Shown: piece by piece, positions 1 through 64,000 of the stretch
Numbering within the stretch: the first letter of the stretch is position 1
Layout: each line of letters opens with the position of its first letter
From: Anaerolineae bacterium
GTDB taxonomy: Bacteria > Chloroflexota > Anaerolineae > Aggregatilineales > UBA3940
Assembly: GCA_016926255.1 (NCBI GenBank)
Contig: JAFGOY010000012.1
Span: 14,172-78,171 of the forward strand
Direction of reading: 5' to 3'
DNA length: 64,000 nt
Program-made: the position numbers and the translations under genes
The notes under the pieces: generated by a model
What the model was told of the DNA's origin: nothing
The model's database searches: none
Seen by the model: the letters and a program-made list of their open reading frames with translations, nothing else

Positions 1-232
1 GCCCTCTCTTACAGCCCGTAGGGCTGCTAACCCTGGCTGCTGAATCCTGAATTTCTGTTTTCTGATCTGAGCGCGAGCGAAGCGAGCGCGAATCGCAAAA
101 AATTAAAATGAGAACCTGCAAGAATCTCTATCCGCAGATCACGGACTGGCATAATGTAATGCAAGCATGGTGCAAAACCCGTAAAGGGTAAAAACGACAC
201 CCTCTGTCCGACCTTCGGTTTGTGCCATCGTT

Positions 233-286
233 TATCAGCCTTCGGCTGATAACTGGGAGTTTTGCCTCTGGCAAAACATCCATCTT
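233..286. repeat. Dispersed intergenic repeat family A, copy 1: hairpin ATCAGC-CTTCG-GCTGAT, then a GGGAGT spacer, then a second hairpin GTTTTGCC-TCT-GGCAAAAC, then ATCCATCT
   Basis: The same ~50-nt architecture is read directly at 10438-10466 and 29888-29940. This copy lies in a 630-nt stretch with no convincing CDS. Confidence 0.7.
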
Positions 287-631
287 CCCCAAACCTGGGG
301 GCGATCAAGAAACGCCCGGTTTTGGGCGTGAAGAATCACCCCCTCTGGCTCCTGCGGAGCCATCTCCCCACAGGGGGCGATCCGCATCGGTACGGTACTA
401 TCAGCCGGGGAAGGGGCGCATTTGATTCTTATCCCGTGTCGATCTTACCCTTTCCCAACACTACCAAAAATCTGCATCTGGGCTTCAACCGTGCAGCATA
501 CGGCAACTTCGTGCCCCGGCGGCATCCAATCGCGATTCATTGCCCGCTGAACATTCAATTCGGCGTCGCAAATTCCGCCGGATAGAACACGCACCAGCGC
601 CTTGCCCCAACGCGGCGAAGGTGATACTCAG

Positions 632-1930
632 TCATCGACAAAAAGAGTCCAGGTCCAGGAACCCGGATGCGCGCCAGCCTTTCAACTGCTGCGCTGCGTT
701 TTGGATCAGGCCAAGCACGATGTCTTGCTCGCGTTGTAGGGGCGATGCTGTGCTCCATAATGGTTTCAACAGGGCATCCGGAATCGTTTCGTTTTCCAGG
801 ATTGAGGGATCAAGAACCGCCAGTGCCGCGGCGGCACCCAGGGCGTAACGACGCGGCGTTATTCCATTATCAAGCGCCAACCGCATCACGCCGATCAGCC
901 GATCATTCCACGCCAGCTTGCGCTCTGTGTCGCGCGTTACTCGTTCGATAGTATCCATCAGGAAAGGATTCAACATCCGCTCGATCAGATCATCGGCGTA
1001 TTCGCTATAGCCTTGCGGCGTGAACAATCTATCCATGCCGTGATGTCGGCGAATCAACGCCTCCCCCGACTCATGCACAAAAGCCGCACGCAGAAAGGGT
1101 ACGACGCCTGGAATTTCTCGCAGGTCATGCACCCGCTGAACGCCTCGCATGGCACCAATGTACCCGGCCAGAGCATGTGTTGCGTTGTGACCATAGAGCT
1201 TGGCTTCTTCGAAAGGAAGGAGATTGTCTTTTTCCTCAAAAACCCTGATGCCGCGCTCAAAAGCCTCGTCGAACCGGGCCTTGCTAATCAGGATTCGGTC
1301 AAACGATTCGACCAGAAAAGCGCGCCCGTAATCGGGTGTTATCGTCGCCAGTCCTCGCCGGATTATCTCATCCGGATCGGCAACGACCTGGCTCATCTTG
1401 CCGATCACGGTATTGAGATATCGAACCTGGGAGTGAATTGTCTCGCGTTGAGCGGGGGAAACCTCACCCACCACGCGTTGTTCCAGTATCTCGGCGGCGT
1501 GATTGTGATTCTCGGCAGCATAAATGACGGCGCGCGGTCCACGCCGGGCCGCTTTTTGAGCCAGGCCGGATGCCAATAAACGGTGAAGGCTTCCCGGCTT
1601 CCTGGAAACATAATAGTCGACACTGGGAACCGCCGTTCCTATCTCGTCGGCCTGCGCGATCGCTTCGATAAGCTGCCGTCGGTCCGCTTCGGATGCCGGG
1701 TTCAGGATTTCGATAGGCCCTACCTGGACGCATTCGATGTGATCCCGGTAAGCAATGTTGACCCGATAATTGCCTTCCGCGCGGCGTACGGCAGACACAA
1801 CCTCCGGCACAACCTCGGCTACGACCAACCGGCCAAAAGCGCCGGAGCGAAAGGCTTCGTAAAGAAAGAGACCGCTCTGGATGGCACCAAAACCGAATCC
1901 TGCGTATGTGCGGGTTCCTGTCAGTGTCAC
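632..1930 (-). CDS. Mannitol dehydrogenase family oxidoreductase (MtlD-like polyol or polyol-phosphate dehydrogenase), GTG start
   Basis: 432-aa ORF. N-terminal Rossmann motif GFGFGAIQSG. The overall pattern (TAVPS...KMSQVV...LYGHNATHALAGYIG) resembles the mannitol-1-phosphate/mannitol dehydrogenase family. The antisense ORFs are GC shadows. Confidence 0.7.
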   Translation of the reverse strand: MTLTGTRTYAGFGFGAIQSGLFLYEAFRSGAFGRLVVAEVVPEVVSAVRRAEGNYRVNIAYRDHIECVQVGPIEILNPASEADRRQLIEAIAQADEIGTAVPSVDYYVSRKPGSLHRLLASGLAQKAARRGPRAVIYAAENHNHAAEILEQRVVGEVSPAQRETIHSQVRYLNTVIGKMSQVVADPDEIIRRGLATITPDYGRAFLVESFDRILISKARFDEAFERGIRVFEEKDNLLPFEEAKLYGHNATHALAGYIGAMRGVQRVHDLREIPGVVPFLRAAFVHESGEALIRRHHGMDRLFTPQGYSEYADDLIERMLNPFLMDTIERVTRDTERKLAWNDRLIGVMRLALDNGITPRRYALGAAAALAVLDPSILENETIPDALLKPLWSTASPLQREQDIVLGLIQNAAQQLKGWRASGFLDLDSFCR

Positions 1931-1970
1931 TGCTTAACTCGTTTTCTCCAAGGTTTATCGCAACTGCCTG

Positions 1971-2201
1971 TTAATCAACCGGCGTGCACGCGGCGACGGT
2001 CTGAATCAGCGGCACGAGGTTCTCCAGTGTAACAAAGGGGAAATGGACTTCGGCAATATTCAGAATAACCGGTGAGTTCTGCTGCTGCGCGGTCTCAATA
2101 ATGGCCTCTAAAAAGGTCAGGTCGACGACATTGAATGCCCCAACCGCATAATGATCGCGGTAGGCTTTATCCGGGATTGTTTTCAGGTTAACCAGTCCCA
2201 T
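1971..2201 (-). pseudogene. N-terminal fragment (76 aa) of a class II ketose-bisphosphate aldolase (fructose/tagatose-bisphosphate aldolase family)
   Basis: The sequence MGLVNLKTIPDKAYRDHYAVGAFNVVDLTFLEAIIETAQQQNSPVILNIAE matches the first quarter or so of class II aldolases. The ORF stops before the HLDHG metal-binding region. A good RBS (GAGGAAAAACA-ATG) is retained, and the next gene starts 41 nt downstream. Confidence 0.55.
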
Positions 2202-2414
2202 TGTTTTTCCTCAATCTCCCGGGCTAATATCCAGGGTGTGGGCAAAGTGCTATCAGCCGGGTGATAGTCGAACTCCACCACCTATGCTTCATTTCATAAC
2301 GAATTGGCGGTACAATTGTTTATCAGTACGAATGCCTCGCACCGCCTGCCCTCTTGCCAGGAATCCACACACAACGTTTACCATGGATAGATGTGATTAT
2401 ATCTGGAGAAATGC

Positions 2415-3647
2415 ATGAAGGAACTACCGGGGGCGGAATTCAGGGCGCATATCAAAACATGGTTCAAACACATCCGGGTGCTGGTCGATCACATCGGGCC
2501 GCGCGGCTCGACGACTGACGCCGAGCGGCGTGCATCAGAATACTGCGCCGAGACTCTGCAAAGCCTTGACTACGAGGTCACCGTCGAACCGTTCAGGAGC
2601 GCGACCTCGTTATATCTGGTTCACGTCATTGCCGGGTTGATGCTGCTGTCGGCATTCATCATCTACCCGCTGGCGGGACGGATCGGCGCGGCGGCGGCGT
2701 TTTTGCTGGCCTTCATCGCGATGTATTCGGAAACGATGGAGATGCTGTTCCGCAACAACCCGATCCGGTCGATGCTGCCGCGTGGAAACAGCCAGAACGT
2801 AATCGCCCGGCTCGATCCCTCCGACGAGCATCTTCAGGATTTGATCCTGGTGGGGCATGTCGATACAAACCGCTCGCCGCTGATGTTTCGCTCCACAAAG
2901 TGGCTCGACTTCTTCCGAACGGTCACCACGATCACGTATTCGGTGTTTGCGGCACAGGTGCCGATCTACCTCGCGGGCTGGATCACCCAGGGAAGTTCGA
3001 TCCGGTACCTATCGATTCCAAGCCTGCTTTGCGCCATCGTGATGGTGTTCATCATGCTGGAAGCCGAGATGTCGCCTTTCAGCCCCGGCGCAAACGACAA
3101 CGCGACCTCCGTCGGGCTGGTGCTGACGCTGGCCGAGATGCTCAAAAACCGGCCATTGAAAAACACGCGAGTCTGGTTCGTGAATACCGGCTGCGAAGAA
3201 GTGAAGCATTATGGGGCGATTGATTTCTTCAAGCGGTACAAATCGAAGTTCAAGAACCCCAAGGCGCTGGTCTTCGAGATATTCGGGATCGACGGCCCGG
3301 CGTGGCTGGCCGAAGAGGGAATGATCGGGTATTTCAACTACAAGGCGTCGCCGGAACTGGTTTCGATCTGTGAGGACATCGCCGCAGCCAGCCCGGAACT
3401 GGAGGCACACCCCACGACGGTCAACGGCGGCCACTCGGAAATGGCTGACGCGCTGCGGTTGGGCATCCCGGCGATCACATTCATCGGGTTGAACCGGCAC
3501 GGGGCGCGGAAGGGCTACAGCGGCCCGGAGCTTTTCTGGCACCGGATCGACGACACGGTCGATAAGCTGCGTCCGCGCGCGATGCTGCGGAATTTTACCT
3601 TCACCTGGCAGTTCATCACCCGGCTGGATAGGGATCGGCAGGGTTAG
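2415..3647 (+). CDS. M28 family metallopeptidase with internal transmembrane segments
   Basis: 410 aa. M28-type metal-ligand motifs are present: LILVGHVDTN, GANDNATSVG, NTGCEEVKHYG. There are hydrophobic helices between residues ~70-110 and ~170-220. GGAGA RBS lies 7 nt upstream. Confidence 0.75.
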   Translation: MKELPGAEFRAHIKTWFKHIRVLVDHIGPRGSTTDAERRASEYCAETLQSLDYEVTVEPFRSATSLYLVHVIAGLMLLSAFIIYPLAGRIGAAAAFLLAFIAMYSETMEMLFRNNPIRSMLPRGNSQNVIARLDPSDEHLQDLILVGHVDTNRSPLMFRSTKWLDFFRTVTTITYSVFAAQVPIYLAGWITQGSSIRYLSIPSLLCAIVMVFIMLEAEMSPFSPGANDNATSVGLVLTLAEMLKNRPLKNTRVWFVNTGCEEVKHYGAIDFFKRYKSKFKNPKALVFEIFGIDGPAWLAEEGMIGYFNYKASPELVSICEDIAAASPELEAHPTTVNGGHSEMADALRLGIPAITFIGLNRHGARKGYSGPELFWHRIDDTVDKLRPRAMLRNFTFTWQFITRLDRDRQG

Positions 3648-3716
3648 TCTATCAGTCGAGGGACAGCGGCACGCCAGACAGTAAGTTGAATATCCAGATT
3701 ATGTTCTCAACAAAAA

Positions 3717-3747
3717 GCGGGGCAGTGATTTCAAATCGCTGCCCCGC
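3717..3747 (-). terminator. Rho-independent terminator of lipoprotein paralog A (GCGGGGCAG-loop-CTGCCCCGC, U-run on the minus strand)
   Basis: A 9-bp GC stem is read from the sequence. CAAAAA on the plus strand gives a U-run for the leftward transcript. It lies 26 nt past the stop at 3773. Confidence 0.65.
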
Positions 3748-3772
3748 CTGTGTCTGAATGGAATCAGTCGAC

Positions 3773-5260
3773 TTAGTCGGTGCCGATCAGCTTGACGGCA
3801 TCGATCTCATCCCAGCCAGAGTGCGCTCTCTGATCGAGGTAGAGGACAACGGAATCGACCTTTTCATCTATGCCGGAAAACTCGATAGTCCAGGTCACAG
3901 GGCAGAAACTATCGATCTGCGGTTCACCTGAGTAGACTATGTACTCTTCTCCCGATACACCGATCACGATGACCTCGGTAATCGCGCCGGGGTTGTAGGT
4001 CTCATAGATAACGACTGCGGTGGGATAAACCGGGGTCTCATAGTGCAGCTCCAGCCAATCCATGCCGGTGGCTGATGAGGTAGCCCAGGCGGTGTAGTAG
4101 TCGCCGCAATCAAAAGTATCGGCTGGGCCGGTGGCCTGATATGCCGCCCAGTCCGAGTCGGTGTACTGGCTGCTGGCGACTGCGGTATCAGCCCACTGTT
4201 CGATAGTCTTCCCTGAGCCGGAGCCTGGTGGGGCAGACTCTACAGTGGGCAGTTCGCCCTCAAAGACGACGAATCCGTAAGTGCCCGTGCTCCAGGTATC
4301 AACCCGGGCTGTATACAGGCCGTCGACGGGCAGGGTGATGGAAATCCAGGGGTCAACGCCCATCGTGTCATCTTCTTCGGCCAGCAGATCGCCATCGGGA
4401 TCGAGCAACCTGATCCGCGTATCAACTTCACCATCTAAACCAGCAGCAACAATCTGCACTTCCTGATCAGCGGAGCCTTCGAAAACCCAGTTGTGAGCAT
4501 CAAAGACGCTTTCAAAAGTTGATGAATAGGGGACATTCATATCGATAAGCTGTACCAGCGTGGTGTCATAGCCATCGTCCAGATCGAACAAGGGGAGCGA
4601 TGGGTCGACTTCTTCGGCCATTTCGATAGGCTCGACGTCTTCCATCCCGCCTTCACCACCTTCATGTACAGCGCCACCGGTAGGCTCGGTGACGGTGATC
4701 GTGTAATCTCCCGAAAGGAAGGTGTCAACGCGGATGGTATACAAACCATCTTCAGGCAGTGTGTAAGTGATAATGGGGTCAGTGCCATCGGTGTTGTCTT
4801 CCTCAATCAGCAGATAGCCTAAGGGATCAATGAGCCTGGAGCGGGCATCGATGAGATTGTTCCCCTCTACAGCGATCCGTAAAACCTGCCCGGCAGTTCC
4901 CTCGAAAAGCCAGTTGTGAGCATCAAACACGCTTTCAAAGGTTGCGGTAACAGGCGTATCAAGGTAGATACGCTCAACTATGGTTGTGTCATAACCATCA
5001 TCCAGATCGTAAACCGGAAGGTCTTCGTCAATTCCATGCGAGGGTTCTTCTTCCGCGATCTCTTCTTCTATTACTGGCTCTTCTGTAGGACTCTCCTCGA
5101 CTGCTTCTACCGTTTCTTCAACTTCTTCGACTGCTTCATCGACTGCTTCCTCTACCTGCTCGGCGGCACCTGACAATGGCCCACAGGCAAACGCGGCCAC
5201 GACAAGCGCGATGAACACCAGTTTCAATAGAGTTGATCTGTTCGCCAACACGTTCTTCAT
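3773..5260 (-). CDS. Secreted lipoprotein, paralog A: lipobox signal, Glu/Val-rich acidic linker, two PPC-like (pre-peptidase C-terminal type) domains and an unrecognised ~150-aa C-terminal domain
   Basis: I moved the start to ATG 5260 (MKNVLANRSTLLKLVFIALVVAAFACG, lipobox AFAC; GGAGA RBS). The motif DAHNW(L/V)FEG...RL(I/L)DP.G.LL.EED...LP.DGLYT.RVDT occurs twice. The protein is about two-thirds identical to the adjacent ORF by eye. Confidence 0.8.
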   Translation of the reverse strand: MKNVLANRSTLLKLVFIALVVAAFACGPLSGAAEQVEEAVDEAVEEVEETVEAVEESPTEEPVIEEEIAEEEPSHGIDEDLPVYDLDDGYDTTIVERIYLDTPVTATFESVFDAHNWLFEGTAGQVLRIAVEGNNLIDARSRLIDPLGYLLIEEDNTDGTDPIITYTLPEDGLYTIRVDTFLSGDYTITVTEPTGGAVHEGGEGGMEDVEPIEMAEEVDPSLPLFDLDDGYDTTLVQLIDMNVPYSSTFESVFDAHNWVFEGSADQEVQIVAAGLDGEVDTRIRLLDPDGDLLAEEDDTMGVDPWISITLPVDGLYTARVDTWSTGTYGFVVFEGELPTVESAPPGSGSGKTIEQWADTAVASSQYTDSDWAAYQATGPADTFDCGDYYTAWATSSATGMDWLELHYETPVYPTAVVIYETYNPGAITEVIVIGVSGEEYIVYSGEPQIDSFCPVTWTIEFSGIDEKVDSVVLYLDQRAHSGWDEIDAVKLIGTD

Positions 5261-5488
5261 TATCAGTCTCTCCTTCTCCCTACCTGAGACAATAAAAAAA
5301 TATACCCACAGTGTCATTATTTTATTCAAGACGATGATCTGGCGATAGCGGGTTACTGCGATAACAAAGAAAAAAGCCTGGTTTATTGATTTTCAGCCAG
5401 AATATCTCCCAGAAACTGGGGGGCAACCTTCGAATTGTGTTGAGAGTCGAGTCAGTCGAGGGGGGAACTGCATTCCACACACAAAAAA

Positions 5489-5516
5489 TGGGGCAGCGAT
5501 CTGTGTCGCTGCCCCA
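5489..5516 (-). terminator. Rho-independent terminator of lipoprotein paralog B (TGGGGCAGCGA-loop-TCGCTGCCCCA)
   Basis: An 11-bp stem is preceded on the plus strand by ACAAAAAA, which gives a U-run on the minus strand. The stem sequence is homologous to the terminator at 3717-3747. Confidence 0.65.
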
Positions 5517-5544
5517 CCAGTGTGCCGGTTTAAAGCGGCAGATA

Positions 5545-6969
5545 CTACTCGGTTCCGATCAACATAACGGCGTCGATTTCATTCCAGCCGGAGTGATCGC
5601 TCTGATCGAAGTAGAGGATGACAGTGTCGACTTTTTCATCGATTCCGGCGATCTCGAAGCTCCGTGTCATCGGGCAGTAAGCCTTGATTTCAGGGCTGGT
5701 CATGTATGCCGTGTACTGAGAACCTGATACGCCGATCACATCGATCTGATAAAGCGCACCGGGGTTGTAGGTTTCGTAAATGACAACTGTGGTAGGAACA
5801 ACCGGGGTGGCATATTCGAGTTGGAGCCACTCTACACCGGTGGCTGATGCGGAGGCCCAGGCGGTGTCGTAATCGCCGCATTCAGGGGTATCGGTTTCGC
5901 CAGTTGCCTGGGATGCGGACCAGTCCGTGTCGGTGTACTGGCTGCTGGCCGTTGCCCTTACGGCCCATTGCTCGATGGTGGCTCCTGAAGACGAACCGGA
6001 AACTGCTGCGCCTTCGCCTTCCATGACGATCATCCCGTAAGCACCTGTGGACCAGGTGTCTATCCGGACCGTGTACAGGCCGTCGTCAGGGAGGGTGATT
6101 GTAATCCAGGGATCGACACCCATGGTATCATCTTCCTCGGTCAGCAGGTTGCCATCCGGATCGATCAGCCTGGCGCGGGTATCGACTTCCTCATCGATAC
6201 CGGTAGCATAAACCTGGATGTCCTGCCCGGCGGAGCCTTCGAAAAGCCAGTTGTGAGCGTCGAATACGCTGTTAAAGGTCGACGAATAGGGGATGTTGAT
6301 GTCGATGAGCTGAAGCAGCGTAGTGTCATAGCCATCGTCCATATCGAACAGCGGGAGGGACGAATCGACTTCCTCGGCCATTTCGATTGGCTCGATGTCT
6401 TCCGGCGCTTCTTCTTCTGACATTGCTATCTCACCCTCGGTGACGATCAGCGAGTATGTCCCGGTAGACCAGGTATCGACCCGGACTGTATACAAGCCGT
6501 TGGTGGGCAGGGTGATAGAAACCAGGGGGTCGTTGCCTACAGTGTCATCTTCCTCGGCCAGCAGATTTCCGTCAGGGTCGATCAGCCTGATCCGCGTATC
6601 AACTTCACCGCTTCCTGTGGCAGCGATTTGTACAGTCTGACCGGCGGTGCCTTCGAAAAGCCAGTTGTGGGCGTCGAATACGCTATCAAAGGTACCTGAG
6701 ACCTGGCTGTCCATATCAATGAGTTCGACCAGGACAGTCTCGTAACCATCGTCCAGGTCGTATACCGGAAGCTCCTCTTCCACTTTGACGGGAGGTGCCT
6801 CGGTGGGGGCCTCCTCGACCTCCTCCTCTTCTTCAACTACCGGTTCTTCTCCTACTTGCTGGACTTCTTCGGTCACGTTTGTGACAGTGCCACATGCCAG
6901 GGCGCCCAGCAGCAGGGCGATAAGTACCAGTTTCAATATAGTTGATCTTTCTGTCAGCCTATTCCTCAT
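5545..6969 (-). CDS. Secreted lipoprotein, paralog B (same architecture as 3773-5260)
   Basis: I moved the start to ATG 6969 (MRNRLTERSTILKLVLIALLLGALACG; AAGGAGA RBS). It has two PPC-like repeats and the same C-terminal domain (IEQWA..ASSQYTD.DW.A.QATG...CGDY.TAWA...IYETYNPGA...SGW.EIDAV.LIGT). Confidence 0.8.
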   Translation of the reverse strand: MRNRLTERSTILKLVLIALLLGALACGTVTNVTEEVQQVGEEPVVEEEEEVEEAPTEAPPVKVEEELPVYDLDDGYETVLVELIDMDSQVSGTFDSVFDAHNWLFEGTAGQTVQIAATGSGEVDTRIRLIDPDGNLLAEEDDTVGNDPLVSITLPTNGLYTVRVDTWSTGTYSLIVTEGEIAMSEEEAPEDIEPIEMAEEVDSSLPLFDMDDGYDTTLLQLIDINIPYSSTFNSVFDAHNWLFEGSAGQDIQVYATGIDEEVDTRARLIDPDGNLLTEEDDTMGVDPWITITLPDDGLYTVRIDTWSTGAYGMIVMEGEGAAVSGSSSGATIEQWAVRATASSQYTDTDWSASQATGETDTPECGDYDTAWASASATGVEWLQLEYATPVVPTTVVIYETYNPGALYQIDVIGVSGSQYTAYMTSPEIKAYCPMTRSFEIAGIDEKVDTVILYFDQSDHSGWNEIDAVMLIGTE

Positions 6970-7244
6970 TGCCTTTTCTCCTTCATTCTGTTGAAAAATT
7001 ACCTGTAATGCTGTTATTCTATCGCACATCGGTGTTCGCGCGATAGGGGGGCACCGCGATAACAAAAGGGAGGGTCTGGTTTATTGGTTATGGCCAGAAT
7101 ATCCCCCAGTAAATGGGGGGATAGGTGTTTCCTCGCCCTTAGACGAACTTGAACCCGAAACGGCACAAGCCGCCGAAACCCGGGGATAAGAGAATTTGCT
7201 TTTAACATTCCTTGTGCATTCTTTACGGTTTGATTTCCATCGCT

Positions 7245-8612
7245 TCAGACCACGGCGCGGCGGACGTGCCATTCGGTGTGGAGCTGGTGGGCATGGGCGA
7301 CACGCAGCAGCGTCGATGTGTCGCGCCCGACAAGCTGAACGCCAATCGGAAGGCCATCGTCGCTGAAACCGCAGGGCATCGAGAGGGCAGGGAGGCGGCT
7401 CAGGCTGAACGGGTAGGTGAAGCGGAGCAGTTCTGCCGCCGCCGAGACTCCTTCGCTGCCTTCTATTGCGTGGGAGATCACACCGGTGGCCGGGGTAACC
7501 AACACGTCGATCTCGTCGCGGAAGAGGGTGTGGAGCCTGCGAATCCAGGATCGCTCAAACTGGCGGGCGAGGGCATAGTCGGCGGCGCTGCGGGCGGCAC
7601 CCCCTTCGAGACGGGCGCGGACATCGGCACCGAAGCGCTCCGGGGCATTCGCCAGCCGGTCGCGGTGATAGGCGGCAGCATCGCCCATGCTGATCGTCGA
7701 CGCGGCCTGGTACGCCTGCCGGATATCGGGGAGGCTGATGTCAACCTGCGTCATCCGGGCATCGACGGTCAGTACGTCAATCGCGGAGCGCACCGCGCCG
7801 ACCAATTCCAGCGAGAGATCGGCCCAGATCGAATCGTCTTTCGGGACGCCGATACGCAATCCTGCGACCGGCTCGTCGATGGTCTGCGCGTGGGGGATGG
7901 CGGCTTCGATGGTCATTGCGTCGAGCATGAGAGCCACACCTTTGGCAGAATGAGCGAATGGGCCGACGGTATCGAGCGACCAACTCATCGGGATGACGCC
8001 CTGTGTGCTGACCTGCCCCAGCGCGGGACGGAGTCCGGTCAGGCCGCAGAAGGCGGCAGGCAGGCGAACCGATCCGCCGGTGTCGGTGCCGAGCGCACCG
8101 GGGCACATCGCTGCCGCGACCGCCGCTGCCGATCCGCCGCTCGATCCGCCGGGACTGAGGTCGAGATTCCAGGGATTGCGGGCCGGGCCGTAATGGGGGT
8201 TGACGTTCGTCGCGCCGACCGCAAACTCGTGAAGGTTGGTCTTGCCAATGATGATCGCCCCGGCTGCACGAAGCTGCTGGATCACAATTGCATCTTTCCG
8301 GGGGATGTTATCGGAGAAAAACTGGCTCCCTGCGGTGTTTGGGACACCGGCCACATCGATCAGGTCTTTGACGCCAATCGGGATGCCATGGAGCGGCCCC
8401 CAGTCTTCGCCGCGCCCGACTGCCGCCGTTGCCTGCTGCGCTTCCTCACGGGCGGTATCGGCCAGGACGGTGATAAAGGCGTTGATCTTCGGGTTCAGCT
8501 TCTCGATGCGCTCCAGGCTGACCTCGACGACTTCGAGCGGCGTTACTTCCCTTTTGTGGATCAGAGTCGAGATGTCTGCCAGCGATAATTTATCGATCCA
8601 GTCGGTGGTCAT
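7245..8612 (-). CDS. Amidase (amidase-signature family, GatA-like)
   Basis: The amidase signature GGSSGGSAAAVAA and the KDLIDVAG motif are present. I chose the start at ATG 8612 (MTTDWIDKLSLADI..) because of the GGGAGGAG RBS. The 458-aa plus-strand ORF 7212-8588 is an antisense shadow. Confidence 0.85.
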   Translation of the reverse strand: MTTDWIDKLSLADISTLIHKREVTPLEVVEVSLERIEKLNPKINAFITVLADTAREEAQQATAAVGRGEDWGPLHGIPIGVKDLIDVAGVPNTAGSQFFSDNIPRKDAIVIQQLRAAGAIIIGKTNLHEFAVGATNVNPHYGPARNPWNLDLSPGGSSGGSAAAVAAAMCPGALGTDTGGSVRLPAAFCGLTGLRPALGQVSTQGVIPMSWSLDTVGPFAHSAKGVALMLDAMTIEAAIPHAQTIDEPVAGLRIGVPKDDSIWADLSLELVGAVRSAIDVLTVDARMTQVDISLPDIRQAYQAASTISMGDAAAYHRDRLANAPERFGADVRARLEGGAARSAADYALARQFERSWIRRLHTLFRDEIDVLVTPATGVISHAIEGSEGVSAAAELLRFTYPFSLSRLPALSMPCGFSDDGLPIGVQLVGRDTSTLLRVAHAHQLHTEWHVRRAVV

Positions 8613-8751
8613 GGCTCCTCCCGTCGATGTGGTGTACCGGGTCTTTCGTGGTGCGATCTTAATTATACGTGGATTCGGCGGGGAGGATGAATTGTGATAC
8701 TGCTGGATAGTCAGGAAAACATGCAAAAAGCGCGTAGTGACAGGGAGAAGT

Positions 8752-9546
8752 ATGGATAGAGAAGACTATCAACTTATTGACGAGCAGGAGTTTCTGGAAA
8801 GGATGGCTGAGGGGAGGTCTTTCCGAAACATAGTTTTGAGGGATGCCGATCTCACGAAAACTGAAGCTGCCGATCTCACATTCAGGGACTGTGTATTCGA
8901 TGGAGTCGATTTGACAGGAATAAGCTGGATAGGGCTTAAGTGTGAATCTGTGAAGTTTAAATGCTGCGATCTGAGTGATGCCGATCTGGAAGACGCGGTC
9001 TTTGAAAATTGCAGCTTTTTCGATCCAAACCATCCTGAAGGATCAAGAGAATCGCGGCCTATTTATCCCCCAGGCGGTTGTAAATTCCTTCGAGCAAACC
9101 TCCATTCAGCAGCATTTACAAACTGTGATCTGTCCTTCTGTATTTTCGAAGGGGCAAACATGTTCCGTGTCACCATCAAGAATTCTAAAGCGACCTCTGC
9201 CAAATTTCATCGGGCCAGCTTCAACAACTCAGCCAGGCTCATCAATAACGTTATGCATTATGCTGATCTAAGAGGTGCTCAACTGTCAAAGTGCGATGTT
9301 TCCCTGACCGACTTTCAATGGGCAAATCTCGATGAAGCAAATTTTACAGAAGCCGTATTAGTCGGAAGCAACCTGGGCGGGACAACAGTTCGATATGCTA
9401 AATTTGAGAAGGCTGATCTGAGAGGTGCCGGTACAGCATCTTTTGATATTCGTACTATCGACTTACATGGTGCAAAAATATATGAAAGTCAGATGCGAAT
9501 ACTGCTGGAGAACTGCGGACTTGTTATCTTTCCGGACGGTCATTGA
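8752..9546 (+). CDS. Pentapeptide-repeat protein
   Basis: The sequence shows A(D/N)L..-type 5-residue periodicity throughout (ADLTKTEAADLTFRDCVFDGVDLTG..., ANLDEANFTEAVLVGSNLGG...). I prefer ATG 8752 with a GGGAGAAG RBS over the GTG at 8737. GC was about 45-48% in the lines I counted, far below the flanking genes. Confidence 0.8.
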   Translation: MDREDYQLIDEQEFLERMAEGRSFRNIVLRDADLTKTEAADLTFRDCVFDGVDLTGISWIGLKCESVKFKCCDLSDADLEDAVFENCSFFDPNHPEGSRESRPIYPPGGCKFLRANLHSAAFTNCDLSFCIFEGANMFRVTIKNSKATSAKFHRASFNNSARLINNVMHYADLRGAQLSKCDVSLTDFQWANLDEANFTEAVLVGSNLGGTTVRYAKFEKADLRGAGTASFDIRTIDLHGAKIYESQMRILLENCGLVIFPDGH

Positions 9547-9649
9547 GCCGGGGAAGCTTCAGAACACCGGACTGGAAAATGCCGACTCGCCGCTGCGCTT
9601 TAGTTGGGTTATCCTACAGGCAGGTATGAAACAGTACTGGAAAGAGTGA

Positions 9650-10462
9650 ATGACCCTTCTCCCGGAAAACGAACCCTGTACGGCAACCGATCCTGTCAGC
9701 TACACACTCGTTACACGTGACAGGCGTGAAGAAATCGACGCGAAGATCATCGACGAGCAGTTATTTACAATCTACGTCAATGGGCAGGAACTCACGACGA
9801 TGATGTGTACGCCCTGCAACCAGGAGGCGCTGGCACTGGGTTTCCTGGCCAACGAGGGCGTGATCGACTCGCTCGACGGGGTACAGTCATGGCGGCTGTG
9901 CAGCGCAGGGCGGAGCATCGACGTCTGGTTGAAGGCACCGACTACGAAGCCCCTCCGCCGGGTGATCCTCACCTCCGGGAGCGGGGGAAGCATCACGTTT
10001 GACGACCTGATCGCCACCCATGACCCGGTTGAGGCGGAGAGGGCGATTACGCCCGAACAGTTATGGTCGCTGATGGATTGCCTCTATCAGCAGGCGCACC
10101 TGCATCAGAATGCCGGGGGCGTGCATGTCACCGGATTGAGCGACGGCGAAAGGCTGGTGTTGACGGTCGAGGATGCCGGACGGCACAACACGTTTGACAA
10201 GCTGCGCGGGCTGGCACTGATGAACGAGATCGAGACGGCAGGGGGGATCATCCTGACGACCGGGCGGATCAGTTCGGAGATCGTCAACAAGGCGCGGGGG
10301 ATGGACATCCCGGTCGTCTGCTCGAAAGCGCCGCCGACTAACTTTTCGATCCGGCTGGCAGCGCGGTGGAACATGACGCTGATCGGCTGCGTGGATGAAC
10401 ACAGTATGAGAGTTTACACCCATTCGCGCCGGGTGGATTATCAGCCTTCGGCTGAAAAATAG
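9650..10462 (+). CDS. fdhD: Formate dehydrogenase accessory sulfurtransferase FdhD
   Basis: 270 aa with the FdhD hallmarks GGVHVTG...EDAGRHNTFDKLRG...SGRISSEIV.KA. The last 7 codons (YQPSAEK) are encoded by a copy of repeat family A. Confidence 0.85.
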   Translation: MTLLPENEPCTATDPVSYTLVTRDRREEIDAKIIDEQLFTIYVNGQELTTMMCTPCNQEALALGFLANEGVIDSLDGVQSWRLCSAGRSIDVWLKAPTTKPLRRVILTSGSGGSITFDDLIATHDPVEAERAITPEQLWSLMDCLYQQAHLHQNAGGVHVTGLSDGERLVLTVEDAGRHNTFDKLRGLALMNEIETAGGIILTTGRISSEIVNKARGMDIPVVCSKAPPTNFSIRLAARWNMTLIGCVDEHSMRVYTHSRRVDYQPSAEK

Positions 10463-10524
10463 GAGTATGCCCGGGGCTAAAGCCGCCGGGCTAAAGTGGT
10501 TCTGGGCGAGGGCAAGCCTCGCCC
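10438..10524. repeat. Composite repeat: family A copy 2 (10438-10466), family B (GCCCGGGGCTAAAGCCGCCGGGCTAAAGTGG, 10469-10499) and hairpin GGGCGAGG-GCAAG-CCTCGCCC (10504-10524)
   Basis: Read directly from the sequence. Family B recurs at 40717-40745 and 44687-44704. Confidence 0.65.
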
Positions 10525-10598
10525 CTGCGGCACCAGATCAGGTATGGCGTTACAGTATTAACAGAGCGCCAATCGCGAATAAGGGATGAGACGACCCG

Positions 10599-11156
10599 AT
10601 GACGAAAATCAATGATTATCTATGGCACCTGCCGCATGCAGCACTGCCCGACGATCCGCCCGACATTGCCGTGCTACAGCAGTCGTTCAACCTGCCGATT
10701 GCCGATTCGCTCGAAGGGCCGCTCGGCGAGTTGGGGTATCAACTCAAGAGCAACGACGTGATGGTCAAGCTCGACGAACGGCTCGACCGCACTGCCGATA
10801 CCTATTATGCGAATGTGCGGTTTATCGCCTATATGGAGTCGGACATCATTCTGCGGGTGCATTTCGAGCATACGGAGTGGGCGACGATCCTCGCCGACCA
10901 TGATGTGCATCAGTACTTCATCAACCTGGACCGGTTCAAGGTGCAGGACCCGCGCACCCAGGTGGTCGTTCCGGCGTGGTCGGGGCGGCTGCACTCGCGG
11001 ATGACCAACCGGCCCGGCGACCGGCTGCACCACGCGGGTGAAGATCAAATCTGGGCGTACAAGTCGGCGGAAGAACTCGAAGGGCAGATTCAGATGTTCC
11101 TGGAGAAGTTCGACCGGATGGGGCATGCGTGGCTTGCTGACCGGGCGACGCTCTAA
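10599..11156 (+). CDS. Hypothetical protein (185 aa)
   Basis: A long ORF with ordinary composition and a plausible RBS (AAGGGATGAG). I recognise no motif. The overlapping ORFs in other frames look like GC shadows. Confidence 0.55.
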   Translation: MTKINDYLWHLPHAALPDDPPDIAVLQQSFNLPIADSLEGPLGELGYQLKSNDVMVKLDERLDRTADTYYANVRFIAYMESDIILRVHFEHTEWATILADHDVHQYFINLDRFKVQDPRTQVVVPAWSGRLHSRMTNRPGDRLHHAGEDQIWAYKSAEELEGQIQMFLEKFDRMGHAWLADRATL

Positions 11157-11245
11157 GATTTGCAGGGTGAATATCAAACCGCAAAGTGCGCGAAGAACGC
11201 AAAGGAAAAACAAAAAAGTAAAAAACAATTAGACTGGCGGGGTAC

Positions 11246-11273
11246 TTGACTTTGACGGTCTATGCGGTAAAAT
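11246..11273 (+). promoter_or_regulatory. Sigma70-like promoter for tRNA-Glu (TTGACT, 16-nt spacer, TAAAAT)
   Basis: The hexamers are read at 11246-11251 and 11268-11273, 13 nt upstream of the mature tRNA 5' end. Confidence 0.5.
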
Positions 11274-11285
11274 CTCTGCGCTCTA

Positions 11286-11358
11286 GCCCCCATCGTCTAG
11301 AGGACCAGGACGCGGCCCTTTCAAGGCTGAAGCAGGAGTTCGAATCTCCTTGGGGGCA
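11286..11358 (+). tRNA. tRNA-Glu: tRNA-Glu (anticodon UUC)
   Basis: The cloverleaf was folded by hand. Acceptor stem is GCCCCCA/TGGGGGC. The anticodon stem is CGGCC/GGCTG with loop CTTTCAA. The T arm is AGGAG-TTCGAAT-CTCCT. Length is 73 nt and no CCA is encoded. Confidence 0.9.
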
Positions 11359-11421
11359 TAGATGATACGAGCCAGTGCCAGTCACTGGCTCGTTTTTATA
11401 ATGGTCATCGGGGCACCCAGA

Positions 11422-12378
11422 ATGAAGACCAACAGCCAACAGACGATCACTTCACACGCTTATCAATGTGACAAAGATGGCGAGCGCATACCGCAGTTTT
11501 TGATCGACACCTACACGTTAACCGGTTACAGCTGGAACTGGGATGTCCGGCGCTGGGCGGGGCATCGTTACTATGGCCATTTCCGTCAATCGTGGCGGCG
11601 CAGTGATTATGTCAGGGTATGGGAAAACAAGGCGGGCGAGATCGTCGGCGTTGTTCACAACGAAGGCGATGTGCCTTATAACCCCTGGGTGGAAATTCAC
11701 CCGGACTACCGTCACCTTGAGGATGAGATGATCGCCTGGGCGGAGTCAGCCTACACCGGGCGCAAAAAGGACGGCAAACGCACCTTAGAGATATTTGTGT
11801 TCGAGGAAGACACACACAGGCAGTCGGTGTTGGCTGATCGGGGCTGGGCAAAAACGGAACATTCAGAAGTTATCCGGCGGATGCCGTATGCGCCGCTTGA
11901 GGAGCCTGTGACTATCCCCGAAGGCTACAAGCTTCGCTCGCTGGTCCCCGGCGAAGCGGACGCGGCAAACTGGGTGACCATCACCAGACGGGTATTTCAA
12001 CCCGATTGTGACCTCACAGCACTTGACTCTGGCCCCTATCGGGTATTTCAGGAAGAATCGCCCTGGTATCAGCACGATCTGCACATCGTCGCCGAAACGC
12101 CCGATGGATCGCTCGCGGCCTTTGCGGGATTCAGCGTCGAACCGACGAACCACATGGCATCGCTTGAGCCTGTCGGCACCCACCCCGATCATCGCCGCCG
12201 GGGACTGGCCTCCGCCGTGATCCGTGAAGGGCTGCGGCGGCTTGCTGCTTACGATGTCGAGGTTGTGTATGTCGGTACCGGGGGCGATATGCTCCCCGCC
12301 AATAAATTGTATGAATCACTCGGATTCACTGATGTGAAGCGGCTGGTCATGTGGACTAAACACCTAGCCAGTTCTTGA
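11422..12378 (+). CDS. GNAT family N-acetyltransferase
   Basis: The C-terminal acetyl-CoA binding motif VGTHPDHRRRGLASAVIREGLRR...NKLYESLGF is present. I moved the start to ATG 11422 because the track start at 11362 lies only 4 nt after the tRNA. The start is uncertain (11401 is also possible). Confidence 0.7.
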   Translation: MKTNSQQTITSHAYQCDKDGERIPQFLIDTYTLTGYSWNWDVRRWAGHRYYGHFRQSWRRSDYVRVWENKAGEIVGVVHNEGDVPYNPWVEIHPDYRHLEDEMIAWAESAYTGRKKDGKRTLEIFVFEEDTHRQSVLADRGWAKTEHSEVIRRMPYAPLEEPVTIPEGYKLRSLVPGEADAANWVTITRRVFQPDCDLTALDSGPYRVFQEESPWYQHDLHIVAETPDGSLAAFAGFSVEPTNHMASLEPVGTHPDHRRRGLASAVIREGLRRLAAYDVEVVYVGTGGDMLPANKLYESLGFTDVKRLVMWTKHLASS

Positions 12379-12409
12379 TCCAGTTCACACTCATTAATCG
12401 GGGGGCAAA

Positions 12410-13498
12410 ATGAGAAAACGTCAGTGGATAGTGTTATCAGGATTCCTCTGTTTATGCCTCTTCCTGTCTGCCTGCGCGGGGGGTGAAGAAGTCCCGACGG
12501 CCACGTCAGAGCCGACAAAGACCTCTGAGCCAACGGATGAGCCTAATCCAACGGCCACGCTACAGCCAACAGATGAGCCGCAGCCAGAGTCGGAGATCGA
12601 ATTTCCAGAGAGCGGAACAGCGCTGCTGTCGATCCCGGCGTTGGACGGCAATCAAATCGAGATACGGATCACAAAGCCGGAGGGCGATGGCCCATTCCCG
12701 GCGCTGATCGGCGTGGCCGGTGGGGATGGCAGTTTTGCGTTTTATTCGAACATCATGGCCGATGGGTTGAAAGGGATGGGGATCGTCGCGGTCGATTTCG
12801 CCCCGGAGGGCCGCTTGAACAGCGAAGGCGAGGACGATCACCACGGGCCGGTACATCAGGATGATCTGAAAGCACTGGTCGATTTCGTCAGCGAGCAGCC
12901 CTTCGTCCAACCGGACAATATTGGGATACTCACTTACTCGTACGGGCTGATCATGGCAACCGGAGCGCTGTCACGCTACCCGGATATGCCGGTCGCGTTC
13001 CTGATCGACTGGGAGGGGCCTTCCTCTCCCGGCAGGGACATCATGCGCGGGGTGGAGAACGAGGAACCCTGGGCGATAGAGACGATCCTGACCCTCAGCG
13101 TCAGAACTGATATGAGCCGCGAAGAAATGGAAGCCTTCGTGATCCACGGGGGCATGATCTCCGATGAGGCGTACTGGGCAGATCGAGACGCGTCCCTGTT
13201 CATCAAAGACCTGCCCTGCCCATATCTCCGGGTGCAGTTCGATGAGGATCACGTTCAGGGCACGTATAAAACGCACATGATGCTGGTGATCAACGCGGCG
13301 ACGGAGTACAGTGACCAGTGGACGCGTTTGAATGATAATCCGCCGAACGTCATTTATACCGAAGAAAACCTCGCCGATGTGCACTTCCACACCTACGACG
13401 AGGGCGAATTCCGGCCAATGACCGTCTTACCGACGGCGGATGAGGTTCTGCTGGCTTACGTCGACGAGATGTTCTTCACAAGGCCCTATGAAGAATAA
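12410..13498 (+). CDS. Lipoprotein, alpha/beta-hydrolase-like
   Basis: Lipobox signal MRKRQWIVLSGFLCLCLFLSACAG, then a PT/E-rich linker, then a possible nucleophile elbow ILTYSYGL. The fold assignment is tentative. Confidence 0.6.
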   Translation: MRKRQWIVLSGFLCLCLFLSACAGGEEVPTATSEPTKTSEPTDEPNPTATLQPTDEPQPESEIEFPESGTALLSIPALDGNQIEIRITKPEGDGPFPALIGVAGGDGSFAFYSNIMADGLKGMGIVAVDFAPEGRLNSEGEDDHHGPVHQDDLKALVDFVSEQPFVQPDNIGILTYSYGLIMATGALSRYPDMPVAFLIDWEGPSSPGRDIMRGVENEEPWAIETILTLSVRTDMSREEMEAFVIHGGMISDEAYWADRDASLFIKDLPCPYLRVQFDEDHVQGTYKTHMMLVINAATEYSDQWTRLNDNPPNVIYTEENLADVHFHTYDEGEFRPMTVLPTADEVLLAYVDEMFFTRPYEE

Positions 13499-13501
13499 CG
13501 C

Positions 13502-14803
13502 CTAGCCGTTTTTCGCCGACAACTGTGACAGGATGGTGGCCTGCTTGTTCTCGATATCGAAGCAGGCCATCTGATTCTCTCGCATCAGGCAGGTGGCGAT
13601 CTGGATCGCCTCGGCTTCGCAGAATGTCCCCTCCTCGACTTCGGCGGACAGGGCGCGGGTCAGCCCGTCGCGGGCCTGCGCCGCGTAGCCGACCACCTGC
13701 GCGGGCCAGAAGGTATCGCCGCCGAAGGCAAACAGCTTGTTGTAGGGCACAGCGTGGATCATCTGCCGCACGAAATCGACCGCCGCGCGGAAGTTCAATG
13801 CCCATCCCCAGCACATATCGACGTAGACATTCGGGAAGTTCTTCGCCATGCCGACCAGTTCATCGGTATAAGGGTAAGCCATGTGCATCAGCACGAAGCG
13901 GGTGTCGGGATAGCGGGCGAGGATCGTCCCCAGGTTCCCCGATTGCAGGCGGAAGGGATCGGTCATCGTGCTGTTGAAGGCCATGATCCCGGTATGAATC
14001 TTGAACGGCAGGTTGTGCTCGGCGGCCAGTTCGACGCCCCGCGCCCAGCACCAATCCCCCAGGCACAGGCGCTCCGCCGCGTCGATCTCGTCGCCGCGCA
14101 GCACCTTCTGCAAGACGGGTTCGACATCGGCATCGTCCCGCTCGACCCAGGCCAGTGTCCGGTCGTAGGCATGCTGGGCCTTGACCGCGACCGCGCAGCC
14201 GCCGTATTTTTCAAACAGGGCGGCCATCGCCTGTCGCAGACTGGCCGTATCGCGCACCTCAACCTGTGTCTCTTCGTATAATTGCTTCAGGTCAGGCTGA
14301 CCGCTGCAAAATTCGACCCACGAAATATCGTAGAGGAAGAATTCAGGCCCCGACAAATCCGGCTCGCAGGCCCATGCGTGATGGTTGATCTGGACGTGAT
14401 CGAGATTTGCCACCTCGCGGAGCAGTCGCAGCCGCTCGCCGGGCTGACGTAACTGCTTGTTGCGCTCCGCTGCGGTGAGTATCGAGTCGAGGGTGATCTC
14501 CTCGATGCCATAGACCAGCCGGGCGGTGATCCGTGCCGCCTGCCCGTAGCTCGTGAACCGGCAGTATTCCCACGCGTCCTTGATACAGTTCCAGCGCCCT
14601 TCGACGTCCGGGTCGGATGAGTCGATCACGCGGTCGGCGACATCTTTCGAGACACGGGAGGTGATCAGATCGAGGCCGATGTAGGTGTGGAAGATGCTCT
14701 GAAGCACATCGGGGCCGTCTTTGACGTATTCAGCTTCCGATAAAAGATGCTCGTGTGTATCGACCAGCGGGGTGATCTTGATATGGTGGGCAAGGTCGGT
14801 CAT
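13502..14803 (-). CDS. Amidohydrolase-family metal-dependent hydrolase (TIM-barrel, Amidohydro_2-like)
   Basis: N-terminal motif ITPLVDTHEHLL, with later H and D residues typical of the family. The start is set at ATG 14803 (AGGAGA RBS), 13 nt after the upstream stop. Its stop lies only 3 nt from the convergent stop at 13498. Confidence 0.7.
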   Translation of the reverse strand: MTDLAHHIKITPLVDTHEHLLSEAEYVKDGPDVLQSIFHTYIGLDLITSRVSKDVADRVIDSSDPDVEGRWNCIKDAWEYCRFTSYGQAARITARLVYGIEEITLDSILTAAERNKQLRQPGERLRLLREVANLDHVQINHHAWACEPDLSGPEFFLYDISWVEFCSGQPDLKQLYEETQVEVRDTASLRQAMAALFEKYGGCAVAVKAQHAYDRTLAWVERDDADVEPVLQKVLRGDEIDAAERLCLGDWCWARGVELAAEHNLPFKIHTGIMAFNSTMTDPFRLQSGNLGTILARYPDTRFVLMHMAYPYTDELVGMAKNFPNVYVDMCWGWALNFRAAVDFVRQMIHAVPYNKLFAFGGDTFWPAQVVGYAAQARDGLTRALSAEVEEGTFCEAEAIQIATCLMRENQMACFDIENKQATILSQLSAKNG

Positions 14804-14816
14804 GGGGTTTCTCCTG

Positions 14817-15266
14817 TCAGACCAGATGTATGATCGTATTGCATCGATCATCCCCCAGCAGGAACGCCTCGGTGATGGTCACCTCGACGGGCTGGCCCAG
14901 CAGCATCCCGAACAGTTCCTGCTGAAAGTTCTTGCAGCAATAATAGCACAATGACTGCGGCGGTTGGGAACAATCGGCGAAGGCACAGGCGCACTCCTCT
15001 ACCACTTTCCCGGTCAGGGTAAGCACGGAGCGTTCCGCGTTGAATTCCAGCCGCTCCCAGTATTTCGATGCCTTCTCGACGTTGATCCAATCCAGAAACG
15101 CCTGAACGTTCCCCACGTATTGACCAACCCATTCGTCGAGTTTGCGCGTGTAGAAACAGTCGTGGCCTAATTGGGTAAAGATGCTCTGTTTGACCGGTTC
15201 GCTCTGCGTCTCGTCGATGAACTTGAGGATGCTCTTTACCTGTTCCGGGTTCATGTCCTGCGGCAT
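14817..15266 (-). CDS. Small Cys-rich protein of unknown function (149 aa)
   Basis: Cysteine cluster EECACAFADCSQPPQSLCYYCCKNF...GDDRCNTIIHL suggests metal or Fe-S binding. It is translationally packed between the GT and amidohydrolase genes. I cannot name the family with confidence. Confidence 0.6.
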   Translation of the reverse strand: MPQDMNPEQVKSILKFIDETQSEPVKQSIFTQLGHDCFYTRKLDEWVGQYVGNVQAFLDWINVEKASKYWERLEFNAERSVLTLTGKVVEECACAFADCSQPPQSLCYYCCKNFQQELFGMLLGQPVEVTITEAFLLGDDRCNTIIHLV

Positions 15267-15270
15267 AAAC

Positions 15271-16518
15271 TTACCCTTTTGCCTCTTCCAGCTTTTTCAA
15301 TACTATTGCTGCTGCTTGTCTTCTTCCACCCAGTTCTCGGATTTCCCGGCTGTATTTTTCCAGGTTTGTGTGAAAGGGTTTCCGATCAAGTAGTTCCTGG
15401 CAGCAGGACAGTATTTTGCCAGCTGTGAAGTCATCACTACTGAGATTGTATGCGCAGCCGATCTCCGCGGCCTTTTTTGCATTGTAATGACGCTCAAAGT
15501 TCTCGCCGGGGAAAATGAGTGCCGGAACCATCGACTCGATGCACTGGAGCGTCGTGTTTTGCCCGCCGTGGTGAATGGCAATATCGGCCTGTTTCATGAC
15601 CTCATCCGATGGGAGATACTGAAAAAAGTGAACATTGCCGATCTGGTATTCGCCTTTCTTCTCGAAATACGGATGTCCCGCGCCGGAGAAGACGACATCA
15701 AAATCCGATTCTGCAAATGCGCCGGTCAGCACTTTTTCGGCAAGCTGTGGCGTGATCTGCCCTATACTGAGATAAACATAGATCAGTGGGCGGTGTTTGT
15801 CCCAATCCCAGGATCGATCTGCGAATTTTTCAGGAACGATACTCCCGACAAAGTGATTCCTGTCGTTGGCCGGGACATCTTCCATCGCCGGGATAGAGGG
15901 AATGAGCCGTTCCGAATGGTCATATCCCCCAAAGAGATCAAGTATATTTGATACTTCTGGCAGCTTCAGACGTCGAAGCAGGCGGTTATAAGGCCGGTAG
16001 AGCCGTCTGGTTGAATGGGGCCGGTTGTAGAAAAGCTCGGAATAATAAGATGGCCTTCCCACAGAGCTAAAGGTCGTCAGAAGCGCGATCCCATATTTTC
16101 TTGCGACAATCGGCGCAACCAGATCGAATTCACTCACAATGACGTCCGGTTTGAATGATCGGACAAGTTCTTCCCATTCCTGATAAGTCTGCTCAACATA
16201 TGCCTTCGTACAGATGCCTTTTAACCGGATGATGCTCTCCATGCCTTTGACTGGGGGCACGGTCCCATCCCATTCTCCTTGCACCATGCCCATGAACTTC
16301 CATACCCAGCCGGGCAGACCATACATAGTGGGCTTATAGCCGGTTACACAGGCGTAATTGTGATCTACAACGTGTTCGGCTTCAGAGCCAGCCGCGCGGA
16401 AAAGAATATCGGTATCCGGTGCGATTTTTCGAAGTTCGTCGGCAATGGCAATCATCCGTGTTACGGTGCCCAGTGCTTCGACCGCATTGATGCCGACCGA
16501 GAATAAAACGCGATGCAT
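15271..16518 (-). CDS. GT1 family glycosyltransferase (UDP-glycosyltransferase/MGT-like)
   Basis: C-terminal nucleotide-sugar motif HHGGQNTTLQCIESMVPALIFPGENFERHYNAKK is present. The start is set at ATG 16518 (MHRVLFSVG.., GGGGAGG RBS). GC was about 43% in the line I counted, against 60-73% in the other operon genes. Confidence 0.8.
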   Translation of the reverse strand: MHRVLFSVGINAVEALGTVTRMIAIADELRKIAPDTDILFRAAGSEAEHVVDHNYACVTGYKPTMYGLPGWVWKFMGMVQGEWDGTVPPVKGMESIIRLKGICTKAYVEQTYQEWEELVRSFKPDVIVSEFDLVAPIVARKYGIALLTTFSSVGRPSYYSELFYNRPHSTRRLYRPYNRLLRRLKLPEVSNILDLFGGYDHSERLIPSIPAMEDVPANDRNHFVGSIVPEKFADRSWDWDKHRPLIYVYLSIGQITPQLAEKVLTGAFAESDFDVVFSGAGHPYFEKKGEYQIGNVHFFQYLPSDEVMKQADIAIHHGGQNTTLQCIESMVPALIFPGENFERHYNAKKAAEIGCAYNLSSDDFTAGKILSCCQELLDRKPFHTNLEKYSREIRELGGRRQAAAIVLKKLEEAKG

Positions 16519-16523
16519 GTTCG

Positions 16524-17006
16524 TTAAGCCTCCCCTATCACCTGTTCGACGATCTCCAGCGGCATCGATGTCCATTCGGCGACGGCGGCGGCATCCATGC
16601 CCTGGGCATGATACCGCAGGATGGTCGCCGATATCGGCTCGCCCACCTCGACGACATGCCCATCCGGGTCATGGACGCGGAATACCCGCTGACCCCAGGG
16701 CTGCTCGCGGATCGGGTGGACAATATCTACTTGTGCACCCGATAACTGTCGCAGTACGCTGTCAATATCGGTTGACTCGAAATACAGTTCGAGGTTTTTT
16801 CGCCCCAGGGGTGCATCCGATTCTGGCGCACGCTGATAGACCATTTCGTATGCGTGGTTGACATCCCAGATGGAGAGTCCGCCTTCGAACTCGACGTTTT
16901 CACCGTGATCCATCGTGACTTTCTGGCCGAGCAGACCCTCATAGAAAGCGCGTGACGCGTCGATATCCTGCACAAAAATAACCGCCACTTTGAATTTGAC
17001 TGGCAT
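16524..17006 (-). CDS. VOC (glyoxalase/bleomycin-resistance/dioxygenase) family protein
   Basis: Typical beta-alpha-beta-beta-beta module pattern: VAVIFVQDIDASRAFYEGLLG...FRVHDPDGHVVEVGEP. 160 aa. Confidence 0.75.
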   Translation of the reverse strand: MPVKFKVAVIFVQDIDASRAFYEGLLGQKVTMDHGENVEFEGGLSIWDVNHAYEMVYQRAPESDAPLGRKNLELYFESTDIDSVLRQLSGAQVDIVHPIREQPWGQRVFRVHDPDGHVVEVGEPISATILRYHAQGMDAAAVAEWTSMPLEIVEQVIGEA

Positions 17007-17009
17007 TGT

Positions 17010-18260
17010 TTACTCCTGCCTTTCCACAGCTCCGATATCACATCCCGCGCCTTGAGGACGAGGATAACCGTATTGATCGAGACTGTCGGCGCATTCGCTG
17101 GTCGGTACAGCATCGAGGGCCGGGCTGCCATCAAGCGGAATATGTCCGCCATCAGCGAGTGAGCCTAATCCGCAGGGCTGATTGGCGATGTCCGTGTCGT
17201 CAAGAGAAAGGTTTCCAGCAGCACCGATCAAATTATATCCAAGGGAGATAAACGGTTCCTCCTGATTTCCCTCGATGAGGATGTCGGTGGCTGACTGGGC
17301 ACTGTTTCCTGCGATGATCGATTGTTGAAGGGTGACGCTGCCGTCAGTCCAGATACCACCCCCGCGTCCGGCAGTATTGTTAGTGATAGTGCAGGTGACG
17401 ATCTCCACGTTTCCACCCACAGCAGCGATAGCCCCGCCCCCACGCGCGGATCGATTGCCACTGAAGGTTGATGCAGCCGCCGTCAGGGTGGCATCGGTCA
17501 GACATAGCGCCCCTCCCCCGTGGACGGTCACCTCGTTAGCGACGAAGGCGCTGTTCTCCACCTGAAGCTCGCCCGCGTCGATGTAGATCGCCGCCCCGCA
17601 GCCAACCGAAGTGTTTTCGACAAAGGTGGTTTCAAGAATATCGATCCAGCTGCCGTGTGACGAAATCGCGCCGCCGTTGAATACCGCCGCATTACCCCGG
17701 AATTCGCCAGCGGTGATCTCTATCGATCCTGCCTGCGTGCCGATGGCCCCGCCCTCGGTTTCAGTTTGGTTGTTGTAAAAGTACCCATCGTAGACGGAGA
17801 TGCGGCCCTCTTCGGTATAAATCGCCGGGCTGTGGTTGTTGTGATAGGCGTTCTGGATGGTGAGAGAGTCAAGCTTGATATCGGTATTTTGGCTGAAAAA
17901 GACGGCATACTGCCCTCCACCATCGATGACTGCATTGTTGCCAGAGATATCGATGTCAGTGTTGAGGGACGGAAGATCGGCGGTGAGGTGGTAGGTGCAA
18001 TCTGGCGTAAGAACGATCTCACCCCCGGCGGCGACGGCTTCTCGGAGAGCGGATTCGGTGCAGTCGATAGATGGCACTTCGGTTGGCGGCGGGTTGGTGG
18101 GGATCGGCGTTGCTGTTGGCGGCTGGACGGTCGGTGATTCTTGTATCGATGGTGTTGGTGGGATAGCAGTAGCATCGACCGGAGCGCACGCAGTGATGGT
18201 CATAACAGCGACAACGGCAATCAAGCTCCTGATAGCTTTTATGCGATGGCGACAGCGCAT
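17010..18260 (-). CDS. Lipoprotein with right-handed beta-helix (GGAI-type PMP repeats) and a choice-of-anchor-Q-like C-terminus
   Basis: Start at ATG 18260 (MRCRHRIKAIRSLIAVVAVMTITACAP lipobox). Repeated GGAI/GGGAL/GGGI turns are present. The C-terminal motif is LDQYGYPRPQGAGCDIGAVE. Confidence 0.75.
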   Translation of the reverse strand: MRCRHRIKAIRSLIAVVAVMTITACAPVDATAIPPTPSIQESPTVQPPTATPIPTNPPPTEVPSIDCTESALREAVAAGGEIVLTPDCTYHLTADLPSLNTDIDISGNNAVIDGGGQYAVFFSQNTDIKLDSLTIQNAYHNNHSPAIYTEEGRISVYDGYFYNNQTETEGGAIGTQAGSIEITAGEFRGNAAVFNGGAISSHGSWIDILETTFVENTSVGCGAAIYIDAGELQVENSAFVANEVTVHGGGALCLTDATLTAAASTFSGNRSARGGGAIAAVGGNVEIVTCTITNNTAGRGGGIWTDGSVTLQQSIIAGNSAQSATDILIEGNQEEPFISLGYNLIGAAGNLSLDDTDIANQPCGLGSLADGGHIPLDGSPALDAVPTSECADSLDQYGYPRPQGAGCDIGAVERQE

Positions 18261-18485
18261 AGAGACTTCCTGTACCCATATGCTGTGGATCAACGGAACA
18301 TCGACCAGTGGGCAGTATAAAACAGAGCGGACAGGTTGGGCAACAATCTTTGTACCGCGGGTAGCGACAATGGGACTCGTTGATTGATATACTCAAACGA
18401 ACGGCAGCTGGTTTATTGGAAGGAACCGCGATGACAATCAAGCCCAGAGCAGCGGTGGCGTCCTGACTCGTGGAAAGGTATCCTG

Positions 18486-19037
18486 ATGGAATTGTCAGCA
18501 GAACAACGTGAAGAACTGCTCGGAACATTGAAAGCCCGTTTCGAGAAAAATATGAACCGCCATCAAGGCCTTGAATGGGCCAGCGTACAGGCAAAGCTGG
18601 AAGCTAATCCCGAAAAACTGTGGTCACTCAATGAAATGGAAGGCACCGGCGGCGAGCCGGATGTGGTCGGCTATGATCAACAGACAGGCGAGTTCATTTT
18701 TATTGATTGTTCGGCGGAAAGCCCGGCAGGTCGCAGAAGTGTTTGTTACGACCGCGAAGCGCTGGAAGCACGGAAAGAGCACAAACCGGAAAATAACGCA
18801 GTCGATATGGTCGCCGCTATGGGCATCGAGCTTTTATCGGAAGAACAATATCGAGAACTGCAAAAACTCGGCGAATTTGATACGAAAACATCGAGCTGGG
18901 TGAAAACACCCCCCGATATTCGAAAACTCGACGGTGCCCTCTTTTGTGATCGTCGCTACGGCCATGTCTTCGTGTATCACAACAGTGCGTCTTCTTACTA
19001 TGCCGCCAGGGGGTTCCGTGGCTCGCTAAGGGTCTAA
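18486..19037 (+). CDS. DUF4256-like protein (183 aa)
   Basis: The N-terminal pattern LSAEQREELLGTLKARFEKNMNRH.GLEW..V.AKLEANPEKLWSLNEMEGTGGEPDVVG matches my memory of the DUF4256 family. GC is lower than in the neighbours. Confidence 0.6.
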   Translation: MELSAEQREELLGTLKARFEKNMNRHQGLEWASVQAKLEANPEKLWSLNEMEGTGGEPDVVGYDQQTGEFIFIDCSAESPAGRRSVCYDREALEARKEHKPENNAVDMVAAMGIELLSEEQYRELQKLGEFDTKTSSWVKTPPDIRKLDGALFCDRRYGHVFVYHNSASSYYAARGFRGSLRV

Positions 19038-19074
19038 ATTTAGCGACGCACCACACGACAGGGTTAAATCGATC

Positions 19075-19099
19075 AGCCGACCGCTCAGGTCGGCTTTTT
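19075..19099 (+). terminator. Rho-independent terminator (AGCCGACC-GCTCA-GGTCGGCT-TTTT)
   Basis: An 8-bp stem plus T-run, 38 nt after the stop at 19037. Confidence 0.75.
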
Positions 19100-19353
19100 G
19101 TGTAATTTATCAGACGGAATAAACAAGTTTGTCTGTTTTATTATGATCGGCATCTTCTTATTTTTGTGCCAACAAATTTAGTAAGGTATGATACCTTTCA
19201 CGTCCGAACTCAAATTCCTCTTTTTCACTTACTCAGAGCGGACATTTTAGTCTATGTATGTCTTCATAACCTCATAGCGATTTCCCGGAGCAGCGATCGA
19301 TCATTCGCTGCTGATAGGAAAACTGCACCTTTTAGCCAATCACCGGAGGAGAT

Positions 19354-19638
19354 ATGCAACACGAACCTGCACCACAGGAACTCGGAGAGGACCGTGCCGC
19401 AGAATACAAGGCACGGAATGGGCTGATCCTGTTCGGGGTCTACAGCCTGATCTATCTTGGATTCGTCCTGATCAACCTGATAAGTCCTGGCCTGATGGCA
19501 AAAGAGGTCATCGGCGGGGTCAACCTAGCCGTCGTCTACGGCTTCGGGCTGATCCTCCTGGCGATCATCATGGGGGTCATTTACAACGCCATGTGTACCA
19601 GGGCAGAAGATCAAATGAACGGGGGAACAGCCGAATGA
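19354..19638 (+). CDS. DUF485 inner-membrane protein (YjcH-like partner of ActP)
   Basis: 94 aa with two hydrophobic helices and a GGAGGAG RBS. Its stop overlaps the actP start (ATGA), the classic yjcH-actP arrangement. Confidence 0.8.
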   Translation: MQHEPAPQELGEDRAAEYKARNGLILFGVYSLIYLGFVLINLISPGLMAKEVIGGVNLAVVYGFGLILLAIIMGVIYNAMCTRAEDQMNGGTAE

Positions 19639-21569
19639 TTTACAATGCATCACCTCTGGCAATCGGGATATTCGTCGTATTCGTGCTGCTGGTACTGGGG
19701 ATCTCGTTCTATTTTGCGGGTCGAACCAAAAGCGCATCAGGCTATTTCGCCGCCGGTGGAAAAATCCACTGGGGGGTGAACGGGATCGCCTTTGCCGGTG
19801 ACTATCTCTCGGCGGCCTCGTTCCTCGGCATCTGCGGGATGATCGCAGTCGACGGCTACGACGGCTTCCTGTATTCAATCGGCTACCTGGCCGGGTGGAT
19901 CGTGGCGCTGTTCGTTGTGGCGGAACCGCTCAAGCGGCTGGGCAAATACACGCTCTCTGATGCGTTGGACGCTAAGTTCAACTCGAAGGGCATCCAGTTG
20001 ATGGCCGGTATCAGCGCGCTGATCGTCTCGATCTGCTATCTGATCCCGCAGATGGTTGGCGCGGGGGCACTCGTGACGCCGCTGCTGGGCCTGCCACACT
20101 GGATCGGCGTGGCGATGGTGGGAGGGATCGTGATCACCATCGTGGCAACGGCAGGGATGGCCTCGACGACCTACGTGCAGTTCCTTAAGGGCGGCCTGCT
20201 GATCATCTTCTCGACGATTGTCACCGTGCTGGTCGTCCGCAACGGACTGTCGCTCAAACCTTCTGAGACCTACCACGACTTTCAGGCTATTTCGGCGGTA
20301 GTCGAGGCGGGCGAAGTGGTCGAGATCTCCAACCCGGACTACAGCATCGCCGGGCAGTATGAAGCAAACGGGATGCAGTTCGTCAAGCTGGAGCAGGACG
20401 GCGTGTTCACGTGGTGGAGCCTGGGCGAGATCGACGGGCAGCCGGTGCTGAATGAGGCCCCATCCGCTATTCCCGCCGACAAAATCTACAACGGCGAACC
20501 CCAGGCTGACGGCGCATTCTACCAGGTTGGGCATCCGAGCCGGATTATCCTGGATGGGAAGGAAGTCGCATCGACCGGGCCACTGGGACCCTTCAAGTTC
20601 CTGGCGACTGTGCAGAACAGCGACATCGTGCGCTTCACCAAGGTGACGATCAACGACGGAGACGACAAGGTATCGGTCTGGTACCAGAACGTGACGCCTG
20701 GCGAGCAGATCATGCGCCCCGGCCTGCACTTCAAGGTGGCCGAGGGATCGACGTGGATCAGTAAGCTGGACTTCTCATCGCTGATGCTGGCGCTGTTCTT
20801 CGGGACGTCGGCGCTGCCGCACATCCTGATCCGGTATTACACGGTTCCCAGCCAGCGTGACGCCCGCAAATCGACCATCGTGGCGATTGCGGCGATCGGG
20901 TTCTTCTACATCCTGACCCTGTTCATGGGGCTGGGGGCGATGGTCAACGGCGTGCTCGACCTGGAAAGCAGCAACATGTCCGCGCCGCTGCTGGCGCAAA
21001 CCTTTGGAACGGCGCTGTTCGCCTTCATCTCGGCGATTGCCTTTGCGACGGTGCTGGGCACGGTCAGCGGGCTGATCGTCGCCGCATCGGGTGCGGTGGC
21101 CCACGACCTGATGGACAACTTCTTCGGGATCAAGATGGAAGAAAAGGGCAAGGTGCGGGCCGGGAAGATCGCGGCGATTGTGGTTGGCGGGATCGCGATC
21201 ATCCTCGGCATGCTGTTCAAGGGAATGAACGTCTCGTTCCTGGTAGGGCTGGCCTTTGCGGTCGCTGCATCGGCGAACCTGCCCGCGATTCTGATGCTGC
21301 TGTTCTGGAAAAAGACAACCGCCAAGGGGATCGCGGCTTCGATACTGGTGGGGATGATCTCGGCACTGATGCTGATCCTGCTCTCGCCGGCGATGTTCGA
21401 ACGCTACGGGCTGCCGGGATCGGCAGTGTTCCCGCTCGACAATCCGGGTATCGTCTCGATACCGCTGAGCTTCGTGACGCTGATCGTCGTCTCGCTGCTG
21501 ACACAGCCGGAAGCAACAGAGGAAGCGCCCCCCATTGTGGAAGCGTCGATGACGGCTGCCGACCGGTAG
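19635..21569 (+). CDS. actP: Cation/acetate symporter ActP (sodium:solute symporter family) with an enlarged extramembrane loop
   Basis: Start at ATG 19635 (MIYNASPLAIGIFVV). SSF motifs are present: GGKIHWGVNGIAFAGDYLSAASFLG and GTSALPHILIRYYTV. Length is 644 aa, compared with ~550 aa for typical ActP. Confidence 0.85.
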   Translation: MIYNASPLAIGIFVVFVLLVLGISFYFAGRTKSASGYFAAGGKIHWGVNGIAFAGDYLSAASFLGICGMIAVDGYDGFLYSIGYLAGWIVALFVVAEPLKRLGKYTLSDALDAKFNSKGIQLMAGISALIVSICYLIPQMVGAGALVTPLLGLPHWIGVAMVGGIVITIVATAGMASTTYVQFLKGGLLIIFSTIVTVLVVRNGLSLKPSETYHDFQAISAVVEAGEVVEISNPDYSIAGQYEANGMQFVKLEQDGVFTWWSLGEIDGQPVLNEAPSAIPADKIYNGEPQADGAFYQVGHPSRIILDGKEVASTGPLGPFKFLATVQNSDIVRFTKVTINDGDDKVSVWYQNVTPGEQIMRPGLHFKVAEGSTWISKLDFSSLMLALFFGTSALPHILIRYYTVPSQRDARKSTIVAIAAIGFFYILTLFMGLGAMVNGVLDLESSNMSAPLLAQTFGTALFAFISAIAFATVLGTVSGLIVAASGAVAHDLMDNFFGIKMEEKGKVRAGKIAAIVVGGIAIILGMLFKGMNVSFLVGLAFAVAASANLPAILMLLFWKKTTAKGIAASILVGMISALMLILLSPAMFERYGLPGSAVFPLDNPGIVSIPLSFVTLIVVSLLTQPEATEEAPPIVEASMTAADR

Positions 21570-21595
21570 TTTGAAAACAGAGGTTTTTACTGAAA

Positions 21596-21630
21596 GCGGG
21601 GACGTACTTTGACACGTCCCCGCTTTCTTG
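21596..21630 (+). terminator. Rho-independent terminator after actP (GCGGGGACGT-loop-ACGTCCCCGC-TTTCTT)
   Basis: A 10-bp stem is read directly, 27 nt after the stop. Confidence 0.75.
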
Positions 21631-21694
21631 TCCCGACGATTGAAGGGCTGGAGGTAGAAGCCTATAATCAGGAAAATGCCACAAGGAGAAACCA

Positions 21695-22012
21695 ATGCCC
21701 GACTTGTTACATATCGACGACCTGTACGCCAGTTTCAACTCTATTCCCACTGACAGCATCGTCAGCCGAACGGTGCTCGACACCGATCAGATCAAGGCGG
21801 TTGCCTTCGGGTTTGCGCAGGGGCAAGAGCTTTCCGAGCATACCGCGTCGATGCCCGCCGTCATCCACTTTCTGAAGGGCGAGGCCCATGTCGCGCTGGG
21901 CGATCAGGAAATCGAGGCGGTGCCTGGCACGTGGGTGCATATGCCCGCGAAGATGGCGCACAGCATCACCGCCAAAAGCGAAGTCGTGATGCTGCTCTTG
22001 CTGCTCAAATAA
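21695..22012 (+). CDS. Cupin domain protein
   Basis: 105 aa. Cupin motif pattern G.ELSEHTA..PAVIHFLKGEA...G..VHMPA...HS. AAGGAGA RBS. Confidence 0.7.
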   Translation: MPDLLHIDDLYASFNSIPTDSIVSRTVLDTDQIKAVAFGFAQGQELSEHTASMPAVIHFLKGEAHVALGDQEIEAVPGTWVHMPAKMAHSITAKSEVVMLLLLLK

Positions 22013-22033
22013 CCTATCCGAAAAGGACAACCT

Positions 22034-23977
22034 ATGCTGGGCCGGGTGATTCTGATCACAGTGATGATGGCCGGACTGTTTCCCGCTGCGGAAATGGGAA
22101 TGCAGGAGACAGTCCCGCGATTCGAGCCGGGCGAGTGCCCGGAGCCGCTGGCCGGTCTGGACGGCGTCGAGTGCGGACAGTTGATCGTGCCGGAGAACCG
22201 GGACGGCCCGGAGAGCCGGTCGATCAGCCTGACGGTGGCGATCTTCCGGGCGCGGAGCGAGAACCCGGCCCCTGACCCGGTGATCTACCTGGAGGGCGGG
22301 CCGGGCGGCAGCGCTATCGATTATGGACGATGGGCGGCGATCAGCCCGATCCGCGAACAGCGCGACCTGATTCTCTACGAGCAGCGCGGCAACCGGTATG
22401 CCGATCCCTGGCTGGACTGCCCGGAAATCTCCGAGGCTTTCATCGACAACATGGAGCGTGGGCTAAGTCCGGCGGAAGAAGCGCCGACAGAACTGGCTGC
22501 CGCCGAAGCATGCCGGGATCGATTCCTGGCGGAGGGCGTCGACCTGAGCGGGTATACGAGCGCGGAAAGCGCGGCGGACGTCGCCGACCTGGGTCGAGTG
22601 CTGGGCTACGAGGAATGGAACCTGTACGGGGTTTCTTATGGGACCCGGCTGGGGCTGACCGTGCTGCGCGATCACCCGGAAGGGGTGCGCAGCGTGATCC
22701 TGGATTCGGTGTACCCGCCGGAGGCGTCAAGCTGGGCGATGCTGACTGCCAATGCCGCGTGGCTGTTCGACAGGGTATTCGATGACTGCGCCGCCGACAC
22801 GGAATGCACGGCGACCTACCCGGAACTGGAAGCGCACTTCTACGCCGTGCTGGATCGGGCAAACGCCGAGCCGATCACAATCGAGGGCATCGAGCAGCCG
22901 CGCACGTTTCGATTAACCGGCCCGGATATTGTGGGTGGGCTGGCACAGGGGATGTACGATCCCGACTTCACGGCGATCACCCCGCTTCTGATCGAGGAAC
23001 TGTACCGGGGCAGTGACACCGTGCTCGTGCCGCTGGTCGATATGCTGGCGGATCGATTGGGCGATATCAGCATGGGAGCATATCTATCCATCGAGTGCTA
23101 CGAACGCTACCCATTCGAGCCGCCGGAGGTGATCGCGGCAGCGGCGGCGGATTATCCGCCCCAACTGCACGATCCGCTGTTCACGCGGGTGGAATGGTGC
23201 GAAGCCTGGGAGACGGAGCCGGTCGACCCGGTGGAACACGAGCCGGTGTCGAGCGATGTGCCGGTGCTTCTCCTGAGCGGCGCGGTCGATCCGATCACGC
23301 CGCCGCGTGACGCGGCTCAGGCTGCGGAGATGCTCAGCAGCGGGTATTGGTACGAATTCCCCGGCGAAGGCCACGCGGTATCTTTTGGGGGGTGCCCTCA
23401 GCAGATGATGCTCGCTTTCCTGGACGATCCGGGCGCGGCACCGGATTCAGGCTGTCTTTCAGAGATGGATACCGTCGAGTTTGTCAGCGATATTTACACG
23501 ACAACCGCATTCTACCGGTTGAACGTCGATCTGCTGTCACGGCGTCCGCTGGGCTGGTTCGGGCTGCTTGGGTTCTGCCTCCTGTTTTTCCTGGCGGAGA
23601 TTCTGATGCGGCTGGTCGGGCTGGTGTTCCGGCGCGGCAGGAACGATCCGCGAGGCGCGCAGGCCGCGCATATCGTATCGGGCAGCATGGCGGCGGTGAA
23701 CCTGGGCTTTCTGACCGGGCTGATACTTGCGATCCGGCAGGCGACGGCATCGAACTGGCTGATCCTGGCGCTGGGCATCCCGGCGAAATGGGCGTGGGTG
23801 CTGTATCTGCCGGTGCTGTCGGGCGCGGCAGGGATCGGGATGGCATACTTCGTATACCGGGCGATCCGCGAGGGATATTGGAATCGAGTCTGGCGGATTC
23901 ATTACATCCTGGCGACGGCTGCGGCACTGGCCTTCACACTGTTCTGCGTCTACTGGGGGCTGGTTCGATTGCTTTAG
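22034..23977 (+). CDS. Secreted alpha/beta hydrolase (S33 tripeptidyl-aminopeptidase-like) with a C-terminal multi-TM anchor
   Basis: Oxyanion motif GGPGGSAI and nucleophile elbow YGVSYGTRLG are present. There are four hydrophobic helices in the last ~170 aa. Confidence 0.75.
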   Translation: MLGRVILITVMMAGLFPAAEMGMQETVPRFEPGECPEPLAGLDGVECGQLIVPENRDGPESRSISLTVAIFRARSENPAPDPVIYLEGGPGGSAIDYGRWAAISPIREQRDLILYEQRGNRYADPWLDCPEISEAFIDNMERGLSPAEEAPTELAAAEACRDRFLAEGVDLSGYTSAESAADVADLGRVLGYEEWNLYGVSYGTRLGLTVLRDHPEGVRSVILDSVYPPEASSWAMLTANAAWLFDRVFDDCAADTECTATYPELEAHFYAVLDRANAEPITIEGIEQPRTFRLTGPDIVGGLAQGMYDPDFTAITPLLIEELYRGSDTVLVPLVDMLADRLGDISMGAYLSIECYERYPFEPPEVIAAAAADYPPQLHDPLFTRVEWCEAWETEPVDPVEHEPVSSDVPVLLLSGAVDPITPPRDAAQAAEMLSSGYWYEFPGEGHAVSFGGCPQQMMLAFLDDPGAAPDSGCLSEMDTVEFVSDIYTTTAFYRLNVDLLSRRPLGWFGLLGFCLLFFLAEILMRLVGLVFRRGRNDPRGAQAAHIVSGSMAAVNLGFLTGLILAIRQATASNWLILALGIPAKWAWVLYLPVLSGAAGIGMAYFVYRAIREGYWNRVWRIHYILATAAALAFTLFCVYWGLVRLL

Positions 23978-24001
23978 GTCATCGGCGAATTTCACGAATT
24001 G

Positions 24002-24026
24002 GGGCGACCGGGTGGTCGCCTTTTTG
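24002..24026 (+). terminator. Rho-independent terminator (GGCGACC-GGGT-GGTCGCC-TTTTT)
   Basis: Read directly, 25 nt after the stop at 23977. Confidence 0.75.
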
Positions 24027-24197
24027 ATGATGGTGATCTTTTAAAAGGGGCATGTTAGTGGATTTGGAGTTAAACTGCCGTAGTTGCATACGGGGGCGTC
24101 TCGCTGCCGCCTGCAACAGATCGCCCGGACACGCGTATAGGGTTATGACTTTGTGACCGGTTTGTGCTGTTGACTGTGGTAGTGAGAAGAGGATCAA

Positions 24198-24791
24198 ATG
24201 TATACTGAGAAATCTGCTGTCACACCGATGAAAGTGTGTGAGAAGCAGGAACGACAGTGGCCGGGAACCGTTATGCTGGTACTGAGTGTTATCGCTACTT
24301 CTGTGCTGGCAATCTACATGGCAAAGAACATCGACGAACTGGCAACATTTATCACCGCCATTGGGGTCATCGGGCCGCTGGTGAGCATTTCGCTGCATAC
24401 GCTGCTGGGCGCGTCGCCGATTCCGACCGAAACGCTGACTGCGATCAACGGGATCGTGTTTGGCCCGGCAGCAGGCACGTTCTACAGCTGGATCGGTTAC
24501 ATGCTGGCCTCGTTCGTCGAGTATTTCATCGGGGTGAAGATCGGGAATATAGCAGACTTCGAATCGGAGCGCGACAAGATGCCGTTCGGGTTGGGCCGCC
24601 TTCCTGCCGATTCGCCCTGGTTCCTGATCCTGGGGCGGGTCGTTCCTTTTGGCGGGGCAAAAGTGGTGGGAGTTGTCGGGGGTGTATACCGGGTATCGCT
24701 GTGGCGCTTCACCTGGACGGCGGCGCTGGCGACCGGTGCGGGGGCGCTGATTTTCGCCTATGGTGGGTCTATGCTCAAGGGGCTGTTTTAG
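24198..24791 (+). CDS. TVP38/TMEM64 (DedA-related, VTT domain) membrane protein
   Basis: 197 aa, multi-TM, with the pattern LLGASPIPTETLTAINGIVFGP..GT.YSWIG typical of the family. Confidence 0.65.
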   Translation: MYTEKSAVTPMKVCEKQERQWPGTVMLVLSVIATSVLAIYMAKNIDELATFITAIGVIGPLVSISLHTLLGASPIPTETLTAINGIVFGPAAGTFYSWIGYMLASFVEYFIGVKIGNIADFESERDKMPFGLGRLPADSPWFLILGRVVPFGGAKVVGVVGGVYRVSLWRFTWTAALATGAGALIFAYGGSMLKGLF

Positions 24792-24907
24792 GGCGGTGGG
24801 GCGATCATAAAGGTGGGCGATAGGTAACCGCAAGGATCGCCCTGCGAGATGAAATCAGGATTTGTGATCGATCTGGTAAAGTGTTGAAAGATCAGGCCTA
24901 AAAAGTA

Positions 24908-26629
24908 CTAAGACTGATTGGCGAGGGGCAGAGAAAATGAAAACGTACTGCCTTTCCCCGATTCGCTTTCCATCCACATTTTCCCGCCGTGAAGTTCGAC
25001 TATCAGCTTGGAGATCGTCAACCCCAGGCCGGTGCCTCCCATCTCGCTGAGCACCGTGTCTGAGCGGAAGAACTGATCGAATACCTGTTCCTGCTCCTCC
25101 CGGCTGATCCCGATACCTTCGTCCTGCACACCGATCTCGATCCGGTCGGCTTCTTTTCTTCCCCGAATGGTGATCGTGCCGCCGTCGGGCGAATACTTGA
25201 TGGCGTTCGAGATCAGGTTCCAAAATACCTGTTCCAGACGGGAACGGTCAGCGTTGACCGTCGGCAGGTCATCAAAGCCAACCATCTGGATGGAATGTTC
25301 GTTTGCCGTTTCCGCAAAAGGCTGTATCACCTGATCTACCAGTTGCATCATATCAACCGGCTCGAATTCCAGTTCCAGGCCACGCCCGGACTCCAGGCGC
25401 GTGACATCGAGGAGACTATCGATGATTCGCGCCAACTGCTGGGACTGCCGGTCGATGAACTGCAGGTAGCGCCGGTGGCGCTCCGGACTGAGTTCACGAG
25501 TCAGAAGAATCTGGCTAAATCCCCGGATGCTGGTCAGCGGGGTGCGGAGTTCGTGGGCTGCCGTCGAGAGGAACGAGTCCTTCATCCGCTCGACGGTTTT
25601 CATCGCGCTGATATCACGCAGGCTGCACACCACCGCCATCAGGCCATCTTTTTCCTGAACAGGCGCCATCGCGAGTTCGGCGTCAAAGGTCGAGCCGTTC
25701 AGATGCAGGGCGGTTGCTTCAAAGCGCACCGTTTGCCGGTGAGCAACTACAGCTGCCAACCCATCCCCAAATTCATCGCGTTTGTGGGGGACCAGCAGGT
25801 TTTGCATCGGGCGGTCTTCCAGACAGTCGGGTTCCAACCCAAACAATGCCCGACAGATCGGATTGGCCCGCCGGATCGTACCATCCGGGGAGAGCAGGAA
25901 AATGGCATCAGGTGTGTTATTGACGATGACGGCCAGCCGCTCGCTTGTTCGCTGCAACTCGGCGGTGTGGTCGGCAACCTCAATTTCGAGCTGCGCGGCC
26001 CAGTTTCGCAACAAGTATTGTGAGGAAGCGACAATCCCGAAAACAATGCTGCTGGCAATCATCCAGATTAAAAACGTGAAAGCGATCGTTTCACGGATGT
26101 CCCTATTCGGGGGAACTGGCAGGCGGCCTGCCATCCACAGGCCGATCATCCCGATATACAGGACGAAACACAGCGTATATACAGCAAGGGCTTCTCTAAG
26201 CGAAAGGACAACCACGCTGACCGCTACCACCAATGTCAGTAATACGGTACCCAGCGGATCGGAAAAGGGATTCCCCTCAGTAAAGTTTCTTGTCAGCGTG
26301 GCGGCCAACAGGGACAGGACGACGAGCCATGAGGCCAGCCGGTAATGGCCCCGGCGGTTAAGCAGGTATGTCAACCCGCCGATAGCTACGCCGATGATCT
26401 CGTATAGCCGGTCACTGGCAGGGTCGACGGTGTATGTCTCCTGACGAAGGATCAGCAAAGTACCGTCGACGATCAGCAGCAGCAGTGCCCCGGCAAGTAT
26501 CGTCAGGCTGATAAGATTCACCAGGTGCGACCGGTGAGCGGATTCTGAATATGGGCCGGATAGAGGTGGAGAGATTTTTGCCAGCAGTTCGGCAAGTGGA
26601 CGGCTATTGCTTTCTGCTGATTTCTTCAT
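24908..26629 (-). CDS. Membrane sensor histidine kinase (multi-TM N-terminus, PAS, HisKA, HATPase_c)
   Basis: H-box STAAHELRTPLTSIRG, N-box NLISNAIKYSP, G-boxes DEGIGI and GGTGLGL. About 6 N-terminal hydrophobic helices. No response regulator gene is adjacent. Confidence 0.85.
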   Translation of the reverse strand: MKKSAESNSRPLAELLAKISPPLSGPYSESAHRSHLVNLISLTILAGALLLLIVDGTLLILRQETYTVDPASDRLYEIIGVAIGGLTYLLNRRGHYRLASWLVVLSLLAATLTRNFTEGNPFSDPLGTVLLTLVVAVSVVVLSLREALAVYTLCFVLYIGMIGLWMAGRLPVPPNRDIRETIAFTFLIWMIASSIVFGIVASSQYLLRNWAAQLEIEVADHTAELQRTSERLAVIVNNTPDAIFLLSPDGTIRRANPICRALFGLEPDCLEDRPMQNLLVPHKRDEFGDGLAAVVAHRQTVRFEATALHLNGSTFDAELAMAPVQEKDGLMAVVCSLRDISAMKTVERMKDSFLSTAAHELRTPLTSIRGFSQILLTRELSPERHRRYLQFIDRQSQQLARIIDSLLDVTRLESGRGLELEFEPVDMMQLVDQVIQPFAETANEHSIQMVGFDDLPTVNADRSRLEQVFWNLISNAIKYSPDGGTITIRGRKEADRIEIGVQDEGIGISREEQEQVFDQFFRSDTVLSEMGGTGLGLTISKLIVELHGGKMWMESESGKGSTFSFSLPLANQS

Positions 26630-26816
26630 GTGTATTGCCTGCAGCTTCCTAAAAATGAGTGCTCATATACCCATATAACACCGTACCAGAATATATTATA
26701 GCAGTTGTGGGCCGTGAAAGTTTTAATAAGAATAAATTCATATGCGCTGCTGATCAATGAAAAATCGGCGGTTTCACTTTGCTCAAAAACGCAGTTCGAC
26801 GTACCATGATAGCGAT

Positions 26817-29800
26817 ATGTACGCCGAACTGCACTGTCACTCAAATTTCAGCCTGCTCGACGGCGCTTCACACCCTGAAGTGCTGGCTGCCCGTGCCGCA
26901 GAGTTGGGGATGCCCGCTCTGGCGCTTACCGATCACAACGCGGTCTATGGGGCCGTTCGCTTTTTCCGAGCGGCGCGGACGTATGGAGTCAAGCCGATTC
27001 TCGGCGCTGAAATGACGCTTGACGACGGCAAACACCTGACGCTGCTGGTCGAAAACGAACGAGGCTGGCATAACCTGTGCACGCTGATCAGCGAAGCACA
27101 GCAGCACGTGCCAAAGGGTGAGGCAATACTTCCTCTCGAAGCGTTGGCGGGCCGGACGCACGGCCTGATTGCGCTGTCGGGGTGCCGAAAGGGGGCGGTG
27201 ACTTCGGCGCTGCTCGAACGCGACCGGCAGACGGCGCTGGATGCCGCCACCTATTATCGCAACCTGTTTGGCGAAAATAACTTCTGGATCGAGCTTCAGA
27301 ATCACCTGCTGCCGGAAGATGACGTGGTCAACGCACAGTTGGTCGGGCTGGCCCGCCAGTTGAATCTGGGCTTCGTGGCGACCAACAACGTTCACTACGC
27401 CGAACCGGACGGCAGCCGCCTGCAAGATGTGCTGGTCTGTATCAACCATCACACTACGCTCAACGATTCGCATCACCTGCGGCGGCCTAACTCGGAATAC
27501 TATCTCAAATCACAGGCGCAGATGGCCCCGCTGTTCGGACGCTATCCCGAAGCGCTGGAAAACTCACTATTCATCGCCTCGCGCTGCAACTTCGAGCTTG
27601 CCTACGGGCTGCAAGACCTGCCGCGCTACCCAACTCCACACCAGATGACCGCCTCGGAGTACCTGCGCTACCTGTGTGAAGTGTCGCTGCTGGCCCATTA
27701 CGCAAGCATCCCTGCCAAGGTGTTCGAACGGCTGACTCACGAACTCTCGGTGATCGAAAACGCGGGGCTGTCGAATTATTTCCTGATCGTGTGGGATATC
27801 GTACGGTTTGCCCGCGAGAACGAGATTCGCTGCCAGGGACGGGGATCGGCGGCCAACTCGCTGGTCGCCTACCTGCTTGACATCACGCCTATCGATCCAC
27901 TAGCCCATGACCTTGTATTCGAGCGATTCCTGTCCGAGGAGCACCAGCTTACTCCCGACATTGACATCGACTTCGACGCCTCGCGTCGCGAAGAAGTGAT
28001 CCAGTATGTGTACGACAGCTATGGATCGGGAAACGCGGCGATGGCCTGTACATTCGTCACCTACCGGGCGCGAAGCGCCCTGCGCGACGTGGGAAAGGCG
28101 CTTGGCCTGCCTGCCGAGCAGATCAATCAGGCGGCGGAGGCGCTTGATACCTACGACCCGCAGGAACTGGCCGATTCGCCCAGCCTGCGCGAGACGCTGG
28201 GCGGCGCAATCGACGCACTGCCCTGGCGGCAGCTTTTCGAACTGGTGGGGCAGATTGGTGGGTTCCCGCGCCACCTGGGGATTCACAACGGCGGGATGGT
28301 GGTCACCGGGCCGCCGATGGCAAGCTTCGTGCCGATCGAACCAGCGACGATGCCAGGGCGGGTGGTGACCCAGTGGGACAAGACCAGTCTGGAGGATGCG
28401 GGGCTGGTGAAGATCGACTGCCTGGGGCTGAGGATGCTCTCGACAATCGACGAGGCGCTCGACCTGGTCGAGCAGGCCAGCGGGGATCGGCCCGACCTGG
28501 ATGGGCTGACCTTCGACGACCCGGCCATCTACGAGATGATCACCAATGCCAACACGGTCGGCGTGTTCCAGATCGAATCGCGGGCGCAGACTCAGATGCT
28601 CCCACGGCTCAAACCGACCTGCTTCGAAGACCTGATCGCTGCCGTCTCGCTGATCCACCTTCGCCCGATCCAGGAGGACATGGTTCACTCTTACCTGCGG
28701 CGCAGGCAGGGCGAGGAAGAAGTGACCTATCAGCACCCGCTGATGGAACCAATCCTCAAGGAGACACTGGGGGTGTTCCTGTTCGAGGAGCAGGTGGCAA
28801 AAATCGCCCGCGACGTGGCGGGGTTCAGCGCCGGGCAGGAGGAAATCCTGCGGCGCGGATTGGGCAACCGACCCGACGAACGGATGACGCAACTGCTGCG
28901 GCAGGCGTTCATTGACGGGGCGCGGAAGAAGGACGTGCCCGAAGACGTGGCCGGGGAAATCTTCGAGTCGCTGCGGGCCGCTGCGGGCTGCGTGATGCCA
29001 AAGAGCCATGCGGCTTCCTTCGCGGTGATCGTCTACCAATCGGCGTGGCTGAAACATTATCACACGGCAGCTTTCTATGCGGCGCTGCTCAACAACCAGC
29101 CGATGGGGTTCTGGCGTCCGGCGGTGCTGCTGAACGTCGCCCGACGGCTGGGGATCGAAATCCTGCCGGTGGATATCAACCTGAGCCAGGAACGCTCGAC
29201 GATCTCGCCCGACCAAACGCAGATCAGGCTGGGGTTGAGCACAATCAAGGGATTCGGGCAGGCGACTATCGAGCGGGTGCTGTATGTCCGGGCCGAACGA
29301 CCTTACAACGCCGGGCTGGTCGATTTTTGCAAGCGGACGCAGATGCCGCGACGCCTCGTGGAGAATCTGATCATGGCCGGGGCGATGGATGGCTGGCGGG
29401 TGCCCCGTCGAAAACTGCTGTGGGACCTGGGCACACTGCAATACAAACACGACGAACTGGGGCTGGAATTTGCCAATGGGGATATCGAACTGCCGCGCCT
29501 GACGGAACAGGACAGCCTGGTGCAGGAATACGCCGTGATGGGATTTTCGGCGCAGCCGCACAGCCTGACGCTGTACCGCTCCTGGCTGACCGAGCAGGGG
29601 GTGATCAGCACGGAGGAGGTCAGGGATCGCAACGGCGGGAAGCCGGTCAAGGTGGCCGGGCTGATGGTGGTTCACCAGGCCCCGCCGACGGCGAAGGGGC
29701 ACCGGTTCCTGACGCTGGAGGACGAGTTCGGGCTGCTGGATGTGATCGTGCGGCCCAACATTTACGAGCAGTACCGGCAGATCGTGCGCGGCTCAGCGAT

Positions 29801-29888
29801 GCTGATCGTCGAGGGGACGATACAGCGGAAAAACCGGGTGATCAGCCTGATCGCGCAGAAAATCAGCGCGCTGCTGCCGATGGGGTAA
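26817..29888 (+). CDS. dnaE2: Error-prone DNA polymerase III alpha-type subunit, DnaE2/ImuC-like
   Basis: Start at ATG 26817 (MYAELHCHSNFSLLDGAS..ALTDHNAVYGAVRF, PHP domain). Palm motif is TPDIDIDFD. Length is 1023 aa, which fits DnaE2 rather than ~1160-aa DnaE1. The 600-aa antisense ORF is a shadow. Confidence 0.8.
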   Translation: MYAELHCHSNFSLLDGASHPEVLAARAAELGMPALALTDHNAVYGAVRFFRAARTYGVKPILGAEMTLDDGKHLTLLVENERGWHNLCTLISEAQQHVPKGEAILPLEALAGRTHGLIALSGCRKGAVTSALLERDRQTALDAATYYRNLFGENNFWIELQNHLLPEDDVVNAQLVGLARQLNLGFVATNNVHYAEPDGSRLQDVLVCINHHTTLNDSHHLRRPNSEYYLKSQAQMAPLFGRYPEALENSLFIASRCNFELAYGLQDLPRYPTPHQMTASEYLRYLCEVSLLAHYASIPAKVFERLTHELSVIENAGLSNYFLIVWDIVRFARENEIRCQGRGSAANSLVAYLLDITPIDPLAHDLVFERFLSEEHQLTPDIDIDFDASRREEVIQYVYDSYGSGNAAMACTFVTYRARSALRDVGKALGLPAEQINQAAEALDTYDPQELADSPSLRETLGGAIDALPWRQLFELVGQIGGFPRHLGIHNGGMVVTGPPMASFVPIEPATMPGRVVTQWDKTSLEDAGLVKIDCLGLRMLSTIDEALDLVEQASGDRPDLDGLTFDDPAIYEMITNANTVGVFQIESRAQTQMLPRLKPTCFEDLIAAVSLIHLRPIQEDMVHSYLRRRQGEEEVTYQHPLMEPILKETLGVFLFEEQVAKIARDVAGFSAGQEEILRRGLGNRPDERMTQLLRQAFIDGARKKDVPEDVAGEIFESLRAAAGCVMPKSHAASFAVIVYQSAWLKHYHTAAFYAALLNNQPMGFWRPAVLLNVARRLGIEILPVDINLSQERSTISPDQTQIRLGLSTIKGFGQATIERVLYVRAERPYNAGLVDFCKRTQMPRRLVENLIMAGAMDGWRVPRRKLLWDLGTLQYKHDELGLEFANGDIELPRLTEQDSLVQEYAVMGFSAQPHSLTLYRSWLTEQGVISTEEVRDRNGGKPVKVAGLMVVHQAPPTAKGHRFLTLEDEFGLLDVIVRPNIYEQYRQIVRGSAMLIVEGTIQRKNRVISLIAQKISALLPMG

Positions 29889-29940
29889 ATCAGCCTTCGG
29901 CTGATTAATAGGAGTTTTGGTGCAGCCAAAACGTCCATCT
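29888..29940. repeat. Repeat family A, copy 3 (ATCAGC-CTTCG-GCTGAT, TAATAGGAGT, GTTTTGGT-GCA-GCCAAAAC, GTCCATCT)
   Basis: It starts at the dnaE2 stop codon. The second hairpin carries a compensatory C:G to G:C swap relative to copy 1. Confidence 0.7.
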
Positions 29941-30209
29941 GGGACAGAAAATCAGCAATGGGTTGAATTGACGATCACCCCCCGTATTTCGCTCCGCTAA
30001 ATCTGCTCCCTTAGCTAAGTGGGACCCTTATACTACGTAAGGGGGGCGGCATATCTTAACCTGTGATGACCGTTATAAGCCACCAGATAGTTGGTTTTGT
30101 GAAGGCTCTCCGACCGGGACGAATCGTTCCTTTTTCCCCTATCATGTGTTAAAGAAGATAAGCATATAGGATTTCGACGGCCTATCCTCGTCTATTAAAC
30201 TGGAGAAAC

Positions 30210-31556
30210 ATGATGGAATCCCCACCCGCAAAAGCAACCCGGCGCGAGCGCTGGGCGTGGTACATGTACGATTTCGGTAATTCGGGGTATGCCTCGATTA
30301 TCCTGCTGGCAATCTACCCGGCCTACTTCAAGGAGGCGGTGGTCGGTGGGGCCAACGGCTCCCGATTGTGGGGGATCGCGATCGGGATCGCGATGCTGAC
30401 CGTAGCGATCATCGCGCCGGTGCTGGGGGCCATCGCCGATTTTTCCGGGGCGAAGAAAAAGTTTCTGTTCGTCTTCACGACGATATCCTGCGTGTTCACG
30501 GGATCGATTTTCTTCGTGGGGGAGGGAGACTGGTTCCTGGGGATGCTGCTGTTCATCCTGGCCGAGATCGGCTACCGGGGGTCACAGGTGTTTTATAACT
30601 CGCTGCTGCCGGAGATCGCTGACCAGGAGGAGATCGGAACCATATCGGGCAACGGCTGGGCGGTTGGATCGGTGGGAGGGATCATCATCCTGGTGGTGGT
30701 GCTGGGACTGCTCCAGTTCGTTGGGGGGATGTGGATCATCCGGCTCTCGATGCTGCTGACGGCGGTCTGGTTCTTCGGGTTTTCACTGTTCATCTTCCTG
30801 CGATTGGAAGAACGCGCCCAGCCGAAACCGCTGCCGGAGGGCGAAACGTATCTCTCGGTGGCGTTCAAGCAGCTTGCATCGACTTTCCGCGCGGTGAAGC
30901 GCTACCGGGAGTTCATCAAGTTCATCGTCGCCTTCCTGATCTACAACGACGGGATCATCATGGTGCTTGAGTTCGCGGCGATCATCGGCGCGGTGCTGTT
31001 CGGAATGACGCAGGAGAACCTGATCTTCTTCATCATCGTGGTGGAACTCACCAACGTGCTCGGCTCGTACGTGTTCGGGGTGATGGCCGACAAGGGCGGC
31101 AGCAAGCTGGCGCTGATGATCTCGTTCGTGCTGATGATCGGGGCGATCCTGTGGCTGTACTTCGCACAGTCGATCACCGAGTATTTCGTGATCGGGGCGA
31201 TTGGTGGGATGGCGATGGCCGGGCTGCAATCGGTGAGCCGAACGATGGCCGGGCAGTTCGCACCGCCAGGGCAGAGCGCCGAGTTCTTCGGGTTCTTCGC
31301 GGTCGCCGGGCGAAGCTCATCATTTATCGGGCCGACGGTGTTCGGGCTGCTGGTGGTCTGGGCGACGAATCGATTCGAGGCGGCAGGGATGGCTCCGCTG
31401 CTCGCCGAGCAGATGGGCCACCGGGTATCGCTGTTCTCGGTGGTGGCTTTCCTGGTAGTGGGGATGATCATCCTGCTGACGGTCAACGAGGCGAAAGGCC
31501 GCGAGGTGGGTCGGGTGAAGGTCGGCGTGCCGGAGGTGGAGCCGGTAACTAAATAG
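30210..31556 (+). CDS. MFS transporter, UMF1 (Atg22-like) family
   Basis: N-terminal pattern RRERWAWYMYDFGNSGYASIIL..IYP.YF and 12 predicted helices. GGAGA RBS. Confidence 0.75.
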   Translation: MMESPPAKATRRERWAWYMYDFGNSGYASIILLAIYPAYFKEAVVGGANGSRLWGIAIGIAMLTVAIIAPVLGAIADFSGAKKKFLFVFTTISCVFTGSIFFVGEGDWFLGMLLFILAEIGYRGSQVFYNSLLPEIADQEEIGTISGNGWAVGSVGGIIILVVVLGLLQFVGGMWIIRLSMLLTAVWFFGFSLFIFLRLEERAQPKPLPEGETYLSVAFKQLASTFRAVKRYREFIKFIVAFLIYNDGIIMVLEFAAIIGAVLFGMTQENLIFFIIVVELTNVLGSYVFGVMADKGGSKLALMISFVLMIGAILWLYFAQSITEYFVIGAIGGMAMAGLQSVSRTMAGQFAPPGQSAEFFGFFAVAGRSSSFIGPTVFGLLVVWATNRFEAAGMAPLLAEQMGHRVSLFSVVAFLVVGMIILLTVNEAKGREVGRVKVGVPEVEPVTK

Positions 31557-31681
31557 CCCCCTTTGCCGCTGCGCGGCACTTCCCCCAAGGGGGCAGGTGG
31601 GGTATGAATCGTGAGTTCCGGTTCTGCTAAAGCAATTCAAAGAAAGTGAACCGTCCATCGAAAGGTGGGCGGTTTTGATTC

Positions 31682-32071
31682 TCACGATGAGCGACCAAGC
31701 TGAACGAGTTCCAGCGTGCTGATGCTGATCAGGAAGACGACAAGGAGCCAGAGAGAAACAGCACCGCCAGTCGACAGTGTAAGCCTGCCGAAGGTCAGCC
31801 AGCCAGCGAGCATCGCCCCACCGCAGAGGTTGATCGCTGCGGCCCCGGCGGTACCCAATCCGACCTGTGGGGAAGTCTTATCGCGCAGTGCTTCCCAGGC
31901 GAGGGCTATCGCAATACCGACGAAGACTGCGCCGAGGATATTGACATAAAACAGCCTGTCAGGAACAGGCAGACCCATCCAGTGAGCGACCGGCGGCGTA
32001 AAGAAAATCAGCAGGATGCCCAACGCAAGATTGATTGAAGAATCGATTAACAGCAGACTGCGTTGTTTCAC
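31682..32071 (-). CDS. Small integral membrane protein (4 predicted helices), GTG start
   Basis: The start is placed at GTG 32071 because a GAGGAGG RBS lies 7 nt upstream. The track start at 32107 has no RBS. Confidence 0.55.
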   Translation of the reverse strand: MKQRSLLLIDSSINLALGILLIFFTPPVAHWMGLPVPDRLFYVNILGAVFVGIAIALAWEALRDKTSPQVGLGTAGAAAINLCGGAMLAGWLTFGRLTLSTGGAVSLWLLVVFLISISTLELVQLGRSS

Positions 32072-32217
32072 TGTGATGCCTCCTCGATAGGTGTGTACCA
32101 GTTCCATTGTACAGCATATCGCCGGTTCAGTGACCGGTTCTAACTCCGTTTTAGCGGCAGGCGAACCACCGCCTGATATAATCCCGGTAGGGTTTGCCAG
32201 TATAAAGAGAGCCGCTA

Positions 32218-34164
32218 ATGGGGTTTCATGGTTTCAGAAGTTTCATCAACTCGCCGGAAGAAAAGCCGAAAGTCACCCGGAAGTTAATCAAACGGGTGAT
32301 GGGGTACGCTCGACCGTATCAGGGGCAGATCGCCGGGATGCTGATTTTGATCACGCTGTCGGCAGGGCTGACGCTGGTTACACCGCTGATTATGCGGGAC
32401 CTGATCGACAAGACGATCCCGGCGGGTGATGTCAACCGGCTGGTACTGCTTTCGGTCGGGCTGCTGGTGATCCCGGTGGTCGGTGGGCTGATCAACGTCG
32501 TGCAGCGAAGGCTCAACGCGGCAGTCGGCGAAGGGGTAATCTACGATCTGCGGGTTGCCCTCTATGCCCATCTTCAACGGATGTCGCTGCGCTTCTTCAC
32601 CAACACCAAAGTCGGCGAGATGATGAGCCGCCTGAACAACGACGTGATCGGTGCACAGAACGCGATCAGCAATACCGTTGTCAATATCATCACGAATATC
32701 ATCCAGGCGGCGGCGGTGCTGGTCGTGATGCTGACACTCGACTGGCGGCTGACTCTGCTCAGCATTGCAGTTATGCCGCTGTTCTATATCGTGATGCGGC
32801 GGCTGGGCAGCCGTCTGCGTGACATCGCCCGCAAAGCGATGAACATCAACGCGCAAATGAACGCGATGATGAACGAGACGCTCAACATCAGCGGGGCGCT
32901 GCTGGTGAAACTGTTCGGGCGGATCGACCTGGAGGCCGATCGGTTCGATGACCGGGCGGCAAAAGTGCGCGACGTGGGTATCCAGCGGGCGGTGGTTGGC
33001 CGGGTGTTCTTTATGATCATCGGGCTGTTGAGCGCGGTCGGGACGGCGCTGGTGTACGGGATCGGCGGTTACCTTGTGATTCGGGGGGAGTTCACAGTCG
33101 GGACGATTGTGGCGTTCGGCGCGTACCTCACGTCGATGTATTCGGCGCTGCAAGGGCTGGCGAATGCGCCGGTCGAATTTGCTACATCGGTGGTCAGCTT
33201 CGAGCGGGTTTTCGAGGTGATCGACCTGCCGCACGAGATCGATGACAGGCCGGGGGCCGTGGCCCTCGATACCATTCGGGGCGATCTGGTGTTCGACGAC
33301 GTGATATTCCGCTATGAGGTCGCAGAAGAAAATTTACTGCGCGAGGTAAAACGCTTCGGGCGAATGGACGATGTCCGGGCGGTGCTGTCGGGGGATGGTG
33401 AGTCGAAAGAAAAGCCGGACGGGCAGCAGGCGGAGATCAAGGCGGGCGAATCGCAGGCGCGGGAAATGGCACTCGAATCGATCTCGTTTCACGTGGAACC
33501 GGGACAGTTGATCGCGCTGGTGGGGCCGAGTGGGGCCGGAAAAACGACGATGACCTACCTGATTCCACGGCTGTACGATCCGTCAGCAGGGCGGATTCTG
33601 ATCGATGGGCACGATCTGCGAGAGGTGACGCTGGCTTCGCTCTCCGAGCAGATTGGGATGGTGACGCAGGAGACGCACCTGTTCCATGACACAATCCGGA
33701 CGAACCTGCTCTACGCAAAACTCGACGCGACGCAGCAACAGATCGAGGCAGCGGCGAAAGCAGCCAATATCCACGACTTCATCATGGGGCTGCCCGAAGG
33801 GTACGATACGGTGGTCGGTGAGCGAGGGTATCGACTGAGCGGCGGGGAAAAACAGCGGATCGCGCTGACACGCGTGATTCTCAAAGATCCGCGCATCCTG
33901 GTGCTGGACGAGGCAACGAGTCACCTGGACAGTGAATCAGAATCGCTGATTCAAGAAGCGCTGGGGCGGGTGATGGCAGGCCGAACGAGCATCGTGATTG
34001 CACATCGATTAAGCACGATTCTGGCTGCCGATCAAATCCTGGTGATGGATCGGGGACGGATCGTGGAGAAGGGGACTCACAGTGAACTGCTGGCGCAGGA
34101 CGGGCTATATGCGCGGCTGTACGAGACTCAGTTCAGCCGGGAGGAGGATTCAGCCCACAGATAG
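32218..34164 (+). CDS. ABC exporter, fused permease/ATPase (MsbA/type I exporter-like)
   Basis: Six-helix TMD. Walker A GPSGAGKTT, signature LSGGEKQRIAL, Walker B ILVLDEATSHLD. There is a ~40-aa insertion before Walker A. The last 4 codons lie in a dispersed repeat. Confidence 0.85.
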   Translation: MGFHGFRSFINSPEEKPKVTRKLIKRVMGYARPYQGQIAGMLILITLSAGLTLVTPLIMRDLIDKTIPAGDVNRLVLLSVGLLVIPVVGGLINVVQRRLNAAVGEGVIYDLRVALYAHLQRMSLRFFTNTKVGEMMSRLNNDVIGAQNAISNTVVNIITNIIQAAAVLVVMLTLDWRLTLLSIAVMPLFYIVMRRLGSRLRDIARKAMNINAQMNAMMNETLNISGALLVKLFGRIDLEADRFDDRAAKVRDVGIQRAVVGRVFFMIIGLLSAVGTALVYGIGGYLVIRGEFTVGTIVAFGAYLTSMYSALQGLANAPVEFATSVVSFERVFEVIDLPHEIDDRPGAVALDTIRGDLVFDDVIFRYEVAEENLLREVKRFGRMDDVRAVLSGDGESKEKPDGQQAEIKAGESQAREMALESISFHVEPGQLIALVGPSGAGKTTMTYLIPRLYDPSAGRILIDGHDLREVTLASLSEQIGMVTQETHLFHDTIRTNLLYAKLDATQQQIEAAAKAANIHDFIMGLPEGYDTVVGERGYRLSGGEKQRIALTRVILKDPRILVLDEATSHLDSESESLIQEALGRVMAGRTSIVIAHRLSTILAADQILVMDRGRIVEKGTHSELLAQDGLYARLYETQFSREEDSAHR

Positions 34165-34306
34165 CACAGATGTCACAGATAGGAATTATTTATCCGCTAA
34201 TTGCGCGAATTACACGAACTTTTAATGCTGTCGAGTACGGCAGCGTGAAAGTGTGGGTGGATCGAGATGGTAGGGGGGATTCAGCCCACAGATAGAACAG
34301 ATAGGA
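34146..34306. repeat. Repeat cluster: two direct copies of GGATTCAGCCCACAGATAG(C/A)ACAGAT..AGGA (34146-34184, 34276-34306) flanking a family D unit CCGCTAATTGCGCGAATTACACGAAC (34194-34219)
   Basis: Read directly. The family D core AATTGCGC(G/C)AATTAC(A/G)C recurs at 41582-41603. Confidence 0.7.
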
Positions 34307-34313
34307 TGGTTTG

Positions 34314-35174
34314 ATGGACTTTAGCGATCTTCAGCCAGTTGAAAGAAATGCGCTCGATGATCTGGCGACGGTAATCGGGGAACCGGTCCAGCGGGTGGAC
34401 CGGGGCCAGATGTTCGACGAGTCGATTCCGGCGCGGGTTACCATCGAGGAAGGGGCTGTCAGGGCCCTGGCAGTGTGGGGATTCTGGATAGATCGGCTGC
34501 CGGAGTCAATCGGGAATTTCGGCGATCTGATCGAGTTGTATGTGCATGACAATCGATTGGCCGAACTGCCGGAGAGCATCGGCGGGCTGGCACGATTGGA
34601 AGTGCTCGACCTGGGACACAATCAAGACCTGGCCTCGCTGCCGGACTCAATTGGCGCTCTGCGCAATTTGCGGTTCCTGTATGCAAGTGATAACCGGCTT
34701 GATTCGCTGCCGGAGTCATTATCGAATTTGCGGTCGCTGATCTATCTCAATCTCACAGATAACCGGTTCACGAGTTTACCGGAGTGGATCGGGCAGTTGG
34801 CAGGACTGATCGAACTGCGGCTGTATGACAATCAACTCGACCGGCTGCCCGATTCGATTGGGGAACTGGAGAATCTCCGGGAGATGCACATTCAGAATAA
34901 TCAACTGGTGCTGCTGCCGGAATCGATTGGGGAACTGAACTCGCTCCGGCGGTTGGGGCTGAGAGACAACTGGCTCGAAGCAGTGCCGGAGTCAACCGGA
35001 AGGCTGGCGCGGCTGGTCGATCTTGACCTGAGAAGGAATCTGCTGGAGGTGGTGCCGGATTGTCTGGCCGGGCTGCCGGAAATCGAAAGGCTCGATCTGC
35101 GCTGGAACCGGATCGGGGTACTGCCGGGGTGGATGGATCGATTGGAGGAACGCGGGTGTGTGGTGTATATGTGA
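34314..35174 (+). CDS. Leucine-rich repeat (LRR) protein, stand-alone
   Basis: About 9-10 tandem 23-residue repeats of LPESIGxLxxLxxLxLxxNxL. There is no recognisable enzymatic or signal domain. I prefer the ATG at 34314 over the TTG at 34311. Confidence 0.8.
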   Translation: MDFSDLQPVERNALDDLATVIGEPVQRVDRGQMFDESIPARVTIEEGAVRALAVWGFWIDRLPESIGNFGDLIELYVHDNRLAELPESIGGLARLEVLDLGHNQDLASLPDSIGALRNLRFLYASDNRLDSLPESLSNLRSLIYLNLTDNRFTSLPEWIGQLAGLIELRLYDNQLDRLPDSIGELENLREMHIQNNQLVLLPESIGELNSLRRLGLRDNWLEAVPESTGRLARLVDLDLRRNLLEVVPDCLAGLPEIERLDLRWNRIGVLPGWMDRLEERGCVVYM

Positions 35175-35272
35175 TGAGCATTCGTTAGACGTCCAGACAG
35201 CGGGCACAGCACGCTGCGGACAACAAAAAACGTTGCTGTGCTCGTACGACAACTTTAAAGGAGGAGAACATC

Positions 35273-35749
35273 GTGCAGCAGGTTGCTAAGGATTTACGAG
35301 CGGTGGTGACGAAGGCAGCGGGGCAGATGCGGCAGGTCGGGGAGAAGGATGCTGCACAGAAACCCGGATCAGAGGAGTGGTCAAACAAGCAGGTGCTCGG
35401 CCATCTGATCGACTCGGCATCGAACAACCACCAGCGTTTTATCCGCGCGCAGCGGAGCGAATCGCACGATTTTCCCGGCTACGATCAGAACGACTGGGTT
35501 GCTTTGCAGGCGTACCAGACGAAGCCGTGGACGCAGCTTGTCACGCTGTGGGAAGTGCTGAATCTGCACCTCGCTGACATCATTGAGTGGATTCCAGAAA
35601 GCAAACTGTCGACGGAGTGCACAATCGCGGGTAAGCCGTGGACGCTCGGAGAGATCGTCGTCGGTTACTTCGGGCATATGCAGGCGCATCTCGACGATCT
35701 GCCGGTCGATGTATCGGATATCAAGCGCTACCCGTATCCGAGAGGGTGA
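35273..35749 (+). CDS. DinB-family (DinB_2-like) four-helix-bundle protein, GTG start
   Basis: Contains WSNKQVLGHLIDSASNNHQRF and a C-terminal GHMQAHLDDL, typical of DinB/YfiT-like metal-binding bundles. A strong RBS AAAGGAGGAG lies 6 nt upstream of the GTG. Confidence 0.7.
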   Translation: MQQVAKDLRAVVTKAAGQMRQVGEKDAAQKPGSEEWSNKQVLGHLIDSASNNHQRFIRAQRSESHDFPGYDQNDWVALQAYQTKPWTQLVTLWEVLNLHLADIIEWIPESKLSTECTIAGKPWTLGEIVVGYFGHMQAHLDDLPVDVSDIKRYPYPRG

Positions 35750-35834
35750 TCAGCAGAAAGCCTCGGCGGGTGACGACCTTCGGTCGTTTCAAAGCACGCT
35801 GTGCCCGTACAAGCTGGTTTTCTTTTTCAGGTGG

Positions 35835-36770
35835 TCAAATTTTAGTTTCGATAAACTGAAGCACCCGTTCGGGGTGCTGACCGACGTAGTTGTAGGCGTC
35901 GAAGCGCATCATCTTGCCCTCGATCCACCAGAATTCTTTAGGCCCCTGCACGGCATCGTAGATACTCTCGATGTCGTGCAGTTCTGTCCAGCGGTCTTCG
36001 CGGGCCTGGACGAACAGCGAGGGGACAGCAACATCCGATGCGTATTCGAGGGGAGACATTGCCTTCAGGGAATAGCCGCCGCGCAGCTGAACCAGCCAAT
36101 CGACGAGGGGCATCAGGAAAAGGCTTAGCGGCGTGTAGACGGCCTTCAAATAGCTGCGGACAAAGACATTGGCCGAAATGGGCTGGATGGCGACCAGGAA
36201 AGCAATATCTTTGACGAGTTCGCCACCTTTGCTCAATGCGATAATGGTCGAATTGGCGCCCATGCAAAAACTGACGAATCCGATCCGGGGATTGTTCAGG
36301 GTAGGGCGCTCTTTGAGGTAGGCGACCGCCCCCAGTACGTCTTTGTATTCTTCGAGGCCGACGCCGGTCAGGGCTTTACCGCTCTGGCCGTGATTGCGGA
36401 AATCGAACATCAGGATGGAATGGCCTGCATTGTGGAGGGCCTGGGCGGTGGTCAGGAGGTCGACATCGGTCCAGGCGAGCGGGGGAAAGCCCTGGTTCTT
36501 AGCGATGAATCCATGCCGGTTGAAGGGGAACGGGTGGGTGATGATGATCACCTTGCCGGATGAATCCGCCGGAATGAACCATCCCGACAGGGTGATGCCG
36601 TCAATGCTGGTGAACTCAACATCCTCATAGGCCATGCCATAATCGGCGGGGGTCTTGATAATTGACTGCCGCCGCGAGTGGATGATCAGGCCGGAAAAGA
36701 TCAGGCCGATGACCAGTACCAGACCGATCAGCACGGCGGCGATAATCAGCAGGACTGCGTAAACCGGCAT
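35835..36770 (-). CDS. Membrane-anchored alpha/beta hydrolase (dienelactone-hydrolase/COG1073-like, possible Cys nucleophile)
   Basis: N-terminal TM helix. The elbow is FVSFCMGAN, where GxSxG would normally sit. A C-terminal HD region is present. GGAGG RBS. Confidence 0.65.
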   Translation of the reverse strand: MPVYAVLLIIAAVLIGLVLVIGLIFSGLIIHSRRQSIIKTPADYGMAYEDVEFTSIDGITLSGWFIPADSSGKVIIITHPFPFNRHGFIAKNQGFPPLAWTDVDLLTTAQALHNAGHSILMFDFRNHGQSGKALTGVGLEEYKDVLGAVAYLKERPTLNNPRIGFVSFCMGANSTIIALSKGGELVKDIAFLVAIQPISANVFVRSYLKAVYTPLSLFLMPLVDWLVQLRGGYSLKAMSPLEYASDVAVPSLFVQAREDRWTELHDIESIYDAVQGPKEFWWIEGKMMRFDAYNYVGQHPERVLQFIETKI

Positions 36771-36791
36771 GATGACCTCCGTTTCGAGGGA

Positions 36792-37607
36792 TTAACCCTG
36801 TTGCTGCTGCTTCTTCAGCCGTTCCTCTTTGCGCTTCTCGCGCAGGTGCTCGCCGAAAGTCATCTCGTCTTCGGTGGCTTCGGCCCAGGGATAGATGGCG
36901 GCTTCTCTGGCCGCCTCACGGATGGCGGGATCATCGGAGTAACAGCCGCGCTGTTCTGGTGGGAGAAGTTCGGCAATGTGGTGCATGATGTCATGGCCAA
37001 TCTCGTCAAGTTGGCGACGCCGCTCTCGCCCGCTGCCACTGGTCGAATAAGGGCCAAACGGTTTGCCGATCCGCACGGTGACCTTTTCGCGTTTTCCCTG
37101 CCTTAGCTTGACAAAGACGTTCTCCATATTGATCAGACCAATCGGGACAATACGGGCATTCGATTGGGCGGCGAGGAAGGCTACACCGGGGCGCGGTGGG
37201 CGAAGTACCCTGGCCCAGGTGCCACCTTCGGGGAAAATGCCGATGATGCCGTCCTGCTTGAGGACTGACAGTGCCTTTTTCAGGGCCGTCGTCGAAGCGG
37301 TGCCACGGGCGACGCGGAACACGCCCCACCATGTGGTGAGGAACTGCACCGCACGCGGCGAACCGGGGTTGATCGTCCCGGCTAGAAAGTCAAGATAATA
37401 GGGGGTCGCACCGATCACGAAAACCGGGTCGACATAGAAGAAGTGGTTGGCGGCAAGAATCAGAGGGCCTTTCTCAGGTAGATTCTCCCGACCTTCGATG
37501 TTGAACCTGGTTAGCCCATAGGTCAAAGGATGGGCGATGGCAGCGCGCAGCACCCAGCGAAGCACGGTTCGGCGCGGGTAGTGGATGTTTGTTGTGTTGT
37601 TTGTCAT
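36792..37607 (-). CDS. Lysophospholipid acyltransferase (PlsC/LPLAT family) with a C-terminal extension
   Basis: Acyltransferase motif I AANHFFYVDP (HX4D) and motif III GIFPEGGT are present. Confidence 0.75.
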   Translation of the reverse strand: MTNNTTNIHYPRRTVLRWVLRAAIAHPLTYGLTRFNIEGRENLPEKGPLILAANHFFYVDPVFVIGATPYYLDFLAGTINPGSPRAVQFLTTWWGVFRVARGTASTTALKKALSVLKQDGIIGIFPEGGTWARVLRPPRPGVAFLAAQSNARIVPIGLINMENVFVKLRQGKREKVTVRIGKPFGPYSTSGSGRERRRQLDEIGHDIMHHIAELLPPEQRGCYSDDPAIREAAREAAIYPWAEATEDEMTFGEHLREKRKEERLKKQQQQG

Positions 37608-37660
37608 GGTGGTTAGTGTAGGCGATAGCGAGGGGAATCGTCAAATTGAAGATTTGTATC

Positions 37661-37689
37661 TTGCCTAATCGACGGGTTCAACTTACTAT
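37661..37689 (+). promoter_or_regulatory. Sigma70-like promoter for the response regulator gene (TTGCCT, 17-nt spacer, TACTAT)
   Basis: Hexamers are at 37661-37666 and 37684-37689, 36 nt upstream of the ATG. Confidence 0.4.
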
Positions 37690-37725
37690 AACTGTGTGTT
37701 TGGACTACCCTGACCAGAGGACAGA

Positions 37726-38418
37726 ATGGCCCGAATTTTAGTTGTCGATGATTCCCCGACCGCGCGCGCATCGATCAGGCTGATGCTGGCCGACGAGGGC
37801 CACACGGTGATCGAAGCGGCCAGCGGGCAGGAGGCACTCGATCTGCTCTCCGGTAAACTGCCCGACCTGATCCTGCTCGATATCGTCATGCCGAATATTG
37901 ACGGCATCGAAACCTGCAGGCGCATCCGATCTGACCCGTTTATGACCCAACTACCAATCGTCTTTCTGACGGCGAGAGATCGCCCGCATGATATCGCCAA
38001 AGGGCTGGATGCCGGTGGGGATGATTTCGTCTCGAAAGCGGCGTTGAGCGTCGAACTGCTGGCCCGTGTGCGCGCGGTGCTGCGGCGGTTTGCCGGGGGT
38101 ACGCTCGATCCTTCAGCCGACCGGCTGGCGGTTGGCGGTCTTCTCCTGTACCTGTCACGCTTTGAGGTGCTGGTCGATGGGGTGAAGGTCGAACTGACAC
38201 CGGTCGATCACCGGCTGCTTTACTACCTGATGTCGCGGGCCGGACAGCCCGTACCGACCGATCAACTGCTGGAGCACGTGTGGGAATACGCCCCCGGAGA
38301 AGGCGATCCGAAAGTGGTGCATGTGGGGATCGCCCGGCTGCGCTCGAAAATCGAAGCGGCGGATGGGCCGCGTGTCATCCGCACCGTGCGCGGGCGCGGG
38401 TACATGATCGAAGGCTGA
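37726..38418 (+). CDS. OmpR/PhoB-family response regulator (REC plus winged-helix DNA binding), orphan
   Basis: REC motifs are DD...D (ILLDIVMP) and a conserved T/K. The C-terminal winged helix reads LTPVDHRLLYYLMSRAGQPVPTDQLLEHVW...IARLRSKIE...IRTVRGRGYMI. There is no adjacent kinase gene. Confidence 0.9.
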   Translation: MARILVVDDSPTARASIRLMLADEGHTVIEAASGQEALDLLSGKLPDLILLDIVMPNIDGIETCRRIRSDPFMTQLPIVFLTARDRPHDIAKGLDAGGDDFVSKAALSVELLARVRAVLRRFAGGTLDPSADRLAVGGLLLYLSRFEVLVDGVKVELTPVDHRLLYYLMSRAGQPVPTDQLLEHVWEYAPGEGDPKVVHVGIARLRSKIEAADGPRVIRTVRGRGYMIEG

Positions 38419-38426
38419 GCCGCTTT

Positions 38427-38507
38427 CCCCTTATTACAAAAGCCTAAAGATGAGCTTCCTGTAGTGTTCTGTTACCTCCAGACGGGTGAGCACGTGGTAT
38501 CAATAAG
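38427..38507 (+). promoter_or_regulatory. Conserved upstream block 1: ATTACAAAAGCCTAAAGATGAGCTTCCTGTAGTGTTCTGTTACCT, 17-nt spacer, TGGTATCAATA (extended -10-like); contains phased direct repeat CTGTAG/CTGTTA
   Basis: It is nearly identical to 38845-38923 (44 of 45 nt in the core, same spacer length, identical TGGTATCAATA). It sits ~55 nt upstream of small ORF 1. Confidence 0.55.
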
Positions 38508-38559
38508 CTATAAGGTTTTAATGTGATAAGCAATCAAGAATTTTTAATGGAGAAATGAC

Positions 38560-38715
38560 ATGACACTCAATCCGACACTCAAAGAGAACTGGGAAAAGCT
38601 TCAGGAAAAGTACAACTACCCTGTCGATGCACTGGGACGTCCGATCGAAACGAAGGACGAGGAAACCCTGAAAGTGTGGCGCGGTGAGGGTATTGATCGC
38701 TTCCAGCAGAAGTAG
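38560..38715 (+). CDS. Small protein 1 (51 aa), unknown family: MTLNPTLKENWEKLQEKYNYPVDALGRPIETKDEETLKVWRGEGIDRFQQK
   Basis: Not in the supplied track because it is under 60 aa. GGAGA RBS lies 7 nt upstream. Its paralog 430 nt downstream has the same length and 41 of 51 identical residues, with 7 synonymous codon differences. It has its own terminator. Confidence 0.7.
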   Translation: MTLNPTLKENWEKLQEKYNYPVDALGRPIETKDEETLKVWRGEGIDRFQQK

Positions 38716-38754
38716 TACAAACCAGCCAACAGACTTTATGGGGAACCAGAGGAT

Positions 38755-38785
38755 CAGCTCCAGCAAGGAGCTGTTTTTCTTTTTT
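38755..38785 (+). terminator. Rho-independent terminator of small ORF 1 (CAGCTCC-AGCAA-GGAGCTG-TTTTTCTTTTTT)
   Basis: A 7-bp stem plus a 12-nt T-rich run, 40 nt after the stop. Confidence 0.75.
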
Positions 38786-38844
38786 GTGGCAGAGGCAGGG
38801 AGCACCCGGATGTGTTCGGGGGTGAGACAGAGCCGGACTATCTC

Positions 38845-38923
38845 TCCTATTACAAAAGCCTAAAGATGGGCTTCCTGTAGTGTTCTGTTACCTTCGGGCA
38901 GGCTGCGGTGTGGTATCAATAGA
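38845..38923 (+). promoter_or_regulatory. Conserved upstream block 2 (duplicate of 38427-38507)
   Basis: Same core, spacer length and TGGTATCAATA element. It lies ~65 nt upstream of small ORF 2. Confidence 0.55.
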
Positions 38924-38988
38924 GTAGCAACGTAATCAACCATGATTAATGGTAAAAATACTGAACAAATTTAATTGGAGGGAGACAG

Positions 38989-39144
38989 ATGGCACTCGAT
39001 CCGAAAGTCAAAGAAAACTGGGAAAAGCTTCAGGAAAAGTACAACTATCCTGTCGATGCACTGGGGCGACCGATCGATCCGAAGGACGAGGAAACCCTGC
39101 GAGTCTGGCAGAGTGAGGGTATCGACCGCTTCCAGCCGAAGTAG
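38989..39144 (+). CDS. Small protein 2 (51 aa), paralog of 38560-38715: MALDPKVKENWEKLQEKYNYPVDALGRPIDPKDEETLRVWQSEGIDRFQPK
   Basis: GGAGGGAGA RBS. The frame is conserved with copy 1. The track ORF 38975-39196 is in a different frame that is not conserved between the two copies. Confidence 0.7.
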   Translation: MALDPKVKENWEKLQEKYNYPVDALGRPIDPKDEETLRVWQSEGIDRFQPK

Positions 39145-39185
39145 TGGAACCTATCCGACAATAGTTTTACTGGTATCCGGAGAAT

Positions 39186-39218
39186 CAGCCTCATGATGAT
39201 GAGGCTGTTTTGCTTTTT
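39186..39218. terminator. Terminator hairpin between convergent genes (CAGCCTCAT-GATG-ATGAGGCTG-TTTTGCTTTTT)
   Basis: A 9-bp stem plus T-run, 42 nt after small ORF 2 and 13 nt before the stop of the minus-strand gene. Confidence 0.75.
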
Positions 39219-39230
39219 GCAGGCATTACG

Positions 39231-39605
39231 CTAATCGCCGACCCCCGCCAGGAATGAAAGCACCCTTTCCTGCACCTCATCCGGGGTCAGGTCATTGGTA
39301 TCGATGTAGAGATCGCAGTGCTGGCGGGCATGGGAAAGCCGCTCGACTTCGACTGCGAGGCGATCCGGCCCCCAGTCAACCAGCGGGCGGCGCTGCCGGG
39401 AAACCTCAAAACTGACATCCAGATAAATCAACACATCGGGCGGGTGGATTCGCTGCCACATGTCTTTGACGTAGGAATGCTCCTGGGCGACATGGCGCAC
39501 GGCATATCCAGCGGCTTTCAACCGCGTGACGAGCGTCGATTTGCCGGAGGCGCTCGGCCCGACGACGGCTACTACCAGATCGGGCCGGGCGTCCTCATTG
39601 TTCAT
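39231..39605 (-). CDS. Small P-loop NTPase/kinase-like protein (124 aa)
   Basis: Walker A motif VVGPSASGKSTL at the N-terminus, with a Walker-B-like VLIYLD. It overlaps the upstream gene by 11 nt. Confidence 0.65.
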   Translation of the reverse strand: MNNEDARPDLVVAVVGPSASGKSTLVTRLKAAGYAVRHVAQEHSYVKDMWQRIHPPDVLIYLDVSFEVSRQRRPLVDWGPDRLAVEVERLSHARQHCDLYIDTNDLTPDEVQERVLSFLAGVGD

Positions 39606-40695
39606 CGCGGCAGGGCCGGTTCCAGTTGCGGGCCAGGTCTTTGATCTGGGGGAGACCGGCCACCACAGCGATCACGTCACCGGAGTGGAGCACCACGTCG
39701 TCGTTGGGACTCTGGTCGACGGCATCACCGGATTGGAGGAGGACAATCGAAATGTCGAGTGTGTCTTCGACGCTGCCGACTGCCGCCCCATCGAGGCGGG
39801 AGCAGGGCTGCACCTCGACGCGGCCCATCGCCAATACCTGATCGCCCACTTTGAAGGTCTGGACGATCTCGGTGCCAGCGGCGGCCCCGGCAAAAGCGGG
39901 CGCAGCCATCATCGAGGCACTCATCACGGCGCTGACCTCGAAACGGTCGGCCATCGCCTCGGCGAACTGGTCGTCGAACATGCGCATGACGATGCGGATA
40001 CTCCTGTTCGTCTCGCGGATACGGCTGGCGATCTGGAGGTTGGCAAGGTCGTTGTTGGTGGCGATGATCACCGCCGCCGCGCGGTCGATCCCGGCGGCGT
40101 CCAGAATATCGACGTTGCGGGCGTCGCCGGTGATCACCGGGATATCGTATTCGCGGACTTCGACAAAGCGGGGCGAATCTTCGTGGATTTCGATCACGAC
40201 GATGTCTTCGTCGAGGATGACCAGCTCACGCACCACGCGAATTCCCAGGTGGCCCAGGCCGATGATAATGATGTGGTCATTGAACGTAGATGCCACGGCA
40301 GCCTCCCATTGACTGTGACGCGAACGTCGATTGAACAACAGCGGTAGAAAATCGGCCAGGCCGGTAGCCAGCGCGATGACGCCCAGCAGGGGCATCAGGA
40401 AGTAGTAAATATCGAGGTACCACTCCTGCGGGAAATCGAGGGTGGGCTGCATCAGGGTGAGCGCCGAGGTCTGGAACAGCGCCTCGATGAAACGCATCGA
40501 GTTGTCGGGGTAAGTCTGGTTCCAGAGCGCCTGGAAGCTGATCGCGCCGAGCAGCAGGGCGACGGTAAAGATAACCAGCCCCACGCGGAACTCGCGCAGA
40601 AGCACCCAGGTATCGCGCAGAGACGCCCGCAGGCGTCGGCGGATGGCGCGGCGGTGGTAGGCGGCCCTGGCATCATCACGGGTGGTGATGGTCAT
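39595..40695 (-). CDS. Membrane protein with RCK/TrkA-N and TrkA-C domains (potassium-channel-related, no obvious GYG filter)
   Basis: N-terminal helices are followed by a Rossmann motif IIIIGLGHLGIRVVREL and a C-terminal TrkA-C-like beta domain. I did not see a TVGYG selectivity filter. Confidence 0.7.
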   Translation of the reverse strand: MTITTRDDARAAYHRRAIRRRLRASLRDTWVLLREFRVGLVIFTVALLLGAISFQALWNQTYPDNSMRFIEALFQTSALTLMQPTLDFPQEWYLDIYYFLMPLLGVIALATGLADFLPLLFNRRSRHSQWEAAVASTFNDHIIIIGLGHLGIRVVRELVILDEDIVVIEIHEDSPRFVEVREYDIPVITGDARNVDILDAAGIDRAAAVIIATNNDLANLQIASRIRETNRSIRIVMRMFDDQFAEAMADRFEVSAVMSASMMAAPAFAGAAAGTEIVQTFKVGDQVLAMGRVEVQPCSRLDGAAVGSVEDTLDISIVLLQSGDAVDQSPNDDVVLHSGDVIAVVAGLPQIKDLARNWNRPCRDEQ

Positions 40696-40763
40696 AGAGG
40701 CGGCTCCCCTTTCTGTACCCGGCGCTGAAGCACCGGGCTAAAGTGTCACCTTGATATAGGTCA

Positions 40764-41495
40764 TCAGGGCCGCAGGATGGGCGGCACCGGGAATGAGACA
40801 CTCAATCGTCGGATTTCGTCGGACTGGTTATGAGCGACGGCGACGACCAGCACGGAAATATCATCCTTAGGGCGATTATCGTCGCGGTGGAGCGCTTCGG
40901 CAAGCAGGGCATCAGCGATGGGCCGGGCGATGTCAGGTTGATCGATGCTGCGGGCGTAGAGTTCGTCGACGAAGGCGGGGACATCAATCGCGCCGCCGTT
41001 GTTCTCTCCGGCACACTGAACGCCATCGGTGAAGACGACCGCCACCATCCCGTAGGCGACCGGCAGCTCGGCGATCTGGGGCTTGGTGCGGGCGTGGACG
41101 CCAATCGGCGGGGCGGGGTCGTTGAGGATGATCTGCTCGCCGGGGGCGGTCTGGATGATCGCCGGGCAGTGGCTGTTCCGCGAGAGGACGAGCGTCTTGG
41201 AGGCCATATCGACGGAGACGATGTTGAGGGTCGCCGAGACTTTGCCGCCGCGCTGGGTGTACAAATAATCGTGGGTGGCACGGGCGGCGGCCCCATCACG
41301 GACGCCTTCGGAAAGAAGGGCGATGGCTTTACTGGTGACGAGATTACTGATTGTCTTGGCCGCTCTGCCGGATCGCTGGCCGTCGGCGAGTACGAACGAG
41401 AGTCCCCCCTGGGGACGTTCGATCATTTCGAGTGTGTCGCCGCTTTCGCTGGTGGCGTATTTACCGATCTTGGCTGCGGCTACCTGAATCTGCAC
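40764..41495 (-). CDS. PP2C/SpoIIE-family serine/threonine phosphatase (catalytic domain only), GTG start
   Basis: Motifs SGDTLE...FVLADGQRSGRAAK, VVFTDGV and DDISVLVV are present. The start is moved to GTG 41495 (GAGGAA RBS). The track start at TTG 41594 lies inside a family D repeat. Confidence 0.7.
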   Translation of the reverse strand: MQIQVAAAKIGKYATSESGDTLEMIERPQGGLSFVLADGQRSGRAAKTISNLVTSKAIALLSEGVRDGAAARATHDYLYTQRGGKVSATLNIVSVDMASKTLVLSRNSHCPAIIQTAPGEQIILNDPAPPIGVHARTKPQIAELPVAYGMVAVVFTDGVQCAGENNGGAIDVPAFVDELYARSIDQPDIARPIADALLAEALHRDDNRPKDDISVLVVAVAHNQSDEIRRLSVSFPVPPILRP

Positions 41496-41670
41496 GGGCG
41501 GGTTCCTCGGTGTGATGGTTGGACGTTGGGATAATGATACCACCGGGGCGGGTTGTCCACGAGTGAGGAGGATTCGATCCGCGAATTGCGCCAATTACGC
41601 TAATTATTTTTAGCGGGCTACCGCCCGCCGGGAATCGATTAAATGTAACTGGTGCAGATGAGGACAAATT

Positions 41671-43899
41671 CTATTGACCGGTTGGTTCGGTGAGGGTGAT
41701 CGTGCCGACGAAAACCGCGTCCTGGCCGCCGGTGGTGAGCAGGGGCGTGCCATCGGGGTCAAGGAGGCCGACGTAGACTTCGTAGGATGCCGGTTCGAGC
41801 GCGGCGGTATCAAGCTGATAGGTATCGGTGACCTTCTCGCCGGTCTCCCAGATCGAGGTTGGGTACGCACCGTCGTGCGGTTCGGCGGCGGTCTGCGCGG
41901 CGACGAGTCCCGCGCTGCGCACCTGGACATAGATCCGATAATCGGCCTGGGGCGGGCGGTTGGCTTCCCACATCAGGAGAACCTGCAAGCCTTCTTCCGG
42001 GGTGCTGGAAAGTCGGTAGCCCATGAGTGTCAGGTCACCGAAATCAGCGCGAACGCCCGACATCGCACCGACAAATACTGACTCCGGGAAGGGGACTTTG
42101 CCCTGACCGATGACCTGCCAGGTGAGCGCTTCGGGATCGGGGCCGATCCCAATCGAGAGGTCGTAGACGCCGGGCATGGGTTCGGGTACGAGGTCGATGG
42201 TGTGGAAGGTGGTGATCAGGCGGCGCTGGGGCCAGTTCTGGAAATCGACCCACTGCCCGTTCAGGGCGGCGAGGGCCTCATTGCGGCCCCGGATGGCTAT
42301 CGAAACATACTGCGGTTCGTCGAAGGATTCGTTGAGGAGCCATTCCAGGCGCATGCGACCTGTGCGGCCACCTTCGAGGGGACTGAGGGGATAATCGACA
42401 GCGATGGTGTTCAAAATCAGGCCGTTGGGATAGCCGACCATGCCGAGCAGATGCTCGGTGAGCGGGGGTGGGGAGGCGGTGCGGGTGTAGATCACAAGGG
42501 GGTCGGTCTCGCCAAAGCAGGCCTGCTCGGCGTACAGACCGGCCAGCCAGGGATTCGATTGGGCATCGACCAGGTCGGCGGCCTGGGACTCGTGGAGGAC
42601 GATGACTTCGGGGATATAGGCGTTGATCCACCAGCGGGTATCACCGCGACGGTAGGCCTCGGCGAGATCGGGCTGGAGGCGGCCTTCTGGATCGAGGATG
42701 GGGCGCTCGGAGATGTAGCCCAGCGTGCCCAACTCCGACGTCGCTATGATGGTGTCCGGGCTGGTGTTCTCAAGAAGCCAGAAACCGGCCTGCGCTGACT
42801 CTTCGTCGACCAGAGTGGGCTGCATGGCCTGCCAGGGGATATCTCCGGTGGGTGGGGCGAGGGTGAGGCGGAGCAGCGAATCGGTGGCGGCACCGACCAG
42901 CAGCAACGCATAGACTCCGATCACGACGGCGCGGATACCCTTCTCCTTGATCAGGCCGACGAGCCAGTTTGCACCCAGGCCGACGAGCGTGGCAAGGGCC
43001 GGGATCAGCGGGGCGAAGTGCCACGAATAGACGGCGGTACGGAAAAGGGCAAGGGTGATCAGGTGAAGGGCGGCCCATCCGGCCAGTACCAGCGGCCAGC
43101 GGTCTTCGCGGCGGCGGAGCACCGGCAGGCGGACAAGGCCGGGGATGGCGAGGATCGGCAGGACGATCCACAAAGGCGAGAGGGTAAAACTGGCTTTGCC
43201 AACAGCGGCAAGCCCGGCCCAGACGTTAGGGGCGAACACGTCCGTGAGGATGGGACCGGAACCCACACCGGGGAGTCCGGGCAGCATCAGCAAGCCCAGA
43301 ATGACGATCCCGGTATAAAGGCCGATAGGGAGAATTTCGAAGCGGCGACCGGTGGCGATGGCATCGGCGATCAATATGGCGGCAAGCGCGCCGATCTCAG
43401 GGCGGATCAAGGTCGCCAGGGCAAGGAATACGGCGGCGACGACCGGCCAATCAAAAAGATAGGCCATAGTCGCAAGCAGGGCCAGTGCCATCCACAAAGC
43501 AATCTCCAGGCCGAGGGTCAGCCAGAGCAGGGGAAAGACGGCGAACAGGGCGCTGACCAGGAGGGCAGTCCATTTGCCGGTGGGGAGCACGGCAAAGTAA
43601 AGGGCCACCACGCCGATGCCAATGGAAACGACACCGATCAGATTGCCGGTGAGGGGGATATCGGGGGTGAAGCGGGTGAAGAGTGACAACAGGAAAACGT
43701 AAAGCGGGCTGATCGAGCCGGTAAGAACCGGCTCGCCGGGATTGTAGGCAAATCCCTGGCCGCTGGCGAGATTGCGGGCGCAGCGATAAGAAATGAAGCT
43801 CTGGTCGAGATGCTGTCCGCTGAACAGAAAGCCGAGGCCGACGACGATCAGGACGAGGGCGAGTAGACTCAGGATTTCGACGTGGCGTCTGGCAATCAT
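41671..43899 (-). CDS. Large polytopic membrane protein, GT-C-like glycosyltransferase (ArnT/PMT-like N-terminus) with a ~330-aa extracytoplasmic C-terminal domain
   Basis: 742 aa. About 11-13 hydrophobic helices in the first ~400 aa. The soluble C-terminus is rich in beta-type sequence. The family assignment is by architecture only. Confidence 0.55.
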   Translation of the reverse strand: MIARRHVEILSLLALVLIVVGLGFLFSGQHLDQSFISYRCARNLASGQGFAYNPGEPVLTGSISPLYVFLLSLFTRFTPDIPLTGNLIGVVSIGIGVVALYFAVLPTGKWTALLVSALFAVFPLLWLTLGLEIALWMALALLATMAYLFDWPVVAAVFLALATLIRPEIGALAAILIADAIATGRRFEILPIGLYTGIVILGLLMLPGLPGVGSGPILTDVFAPNVWAGLAAVGKASFTLSPLWIVLPILAIPGLVRLPVLRRREDRWPLVLAGWAALHLITLALFRTAVYSWHFAPLIPALATLVGLGANWLVGLIKEKGIRAVVIGVYALLLVGAATDSLLRLTLAPPTGDIPWQAMQPTLVDEESAQAGFWLLENTSPDTIIATSELGTLGYISERPILDPEGRLQPDLAEAYRRGDTRWWINAYIPEVIVLHESQAADLVDAQSNPWLAGLYAEQACFGETDPLVIYTRTASPPPLTEHLLGMVGYPNGLILNTIAVDYPLSPLEGGRTGRMRLEWLLNESFDEPQYVSIAIRGRNEALAALNGQWVDFQNWPQRRLITTFHTIDLVPEPMPGVYDLSIGIGPDPEALTWQVIGQGKVPFPESVFVGAMSGVRADFGDLTLMGYRLSSTPEEGLQVLLMWEANRPPQADYRIYVQVRSAGLVAAQTAAEPHDGAYPTSIWETGEKVTDTYQLDTAALEPASYEVYVGLLDPDGTPLLTTGGQDAVFVGTITLTEPTGQ

Positions 43900-43916
43900 T
43901 CGCGTGGTGTGGTGGA

Positions 43917-44504
43917 TCAGCGGTTGGCTAACAGGTCAAGGTCGACTTCACCGGTCTGGACGAACTCGTCCAGGGTCGGGGTGATGACGACATGCGGTGG
44001 CAGATAGCGCAGCACGGTGGCGGTGATCCCGCGTGCGTCGAAGCGGCTCTTGTGGATCATCCCCCGGTCTTCAAAGGTGACGTCGAACTCCATCATCTCG
44101 CCGTCGCTTTCGATGAAACGGACGATGGGGTATTCGAGGGTAAATTCGCCGCGAGTCTCCTGCCCCTTGACGAAATCGACACGGATCACGTCTTTATATT
44201 CGAGGGTGGCGGTGCGCTTGCCCTCGCGCCAGACCATGCGGTGGGGAGTGACTTCGACCTGGATGGCCTGCCGGAGACGGGCAAGAGTGACGATCCCGGC
44301 GATCAGCCCTGCGACCCCGGCACAGGCGATCCCGCCGGAGAGGGCGACCGACCAGGTGGTCGAGCGGTTGGCGGCGGTGGTCATGCCGAAGACGGTCGCG
44401 CCGCAGCCCATGAGACCGGCCCCAATACCAAATAGCAGGTAGGCGGTGCGGCTGATCGAACGGCGGGCGGAAGCCGCCGCAGGGAAAATCTCTGGATTAG
44501 CCAT
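43917..44504 (-). CDS. Membrane protein (two TM helices plus a C-terminal soluble domain), hypothetical
   Basis: 195-aa ORF, 17 nt upstream of the GT-C-like gene on the same strand. No motif recognised. Confidence 0.55.
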   Translation of the reverse strand: MANPEIFPAAASARRSISRTAYLLFGIGAGLMGCGATVFGMTTAANRSTTWSVALSGGIACAGVAGLIAGIVTLARLRQAIQVEVTPHRMVWREGKRTATLEYKDVIRVDFVKGQETRGEFTLEYPIVRFIESDGEMMEFDVTFEDRGMIHKSRFDARGITATVLRYLPPHVVITPTLDEFVQTGEVDLDLLANR

Positions 44505-44801
44505 AGGTCATACCCTTTTTGCTGACGAGGTTATTCCCCGGCGCTGTCGAACATTTACAAAATAGCAAGGTAAGAAACCGCATCGTTTTCACCCCCTCCC
44601 TGTCCCTCCCCCTCAAGGGAGAGGGAACAGAATCGCGTGGTGTTGTACGCTGATTTGCTTACCTTATTCATTTGCAAAAGAGCAAAAGCACCGGGCTAAA
44701 ATTGATAGATTGACCGTTGTTGGTAATTACCCAGGCGGGCGCAGCACGCTGCGCCCCTACCGGCGATTTTTATCCAGACGAGATGTGTACCAGGCAGCCG
44801 G

Positions 44802-45584
44802 TTACTGGTTTTCCAGTTCGGCGTCGATGACCTGCTTGAAATTCTCAAAGGGCTGCGCACCGACGAAGCGAGTGCCGTTGATAAAGAAGGTCGGGGTGCC
44901 GGTGACACCCAGCGCTCGCGCCTCCTGGTAATCGGCGTTCCACTCGTCCCGGTACGTCCCCGATTCAATACAGTCGCGGAGTTCTTCGCCGTCGAGATCA
45001 AGGGTTACGGCCAGGGCGACGAAATCGTCGGTTGACGTGTACTCACGGAAGCCCTCAAACAGCGCGTCGTGATATTCCCAGAAAGAACCCTGGTCGCCTG
45101 CACACTGGGCGGCCTCGGCGGGACGGTCACCGCCGAAGGCGGGGAAATCACGGTAAACAAAGCGAACCTGATCGCCGTATTCTTCGAGAATCTGCGGGAG
45201 AATCTGGAGTTTGAAGGCGGCGCAGTACTGGCAGAAAAAGTCGCTGAACTCGACGATGGTGACCGGGGCATCTTCCGGGCCTAAAAAGGGATCGTCGTCG
45301 GAGAGATCGCCTTCGACATACTCGGCGGGAGCGGCTTCCGAACCGGCTGAGTCGGCTGACTCGCTGATGGCCCCGGCGACGGCCTCATTGACAGCGTCAT
45401 CGACGGCAGCGACGGCATCGGTGACACCGCGATTATAGATATTGATGGCAGCAAAATAGCCGCCAACTGCACCGAGGATCAGACCGATCAGCCCGGCGAG
45501 CACGGCATAGAACACTGTGCGTGAAATGTATATATAATCATTTTCATTATCGTTGTCGGCGGTGGTTTCCTGAGACAGGCTCAT
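44802..45584 (-). CDS. DsbA-family thiol:disulfide oxidoreductase with N-terminal membrane anchor
   Basis: CxxC active site FSDFFCQYCAAF. Thioredoxin-fold C-terminus ...GVTGTPTFFINGTRFVGAQP. AGAGGAAG RBS. Confidence 0.85.
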   Translation of the reverse strand: MSLSQETTADNDNENDYIYISRTVFYAVLAGLIGLILGAVGGYFAAINIYNRGVTDAVAAVDDAVNEAVAGAISESADSAGSEAAPAEYVEGDLSDDDPFLGPEDAPVTIVEFSDFFCQYCAAFKLQILPQILEEYGDQVRFVYRDFPAFGGDRPAEAAQCAGDQGSFWEYHDALFEGFREYTSTDDFVALAVTLDLDGEELRDCIESGTYRDEWNADYQEARALGVTGTPTFFINGTRFVGAQPFENFKQVIDAELENQ

Positions 45585-45786
45585 CGATCTTCCTCTGGTT
45601 GAAATTTTATCACTGTTTCAGATAGTAACCAGATTGGACGTCGGGAGCAAACTGATGAAAGCAGGAAAGCGGTGCTCGTGAGACGATTCAACGCCGGGTG
45701 CCCGGATGGCAGGCGGTTTGCGGGCGGGTATCGGGGCGTGATACACTCACCACGCTCTAGAGAAACTCGACAGGCAGCTATCAGAC

Positions 45787-47655
45787 ATGACCGGCCCATC
45801 ATCATCAAAATCGAAGAGACTTCTGGCCGCCAGCCTTGCCGGAGCGGTGGCTGTGCTGATCGGGCTGGTGGGCTGCAAGGGCGGCGGCGAGGAATCGACA
45901 CCGACTCTGTATGCATTACCCAGCCTGGAAGCCAGCCTGATGCCCAGCGCGACGCTGGCACAGGCGCTCCCGACCGATACCGCCGTCCCCTCGCCCGTAC
46001 CGACTCTACCCGACTACAGTTGGTGCAGCCTCGACGCGGCATTCGTCGCCGATCTGACCGTCCCGGATTACACGACGATCGAACCGGCTACGCTGTTCAC
46101 GAAATCGTGGCGGATGCAGAACACGAGCACCTGTGACTGGGGGCCGGGGTTCGAGCTTCTATTTTACTGGGGCGATCAACTGGTGGGGCCGGTGGCAGTC
46201 GAGGTGCCGGAGACGGCGCAGGGCGAGATGGTCGATATTTCGGTGGATTTGCAGGCCCCGCTGGAGATCGGCGAGTACACGATGGTCTGGCAGCTCGTCT
46301 CGCCGGACGGCACCTGGTTCGGCACCGAGCCTTACCTGCGGATTGTCGTGCCCTGGACGGTGACGGTCACCCCGACCCCGACATCGCCCGAAGAATGCGT
46401 CTACAACGTCGCCTTTGTCGACGACGTGACGATCCCTGACAATATGCAAATCCTGGCCGGGGCGGAATTCACCAAAGTGTGGCGGATGATCAACACGAGC
46501 ACCTGTCACTGGGGCGAAGGCTTCGATCTGGTGTTCATCTCCGGCGATCCGCTCGGCGCGGACGAATCGAACCCGATTCCCGAAGTCAAGATGGGCGAGC
46601 AGTTCGATATACTGGTCGATATGCGCGCGCCGGAGGAGGGCGGGCTGTACCGGAGCATCTGGAAGATACAGAAGCCGGACGGCACGCAGTTCGGGTTGGA
46701 GCCGTTCGTAAGGATCGAGGTGGTGGAGCCGACGCGGACTCCGACTCCAGAAGCGACCGATACACCGACTCCAACAGTCGGGCCGGGGACACCGTCTCCG
46801 ACCCCACAGCCCACCCAGCGCCCGACACGGACTCCAACTGCCGGGCCGACGCCAACCGCGAGGCCGGTCGCTACGGCAGCGCCCCCGGCATCACATCCCG
46901 GCTACCCGGCGCTGGTGACGGGGATCACGGCGCATTCGCGGCAGATTTATCTCAACGGGCAAACGCTGGGGAACAAATCGACGGTGTTCTCGAAAGTGGG
47001 CGACAGCATCACCCACAGCCCGGCCTTCCTGAACCCGATCGGGCAGGGGCGCACCGATCTGCACGAGGAGTACGCTTACCTGCAGCCGGCGATCAACTGG
47101 TTCATGGGCACGGCACGGGTCGCCAACTCGTTCGACAACCCGTCGCTGGCCGAACGCTACGGCTGGACGAGCGCCGACATCCTCAACCCGGCGAGCGCCG
47201 AACCGGGCTGCGCGGGGAGATCGCCGCTGGTGTGTGAATATGAGCTGTCGCATCCTTCGGTGGCGCTGATCATGATCGGGACGAACGATTCAACAGGCCA
47301 TCTGTCGGTCGATGCGTTCCGGGCGAACTTGCAGCAGATAGTCGACATCTCGCTGGAATACGGGGTGATCCCGGTGTTGTATACGATCCCCTGGAACGCC
47401 TACGGGGACGTAAGCGGGTTGAACAACGTGATCGTCAGCACGGCGTGGGTGTATGACGTGCCGCTGATCGATTACTATTCGGCGATGGAGGCGCTGCCGA
47501 ATCACGGGGTGAGCGACGACGGGGTGCACCCATCGCTGCCGCCGGATGGGAACACGGCGAATTTCAGCGAGGAGAACGTGCAGTACGGGTACACGCTGCG
47601 GAACCTGATCAGTGTGCAGGCGCTCGATGCGATCTGGCGGCAGGTAATCTATTAA
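45787..47655 (+). CDS. Lipoprotein with two NBR1-like Ig (FW) domains, a PT-rich linker and a C-terminal SGNH/GDSL hydrolase domain
   Basis: Lipobox LIGLVGCKGG. The motif F(T)K(S/V)WRM.NTSTC.WG.GF.L.F occurs twice. SGNH blocks are FSKVGDSIT (block I), IMIGTND (block III) and DDGVHPS (block V). Confidence 0.8.
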   Translation: MTGPSSSKSKRLLAASLAGAVAVLIGLVGCKGGGEESTPTLYALPSLEASLMPSATLAQALPTDTAVPSPVPTLPDYSWCSLDAAFVADLTVPDYTTIEPATLFTKSWRMQNTSTCDWGPGFELLFYWGDQLVGPVAVEVPETAQGEMVDISVDLQAPLEIGEYTMVWQLVSPDGTWFGTEPYLRIVVPWTVTVTPTPTSPEECVYNVAFVDDVTIPDNMQILAGAEFTKVWRMINTSTCHWGEGFDLVFISGDPLGADESNPIPEVKMGEQFDILVDMRAPEEGGLYRSIWKIQKPDGTQFGLEPFVRIEVVEPTRTPTPEATDTPTPTVGPGTPSPTPQPTQRPTRTPTAGPTPTARPVATAAPPASHPGYPALVTGITAHSRQIYLNGQTLGNKSTVFSKVGDSITHSPAFLNPIGQGRTDLHEEYAYLQPAINWFMGTARVANSFDNPSLAERYGWTSADILNPASAEPGCAGRSPLVCEYELSHPSVALIMIGTNDSTGHLSVDAFRANLQQIVDISLEYGVIPVLYTIPWNAYGDVSGLNNVIVSTAWVYDVPLIDYYSAMEALPNHGVSDDGVHPSLPPDGNTANFSEENVQYGYTLRNLISVQALDAIWRQVIY

Positions 47656-47685
47656 CATCCAGGGCGGAGCCCCGATTATTCTTCA

Positions 47686-49086
47686 TTATTGCATCGCCTG
47701 ATGCTTGACGGCGTGGAGCACTTCGAGTGCTTCGAGGTTGCGGCGTACCATGCCATAGTGCATCCGATCCTCCAGAAAGACCGCCGAACCGAAATCGGCG
47801 GGCACCGTCAGGTGTGAGATGTTCAACTCGACGCCCTGGTTGGGAAGCTGGGAGGTCGTCTGCCAGAAATCCCAGAGCGGTACCTGCTTCTCGGCAGCCA
47901 CGCGGCGGATCGCTTCGTTCATTTCAGTGTGGCCACCGCCATGTAAATAAGGAACGGTGCTGAGAACCGGGATCACGCCCCGGCTGGCAGCGATGTCGAC
48001 AATACGGCTGACGCCTGCATAATAATCCTCTGCCCAGGTGGTCGATTCTTTCGGATAGGTGCGCACCATGATCAGGGCGATGGCAGGCTTGTAGCTGCGC
48101 AATTCGCATTCGAGGGGCGTTTCGCCGCGCCAGCAAACCGAGGGATCGGCCCAGGTGGGGTCGAGCAGGGCATTGACCACGTATCCGCCTTTCGCCGCAT
48201 AGCCGATCCGGCTGAACGACCCGGCGAAATCCCAGATCACTTCGTGAAGATAAATATAATCACCCAGGTAGAAGAACTGGTCGTCGAAGGCGATCAGGAA
48301 ATAAGGCGACTCGGCTTCACAGTCGCCGATCTTGCTGAATCGGTGGGGATTGTTGCCCAACTGCTGGCCGCGCTGGTAGATGGCGCGGGCATTCGGGCCG
48401 ATGCCGGTGATGGTCGCCGTGTAGGGCACGGCTGGCGCAGCCGAAACAGGCGCGGCGGCAGGGGCAGCGGGAGCCGGTGCGCTGGCAACGTCGACGGCAG
48501 AGGGAACGGGCACGGTGGAGAGATCGCCGCTGAGATCGGTAAAAACGGTGTAGACCCAGCCGGTCTTCCCCGCGTAGGTGATCAGGACCCAGGTGGACAA
48601 TTCATTGCGACCCTGCACGACGAGCGTCGTACTTACCGGGATGGTGCCGAGCAGGGTAGCGTCGAAATCGGGGGCGGACCGATAGCGCAGGTTGACGGTC
48701 GTTGTGGCGGTAACGGTGCTCCCGGCGACCGGCGGCGGTGCGGCAGGCGGGGCCGCTTCGCCGACGACCGGTACGGTGTTGAGATCGCCTTCGATCTCGC
48801 ACAGCCATCCGGCGACCCAGTTTTCGGTGCCAGGACCAAAGTTGACGAGCAGCCAGGCGGAATCGGTGCTGCGACCCAATACGGGCAGCGGCGTACGAGC
48901 GGAAACGCGCCCGATCGCGTCGTAGTGAGTGCCGGGGCCGGATCGGATGGTCAGCGAGGTGGTGGGGCTGGCAACGACGGCAGACTGATCGAGCGGGTGG
49001 GCGAAAGCACTCGACAGGGGCAGGGCGAGCAGGGCGAGACAGGCAATCAGTAAAGCGATCCGCCAGGGCGGTGATGTTCTGCGCAT
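47686..49086 (-). CDS. Secreted protein with two SH3b-like domains and a degenerate SGNH-like domain (Cys at the nucleophile position)
   Basis: A signal peptide is present. Two SH3b-like segments occur (LTIRSGPGT.YDAIGRV.. and VNLRYRSAPDFDA..). The C-terminal domain aligns with 45787-47655, but block I is FSKIGDCEA, block III is IMVRTY and block V is NISHLT. Confidence 0.75.
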   Translation of the reverse strand: MRRTSPPWRIALLIACLALLALPLSSAFAHPLDQSAVVASPTTSLTIRSGPGTHYDAIGRVSARTPLPVLGRSTDSAWLLVNFGPGTENWVAGWLCEIEGDLNTVPVVGEAAPPAAPPPVAGSTVTATTTVNLRYRSAPDFDATLLGTIPVSTTLVVQGRNELSTWVLITYAGKTGWVYTVFTDLSGDLSTVPVPSAVDVASAPAPAAPAAAPVSAAPAVPYTATITGIGPNARAIYQRGQQLGNNPHRFSKIGDCEAESPYFLIAFDDQFFYLGDYIYLHEVIWDFAGSFSRIGYAAKGGYVVNALLDPTWADPSVCWRGETPLECELRSYKPAIALIMVRTYPKESTTWAEDYYAGVSRIVDIAASRGVIPVLSTVPYLHGGGHTEMNEAIRRVAAEKQVPLWDFWQTTSQLPNQGVELNISHLTVPADFGSAVFLEDRMHYGMVRRNLEALEVLHAVKHQAMQ

Positions 49087-49355
49087 GAGCGATGATTCCT
49101 TCCAATTATGATCGGGTTTATTTTACTCATAAAGTGGGGATGGGCGCGAACGGATGCAGGGCGATCAATCTGCCACGGCAGCGATCACCCCCCTGTCGCA
49201 CGCATCGCGTGCGACTGTCCCCCCTTGGCAAAGGGGGACAACAAATATAAATATGTACCGGTCAGGAATTCAGTGCGGTGGAGGCAATCTGGCCAATCGG
49301 CTATAATCGCCCCGGTGCCCGCCCCGGCGGGCAGTATGAATCGAAGAGGAAATCA

Positions 49356-50528
49356 ATGAGCACAGAAGAACAATCGGTGGGGAAGGCAACGAAGCAGGAA
49401 CGGCTGATGCTGATCGGCGGCGGGGTAGTGTTCGCGGGGCTGGTGATCGGCATCGCGGTGCTGCTCGCCCCCAACCTGATCCGGCCCAAGATCGTGTTCC
49501 ACGCCTATGACGGGGACGTGTTCCGCTACAGCCCCGGACAGGTGCGTCCGCCGGAAGAAAACGAGATTCTGGAAAACTACCCGGCTCACTACGGCAAAGA
49601 TGGATTCCGCGTTCCGGCAATGGAAGCCAAAGAATACCCGATCATCGCGCTGGGTGATTCATATACTGAGGGCGGAAGCGTTCCCTGGGTGGACGTGGTC
49701 GCGGCGGAACTCGATACACCGGTTCAGAACCTGAGCTGGCGCGGCTACGGGCCGCTGGAATACGCGGCGATCATGGAAGAGTACGGCGGCGGCGATCACG
49801 ACTGGGTGCTGATCGGGTTTTTCGAGGGCAACGATTTGAGCAACATACACTCGTCAACCAATATCCTCGAAGAGACGGGATCGCTTAACCTGGAACGCGA
49901 ACTGTTCTCCACCGGAGAAGCCGAAGAGATGGAAGTGCTGCCCCCCGATCCGGACAAGTGGTATTTATTCCCACTGCGACACCTGGTGGGGGATCAGGTG
50001 TACGAACTGGCCTATATCCCCGATTATCTATGGGGTCTGAACGGGAACACGGAAGCCTACCGCCAGTCGCGGAACGTGGCGTTGCTGCGTGAATCGCTGC
50101 AGGAGATCAAGACTCTGGCGGGCGATGCCTGCGTGGGGCTGGTCTACATCCCCGACAAGCCGCATATCTATTTCCCGTACAGCGACCCGGATGGTAATCA
50201 ACAGTGGTTATTGAATGAAGGGGCAGTGGTAAGCCTCGATGCCGATGGCTGGCTCTCGATGGATGTGATCCCGCGCCCGGCCCCGCAGGAATTCGAAACG
50301 GTGGTGGGCAATCTCGACAACCAGCGGGATGTGATCGGCGAGGTTGCGGCGGAACTGGGCATTCACTTCATCGATCTGACCCCGGCGCTCCAGGCGGCGG
50401 TCGAGACGGGCGAGCCGACCTATTTCGCCTATGATTCGCACTGGAACGCACGCGGTCACGAGGTCGGGGGGGAGGCGGCTGCCGGGTACATCCGCAGCGT
50501 GGAAGGGTGCGGCGCGTATGAGCCTTAA
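49356..50528 (+). CDS. Membrane-anchored SGNH-like protein of the AlgX/AlgJ (DHHW-type) O-acetyltransferase/esterase class
   Basis: Start at ATG 49356 (AAGAGGAAA RBS), followed by an N-terminal TM helix. Block I is ALGDSYTEGG, block III is FFEGNDL, and the terminal motif is AYDSHWNARGHEV. Confidence 0.7.
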   Translation: MSTEEQSVGKATKQERLMLIGGGVVFAGLVIGIAVLLAPNLIRPKIVFHAYDGDVFRYSPGQVRPPEENEILENYPAHYGKDGFRVPAMEAKEYPIIALGDSYTEGGSVPWVDVVAAELDTPVQNLSWRGYGPLEYAAIMEEYGGGDHDWVLIGFFEGNDLSNIHSSTNILEETGSLNLERELFSTGEAEEMEVLPPDPDKWYLFPLRHLVGDQVYELAYIPDYLWGLNGNTEAYRQSRNVALLRESLQEIKTLAGDACVGLVYIPDKPHIYFPYSDPDGNQQWLLNEGAVVSLDADGWLSMDVIPRPAPQEFETVVGNLDNQRDVIGEVAAELGIHFIDLTPALQAAVETGEPTYFAYDSHWNARGHEVGGEAAAGYIRSVEGCGAYEP

Positions 50529-50691
50529 GAATTTAATCCGATAACAGAAGGTCTTTGTTTGATAGACGAAGGCCGCCCCCCTCTGGTCGACTACGTCGCC
50601 CATCTCCCCCCGCTGGGGGGCGAGTAGTCGATGGCTATAGATGGTTGCCGGATTATTCTGTAAATTTGCGTATAGTTTCCAGGCAGACATT

Positions 50692-50729
50692 AAAATCACC
50701 TATCAACGCCCGATAGGTGATTATTTTTA
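50692..50729. terminator. Bidirectional terminator (AATCACCTATC-AACGCCC-GATAGGTGATT, flanked by an A-run and a T-run)
   Basis: An 11-bp perfect stem. ATTTTT follows on the plus strand and TTTTAAT follows on the minus strand. Confidence 0.75.
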
Positions 50730-50907
50730 TGTCTATTCAATTTACGCGTGATTGTTACGCGTGACCGGTTATGCATCGCGCCGTGAAGCGGAACTCCTTC
50801 CGCCGGGACGCAGCCGCCAGGTTCAATGAAGCACAGCCGGGCGGCTACCTGAATGCACGGCAGGTCGGATGCAAATACCGTTTCTCAGACCGGGACGGGA
50901 ATACTAC

Positions 50908-51183
50908 CTAGAAATCTTCGTCTTCCCAATCCATGTCTTCGTCGTCGTCATCGTCGAGATCGTCGAAGTCGTCGGCGGCGTCGAATTCGTCGTAGTCGTC
51001 ATAGTCATCGAGTTCATCGACATCTTCGTCATCTTCGTCGTACTCGAAGTCAAGAACGACCGGCCCCAATTCGATGACTTCCAGATACTCGCCGCAGTGA
51101 GGGCAAACGACTTTCTGCCCAAGCCGGGGAGGACTGGAAAAGGTGACACGATCATTACAGTACGGGCACTTAGCGTCTGACAT
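50908..51183 (-). CDS. LysW-like zinc-ribbon protein with a long acidic C-terminal tail (91 aa)
   Basis: KCPYCNDRVTFSSPPRLGQKVVCPHCGEYLEVIELGPVVLD fits the LysW/ArgW amino-group-carrier ribbon (two CxxC knuckles followed by LEV). It is followed by ~45 residues that are mostly D/E with scattered aromatics, ending MDWEDEDF. AGGAGA RBS. Confidence 0.7.
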   Translation of the reverse strand: MSDAKCPYCNDRVTFSSPPRLGQKVVCPHCGEYLEVIELGPVVLDFEYDEDDEDVDELDDYDDYDEFDAADDFDDLDDDDDEDMDWEDEDF

Positions 51184-51427
51184 AAACTGTCTCCTATATA
51201 CCTGACGCAGGTAGTATATTTGTGCAAATTATAGTGCCAGTCCGGTCAAGTACAAATATTGATCCATAGAACTTTTGTTTTGTCCGACAACCGTTTCCGG
51301 CGATCTGCCTCGATGGGATAATCAGGGAGACCGTTCTTACTGCCCTTTTGGGTAATGGACGGAACCGGGGGCGTATCTCTACAATTACGATACATTAGCA
51401 ATGAATAGTGCTGATTGACGGGAAATA

Positions 51428-52216
51428 ATGGAACTTCTAAACACCCTCCACGCGATAAATCAGGAGGTCGTCCAACTGGCGGCAGTTGGGCATTACAAGC
51501 AGGCTTTAACCCGGCTGGCGGTCGCTGCCTGTGATCTCCTGAACGGCGAAACCAGCGCGATCTGGCTGCTGGAGGATGGGTGGCTGCTGCTGCATGCGAC
51601 CGATGCCGACCAATCACACGCGGACAGGGTTCCGCTGTACGAAAGCCTGGTAGGGGAATCGGTTCTGGCCCGCGCACCGGTACAATCGGACGATGTGCGG
51701 ATCGACAAGCGGCTGCATCACCCCGAACTGGCGGCTCAATACGGCTGGCTGAGGGCGTTGATCGTGCCGATTGTGACCGAGCCGGATGGCGAGCCAATCG
51801 GGGCAATCAATGTGTACTGTCGTGAAAATCCCTGCGATGAAACGACTTCCGAGGAACAGATGCAAATCCTGACCCTGCTGGCCGACCTCGCGGCGATGGT
51901 GATCGTCAGTGCGACGCGCTACCAGGTGGGGGAAGCGGCAGAGACGCCGAGCCGCTCGTACGTCCTGCTCGGCGACCTGGCGACCAGTTTGCTGGTCAGG
52001 CTGCGGGTCAAAGCCGGGGCGATCCCGGTCCGGATCGAGGGGATACAGGATAAATGCAGTGCGGCGGTGGTTGCCGACGACTATCTGTCCGAAAACCTGG
52101 CGGCTATTCAACAAAACATACGCGAGTCGATGCAGGTGGTCGGCGAACTGCTCTCGCTGATGCGGATGCTATCGAGCGGGGAGACGGCCATACCGGTCGG
52201 GCCGGAACACGGATAG
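51428..52216 (+). CDS. GAF domain protein with a C-terminal helical region
   Basis: The N-terminal ~160 aa show a GAF-like pattern (LL.GETSAIWLLEDG.L.L.A......VPL.ESLVG.....P....D......H.....G...AL.VPI......IGAINVY). No kinase or output domain recognised. Confidence 0.6.
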   Translation: MELLNTLHAINQEVVQLAAVGHYKQALTRLAVAACDLLNGETSAIWLLEDGWLLLHATDADQSHADRVPLYESLVGESVLARAPVQSDDVRIDKRLHHPELAAQYGWLRALIVPIVTEPDGEPIGAINVYCRENPCDETTSEEQMQILTLLADLAAMVIVSATRYQVGEAAETPSRSYVLLGDLATSLLVRLRVKAGAIPVRIEGIQDKCSAAVVADDYLSENLAAIQQNIRESMQVVGELLSLMRMLSSGETAIPVGPEHG

Positions 52217-52380
52217 GGACTCGACCAACCTCGCAAGTTCATCCCCTTTTCTTCAAAATCCATCGAATAAATACCGTCAACAGAAACCGATCATAATCCC
52301 CAGGAAGGGCGATTTCGGCCTGACTGCCGATGCTCGAACACCTGTAATAAAGTTGTAATCTATAATAAAAAAGGAAAATA

Positions 52381-52409
52381 TTGACAAAATTAAGATGGCC
52401 GCATACAAT
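52381..52409 (+). promoter_or_regulatory. Sigma70-like promoter (TTGACA, 17-nt spacer, TACAAT) for the SufR-like gene at 52466
   Basis: Consensus -35 at 52381-52386 and a near-consensus -10 at 52404-52409, in an AT-rich region. Confidence 0.55.
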
Positions 52410-52465
52410 GAATCAGTAAGCTTTTGGGCATAATGTAGACGAATATCGAAAAGGGAGCCTCACAC

Positions 52466-53104
52466 ATGCAGAAGACCCGCCATGATATTGTTGATTATCT
52501 ACGCGAACACGGGGCGGCGACGGTCGATGAATTATGCTCAGCGCTTGGTGATCTCACCTCGGTGACGGTGCGCCATCACCTGGATATTTTACAAAAGGAA
52601 GGGCTGGTCGATCCGCCGGAACCACAGCGCCGGGCCGCGCCGGGCCGTCCGAAGTATGTATACGAACTGTCCAGACAGGCCGATGCGCTATATCCAAATA
52701 ACCTGATACCCTTCACTTTCTTCCTGCTGGAAGAACTGCGGTTCGTGATGGGGCCGCGCCAGCTTGAAGTACTGCTCGACGGAATCGCCCGGCGAATGGC
52801 CGCCGAATACAAGCCAGACAGCGATGAGGTGTCGTTCGGGCAGAAACTGGACCATGTCGTCGCCCATTTGAATACCCAGGGGTACGAGGCGGCCTGGGAA
52901 CCCCAGCAAGATTCCTATTCGCTGGTTCTTCACAACTGCCCATATTGGACGGTCGCTAAGGCGCAGCCGGGACTCTGTCTTTTCGAGAAGCGCTACCTGG
53001 GGCACCTGCTTGGGATTTCCCCGCAGCTTGAATCGACGAGAGCAGGCGGGGCCAGCAAATGCCTCGCGCGGATACCGAACAGCCTGATCGAGTACTTGCT
53101 GTAG
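52466..53104 (+). CDS. SufR-like winged-helix (ArsR/DeoR-type) transcriptional regulator, paralog 1
   Basis: N-terminal wHTH R..I..YL...G..TV.EL...L.....TVR.HLD.L..EGLV......R...GRP...Y.L. C-terminal Cys pattern NCPY..(x12)..C..(x~27)..C. It resembles the regulator at 59537-60226. Confidence 0.65.
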   Translation: MQKTRHDIVDYLREHGAATVDELCSALGDLTSVTVRHHLDILQKEGLVDPPEPQRRAAPGRPKYVYELSRQADALYPNNLIPFTFFLLEELRFVMGPRQLEVLLDGIARRMAAEYKPDSDEVSFGQKLDHVVAHLNTQGYEAAWEPQQDSYSLVLHNCPYWTVAKAQPGLCLFEKRYLGHLLGISPQLESTRAGGASKCLARIPNSLIEYLL

Positions 53105-53133
53105 GTAATGACCGGTCATTGATCATGGCAGAT

Positions 53134-53157
53134 GGGGCATTGATGATGCCCCTTTTT
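53134..53157 (+). terminator. Rho-independent terminator (GGGGCAT-TGATG-ATGCCCC-TTTTT)
   Basis: Read directly, 30 nt after the stop at 53104. Confidence 0.75.
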
Positions 53158-53222
53158 GGTTAGATGTAGAAATGGCACGGAGTGGTTGAAAAGCGTGAGG
53201 AACCGGCGGACAGGCAACTGAA

Positions 53223-53251
53223 TTGACAACCCCCAGGTGGGTCGATACAAT
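53223..53251 (+). promoter_or_regulatory. Sigma70-like promoter (TTGACA, 17-nt spacer, TACAAT) for the HesB/IscA gene
   Basis: Hexamers at 53223-53228 and 53246-53251, 62 nt upstream of the ATG. Confidence 0.55.
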
Positions 53252-53313
53252 CTGGGCGACGCACGAGAAACGATCATGGTAACGCATACCAAGAACAAGG
53301 AGCCACAATCAGA

Positions 53314-53688
53314 ATGAGCGATCAGGCACAGGCGGAAGGCACAAAAGCCGCCACCACAGAGCAGATTATCACAGTCACCCCGCAAGCTATCGAAAAGATC
53401 AACGGGCTGCTAGAAGAGAAAAAACTGGAAGGGCACTGCCTGCGCGTGTTTGTCGTGAGTGGCGGATGTTCGGGTCTTCAATACGGGATGGCTTTTGAAC
53501 CCCAGCCGCGCGAAGAAGACACGGTGGTCAATGCGAACGGCTTACAGGTGCTCGTCGACCCGTTCAGCCTGCAATATATGTCAGGCAGCACGGTAGACTA
53601 TGTCGAGACGGAGGCAATGGCCGGGTTCCGGATCGACAACCCGAACTACACTCCCTCGTGCAGCTGCAGCGGGGGCGGCTGCGGGTAG
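53314..53688 (+). CDS. HesB/IscA/ErpA-family iron-sulfur cluster insertion protein
   Basis: Contains LRVFVVSGGCSGLQYGM...VDYVE...GFRIDNPN and a Cys-rich C-terminus CSCSGGGCG. AAGGAG RBS. Confidence 0.85.
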   Translation: MSDQAQAEGTKAATTEQIITVTPQAIEKINGLLEEKKLEGHCLRVFVVSGGCSGLQYGMAFEPQPREEDTVVNANGLQVLVDPFSLQYMSGSTVDYVETEAMAGFRIDNPNYTPSCSCSGGGCG

Positions 53689-53712
53689 TTTCTAAATCGA
53701 CCGGTACATTCG

Positions 53713-53748
53713 AACGGCGATCCTGAACTGAGGATCGCCGTTTTTTTC
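53713..53748 (+). terminator. Rho-independent terminator (AACGGCGATCC-TGAACTGA-GGATCGCCGTT-TTTTT)
   Basis: An 11-bp stem plus T-run, 25 nt after the stop. The stem sequence recurs at 56851-56884. Confidence 0.8.
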
Positions 53749-53879
53749 TTGTTCGGGGGCGTCAAAAAGGGAGTTGTTAACAGCAGATTGATGGATATAC
53801 TATACTGGCATTGAAGAAGCTCAAAATCGACTTTGATTTTCGATCAGTCATCCTTCAGATAGACATGCAGGAGCTTACA

Positions 53880-56009
53880 ATGGGATATCTTCGCGCATGC
53901 CAACGCGCCCGACTGAGGTGGGCGCTGCCGGGTCTTCTTTTTTTGCTGTCACTCCTGATAACCGGGACCGCTGCCTCAGCTCCCCTTGAGGCGGATAAAA
54001 GTATCGACCTGGATTATGGCGAATACTTCACCGAGAGGCTGGTGGCCTACGAAAGAGACGAGTTATACGAGCCATATGTCTACAAGATAGAAATACCCAA
54101 AGGGGCCGAACTGCTGGTCTCGATCAGCCAGCCATCCGCGCAGTACTGCTTCTTCGAGGCTGCCGTCTATGTGCCGAATTATTCCTCCGGCGACTATAAA
54201 GGGCGGGCGACCGTCAATGCGGGTTCGATATCGGACAGTTTCCTGATCACGCTGCCGGGTGGAGACGCCGAAGTCTGGATCGGGAGTACACAGGACTGCG
54301 ATTATTACCAGGACTTCCCGGTGTACGTCTACCCGTACTTCGAGGTGTTCGGCAGTTCGTCCTATGACGATGACAGCAGCAGCGACGACGATGACGAGGA
54401 CTCGTGGCCCGATCCGGTCGTCGAGTTCGGCGCTGACAGCACTTCAATCGTCGCGGGACAATGTGTGCGGCTGACATGGTATATCGAGTATATCAGTGCG
54501 GCCTACCTGCGGGGCGGGGGATACGATCAGGGCGTGGAGGGGCCAAGCGGATCTATCGAGGTGTGCCCGGTCGAAACGACCGAGTACCGGATGGAGGTGC
54601 AGGCCCCGAAAGGCAGCCAGACCGTCAAAATTGTGATCACGGTCGTCCAACCGACGGCGGAGCCGACCGACACCCCCAGGCCGACATCGACATCCAGACC
54701 AACATCGACTCCGCAGCCGACTTCGACAAGCACCCCGACCGAAGAACCTACACCCGACGAACAGGAGGAGCCGGAGGAAGGGGAGCCAGAGGAAGAGGAG
54801 GAGCCGCCGACCGCCACGCCGACCCCCGACGAGGACGAGGGCGTCATGCCACCCTACCTGGTGCTGACCCACAAAGGCCGGTTGAACACGGCGCTTGGAT
54901 TGGGTGGGGCGTGGGATGAAATCGAGGGGCTGCTGGACGATCACTACGGGCACGACAATTACTCGGTGCTCGACTACGAGGAAGAGTTGGGGGCATCGAG
55001 CAGCATCAACCAGTATCGTGACCTGCTGCTTGAGGAAGTACGCAGCCGGGGCTGGCCGAAATATATCATCGTCATGGGCGGGCCGAATATCGTGCCGTTT
55101 GGCACGGTAACCAATCCATGCTCAGGAGTGGTCAACAGCGACAACGATACGATATTCACCGACGACTGGTACGCCGACCTGGATCAGGACGGCGCTTTCA
55201 TGCCGGATGTACCGGTGACGCGCGTGCCGGATGGCGGGAACATCGAGCTGATCCGGGCGATCTTCCAGGCGAACGAACGGTCAATGCCATCGGGGAGCAA
55301 CGATGTATTTTCCTACGGGCAGCCGCTGAGAGAGTTCGCCGAAGACATGGTGATACAAATCCTGCGCGGAAACACCGATCACCCGGACTGGGGAACGGTG
55401 CCGATCCGGAGTTCACCGCTGACGAGTGGAGGCGTCGACGTGGGGCTGGTCGATGCGCAGTATACCTACTTCATCCTGCATGGCAATCGAGGCAATACTG
55501 CATCGTGGTGGGGTGAAGACCCGGATGTTCTGTGTAGTGTCGACGAAAACGGAGATCGTGTTTGTCCTTCATCACGGTATCCCACCGCTTTCGACGTGAG
55601 CCAGGCCGACTCGCAGGGGCTGGTGATCAGCGCCGCCTGCTACGGGGCATACATTAACGACGGGCAGACGACGGCCAACTCGATTGCGCTCAACTTTCTG
55701 CAAAACGGCGCGTTTGCCTTCATCGGCTCGACGGCGACGACCTACAGCACCAAAGCACAAGACGAAGAAATCGAGATGTGCCGGGACGACGGCCACTGCT
55801 TCCCGGTGCGGATCGTCGGGGAGCCGTTAGGCAGAGGTCACCAGCGCATGGACTGGTCGATCTTCAACAAGGTGTCGCAGGATCAGATGCACCCGGTCGA
55901 CGCTTACCTGAGCGCCAAACTGGAGCAAACCGGGTTGAGCGATCCGACCTGCGGCGAGCAGAAAGCCATCCATTCATACGTCTACTACGGGCTGCCGCCC
56001 ACATCCTGA
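53880..56009 (+). CDS. Secreted multidomain protein with a C-terminal C25 (gingipain-like, clan CD) peptidase-type domain
   Basis: Start at ATG 53880 (signal peptide MGYLRACQRARLRWALPGLLFLLSLLITGTAASA; AGGAG RBS). N-terminal beta-rich domains are followed by an Asp/Ser acidic stretch and PT/E linkers. The C-terminal part reads YIIVMGGPNIVPF...DDWYADLDQDGAFMPDVPVTRVP...ILHGN...ISAACYGAY, resembling the C25 layout with a His/Cys dyad. Confidence 0.65.
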   Translation: MGYLRACQRARLRWALPGLLFLLSLLITGTAASAPLEADKSIDLDYGEYFTERLVAYERDELYEPYVYKIEIPKGAELLVSISQPSAQYCFFEAAVYVPNYSSGDYKGRATVNAGSISDSFLITLPGGDAEVWIGSTQDCDYYQDFPVYVYPYFEVFGSSSYDDDSSSDDDDEDSWPDPVVEFGADSTSIVAGQCVRLTWYIEYISAAYLRGGGYDQGVEGPSGSIEVCPVETTEYRMEVQAPKGSQTVKIVITVVQPTAEPTDTPRPTSTSRPTSTPQPTSTSTPTEEPTPDEQEEPEEGEPEEEEEPPTATPTPDEDEGVMPPYLVLTHKGRLNTALGLGGAWDEIEGLLDDHYGHDNYSVLDYEEELGASSSINQYRDLLLEEVRSRGWPKYIIVMGGPNIVPFGTVTNPCSGVVNSDNDTIFTDDWYADLDQDGAFMPDVPVTRVPDGGNIELIRAIFQANERSMPSGSNDVFSYGQPLREFAEDMVIQILRGNTDHPDWGTVPIRSSPLTSGGVDVGLVDAQYTYFILHGNRGNTASWWGEDPDVLCSVDENGDRVCPSSRYPTAFDVSQADSQGLVISAACYGAYINDGQTTANSIALNFLQNGAFAFIGSTATTYSTKAQDEEIEMCRDDGHCFPVRIVGEPLGRGHQRMDWSIFNKVSQDQMHPVDAYLSAKLEQTGLSDPTCGEQKAIHSYVYYGLPPTS

Positions 56010-56023
56010 GGGGAGCATTCCAG

Positions 56024-56791
56024 ATGACCATCATACTACGTTCAGTACACCAACCTGACTGGGAGATTCCGCTTGAGGCGGGTGAATACAGTGTTGGCAG
56101 AAGCGAGGATAACCAGATCGTACTGCCCGACGCTTCCGTGTCACGACACCATGTCACGCTGTGGATCGAAGGGAACATCCTGACCGCTTCCGATCAGGGC
56201 AGCGCGAACGGGACGTTCGTCAATGGGGCGCGTATCCAGCAGGCGCAGCTCATGCCGGGCGATATCTTGAAGATCGGCGGCTACATGTTTACCTGCGTCG
56301 GGCCGAGCGAAGCGGTGACAATGCCGGAAGCGATGACACCCACGCTGATCGAGCAGCCGGGGCCGGTAACCCCGCCGCCGGGTTATGTGCTGCCGGATTA
56401 TTCCACGCCGCCGCCTCCACCACCCGCGCCGCCGCAGCCGACGAAGAAGAAGCGGCGCACGCTGCCGCTGGTGCTGGGGATCGGTGTGCTGGTGCTGATC
56501 GCGGCTGCCGGGGCGGTGATCATCGCCCTGCTGCTGATGGGGCGGAACAAGTCCGACCTTACGGAACAGGAAGAAGCCCTGTTCATCGCCAACTCGATTG
56601 TCGAGTCGGATTACCCGGACTATATGGTCGAAGACCCGTCGATCAGCGAGTGGCAGGTTCAGGGCGGGGACGGCTATATGGTGTCGTATTCGCTCGATGC
56701 GGACGAATCGGCGGGAATGATATTCCCTCGCGCGCTGAATATCTATGTCAACCCGGAGACAAACGAGGTAATGATCGAGGAGATGAACTGA
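56024..56791 (+). CDS. FHA-domain membrane protein (cytoplasmic FHA, Pro-rich linker, single TM, extracytoplasmic C-terminal domain)
   Basis: FHA signature YSVGRSEDNQIVLPDASVSRHHV...SDQGSANGTFVNG is present. The segment PPPPPPAPPQPTKKKRR is followed by the helix LPLVLGIGVLVLIAAAGAVIIALLL. It starts 15 nt after the upstream stop, with a GGGGAG RBS. Confidence 0.85.
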   Translation: MTIILRSVHQPDWEIPLEAGEYSVGRSEDNQIVLPDASVSRHHVTLWIEGNILTASDQGSANGTFVNGARIQQAQLMPGDILKIGGYMFTCVGPSEAVTMPEAMTPTLIEQPGPVTPPPGYVLPDYSTPPPPPPAPPQPTKKKRRTLPLVLGIGVLVLIAAAGAVIIALLLMGRNKSDLTEQEEALFIANSIVESDYPDYMVEDPSISEWQVQGGDGYMVSYSLDADESAGMIFPRALNIYVNPETNEVMIEEMN

Positions 56792-56850
56792 CCGCCTATC
56801 CGAAATGAGCAAAGCGAATTTTTGGATAGGTACTATATGCTGCTCAGAAT

Positions 56851-56890
56851 AAAACGGCGATCCTGGTATGGGGATCGCCGTTTTCGTTTA
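56851..56890. terminator. Bidirectional terminator (AAAACGGCGATCC-loop-GGATCGCCGTTTT)
   Basis: It lies between convergent genes. The stem is nearly identical to that of the terminator at 53713-53748. Confidence 0.75.
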
Positions 56891-56910
56891 ATGATCGGGG
56901 ATGGGTTGGT

Positions 56911-57330
56911 TTAACGATTACAGTGGGCCAGCGCCTCGGATTCGGTATTGAACAAGAGCACATTGTTCCGTCCGGTGATTCTCGATAGGAACCCCTCGAC
57001 CGCTTTTGCTCCCCGGTTTGAACCAATGATCAGCCACTCGGCCAGCAAATGATGCTGGTATGGCCTTATCGCAGAAATCATGGTTTCGGTGAGTGGAAAT
57101 ACAGGGTTCTGCCGCAGGTCGACGACGACGCACATTTCCGCACTGGCGGAGTCAAGTACTGCCTGGATTGACTGAAAGGCGCGGCGGACATCAGCCGGAT
57201 CGACTTTTTGCTGCCAGGTCATCAGAAGGACATTTTTTTTATCATGGATTTCTTTGACCGATACCGTCGGGCCTTCTTCAAGACTGCTGTTGACTATGTT
57301 GGATTGTTCCATCACTCTCTGCTCAACCAT
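56911..57330 (-). CDS. Hypothetical protein (~139 aa), low-GC
   Basis: The ORF was trimmed to ATG 57330 because the track ORF runs into the terminator and tRNA-Val. No motif recognised. The start is uncertain (57312 is also possible). Confidence 0.5.
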   Translation of the reverse strand: MVEQRVMEQSNIVNSSLEEGPTVSVKEIHDKKNVLLMTWQQKVDPADVRRAFQSIQAVLDSASAEMCVVVDLRQNPVFPLTETMISAIRPYQHHLLAEWLIIGSNRGAKAVEGFLSRITGRNNVLLFNTESEALAHCNR

Positions 57331-57412
57331 ATATTGTTCCCTTTTATACAAAGTAGGTAGGAAGAGTATACGGCAATTTGCAGGTTGCAGGTATGAAATG
57401 CTCATGAAAAAG

Positions 57413-57449
57413 AAAAAAAACCGGATCGCATGCGATCCGGTTTTTTTTT
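57413..57449 (-). terminator. Terminator after tRNA-Val (perfect 20-nt palindrome CCGGATCGCATGCGATCCGG flanked by A8 and T9 runs)
   Basis: Read directly. It lies 4 nt downstream of the tRNA 3' end on the minus strand. Confidence 0.8.
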
Positions 57450-57453
57450 CGTG

Positions 57454-57527
57454 TGGGCGGTACAAGACTTGAACTTGTGACCTCCACGATGTCAACGTGG
57501 CGCTCTAGCCAACTGAGCTAACCGCCC
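57454..57527 (-). tRNA. tRNA-Val: tRNA-Val (anticodon GAC)
   Basis: The reverse complement folds as acceptor GGGCGGT/ACCGCCC, D arm GCTC/GAGC, anticodon stem CCACG/CGTGG with loop TTGACAT, and T arm ACAAG-TTCAAGT-CTTGT. 74 nt. Confidence 0.9.
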
Positions 57528-57631
57528 AATGTGGATGCAATTATACGCCGAACGCGGCGGTCCGTCAAAAATTTTGTTCTGGGGTGGCGGTTCGCTTGCG
57601 AAAAATCCGCCGATAGTGAACAATCGTGAGT

Positions 57632-58867
57632 ATGAACAAGGCGATACGCAGACACATCCTGATTACGTTGCTCATTTGCGGCCTGCTGATGGCGGGCTGT
57701 GCTGCCGAAGAAACCGACCCGGTGCTGGTCGATCCGACCGGTTTTGTCACCTACAGCCACCCGACGGGGGTGTTCTCGCTCTCGATGCCGCCCGACTGGA
57801 TTCTCAGCGATACCTCTGATGCCTACGCGCTGGATGTCAGCTTTTCGCTGCCGGACACATCGCTGCCGGTGTTGAACGTCTACGTGGTCAGTTCGAGCGC
57901 GCTGGGAACCAACGCCTCACCCGATGCGCTGACGACTTTCGAGAATACCACTGACGTGGTCACCAGCTTCGATGGGCTGGTCAGCCTGTACCAGTCCGAT
58001 TTCTACCGGCTGACCAACGAGGTCTACAAGGAGATCGGGCGGGAGATTCAACCCGACGGCAGCCTGCGGGTCGCGTTCCTGATCGATTCGGCATATGGCA
58101 CCAGCCAGCACAACGATTTCTTCCAGGTGGCGGGCCAATACTTCGTCGCCGTTCGCACCCGGCTGCCTGCCGATCCGGCCCAGCAGCGCACACTGAGCCG
58201 GGCGATCAACACGCTGTCGTTCAACCTGACGACCGGCTGGGCGTCGACGGTGGCGCATCCCGACGAGAGCAGCCCGCGCGACCTGGTGGGCTTTGCTAAC
58301 CTCAATCACTGGGCGGGCAGCAACGGTGGATTCGTGGTGGTGGGGCAGGTGATCAACCATGCGCCGGAGCCGCTGGAATTCGTGCGGGTCAACGTCCAGC
58401 TTTACGATCCATTCGGCGAATTGCTGATCGAACAGGACAACTTCGTTTCCTCCGACCTGATCATGCCCGGCGAATACGCGCCCTTCTCGATTGTGTTCAG
58501 CGACGGCCTGCCGCCCGATACCGTTCGCTATGATCTGGAAGCTTCGGCGCGTTATGCCGATTACGCTACCCAGACTTTTTACGGCCCGGAGAACTTCGCG
58601 GTGACCTCCGAGGCGGGCTTCGATGAAAACGGGCTGCTGGTGGTCAGCGGGCAGGTGCGCAACGAGGGAAATCTCACCGCCAACCTGGTGAAGGTGATCG
58701 TTACGATCTTCGACGAGGATCAACGAGTGGCGGGCACCGATACCACGCTGGTCGACGTGCAGCAGCTTGCCCCCGGCGAGACATCGGGGTTTGACGTGCG
58801 GTTCTTCGAACTGGGGGGCGCGCCGAACACGTTCCTGGTGTCAGTGCAGGGGATTATCGCGGATTAA
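57632..58867 (+). CDS. Lipoprotein of unknown function (411 aa)
   Basis: Lipobox signal MNKAIRRHILITLLICGLLMAGCAAE. The long ORF has normal composition. The 268-aa antisense ORF is a shadow. Confidence 0.65.
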   Translation: MNKAIRRHILITLLICGLLMAGCAAEETDPVLVDPTGFVTYSHPTGVFSLSMPPDWILSDTSDAYALDVSFSLPDTSLPVLNVYVVSSSALGTNASPDALTTFENTTDVVTSFDGLVSLYQSDFYRLTNEVYKEIGREIQPDGSLRVAFLIDSAYGTSQHNDFFQVAGQYFVAVRTRLPADPAQQRTLSRAINTLSFNLTTGWASTVAHPDESSPRDLVGFANLNHWAGSNGGFVVVGQVINHAPEPLEFVRVNVQLYDPFGELLIEQDNFVSSDLIMPGEYAPFSIVFSDGLPPDTVRYDLEASARYADYATQTFYGPENFAVTSEAGFDENGLLVVSGQVRNEGNLTANLVKVIVTIFDEDQRVAGTDTTLVDVQQLAPGETSGFDVRFFELGGAPNTFLVSVQGIIAD

Positions 58868-58957
58868 ACCGGGGTAGACATCATACAAATGGAATCAAAA
58901 AGGACGCAGTCGATTTCGTCGAGTGCGTCCCTGGCTTGTATAAGTCGGGCAGGGGGA

Positions 58958-59185
58958 TCAATCCCCTTCGATGGTAGGCCCCATCTCCTCGCGCTGCTTA
59001 TCGAGTGCCGTGCGGAAAGTATCGAGCCATTGATCGGACGTTTCCCAATCATCCAGGGCTCCCATTTCGACCGGCACCATTGCCAGCAAAGCCTGCCACT
59101 CGGCAAGCGGAATCTGCACAACTTCCTTGCCGTCGGCGGTTTTTATCAGTTTTACTGCTCTTTTGATGGCTGATAGATTCGTCAT
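58958..59185 (-). CDS. Small hypothetical protein (75 aa), antitoxin-like N-terminal pattern
   Basis: MTNLSAIKRAVKLIKTADGKEVVQIPLAEWQALL resembles the beta-strand/helix start of Phd/YefM-type or similar antitoxins. There is no RBS and no partner gene, so the call is weak. Confidence 0.35.
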   Translation of the reverse strand: MTNLSAIKRAVKLIKTADGKEVVQIPLAEWQALLAMVPVEMGALDDWETSDQWLDTFRTALDKQREEMGPTIEGD

Positions 59186-59235
59186 TCAGAAACCAGCCCA
59201 GAAAACAAATCGAACGTGTTTGAGCAAGCGCACGG

Positions 59236-59544
59236 TCAGAAGAGACCCCAGTCGCCGCCCGCGCCTTCTTCCATCATGCCGGGGTCCCACATCTCGTCCC
59301 CCATCTCGACGGTGGTCGGCAGGTCCAGTTCCTCCTGAACCGTCAACTGCACCTGGTACATCAACTGCGGGCCGTAGGGACAGAAGGGAGTGGTCAGGAT
59401 CATAACGATGTTGGCTCCATCCTCCCAGATTTGCACGTCACGGATCAAACCCAACTCGACGACGTTCAGGCCGATCTCCGGGTCGACGACCCGGCGCAGC
59501 GCCTCGTAAACTTTTGCCTCTTTGGCATCGGGTTGTTCAGGCAT
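59236..59544 (-). CDS. sufT: DUF59/MIP18-family Fe-S assembly protein (SufT-like)
   Basis: Contains VYEALRRVVDPEIGLNVVELGLIRDV...ILTTPFCPYGP, the canonical DUF59 motif. The ATG at 59544 overlaps the upstream regulator's stop by 8 nt. Confidence 0.8.
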   Translation of the reverse strand: MPEQPDAKEAKVYEALRRVVDPEIGLNVVELGLIRDVQIWEDGANIVMILTTPFCPYGPQLMYQVQLTVQEELDLPTTVEMGDEMWDPGMMEEGAGGDWGLF

Positions 59545-60226
59545 GGGTTCCCTCACCCGTCGAATTTCCTTCCTGACTCACCACCAGCGTGCAGGCCGAA
59601 TCGCCGTGCTGCATACAGGACAAACGCTTTGCCCCGGTTCCGAGAACCGATCCCACCACCGACAGTTCGATCCGGCAGATTTCGGGGTGGCGTGCGCCTA
59701 TATCATAATACGGGCAATGATATCGTACTAACTGCGGCCCGTCATCTCCATCTTGCCAGCGGGCAGTCATCCCCTGCTCGTCGAGCCAATCCAATAGAAT
59801 CTGCCGCTGAACGGCTTCTGGCTGCCCGGCAAGCGCCTTGCGCAGATCGCTGGTCAGCGAATTGGCCAACCCGTCGATCAACTGATCGATTGCGTCGGCA
59901 GGTAGTTGATCCTTTACCTGATCGAGCAGGCCGTCAACCAGCAGGTGATAGGCGTGGGGGAAGAAGCGCTCCGCCTCATGCGAGAGCCGGTAAATATGAA
60001 CCGGCCTGCCGACCGAGCGGCGTTCCGCTTCCACGTCGATCAGCCCCTCGGCCTGCAAATTGGTCAGGTGATGGCGGACAGTCACGCCCGCCACGCCGAC
60101 GACATCGGCCAGCTCGTTGATCGTCGCTTTGCCGAGCGATCGCAGCGCCTTTAACACCAGCCAGCGCGTACTGCCAGTATTGAGACCAGAGCTTACCTGA
60201 TGATCGGTGGTATGTTGGAATGTCAT
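59537..60226 (-). CDS. sufR: SufR-like transcriptional regulator, paralog 2, divergent from sufCBD
   Basis: wHTH STRWLVLKAL...TINELADVVGVAGVTVRHHLTNLQAEGLI......GRPVHIYRLS. C-terminal cysteines are HCPYY..(x11)..C..(x~22)..C..(x6)..C. The start could be ATG 60226 or 60265. Confidence 0.7.
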   Translation of the reverse strand: MTFQHTTDHQVSSGLNTGSTRWLVLKALRSLGKATINELADVVGVAGVTVRHHLTNLQAEGLIDVEAERRSVGRPVHIYRLSHEAERFFPHAYHLLVDGLLDQVKDQLPADAIDQLIDGLANSLTSDLRKALAGQPEAVQRQILLDWLDEQGMTARWQDGDDGPQLVRYHCPYYDIGARHPEICRIELSVVGSVLGTGAKRLSCMQHGDSACTLVVSQEGNSTGEGTHA

Positions 60227-60289
60227 ATTACTCTGGAGTATAACTCGCGGCGAGTTTATAGTCAATTATTATCATAAATATCATTATTA

Positions 60290-60319
60290 TTGACTTTAGC
60301 TTTTCCCGTGTGCTATAAT
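60290..60319 (+). promoter_or_regulatory. Strong sigma70-like promoter for sufCBD (TTGACT, 18-nt spacer, extended -10 TGCTATAAT)
   Basis: Hexamers at 60290-60295 and 60314-60319, with TG at 60311-60312. It implies a ~190-nt AT-rich leader containing GTGACT inverted repeats. Confidence 0.6.
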
Positions 60320-60513
60320 CCGTGCGCATTTCACGCAGGAAAAAACACGGTGACTCGATATCCGTTGCAGCCGCCTGACGAAAACGGCGAGTCACTGCAT
60401 AAAATCAAGAATAAAGTGACTTAAGTCATGTGAAAAACAAGAAAAATCGTTTCAAATTTATATCGTTTTTCTCAGACTTATACCATAAATAAATCAGGGA
60501 GCCTTAGTGTAAG

Positions 60514-61284
60514 ATGACCGTAGCTTTAGAGATTAGAAACCTGCATGTCAACGTCGAAGATAAGCCGATCCTCAAAGGCGTGAATCTGACCGTCCGGCAG
60601 GGCGAAACCCACGCGCTGATGGGGCCGAACGGATCCGGCAAGAGCACGCTGGCTTATTCGTTGATGGGCCACCCGAATTACGAAGTCACCGGCGGGCAGA
60701 TATTGCTTGACGGAGTCGACCTGCTTGAACTGGAGGCCGATGCCCGCAGCCACCTGGGGCTATTTCTCGCTTTCCAGTACCCGGTAGCGATTCCCGGCGT
60801 ATCGCTGGCGAACTTCCTGCGACACGCTGTGAACGCGCATCGCAAGGCCGTCGATCCCGACGACGGGGGAATGCCGATCCCGGAGTTCCGCAAGATGTTG
60901 AAGGCCAAGATGGACCTGCTGGAAATGGATCACAGTTTCGCGGGGCGCTACCTGAACGACGGCTTCTCCGGCGGCGAGAAGAAGCGGGCGGAAATCCTCC
61001 AGCTTGCCACGCTCGAACCGAAGATCGCGGTGCTTGACGAAACCGACTCCGGACTCGACATCGACGCACTGCGGATTGTCTCGGAGGGGGTCAATGCGCT
61101 GGCCGGGCCTGATCTGGGTGTGCTGGTGATCACCCACTACCAGCGGATATTGAACTACGTCAAGCCGGAGTATGTCCACGTTATGTTCGACGGCCAGATC
61201 GCCGAGAGCGGCGGTCCTGAACTTGCGCTGCGTCTGGAAGAGCAGGGTTACGACTGGCTGCGCGAGAAAAACGGAAGCAGTTAG
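60514..61284 (+). CDS. sufC: Fe-S cluster assembly ATPase SufC
   Basis: Contains [28 protein letters not shown] and [12 protein letters not shown]. Length and N-terminus are typical of SufC. Confidence 0.95.
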
Positions 61285-61342
61285 CAATCGACAATTGGCT
61301 TTTGCCAGTTGCTACCGCACCTTCATATTGGAGTAGAACCTC

Positions 61343-62758
61343 ATGCCTGATGAAGCAAAACAGCTAGAAGGCATCAAAGATAGTTACGCCGACAAGTACG
61401 GCTTTCATGTTCGTGAAAACTACGTGTTCAGGGCACGCCGGGGGCTGAACCGCGAGATCGTCGAGGAAATATCGTGGATGAAGGGCGAACCCGACTGGAT
61501 GCGCAACATCCGGCTGAAGGCGCTCGAACACTTCTTTGAGCGCCCGATGCCCAACTGGGGAGCCGATCTCAGCGAGATCGATTTCGACAATATCTTCTAC
61601 TTCGTCCGTGCGACCGAAGAACAGACCGCCGACTGGGACATGGTTCCCGACGAGATCAAGGAAACCTTCGACAAGCTGGGCATTCCCGAAGCCGAGCGCA
61701 AGTTCCTGGCGGGTGCGGGTGCGCAGTACGAGTCGGAGGTGATTTACCATAAAATCCGTGAAGACCTTGCGGCCCAGGGCGTGGTGTTCCTCAGTATGGA
61801 CGAGGGACTCAAACAACATCCCGACCTGGTGAAGGAATATTTCACCAAGATCATCCCCTATAACGACAACAAGTTCGCCGCGCTGAATACCGCCGTCTGG
61901 TCAGGTGGGTCGTTCATCTACGTTCCGCCGGGCGTCGAATTGACGATGCCGCTCCAGGCTTATTTCCGCATCAATACGATGAATATGGGCCAGTTCGAGC
62001 GGACGCTGATCATCGTCGACGAGGGCGCGTTCGTCCACTACGTCGAGGGCTGCACCGCGCCGATCTATTCGAGCGATAGCCTGCATGCGGCGGTCGTGGA
62101 GATCATCGTCAAGGAAGGGGCACGCTGCCGCTACTCGACCATCCAGAACTGGTCGAACAACGTGTACAACCTGGTCACTAAGCGGGCGGTCGCCTATAAA
62201 AATGCGACGATGGAATGGGTCGACGGGAACATCGGCAGTAAGATCACGATGAAATATCCCGCCGTCCACCTGATGGAACCCGGCGCGCACGGCGAAGTAT
62301 TATCGATTGCCTTTGCGGGCAAAGGACAGATACAGGACGCAGGGGCGAAGATCGTCCATGCCGCGCCATATACTACGAGTAAGGTCACCAGCAAATCGAT
62401 CAGCATTGACGGCGGGCAGGCGAGTTATCGCGGCCTGCTGAAAGTCTACGAGGGAGCGCATCACACAAAGAGCAACGTGGTGTGTGACGCGCTGCTCCTC
62501 GACGACAAGTCGCGCTCGGACACTTACCCCTATATCGAGATCGACGAGGCAGACGTGACCATCGGCCACGAGGCGTCGGTCAGCAAGGTGGGGGAGGATC
62601 AGCTTTTCTACCTGATGAGCCGGGGCCTGACCGAAGAACAGGCCAACGCGATGGTAGTCAATGGGTTTATCGAGCCGCTGGTCAAAGAACTGCCGATGGA
62701 ATACGCGATGGAACTCAACCGCCTGATCCAGATTCAGATGGAAGGCAGTATCGGATAG
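61343..62758 (+). CDS. sufB: Fe-S cluster assembly scaffold SufB
   Basis: 471 aa with [11 protein letters not shown] and the beta-helix core typical of SufB. Confidence 0.95.
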
Positions 62759-62945
62759 AGTGTTGTAGAGGGTGAGGTCAGGGGCTCCGCCCCTGTGCCC
62801 CCGCAACCTTTTAGAAAAAGGTTGACCAAAACTAATCATTCAATTTTCGGGCACAGCCCCAAAATTGGTATAAGGGTTCAGGGAAACCAAGGGGGATGTT
62901 TGGGCAAAGCCCCGGATACCAGTAAATATATTGGAGTTATTGACG
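62759..62945. repeat. 187-nt hairpin-rich spacer between sufB and sufD (CAGGGGC-TCC-GCCCCTG; CAACCTTTT-AGA-AAAAGGTTG; GGGCACAGCCCC and GGGCAAAGCCCC units)
   Basis: Read directly. It resembles the G/C-arm hairpin repeats seen in other intergenic regions of this window. Confidence 0.6.
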
Positions 62946-64000
62946 TTGGCAAGACGACGAGAAACATTGAAAGAAGTGACCTTCCCGATCAGCCGTGATG
63001 ACGTGGTCGGATTATCGGAGCGGTTGGACGAGCCGAAGTGGCTGCGCGAGAAGCGGCTTGAAGCGTGGGAACTGGCCGAATCGCTGCCGATGCCCACTAC
63101 CAAAGACGAACCCTGGCGGCGCACCGATCTGCGCCGGGTGGACTGGACTCAGGCCAACCACCTGGTCAACCCCAATGGTTCGGTGAGCATCGGGCAGGTG
63201 CCGACGGAACTCTACCGCCCGCTGATCGGAGACCGGCAGGGCGGGCTGCTCGTGTTCGTTGACGGGAAGCTGGTTTATACCGAGTGCTCCGAAGAGCTGG
63301 ACGCGAAGGGCGTGGTCTTTACCGATCTCTCCACCGCGTGGCGGGATCATCGGGAGCTGGTCGAGCAGACTTTCATGACTCAGGCCGTCAAGCCCGACGA
63401 GGGGAAGTTTGCGGCGCTGCACGCGGCATTGTGGACTCATGGCGTATTTCTCTACGTACCTGCCGGGGTGGAGGTCGAGCAGCCGCTGCACAGCGTCGAA
63501 TATACAACCGGCGATGATCTGACCAGCACGCATATCCTGGCGGTGCTTGAAAATGGCGCAAGCGCCACCTATCTACATGAGAGTGTTTCACCTGACCGGC
63601 GCGAGCAGGCCGTGCACATGGGCGCGACCGAACTGCTGGTTGGCGATGAGGCGAATCTGCACTATGTGGGTCTCCAGAACTGGAACGAGAGTACGGTCAA
63701 TATCAGCCACCAGCGCGGGCGCGTCGAACGGGGCGGCCAGTTGGATTGGGTCAGCGGGGAGATGGGGACACGGTTCAGTAAGGTGTTCCAGACTCTCGAT
63801 CTCGACGGCGACGACTCGTCGGGGCGGATATCGGGGCTGTATTTCACGCATGGCCGCCAGCATCTCGACATCGACACGCAGCAGAATCACCGCGCACTGA
63901 GGACGACGAGCGACCTGCTCTACAAGGGCGTGCTCAAAGAAAAGAGTCACACCGTGTGGCAGGGGATGATCCTGGTCGAACCGGGCGCGCAGCGCACCGA
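62946..64000 (+). CDS. sufD: Fe-S cluster assembly protein SufD (partial, runs off the window), probable TTG start
   Basis: The frame reads ..LARRRETLKEVTFPISRDDVVGLSERLDEPKWLREKRLEAWELAESLPMPTTKDEPWRRTDL... and continues to the window end, a typical SufD N-terminus and beta-helix. There is no in-frame ATG. The TTG at 62946 lies 9 nt after GGAG. The track missed this ORF. Confidence 0.8.
   Translation, partial: MARRRETLKEVTFPISRDDVVGLSERLDEPKWLREKRLEAWELAESLPMPTTKDEPWRRTDLRRVDWTQANHLVNPNGSVSIGQVPTELYRPLIGDRQGGLLVFVDGKLVYTECSEELDAKGVVFTDLSTAWRDHRELVEQTFMTQAVKPDEGKFAALHAALWTHGVFLYVPAGVEVEQPLHSVEYTTGDDLTSTHILAVLENGASATYLHESVSPDRREQAVHMGATELLVGDEANLHYVGLQNWNESTVNISHQRGRVERGGQLDWVSGEMGTRFSKVFQTLDLDGDDSSGRISGLYFTHGRQHLDIDTQQNHRALRTTSDLLYKGVLKEKSHTVWQGMILVEPGAQRT

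Follow-up and report, generated by a model that had tools for sequence, protein, structure and literature searches.

The window (the whole 64-kb stretch of DNA analysed here) encodes a 91-residue protein in which an N-terminal LysW-like zinc ribbon is followed by a polyanionic tail as long as the ribbon itself (Table 1). This protein is not a LysW/ArgW amino-group carrier of the lysine-arginine pathway, but a member of a large and widespread family, paralogous to LysW and distinct from it, whose acid-tailed LysW-like ribbons occur in genomes of Chloroflexota (class Anaerolineae) and in metagenomes.

Table 1. Features of the acid-tailed LysW-like gene and its flanks (window coordinates)
Feature	Position	Strand	Details	Basis
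Acid-tailed LysW-like protein, CDS (91 aa)	50908..51183	-	stop codon 50908-50910	ORF list and sequence
Zinc-ribbon globular domain, LysW fold	51049..51183	-	residues 1-45	PF21344, PDB profile match, AlphaFold, Foldseek
Polyanionic tail, predicted disordered	50911..51048	-	residues 46-91	composition, pLDDT, dN/dS
Shine-Dalgarno	51190..51195	-	AGGAGA, 6 nt before ATG	sequence; nearly invariant in five orthologous loci
Perfect palindrome	51199..51213	-	TACCTGCGTCAGGTA, between -10 box and RBS	invariant in five loci
Putative sigma-70-type promoter	51228..51255	-	-35 TTGTAC (51250-51255), 16-nt spacer, -10 TATAAT (51228-51233)	sequence, five-locus alignment
Conserved, apparently structured 3' untranslated element	50745..50893	-	stop codon to terminator	alignment, RNAalifold
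Hairpin terminator	50694..50722	.	11 base pairs, common to the convergent SGNH-hydrolase gene	hairpin kept in L011, L027 and L028

The LysW-like Zinc Ribbon

The N-terminal domain is, on profile and structure models, a genuine LysW-like four-cysteine zinc ribbon with a predicted zinc site. Its layout is CPYC, 17 residues and CPHC (cysteines at positions 6, 9, 27 and 30), followed by LEV....P..LD. The CxxC-17-CxxC LysW-type pattern, which a sequence-only reading of this DNA had proposed for the N-terminal part, is thus present, and the Pfam model, the PDB profile comparison and Foldseek agree on it. Zn_ribbon_LysW (PF21344) matches residues 4–45 (model positions 1–42 of 46) with 37.6 bits (E = 1.7e-9; gathering cut-off 27) and is present in 21/21 first-round homologues; the family profile matches Thermus thermophilus LysW (3wwl) with E = 6e-13. 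The AlphaFold model has pLDDT >90 for residues 1–40, and LysW chains account for each of its best six Foldseek hits in the PDB (target TM-scores 0.70–0.91, RMSD 0.7–2.8 Å). The resemblance to LysW is far beyond chance. Residues invariant in the family alignment are the four cysteines, Gly22, Leu34, Glu35, Pro41 and Leu44.

The Acidic Tail

The 46-residue tail comprises 24 Asp, 8 Glu and 8 Phe/Tyr/Trp residues, with no Lys, Arg or His (70% Asp/Glu), and ends in ...DMDWEDEDF, in agreement with the earlier description of an Asp/Glu tail of about 45 residues with scattered aromatics and a terminal Phe; the net charge of the protein is −34. With a pLDDT of ~53 and no secondary structure in the AlphaFold model, the tail is predicted to be permanently disordered. 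It is under purifying selection: dN/dS for the tail is 0.04–0.2 among five orthologues, the substitutions exchange Asp with Glu or interchange Phe, Tyr, Leu and Met, and all indels are in frame. Acidic tails with isolated Trp, Phe or Tyr residues recur in family members whose ribbons are just 36–60% identical. The idea that the tail is simple low-complexity drift, raised with the original description as a possible refutation, therefore fails.

Across the family the tails range from 15 to 115 residues and, when pooled, consist of 40% Asp, 24% Glu and 16% Trp, Tyr and Phe. The ends of the 91 dereplicated family tails are not random with respect to this composition: a C-terminal Glu occurs in 12 (22 expected) and a C-terminal aromatic residue in 29 (16 expected, P = 0.0004), so that the survey of tail ends finds the acidic tails kept, terminal Glu depleted and terminal aromatics enriched. 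We also considered a fixed aromatic periodicity or amphipathic register. The window tail contains a run with a spacing of 3 (Leu58, Tyr61, Tyr64, Phe67, Ala70, Phe73 and Leu76), but other clades show spacings of 3–7, implying that there is no single binding register.

The Gene and Its Expression Signals

The gene is real and conserved and encodes a small protein. The open reading frame lies on the minus strand where the sequence-only reading had placed it, and its translation is the 91-residue sequence quoted there; the identical protein was called on an independent Logan contig. The interval 50730–51183 given for the feature holds for its coding part, the remainder (50730–50907) being noncoding and forming a conserved 3' untranslated region. 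Comparison of five orthologues gave dN/dS values of 0.04–0.2 over the window gene, far below 1 in both halves, with synonymous sites near saturation (coding dS about 0.7 to above 1), and the acid-tailed protein has been kept at least in Caldilineaceae, in Ardenticatenaceae and in other lineages of Anaerolineae, the first two being families. The tail DNA has an imperfect 27-nt periodicity, equal to nine codons, and this repeat, together with an imperfect 9-nt one, could have expanded by slippage, as would suit a spurious frame or a functionless, decaying low-complexity tail. Given the selection on both gene halves, the retention of the protein in these lineages, the conserved promoter and ribosome binding site, and a Pfam match above the gathering cut-off, we regard that explanation as having a negligible chance of being correct.

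The promoter, ribosome binding site and untranslated blocks are nearly invariant across five loci. The strong AGGAGA ribosome binding site noted previously is found ahead of the ATG (Table 1). The putative promoter, a block invariant in the five aligned loci, was read from the sequence and the alignment, a consensus scan having chosen a weaker adjacent match. The palindrome TACCTGCGTCAGGTA is unchanged in 5/5 loci despite the coding divergence, and would form a hairpin in the 5' UTR or else serve as an operator. Downstream, the 3' element contains the invariant blocks CCTGCCGTGCAT and TCCCGGCGGAAGGAGTTCCGCTTCACGGCG; RNAalifold predicts a fold of 54 pairs (−44 kcal/mol) in which compensatory changes support four pairs, and the single-sequence folding z-score is −2.1. 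A search of the flanks and the 3' element against Rfam yielded no family, only a chance miRNA match at E = 0.34 (E-value mode). A small open reading frame in the 3' UTR was rejected, since a 13-nt indel in L026–L028 disrupts the 26-codon frame that starts with the ATG of GCGCGATGCAT. The terminator hairpin likely marks the 3' end of a monocistronic transcript. Taken together, the window gene specifies a well supported, small, acidic protein that is probably well expressed.

Evidence Against a LysW/ArgW Carrier Role

The LysW-family assignment of the ribbon holds with PF21344 and fails with both curated carrier models: the window protein scores 28.5 bits with TIGR01206 (cut-off 53.2) and 18.3 bits with NF041070 (cut-off 75). 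The carrier attachment site, the EDWGE motif or terminal Glu, is absent, and the chain of 91 residues with its 46-residue tail compares with 53–56 residues for solved LysW chains. The earlier view that this is not a standard LysW is borne out on both counts, the failed curated models and the missing terminus. It had also been stated that no lysX/lysY/lysZ/argX-type genes occur in the window, and a Pfam scan of 34 large open reading frames in it agrees, detecting no ATP-grasp, amino-acid-kinase, semialdehyde-dehydrogenase, class-III aminotransferase or M20 domain. Nor are lysX/Y/Z/J/K among the four recurrent neighbour families at the 91 family loci. As a positive control, a locus from Anaerolineaceae (L019) encodes a 56-residue LysW ending in EDWGE, with lysX, Y, Z, J and K immediately behind its gene.

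A true LysW/ArgW carrier serving lysXYZJK genes elsewhere in the genome, with the tail merely an elongated linker, would account for the homology of the ribbon to LysW and for the name 'lysine biosynthesis protein LysW' that relatives bear in source databases. We consider this highly improbable given the sub-threshold scores with both curated models, the lack of a terminal Glu or EDWGE, the depletion of terminal Glu family-wide, the composition of the recurrent neighbourhoods, and the presence in the same bacterial class of a normal 56-residue LysW within its operon.

Family Members and Their Gene Neighbourhoods

The sequence-only reading had described the protein as an orphan. In the family sense this is incorrect, since a ribbon profile search returned 2464 cluster representatives at E ≤ 1e-3, and a family set of 91 dereplicated acid-tailed single-ribbon members was collected. 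Neighbours were counted over groups dereplicated at 80% identity, using as denominator the groups with enough flanking sequence. The usual neighbour is one of three: an OmpR-type regulator lacking the phospho-acceptor Asp, a set of lysine 2,3-aminomutase (AblA) and ATP-grasp ligases, or YigZ/IMPACT. One of four recurrent neighbour families adjoins the gene in 30/36 groups with both flanks. The OmpR-type regulator lies about 120–170 bp upstream on the same strand in 20/48 groups, the other flanking genes being variable, and has Ala, Ser, His or Val in place of the phospho-acceptor Asp; without this residue in its receiver, the regulator must take its input from something else than phosphorylation.

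In 14/42 groups a lysine 2,3-aminomutase gene and/or one or two D-Ala-D-Ala-ligase-like ATP-grasp genes lie downstream on the same strand, one ATP-grasp enzyme in these sets being fused to a methyltransferase. The neighbouring aminomutase passes the AblA equivalog TIGR03820 (547.6 versus 525.4 bits). The ATP-grasp proteins score far below all true Ddl cut-offs, indicating that they are not cell-wall Ddl enzymes; the sole ATP-grasp neighbours at the 91 family loci are nonetheless Ddl-like and not of the RimK/LysX type. The C-terminal residue of the acid-tailed protein is not conserved at ligase-linked loci. In the full-text literature we found no published work on the acid-tailed subfamily or on a link between LysW, an aminomutase and ATP-grasp enzymes (Iyer and colleagues' survey of amidoligases from 2009 lay outside the coverage).

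The window gene is monocistronic and uncoupled from the recurrent neighbours of its relatives. Searches of the window with tblastn gave no counterpart of YigZ, AblA, the ATP-grasp enzymes or the atypical regulator; the sole match is an ordinary OmpR-type regulator (37726–38418, 31–34% identity) with a normal acceptor Asp. The divergent neighbour at 51428–52216 does encode a GAF-domain protein, as had been noted. This adjacency was rejected as a functional clue, because the pairing is confined to the immediate clade: beyond it, the closest relatives (P0159, P0083 and P0168) are on short contigs and have unrelated neighbours, so the arrangement is probably local synteny. Within the window clade a SufR-like HTH gene and an IscA-type gene lie nearby, with sufC and sufB/D farther off, and this suf neighbourhood is limited to closely related members. 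A phage or defence origin was also rejected: tblastn gave no match among 50,697 phage records, a family-motif scan of viral contigs found no relative, and PHROGs gave just generic CxxC noise (E ≥ 2e-4).

Proposed Function and Alternatives

We tentatively favor a role in docking without catalysis, in which the nucleic-acid-like tail attached to the ribbon binds basic surfaces of partner proteins, a proposal that we hold to be plausible yet short of probable. The protein would be a small, cytoplasmic, two-part molecule, a LysW-type ribbon joined to a disordered polyanion capped by a C-terminal Phe, and would not itself be an enzyme. The ribbon would provide the docking, in the way that the globular domain of LysW does for the LysW enzymes, and the tail would act as a nucleic-acid-like or substrate-like polyanion in which carboxylates replace phosphates and the spaced aromatics and aromatic C-terminus provide anchor points. 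By covering a basic surface of its partner, the tail could sequester the partner, compete with it or chaperone it. Partner candidates in relatives may be those encoded next door, the commonest being the Asp-less OmpR-type DNA-binding regulator, whereas the window gene would be expressed as a single-gene transcript whose promoter is strong and highly conserved and whose 5' and 3' untranslated regions are conserved as well. Against this proposal, every recurrent neighbour is missing around the window copy, aromatic spacing varies between clades, and the same family is also tied to ATP-grasp ligases, for which a substrate or carrier role fits at least as naturally.

The main rival to partner docking takes up that last association. 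Canonical LysW is itself an ATP-grasp substrate (see PDB 3vpb and 5k2m), and the tail could likewise be a substrate, or a repurposed carrier, for ATP-grasp ligases, those serving the window copy lying elsewhere in the genome. Its side-chain or C-terminal carboxylates would undergo ATP-dependent amidation, for example with AblA-made β-lysine, either as a reversible charge-changing modification or to tether an intermediate, the models being LysX-LysW, RimK-S6 and tubulin-TTL/TTLL. The same-strand aminomutase and ATP-grasp genes downstream, the AblA-level score of the former and the non-cell-wall character of the latter all speak for such a modification. However, neither tblastn nor the Pfam scan of the 34 open reading frames detected an AblA or ATP-grasp homologue in the window, the enzymes are missing from most family loci, the ligases are Ddl-type rather than RimK/LysX-type, and the C-terminal residue varies even where ligases are linked; moreover, the operon could equally be a target of the regulator and acid-tail pair and not a modifier of the tail. 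We regard tail modification as a serious but somewhat unlikely explanation. A role in buffering cations (Mg2+, Ca2+, K+ or transition metals) or in sensing ionic strength or osmotic state, with the ribbon binding zinc, seems to us decidedly unlikely. It would suit a tail rich in Asp/Glu and free of basic residues, the frequent proximity of AblA, which makes β-lysine for compatible solutes in other organisms, and the SufR-like, IscA-type and more distant suf genes of the window clade, but simple buffering leaves unexplained the selected aromatics, the enrichment of aromatic C-termini and the strongly conserved ribbon, and the suf genes are confined to that clade. Among the functions first suggested for the protein (nucleic-acid mimic, chaperone-like or metal-buffering tail, repurposed carrier), the neighbourhoods of the relatives speak less for the buffering of metals than for the binding of a partner or modification by ATP-grasp enzymes.

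Docking and modification might also be combined. The tail could serve Asp-less OmpR regulators as their regulatory ligand, either mimicking DNA or sensing ionic strength, and also be written on by Ddl-like ATP-grasp ligases using AblA β-lysine, the window gene being a free-standing member of this undescribed bacterial signalling and modification module. We think this composite scheme unlikely; if true, it would constitute a protein-tail charge code like the tubulin tail code or RimK modification, related by evolution, as a sister, to the carrier mechanism of LysW.

Implications for Annotation and for the LysW Fold

Several relatives are named 'lysine biosynthesis protein LysW' or 'alpha-aminoadipate carrier protein LysW' in source databases. 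This label is almost certainly wrong for the window protein and its family, and would yield false lysine-pathway calls in metabolic reconstructions of Chloroflexota. To our knowledge, the LysW fold is known only as a covalent carrier; a large sister family that keeps the ribbon, swaps the carrier end for a polyanion of 15–115 residues and has these recurrent neighbours suggests that the fold has a further use, as yet unexplored. The regulator pairing might offer a testable lead on the control of aspartate-less OmpR regulators. The gain for the window gene itself is more modest than for the family.

Comparison with Known Systems

We compared the window protein with LysW/ArgW from T. thermophilus (LysW, PDB 3wwl, 3wwn and 5eio), Sulfolobus tokodaii (3vpb) and Thermococcus kodakarensis (5k2m). 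All share the four-cysteine ribbon fold, with CxxC-17-CxxC (16 in T. thermophilus LysW) followed by LEV....P.xL[DE], and an acidic, disordered, Trp-containing C-terminal extension after the globular domain. Contrary to the extension of about 10 residues in LysW, the window tail has 46 residues and lacks EDWGE and a substrate-carrying terminal Glu, and acid-tailed members are never beside lysX/Y/Z/J/K in the loci surveyed. The family usually has a Trp straight after the L-D motif, where the window protein has a Phe.

Among other acid-tailed proteins, YacG is a very small four-cysteine zinc finger whose acidic, Trp-containing tail blocks the DNA-binding site of DNA gyrase. The window protein appears similar in combining a small four-cysteine zinc domain with an acidic tail, but its tail is much longer and more acidic, and its score with the YacG model PF03884 (15 bits versus a cut-off of 25.5) is not significant. 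The acidic tails of bacterial SSB and of phage T7 gp2.5 and gp4 end in an essential aromatic or hydrophobic residue (such as ...DDDIPF), plug basic or hydrophobic pockets of their partners and compete with ssDNA. The ...DWEDEDF end of the window protein and the enrichment of C-terminal aromatics in its family may be comparable, although those tails comprise 8–25 residues on OB-fold DNA-binding proteins, and the window tail makes up half of a protein whose globular domain is not known to bind DNA. Ribosomal protein S6 (RimK) and the ...EEY C-terminus of α-tubulin (TTL/TTLL) are substrates of ATP-grasp ligases. Many family genes adjoin such ligases and encode a possibly analogous, often aromatic-ended acidic C-terminal tail; these ligases are, however, Ddl-like and not RimK- or TTL-like, and the window copy is without a nearby ligase. 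Finally, the δ subunit (RpoE) of Firmicutes RNA polymerase consists of a globular N-terminal domain and a disordered Asp/Glu tail, which acts as a nucleic-acid mimic on a nucleic-acid-binding partner. Its globular domain has an unrelated fold, HARE-HTH and not a zinc ribbon, and the window protein may resemble it in placing a long, acidic, disordered tail behind a small globular N-terminal domain.

LysW-type ribbon and carrier identity

The open reading frame and protein proposed in the sequence-only reading are reproduced exactly in the window. The gene has a Shine-Dalgarno sequence (AGGAGA) 6 nt 5' of its ATG, and an identical copy of the protein is encoded on an independent public contig, where it is flanked by the same set of genes: those for GAF, ArsR/SufR-like HTH and IscA-type proteins, a large protein whose only match is a faint one to C25 peptidases, and an FHA protein. 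The net charge of the window protein is −34, and its last 46 residues comprise 24 Asp, 8 Glu and 8 aromatic residues with zero Lys, Arg or His, encoded by DNA with an imperfect 27-nt (nine-codon) periodicity.

The ribbon of the window protein is a true LysW-type domain. The protein matches PF21344 (LysW-like globular domain) at 37.6 bits, compared with a gathering score of 27, and a profile from 11 family ribbons detected Thermus thermophilus LysW (E = 6e-13) as well as the Thermococcus and Sulfolobus LysW structures. Foldseek comparison of an AlphaFold model, generated from the family alignment, with the PDB gave only LysW chains as the top six matches (target TM-scores 0.70–0.91). The model has pLDDT values >90 for residues 1–40 and of about 53 for the tail, which is without secondary structure. 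The ribbon itself was already known, because its domain family is present in Pfam.

Nevertheless, by the definitions of the canonical carrier that we tested, the window protein is not a LysW/ArgW carrier. It misses by a wide margin the cut-offs of the curated equivalog models TIGR01206 (28.5 versus 53.2 bits) and NF041070 (18.3 versus 75 bits), and lacks the C-terminal Glu in the EDWGE motif that defines the carrier. None of the 34 large ORFs scanned in the 64-kb window encodes an ATP-grasp protein, amino-acid kinase, semialdehyde dehydrogenase, class-III aminotransferase or M20 peptidase. As a positive control, the genome scan recovered from an uncultured Anaerolineaceae MAG (locus L019) a 56-residue LysW ending in EVEEDWGE, with lysX directly after lysW in a canonical lysW-lysX-lysY-lysZ-lysJ-lysK cluster (6001–11149); this LysX is a RimK-type ATP-grasp protein with a LysX pre-ATP-grasp domain. 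The LysW carrier pathway is therefore present in the class Anaerolineae, and since an ordinary LysW occupies an ordinary operon in the same bacterial class, the window protein is something else.

Family extent and tail conservation

The window protein had been called an orphan, but it belongs to a large family. A word-indexed search returned 21 proteins of 74–97 residues, every one with PF21344 and an acidic tail (about 29–52 residues, most about 45, with spaced Trp/Phe/Tyr/Leu), several of them labelled "LysW" by their source databases. When the ribbon profile was run exhaustively with HMMER against 1.84 billion cluster representatives, it gave 2464 matches at E ≤ 1e-3, probably including canonical LysW proteins, and 471 at E ≤ 1e-10. 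The best 150 of the 2464 comprise single-ribbon proteins with acidic tails of 13–116 residues, none with an EDWGE end, and double- or triple-ribbon proteins with mostly basic linkers and tails. One GTDB genome scan located the acid-tailed form in Chloroflexota class Anaerolineae (Caldilineaceae, Caldilinea, Litorilinea, Ardenticatenaceae and an Anaerolineae MAG whose ribbon is 93% identical to that of the window protein). Scanning metagenomes for the motif P[LVI]ELDWAY yielded 80 further loci.

The tail is under selection. Among five orthologues of the window gene, with synonymous divergence from about 0.7 to saturation, tail dN/dS is 0.04–0.2, close to the ribbon value; changes exchange Asp with Glu or Phe/Tyr/Leu/Met with one another, and all indels are in frame. 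Pooled tails of 91 dereplicated acid-tailed members contain 40% Asp, 24% Glu and 16% Trp+Tyr+Phe. The C-terminal residue is aromatic in 29 of these 91, versus 16 expected from shuffled tails (P = 0.0004), and Glu in 12, versus 22 expected, such that the family actively avoids the carrier-type terminus. The low dN/dS and the terminus bias therefore contradict the possibility, raised in the sequence-only reading, that the tail is not conserved.

Many of the ribbon-profile matches P0025–P0065 have two or three tandem LysW-like ribbons (115–212 residues) with mostly Lys/Arg-rich linkers and tails, opposite in charge to the window protein. One tandem-ribbon protein, P0073, ends in DRDWGE, and P0145 has seven ribbons in 620 residues. 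The family member of Caldilineaceae MAG BC1.69 (L012, JAWKOU010000001.1) lies on what is recorded as one contig of 14.28 Mb, an unusually large bacterial replicon if the assembly is correct.

Gene neighbourhoods of relatives

All ORFs within 4 kb of the family gene were clustered for 91 loci, which were dereplicated at 80% protein identity to 65 groups, and recurrent clusters were annotated. Three contexts recur. The commonest neighbour is an OmpR-type regulator with a degenerate receiver domain, on the same strand and ending about 120–170 bp upstream, in 20 of the 48 groups whose upstream sequence is long enough (L010, L017 from Ardenticatenaceae, L042, L046, L055, L058, L062, L070, L072, L089, L104, L108 and others). 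The two genes form a conserved unit beyond which genes vary by locus. When these regulators are aligned with the ordinary one in the window, Ala, Ser, His or Val takes the place of the phospho-acceptor Asp, and Arg that of the conserved Lys.

Lysine 2,3-aminomutase and/or ATP-grasp ligases lie downstream in 14/42 groups (L040, L042, L045, L046, L048–L050, L054, L057, L076, L079, L080, L100), some of which also have the upstream regulator. The operon order is the LysW-like gene, an AblA-type aminomutase (547.6 bits, above the equivalog cut-off of 525.4) and one or two Ddl-like ligases scoring far under true Ddl cut-offs; the L100 ligase carries a fused SAM methyltransferase. These operons showed no GNAT (AblB) gene, and their content suggests unfamiliar beta-lysine ligation chemistry.

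The third context is a downstream YigZ/IMPACT-family gene, for which we know of no established bacterial function. It follows the acid-tailed gene by 11–99 bp in each of the eight Caldilineales genome loci or groups that were examined (Caldilineaceae, Caldilinea, Litorilinea), by 101 and 1464 bp in metagenome loci L034 and L032, and in 7/42 dereplicated groups overall; the linked proteins (L002–L009, L012–L016, L018, L032, L034) score above the TIGR00257 cut-off. Of the 36 groups for which both flanks are available, only six, the window among them, lack all of these neighbours.

Expression and surroundings of the window gene

Features of the window gene and its surroundings
Feature	Coordinates	Strand	Remarks
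LysW-like protein CDS	50908–51183	minus	encodes MSDAKCPYCNDRVTFSSPPRLGQKVVCPHCGEYLEVIELGPVVLD-FEYDEDDEDVDELDDYDDYDEFDAADDFDDLDDDDDEDMDWEDEDF
Putative promoter block and palindrome	51199–51255	minus	invariant across five loci
Conserved 3' UTR element, ~150 nt	50745–50893	minus	between stop codon and 11-bp hairpin terminator
Direct repeat TTACGCGTGA-TTG-TTACGCGTGA	50744–50766	plus	in window copy; imperfect in L011
SufR-like ArsR/DeoR HTH protein (Cys-rich C-terminus) and IscA/HesB-type Fe-S assembly protein	52466–53688		1.3–2.5 kb from gene
SufC-like ABC ATPase and SufB/D	60514–62758		9–11 kb from gene
Three adjacent secreted-looking GDSL/SGNH hydrolases	45787–50528		with SH3b, NBR1-Ig-like or AlgX-like parts, Thr/Pro-rich linkers

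Upstream of the gene, about 85 nt are almost invariant in five loci, even though synonymous sites in the coding regions of these loci are close to saturation. The block reads TTGTAC, a 16-nt spacer, TATAAT, the perfect 15-nt palindrome TACCTGCGTCAGGTA and then the RBS; the palindrome may serve as an operator or form a hairpin that acts on translation. The 3' UTR element is far more conserved than synonymous sites of the gene (downstream regions of L011, L026, L027 and L028) and contains invariant blocks, GCGGAAGGAGTTCCGC among them. Its consensus fold has 54 pairs, four of which show compensatory changes. The element has no match in Rfam and may represent a new cis-regulatory RNA or a small RNA derived from the 3' UTR. 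The direct repeat lies within or next to a 13-nt stretch deleted in L026–L028. Taken with the terminator, these conserved elements thus make the gene look monocistronic, strongly expressed and post-transcriptionally regulated.

Queried by tblastn with proteins representing each of the four neighbour families, the window returned nothing except an ordinary OmpR-type regulator, 13 kb from the LysW-like gene (31–34% identity). The GAF neighbour is common only to the window's close clade and absent beside the nearest out-clade relatives. The Suf-related genes form a split suf region, and the hydrolases may be a cell-envelope polysaccharide or acyl-modification cluster.

Discussion

The window protein joins a LysW-fold ribbon to a selected polyanion that is predicted to be disordered, and its relatives have recurrent genomic partners. 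Alone, the window gene encodes a small acidic protein without an assignable partner; the family is large, is systematically given the wrong annotation, and provides testable connections with atypical response regulators and with ATP-grasp chemistry. Full-text literature searches turned up no account of the acid-tailed subfamily, of its non-carrier terminus or of the genes with which it is partnered.

We tentatively favour, at somewhat less than even likelihood, a reading in which the ribbon would be a docking module and the tail a nucleic-acid-like polyanion with aromatic anchor points, binding basic surfaces of a partner. The Asp-less OmpR regulators would be the most attractive partner class: phosphorylation could not switch them, and their winged-helix DNA-binding domain is basic. 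The main rival, in which the ATP-grasp ligases would use the tail as substrate or carrier, perhaps with beta-lysine, is suggested by the aminomutase/ligase operons; the window has no ATP-grasp gene among its scanned ORFs, and we consider this rival unlikely. Cation buffering or ionic-strength sensing would suit so acidic a tail, and is less probable again. A true LysW role has the ribbon fold in its favour and the missed carrier cut-offs and terminus against it, and is very improbable. That the ORF is spurious or decaying is scarcely credible given its low dN/dS. Something else takes the remaining share.

Mechanistic precedents for the favoured reading would be SSB, T7 gp2.5 and the RNA-polymerase delta subunit, and the substrate or carrier reading would echo LysX–LysW, RimK–S6 and tubulin–TTL.
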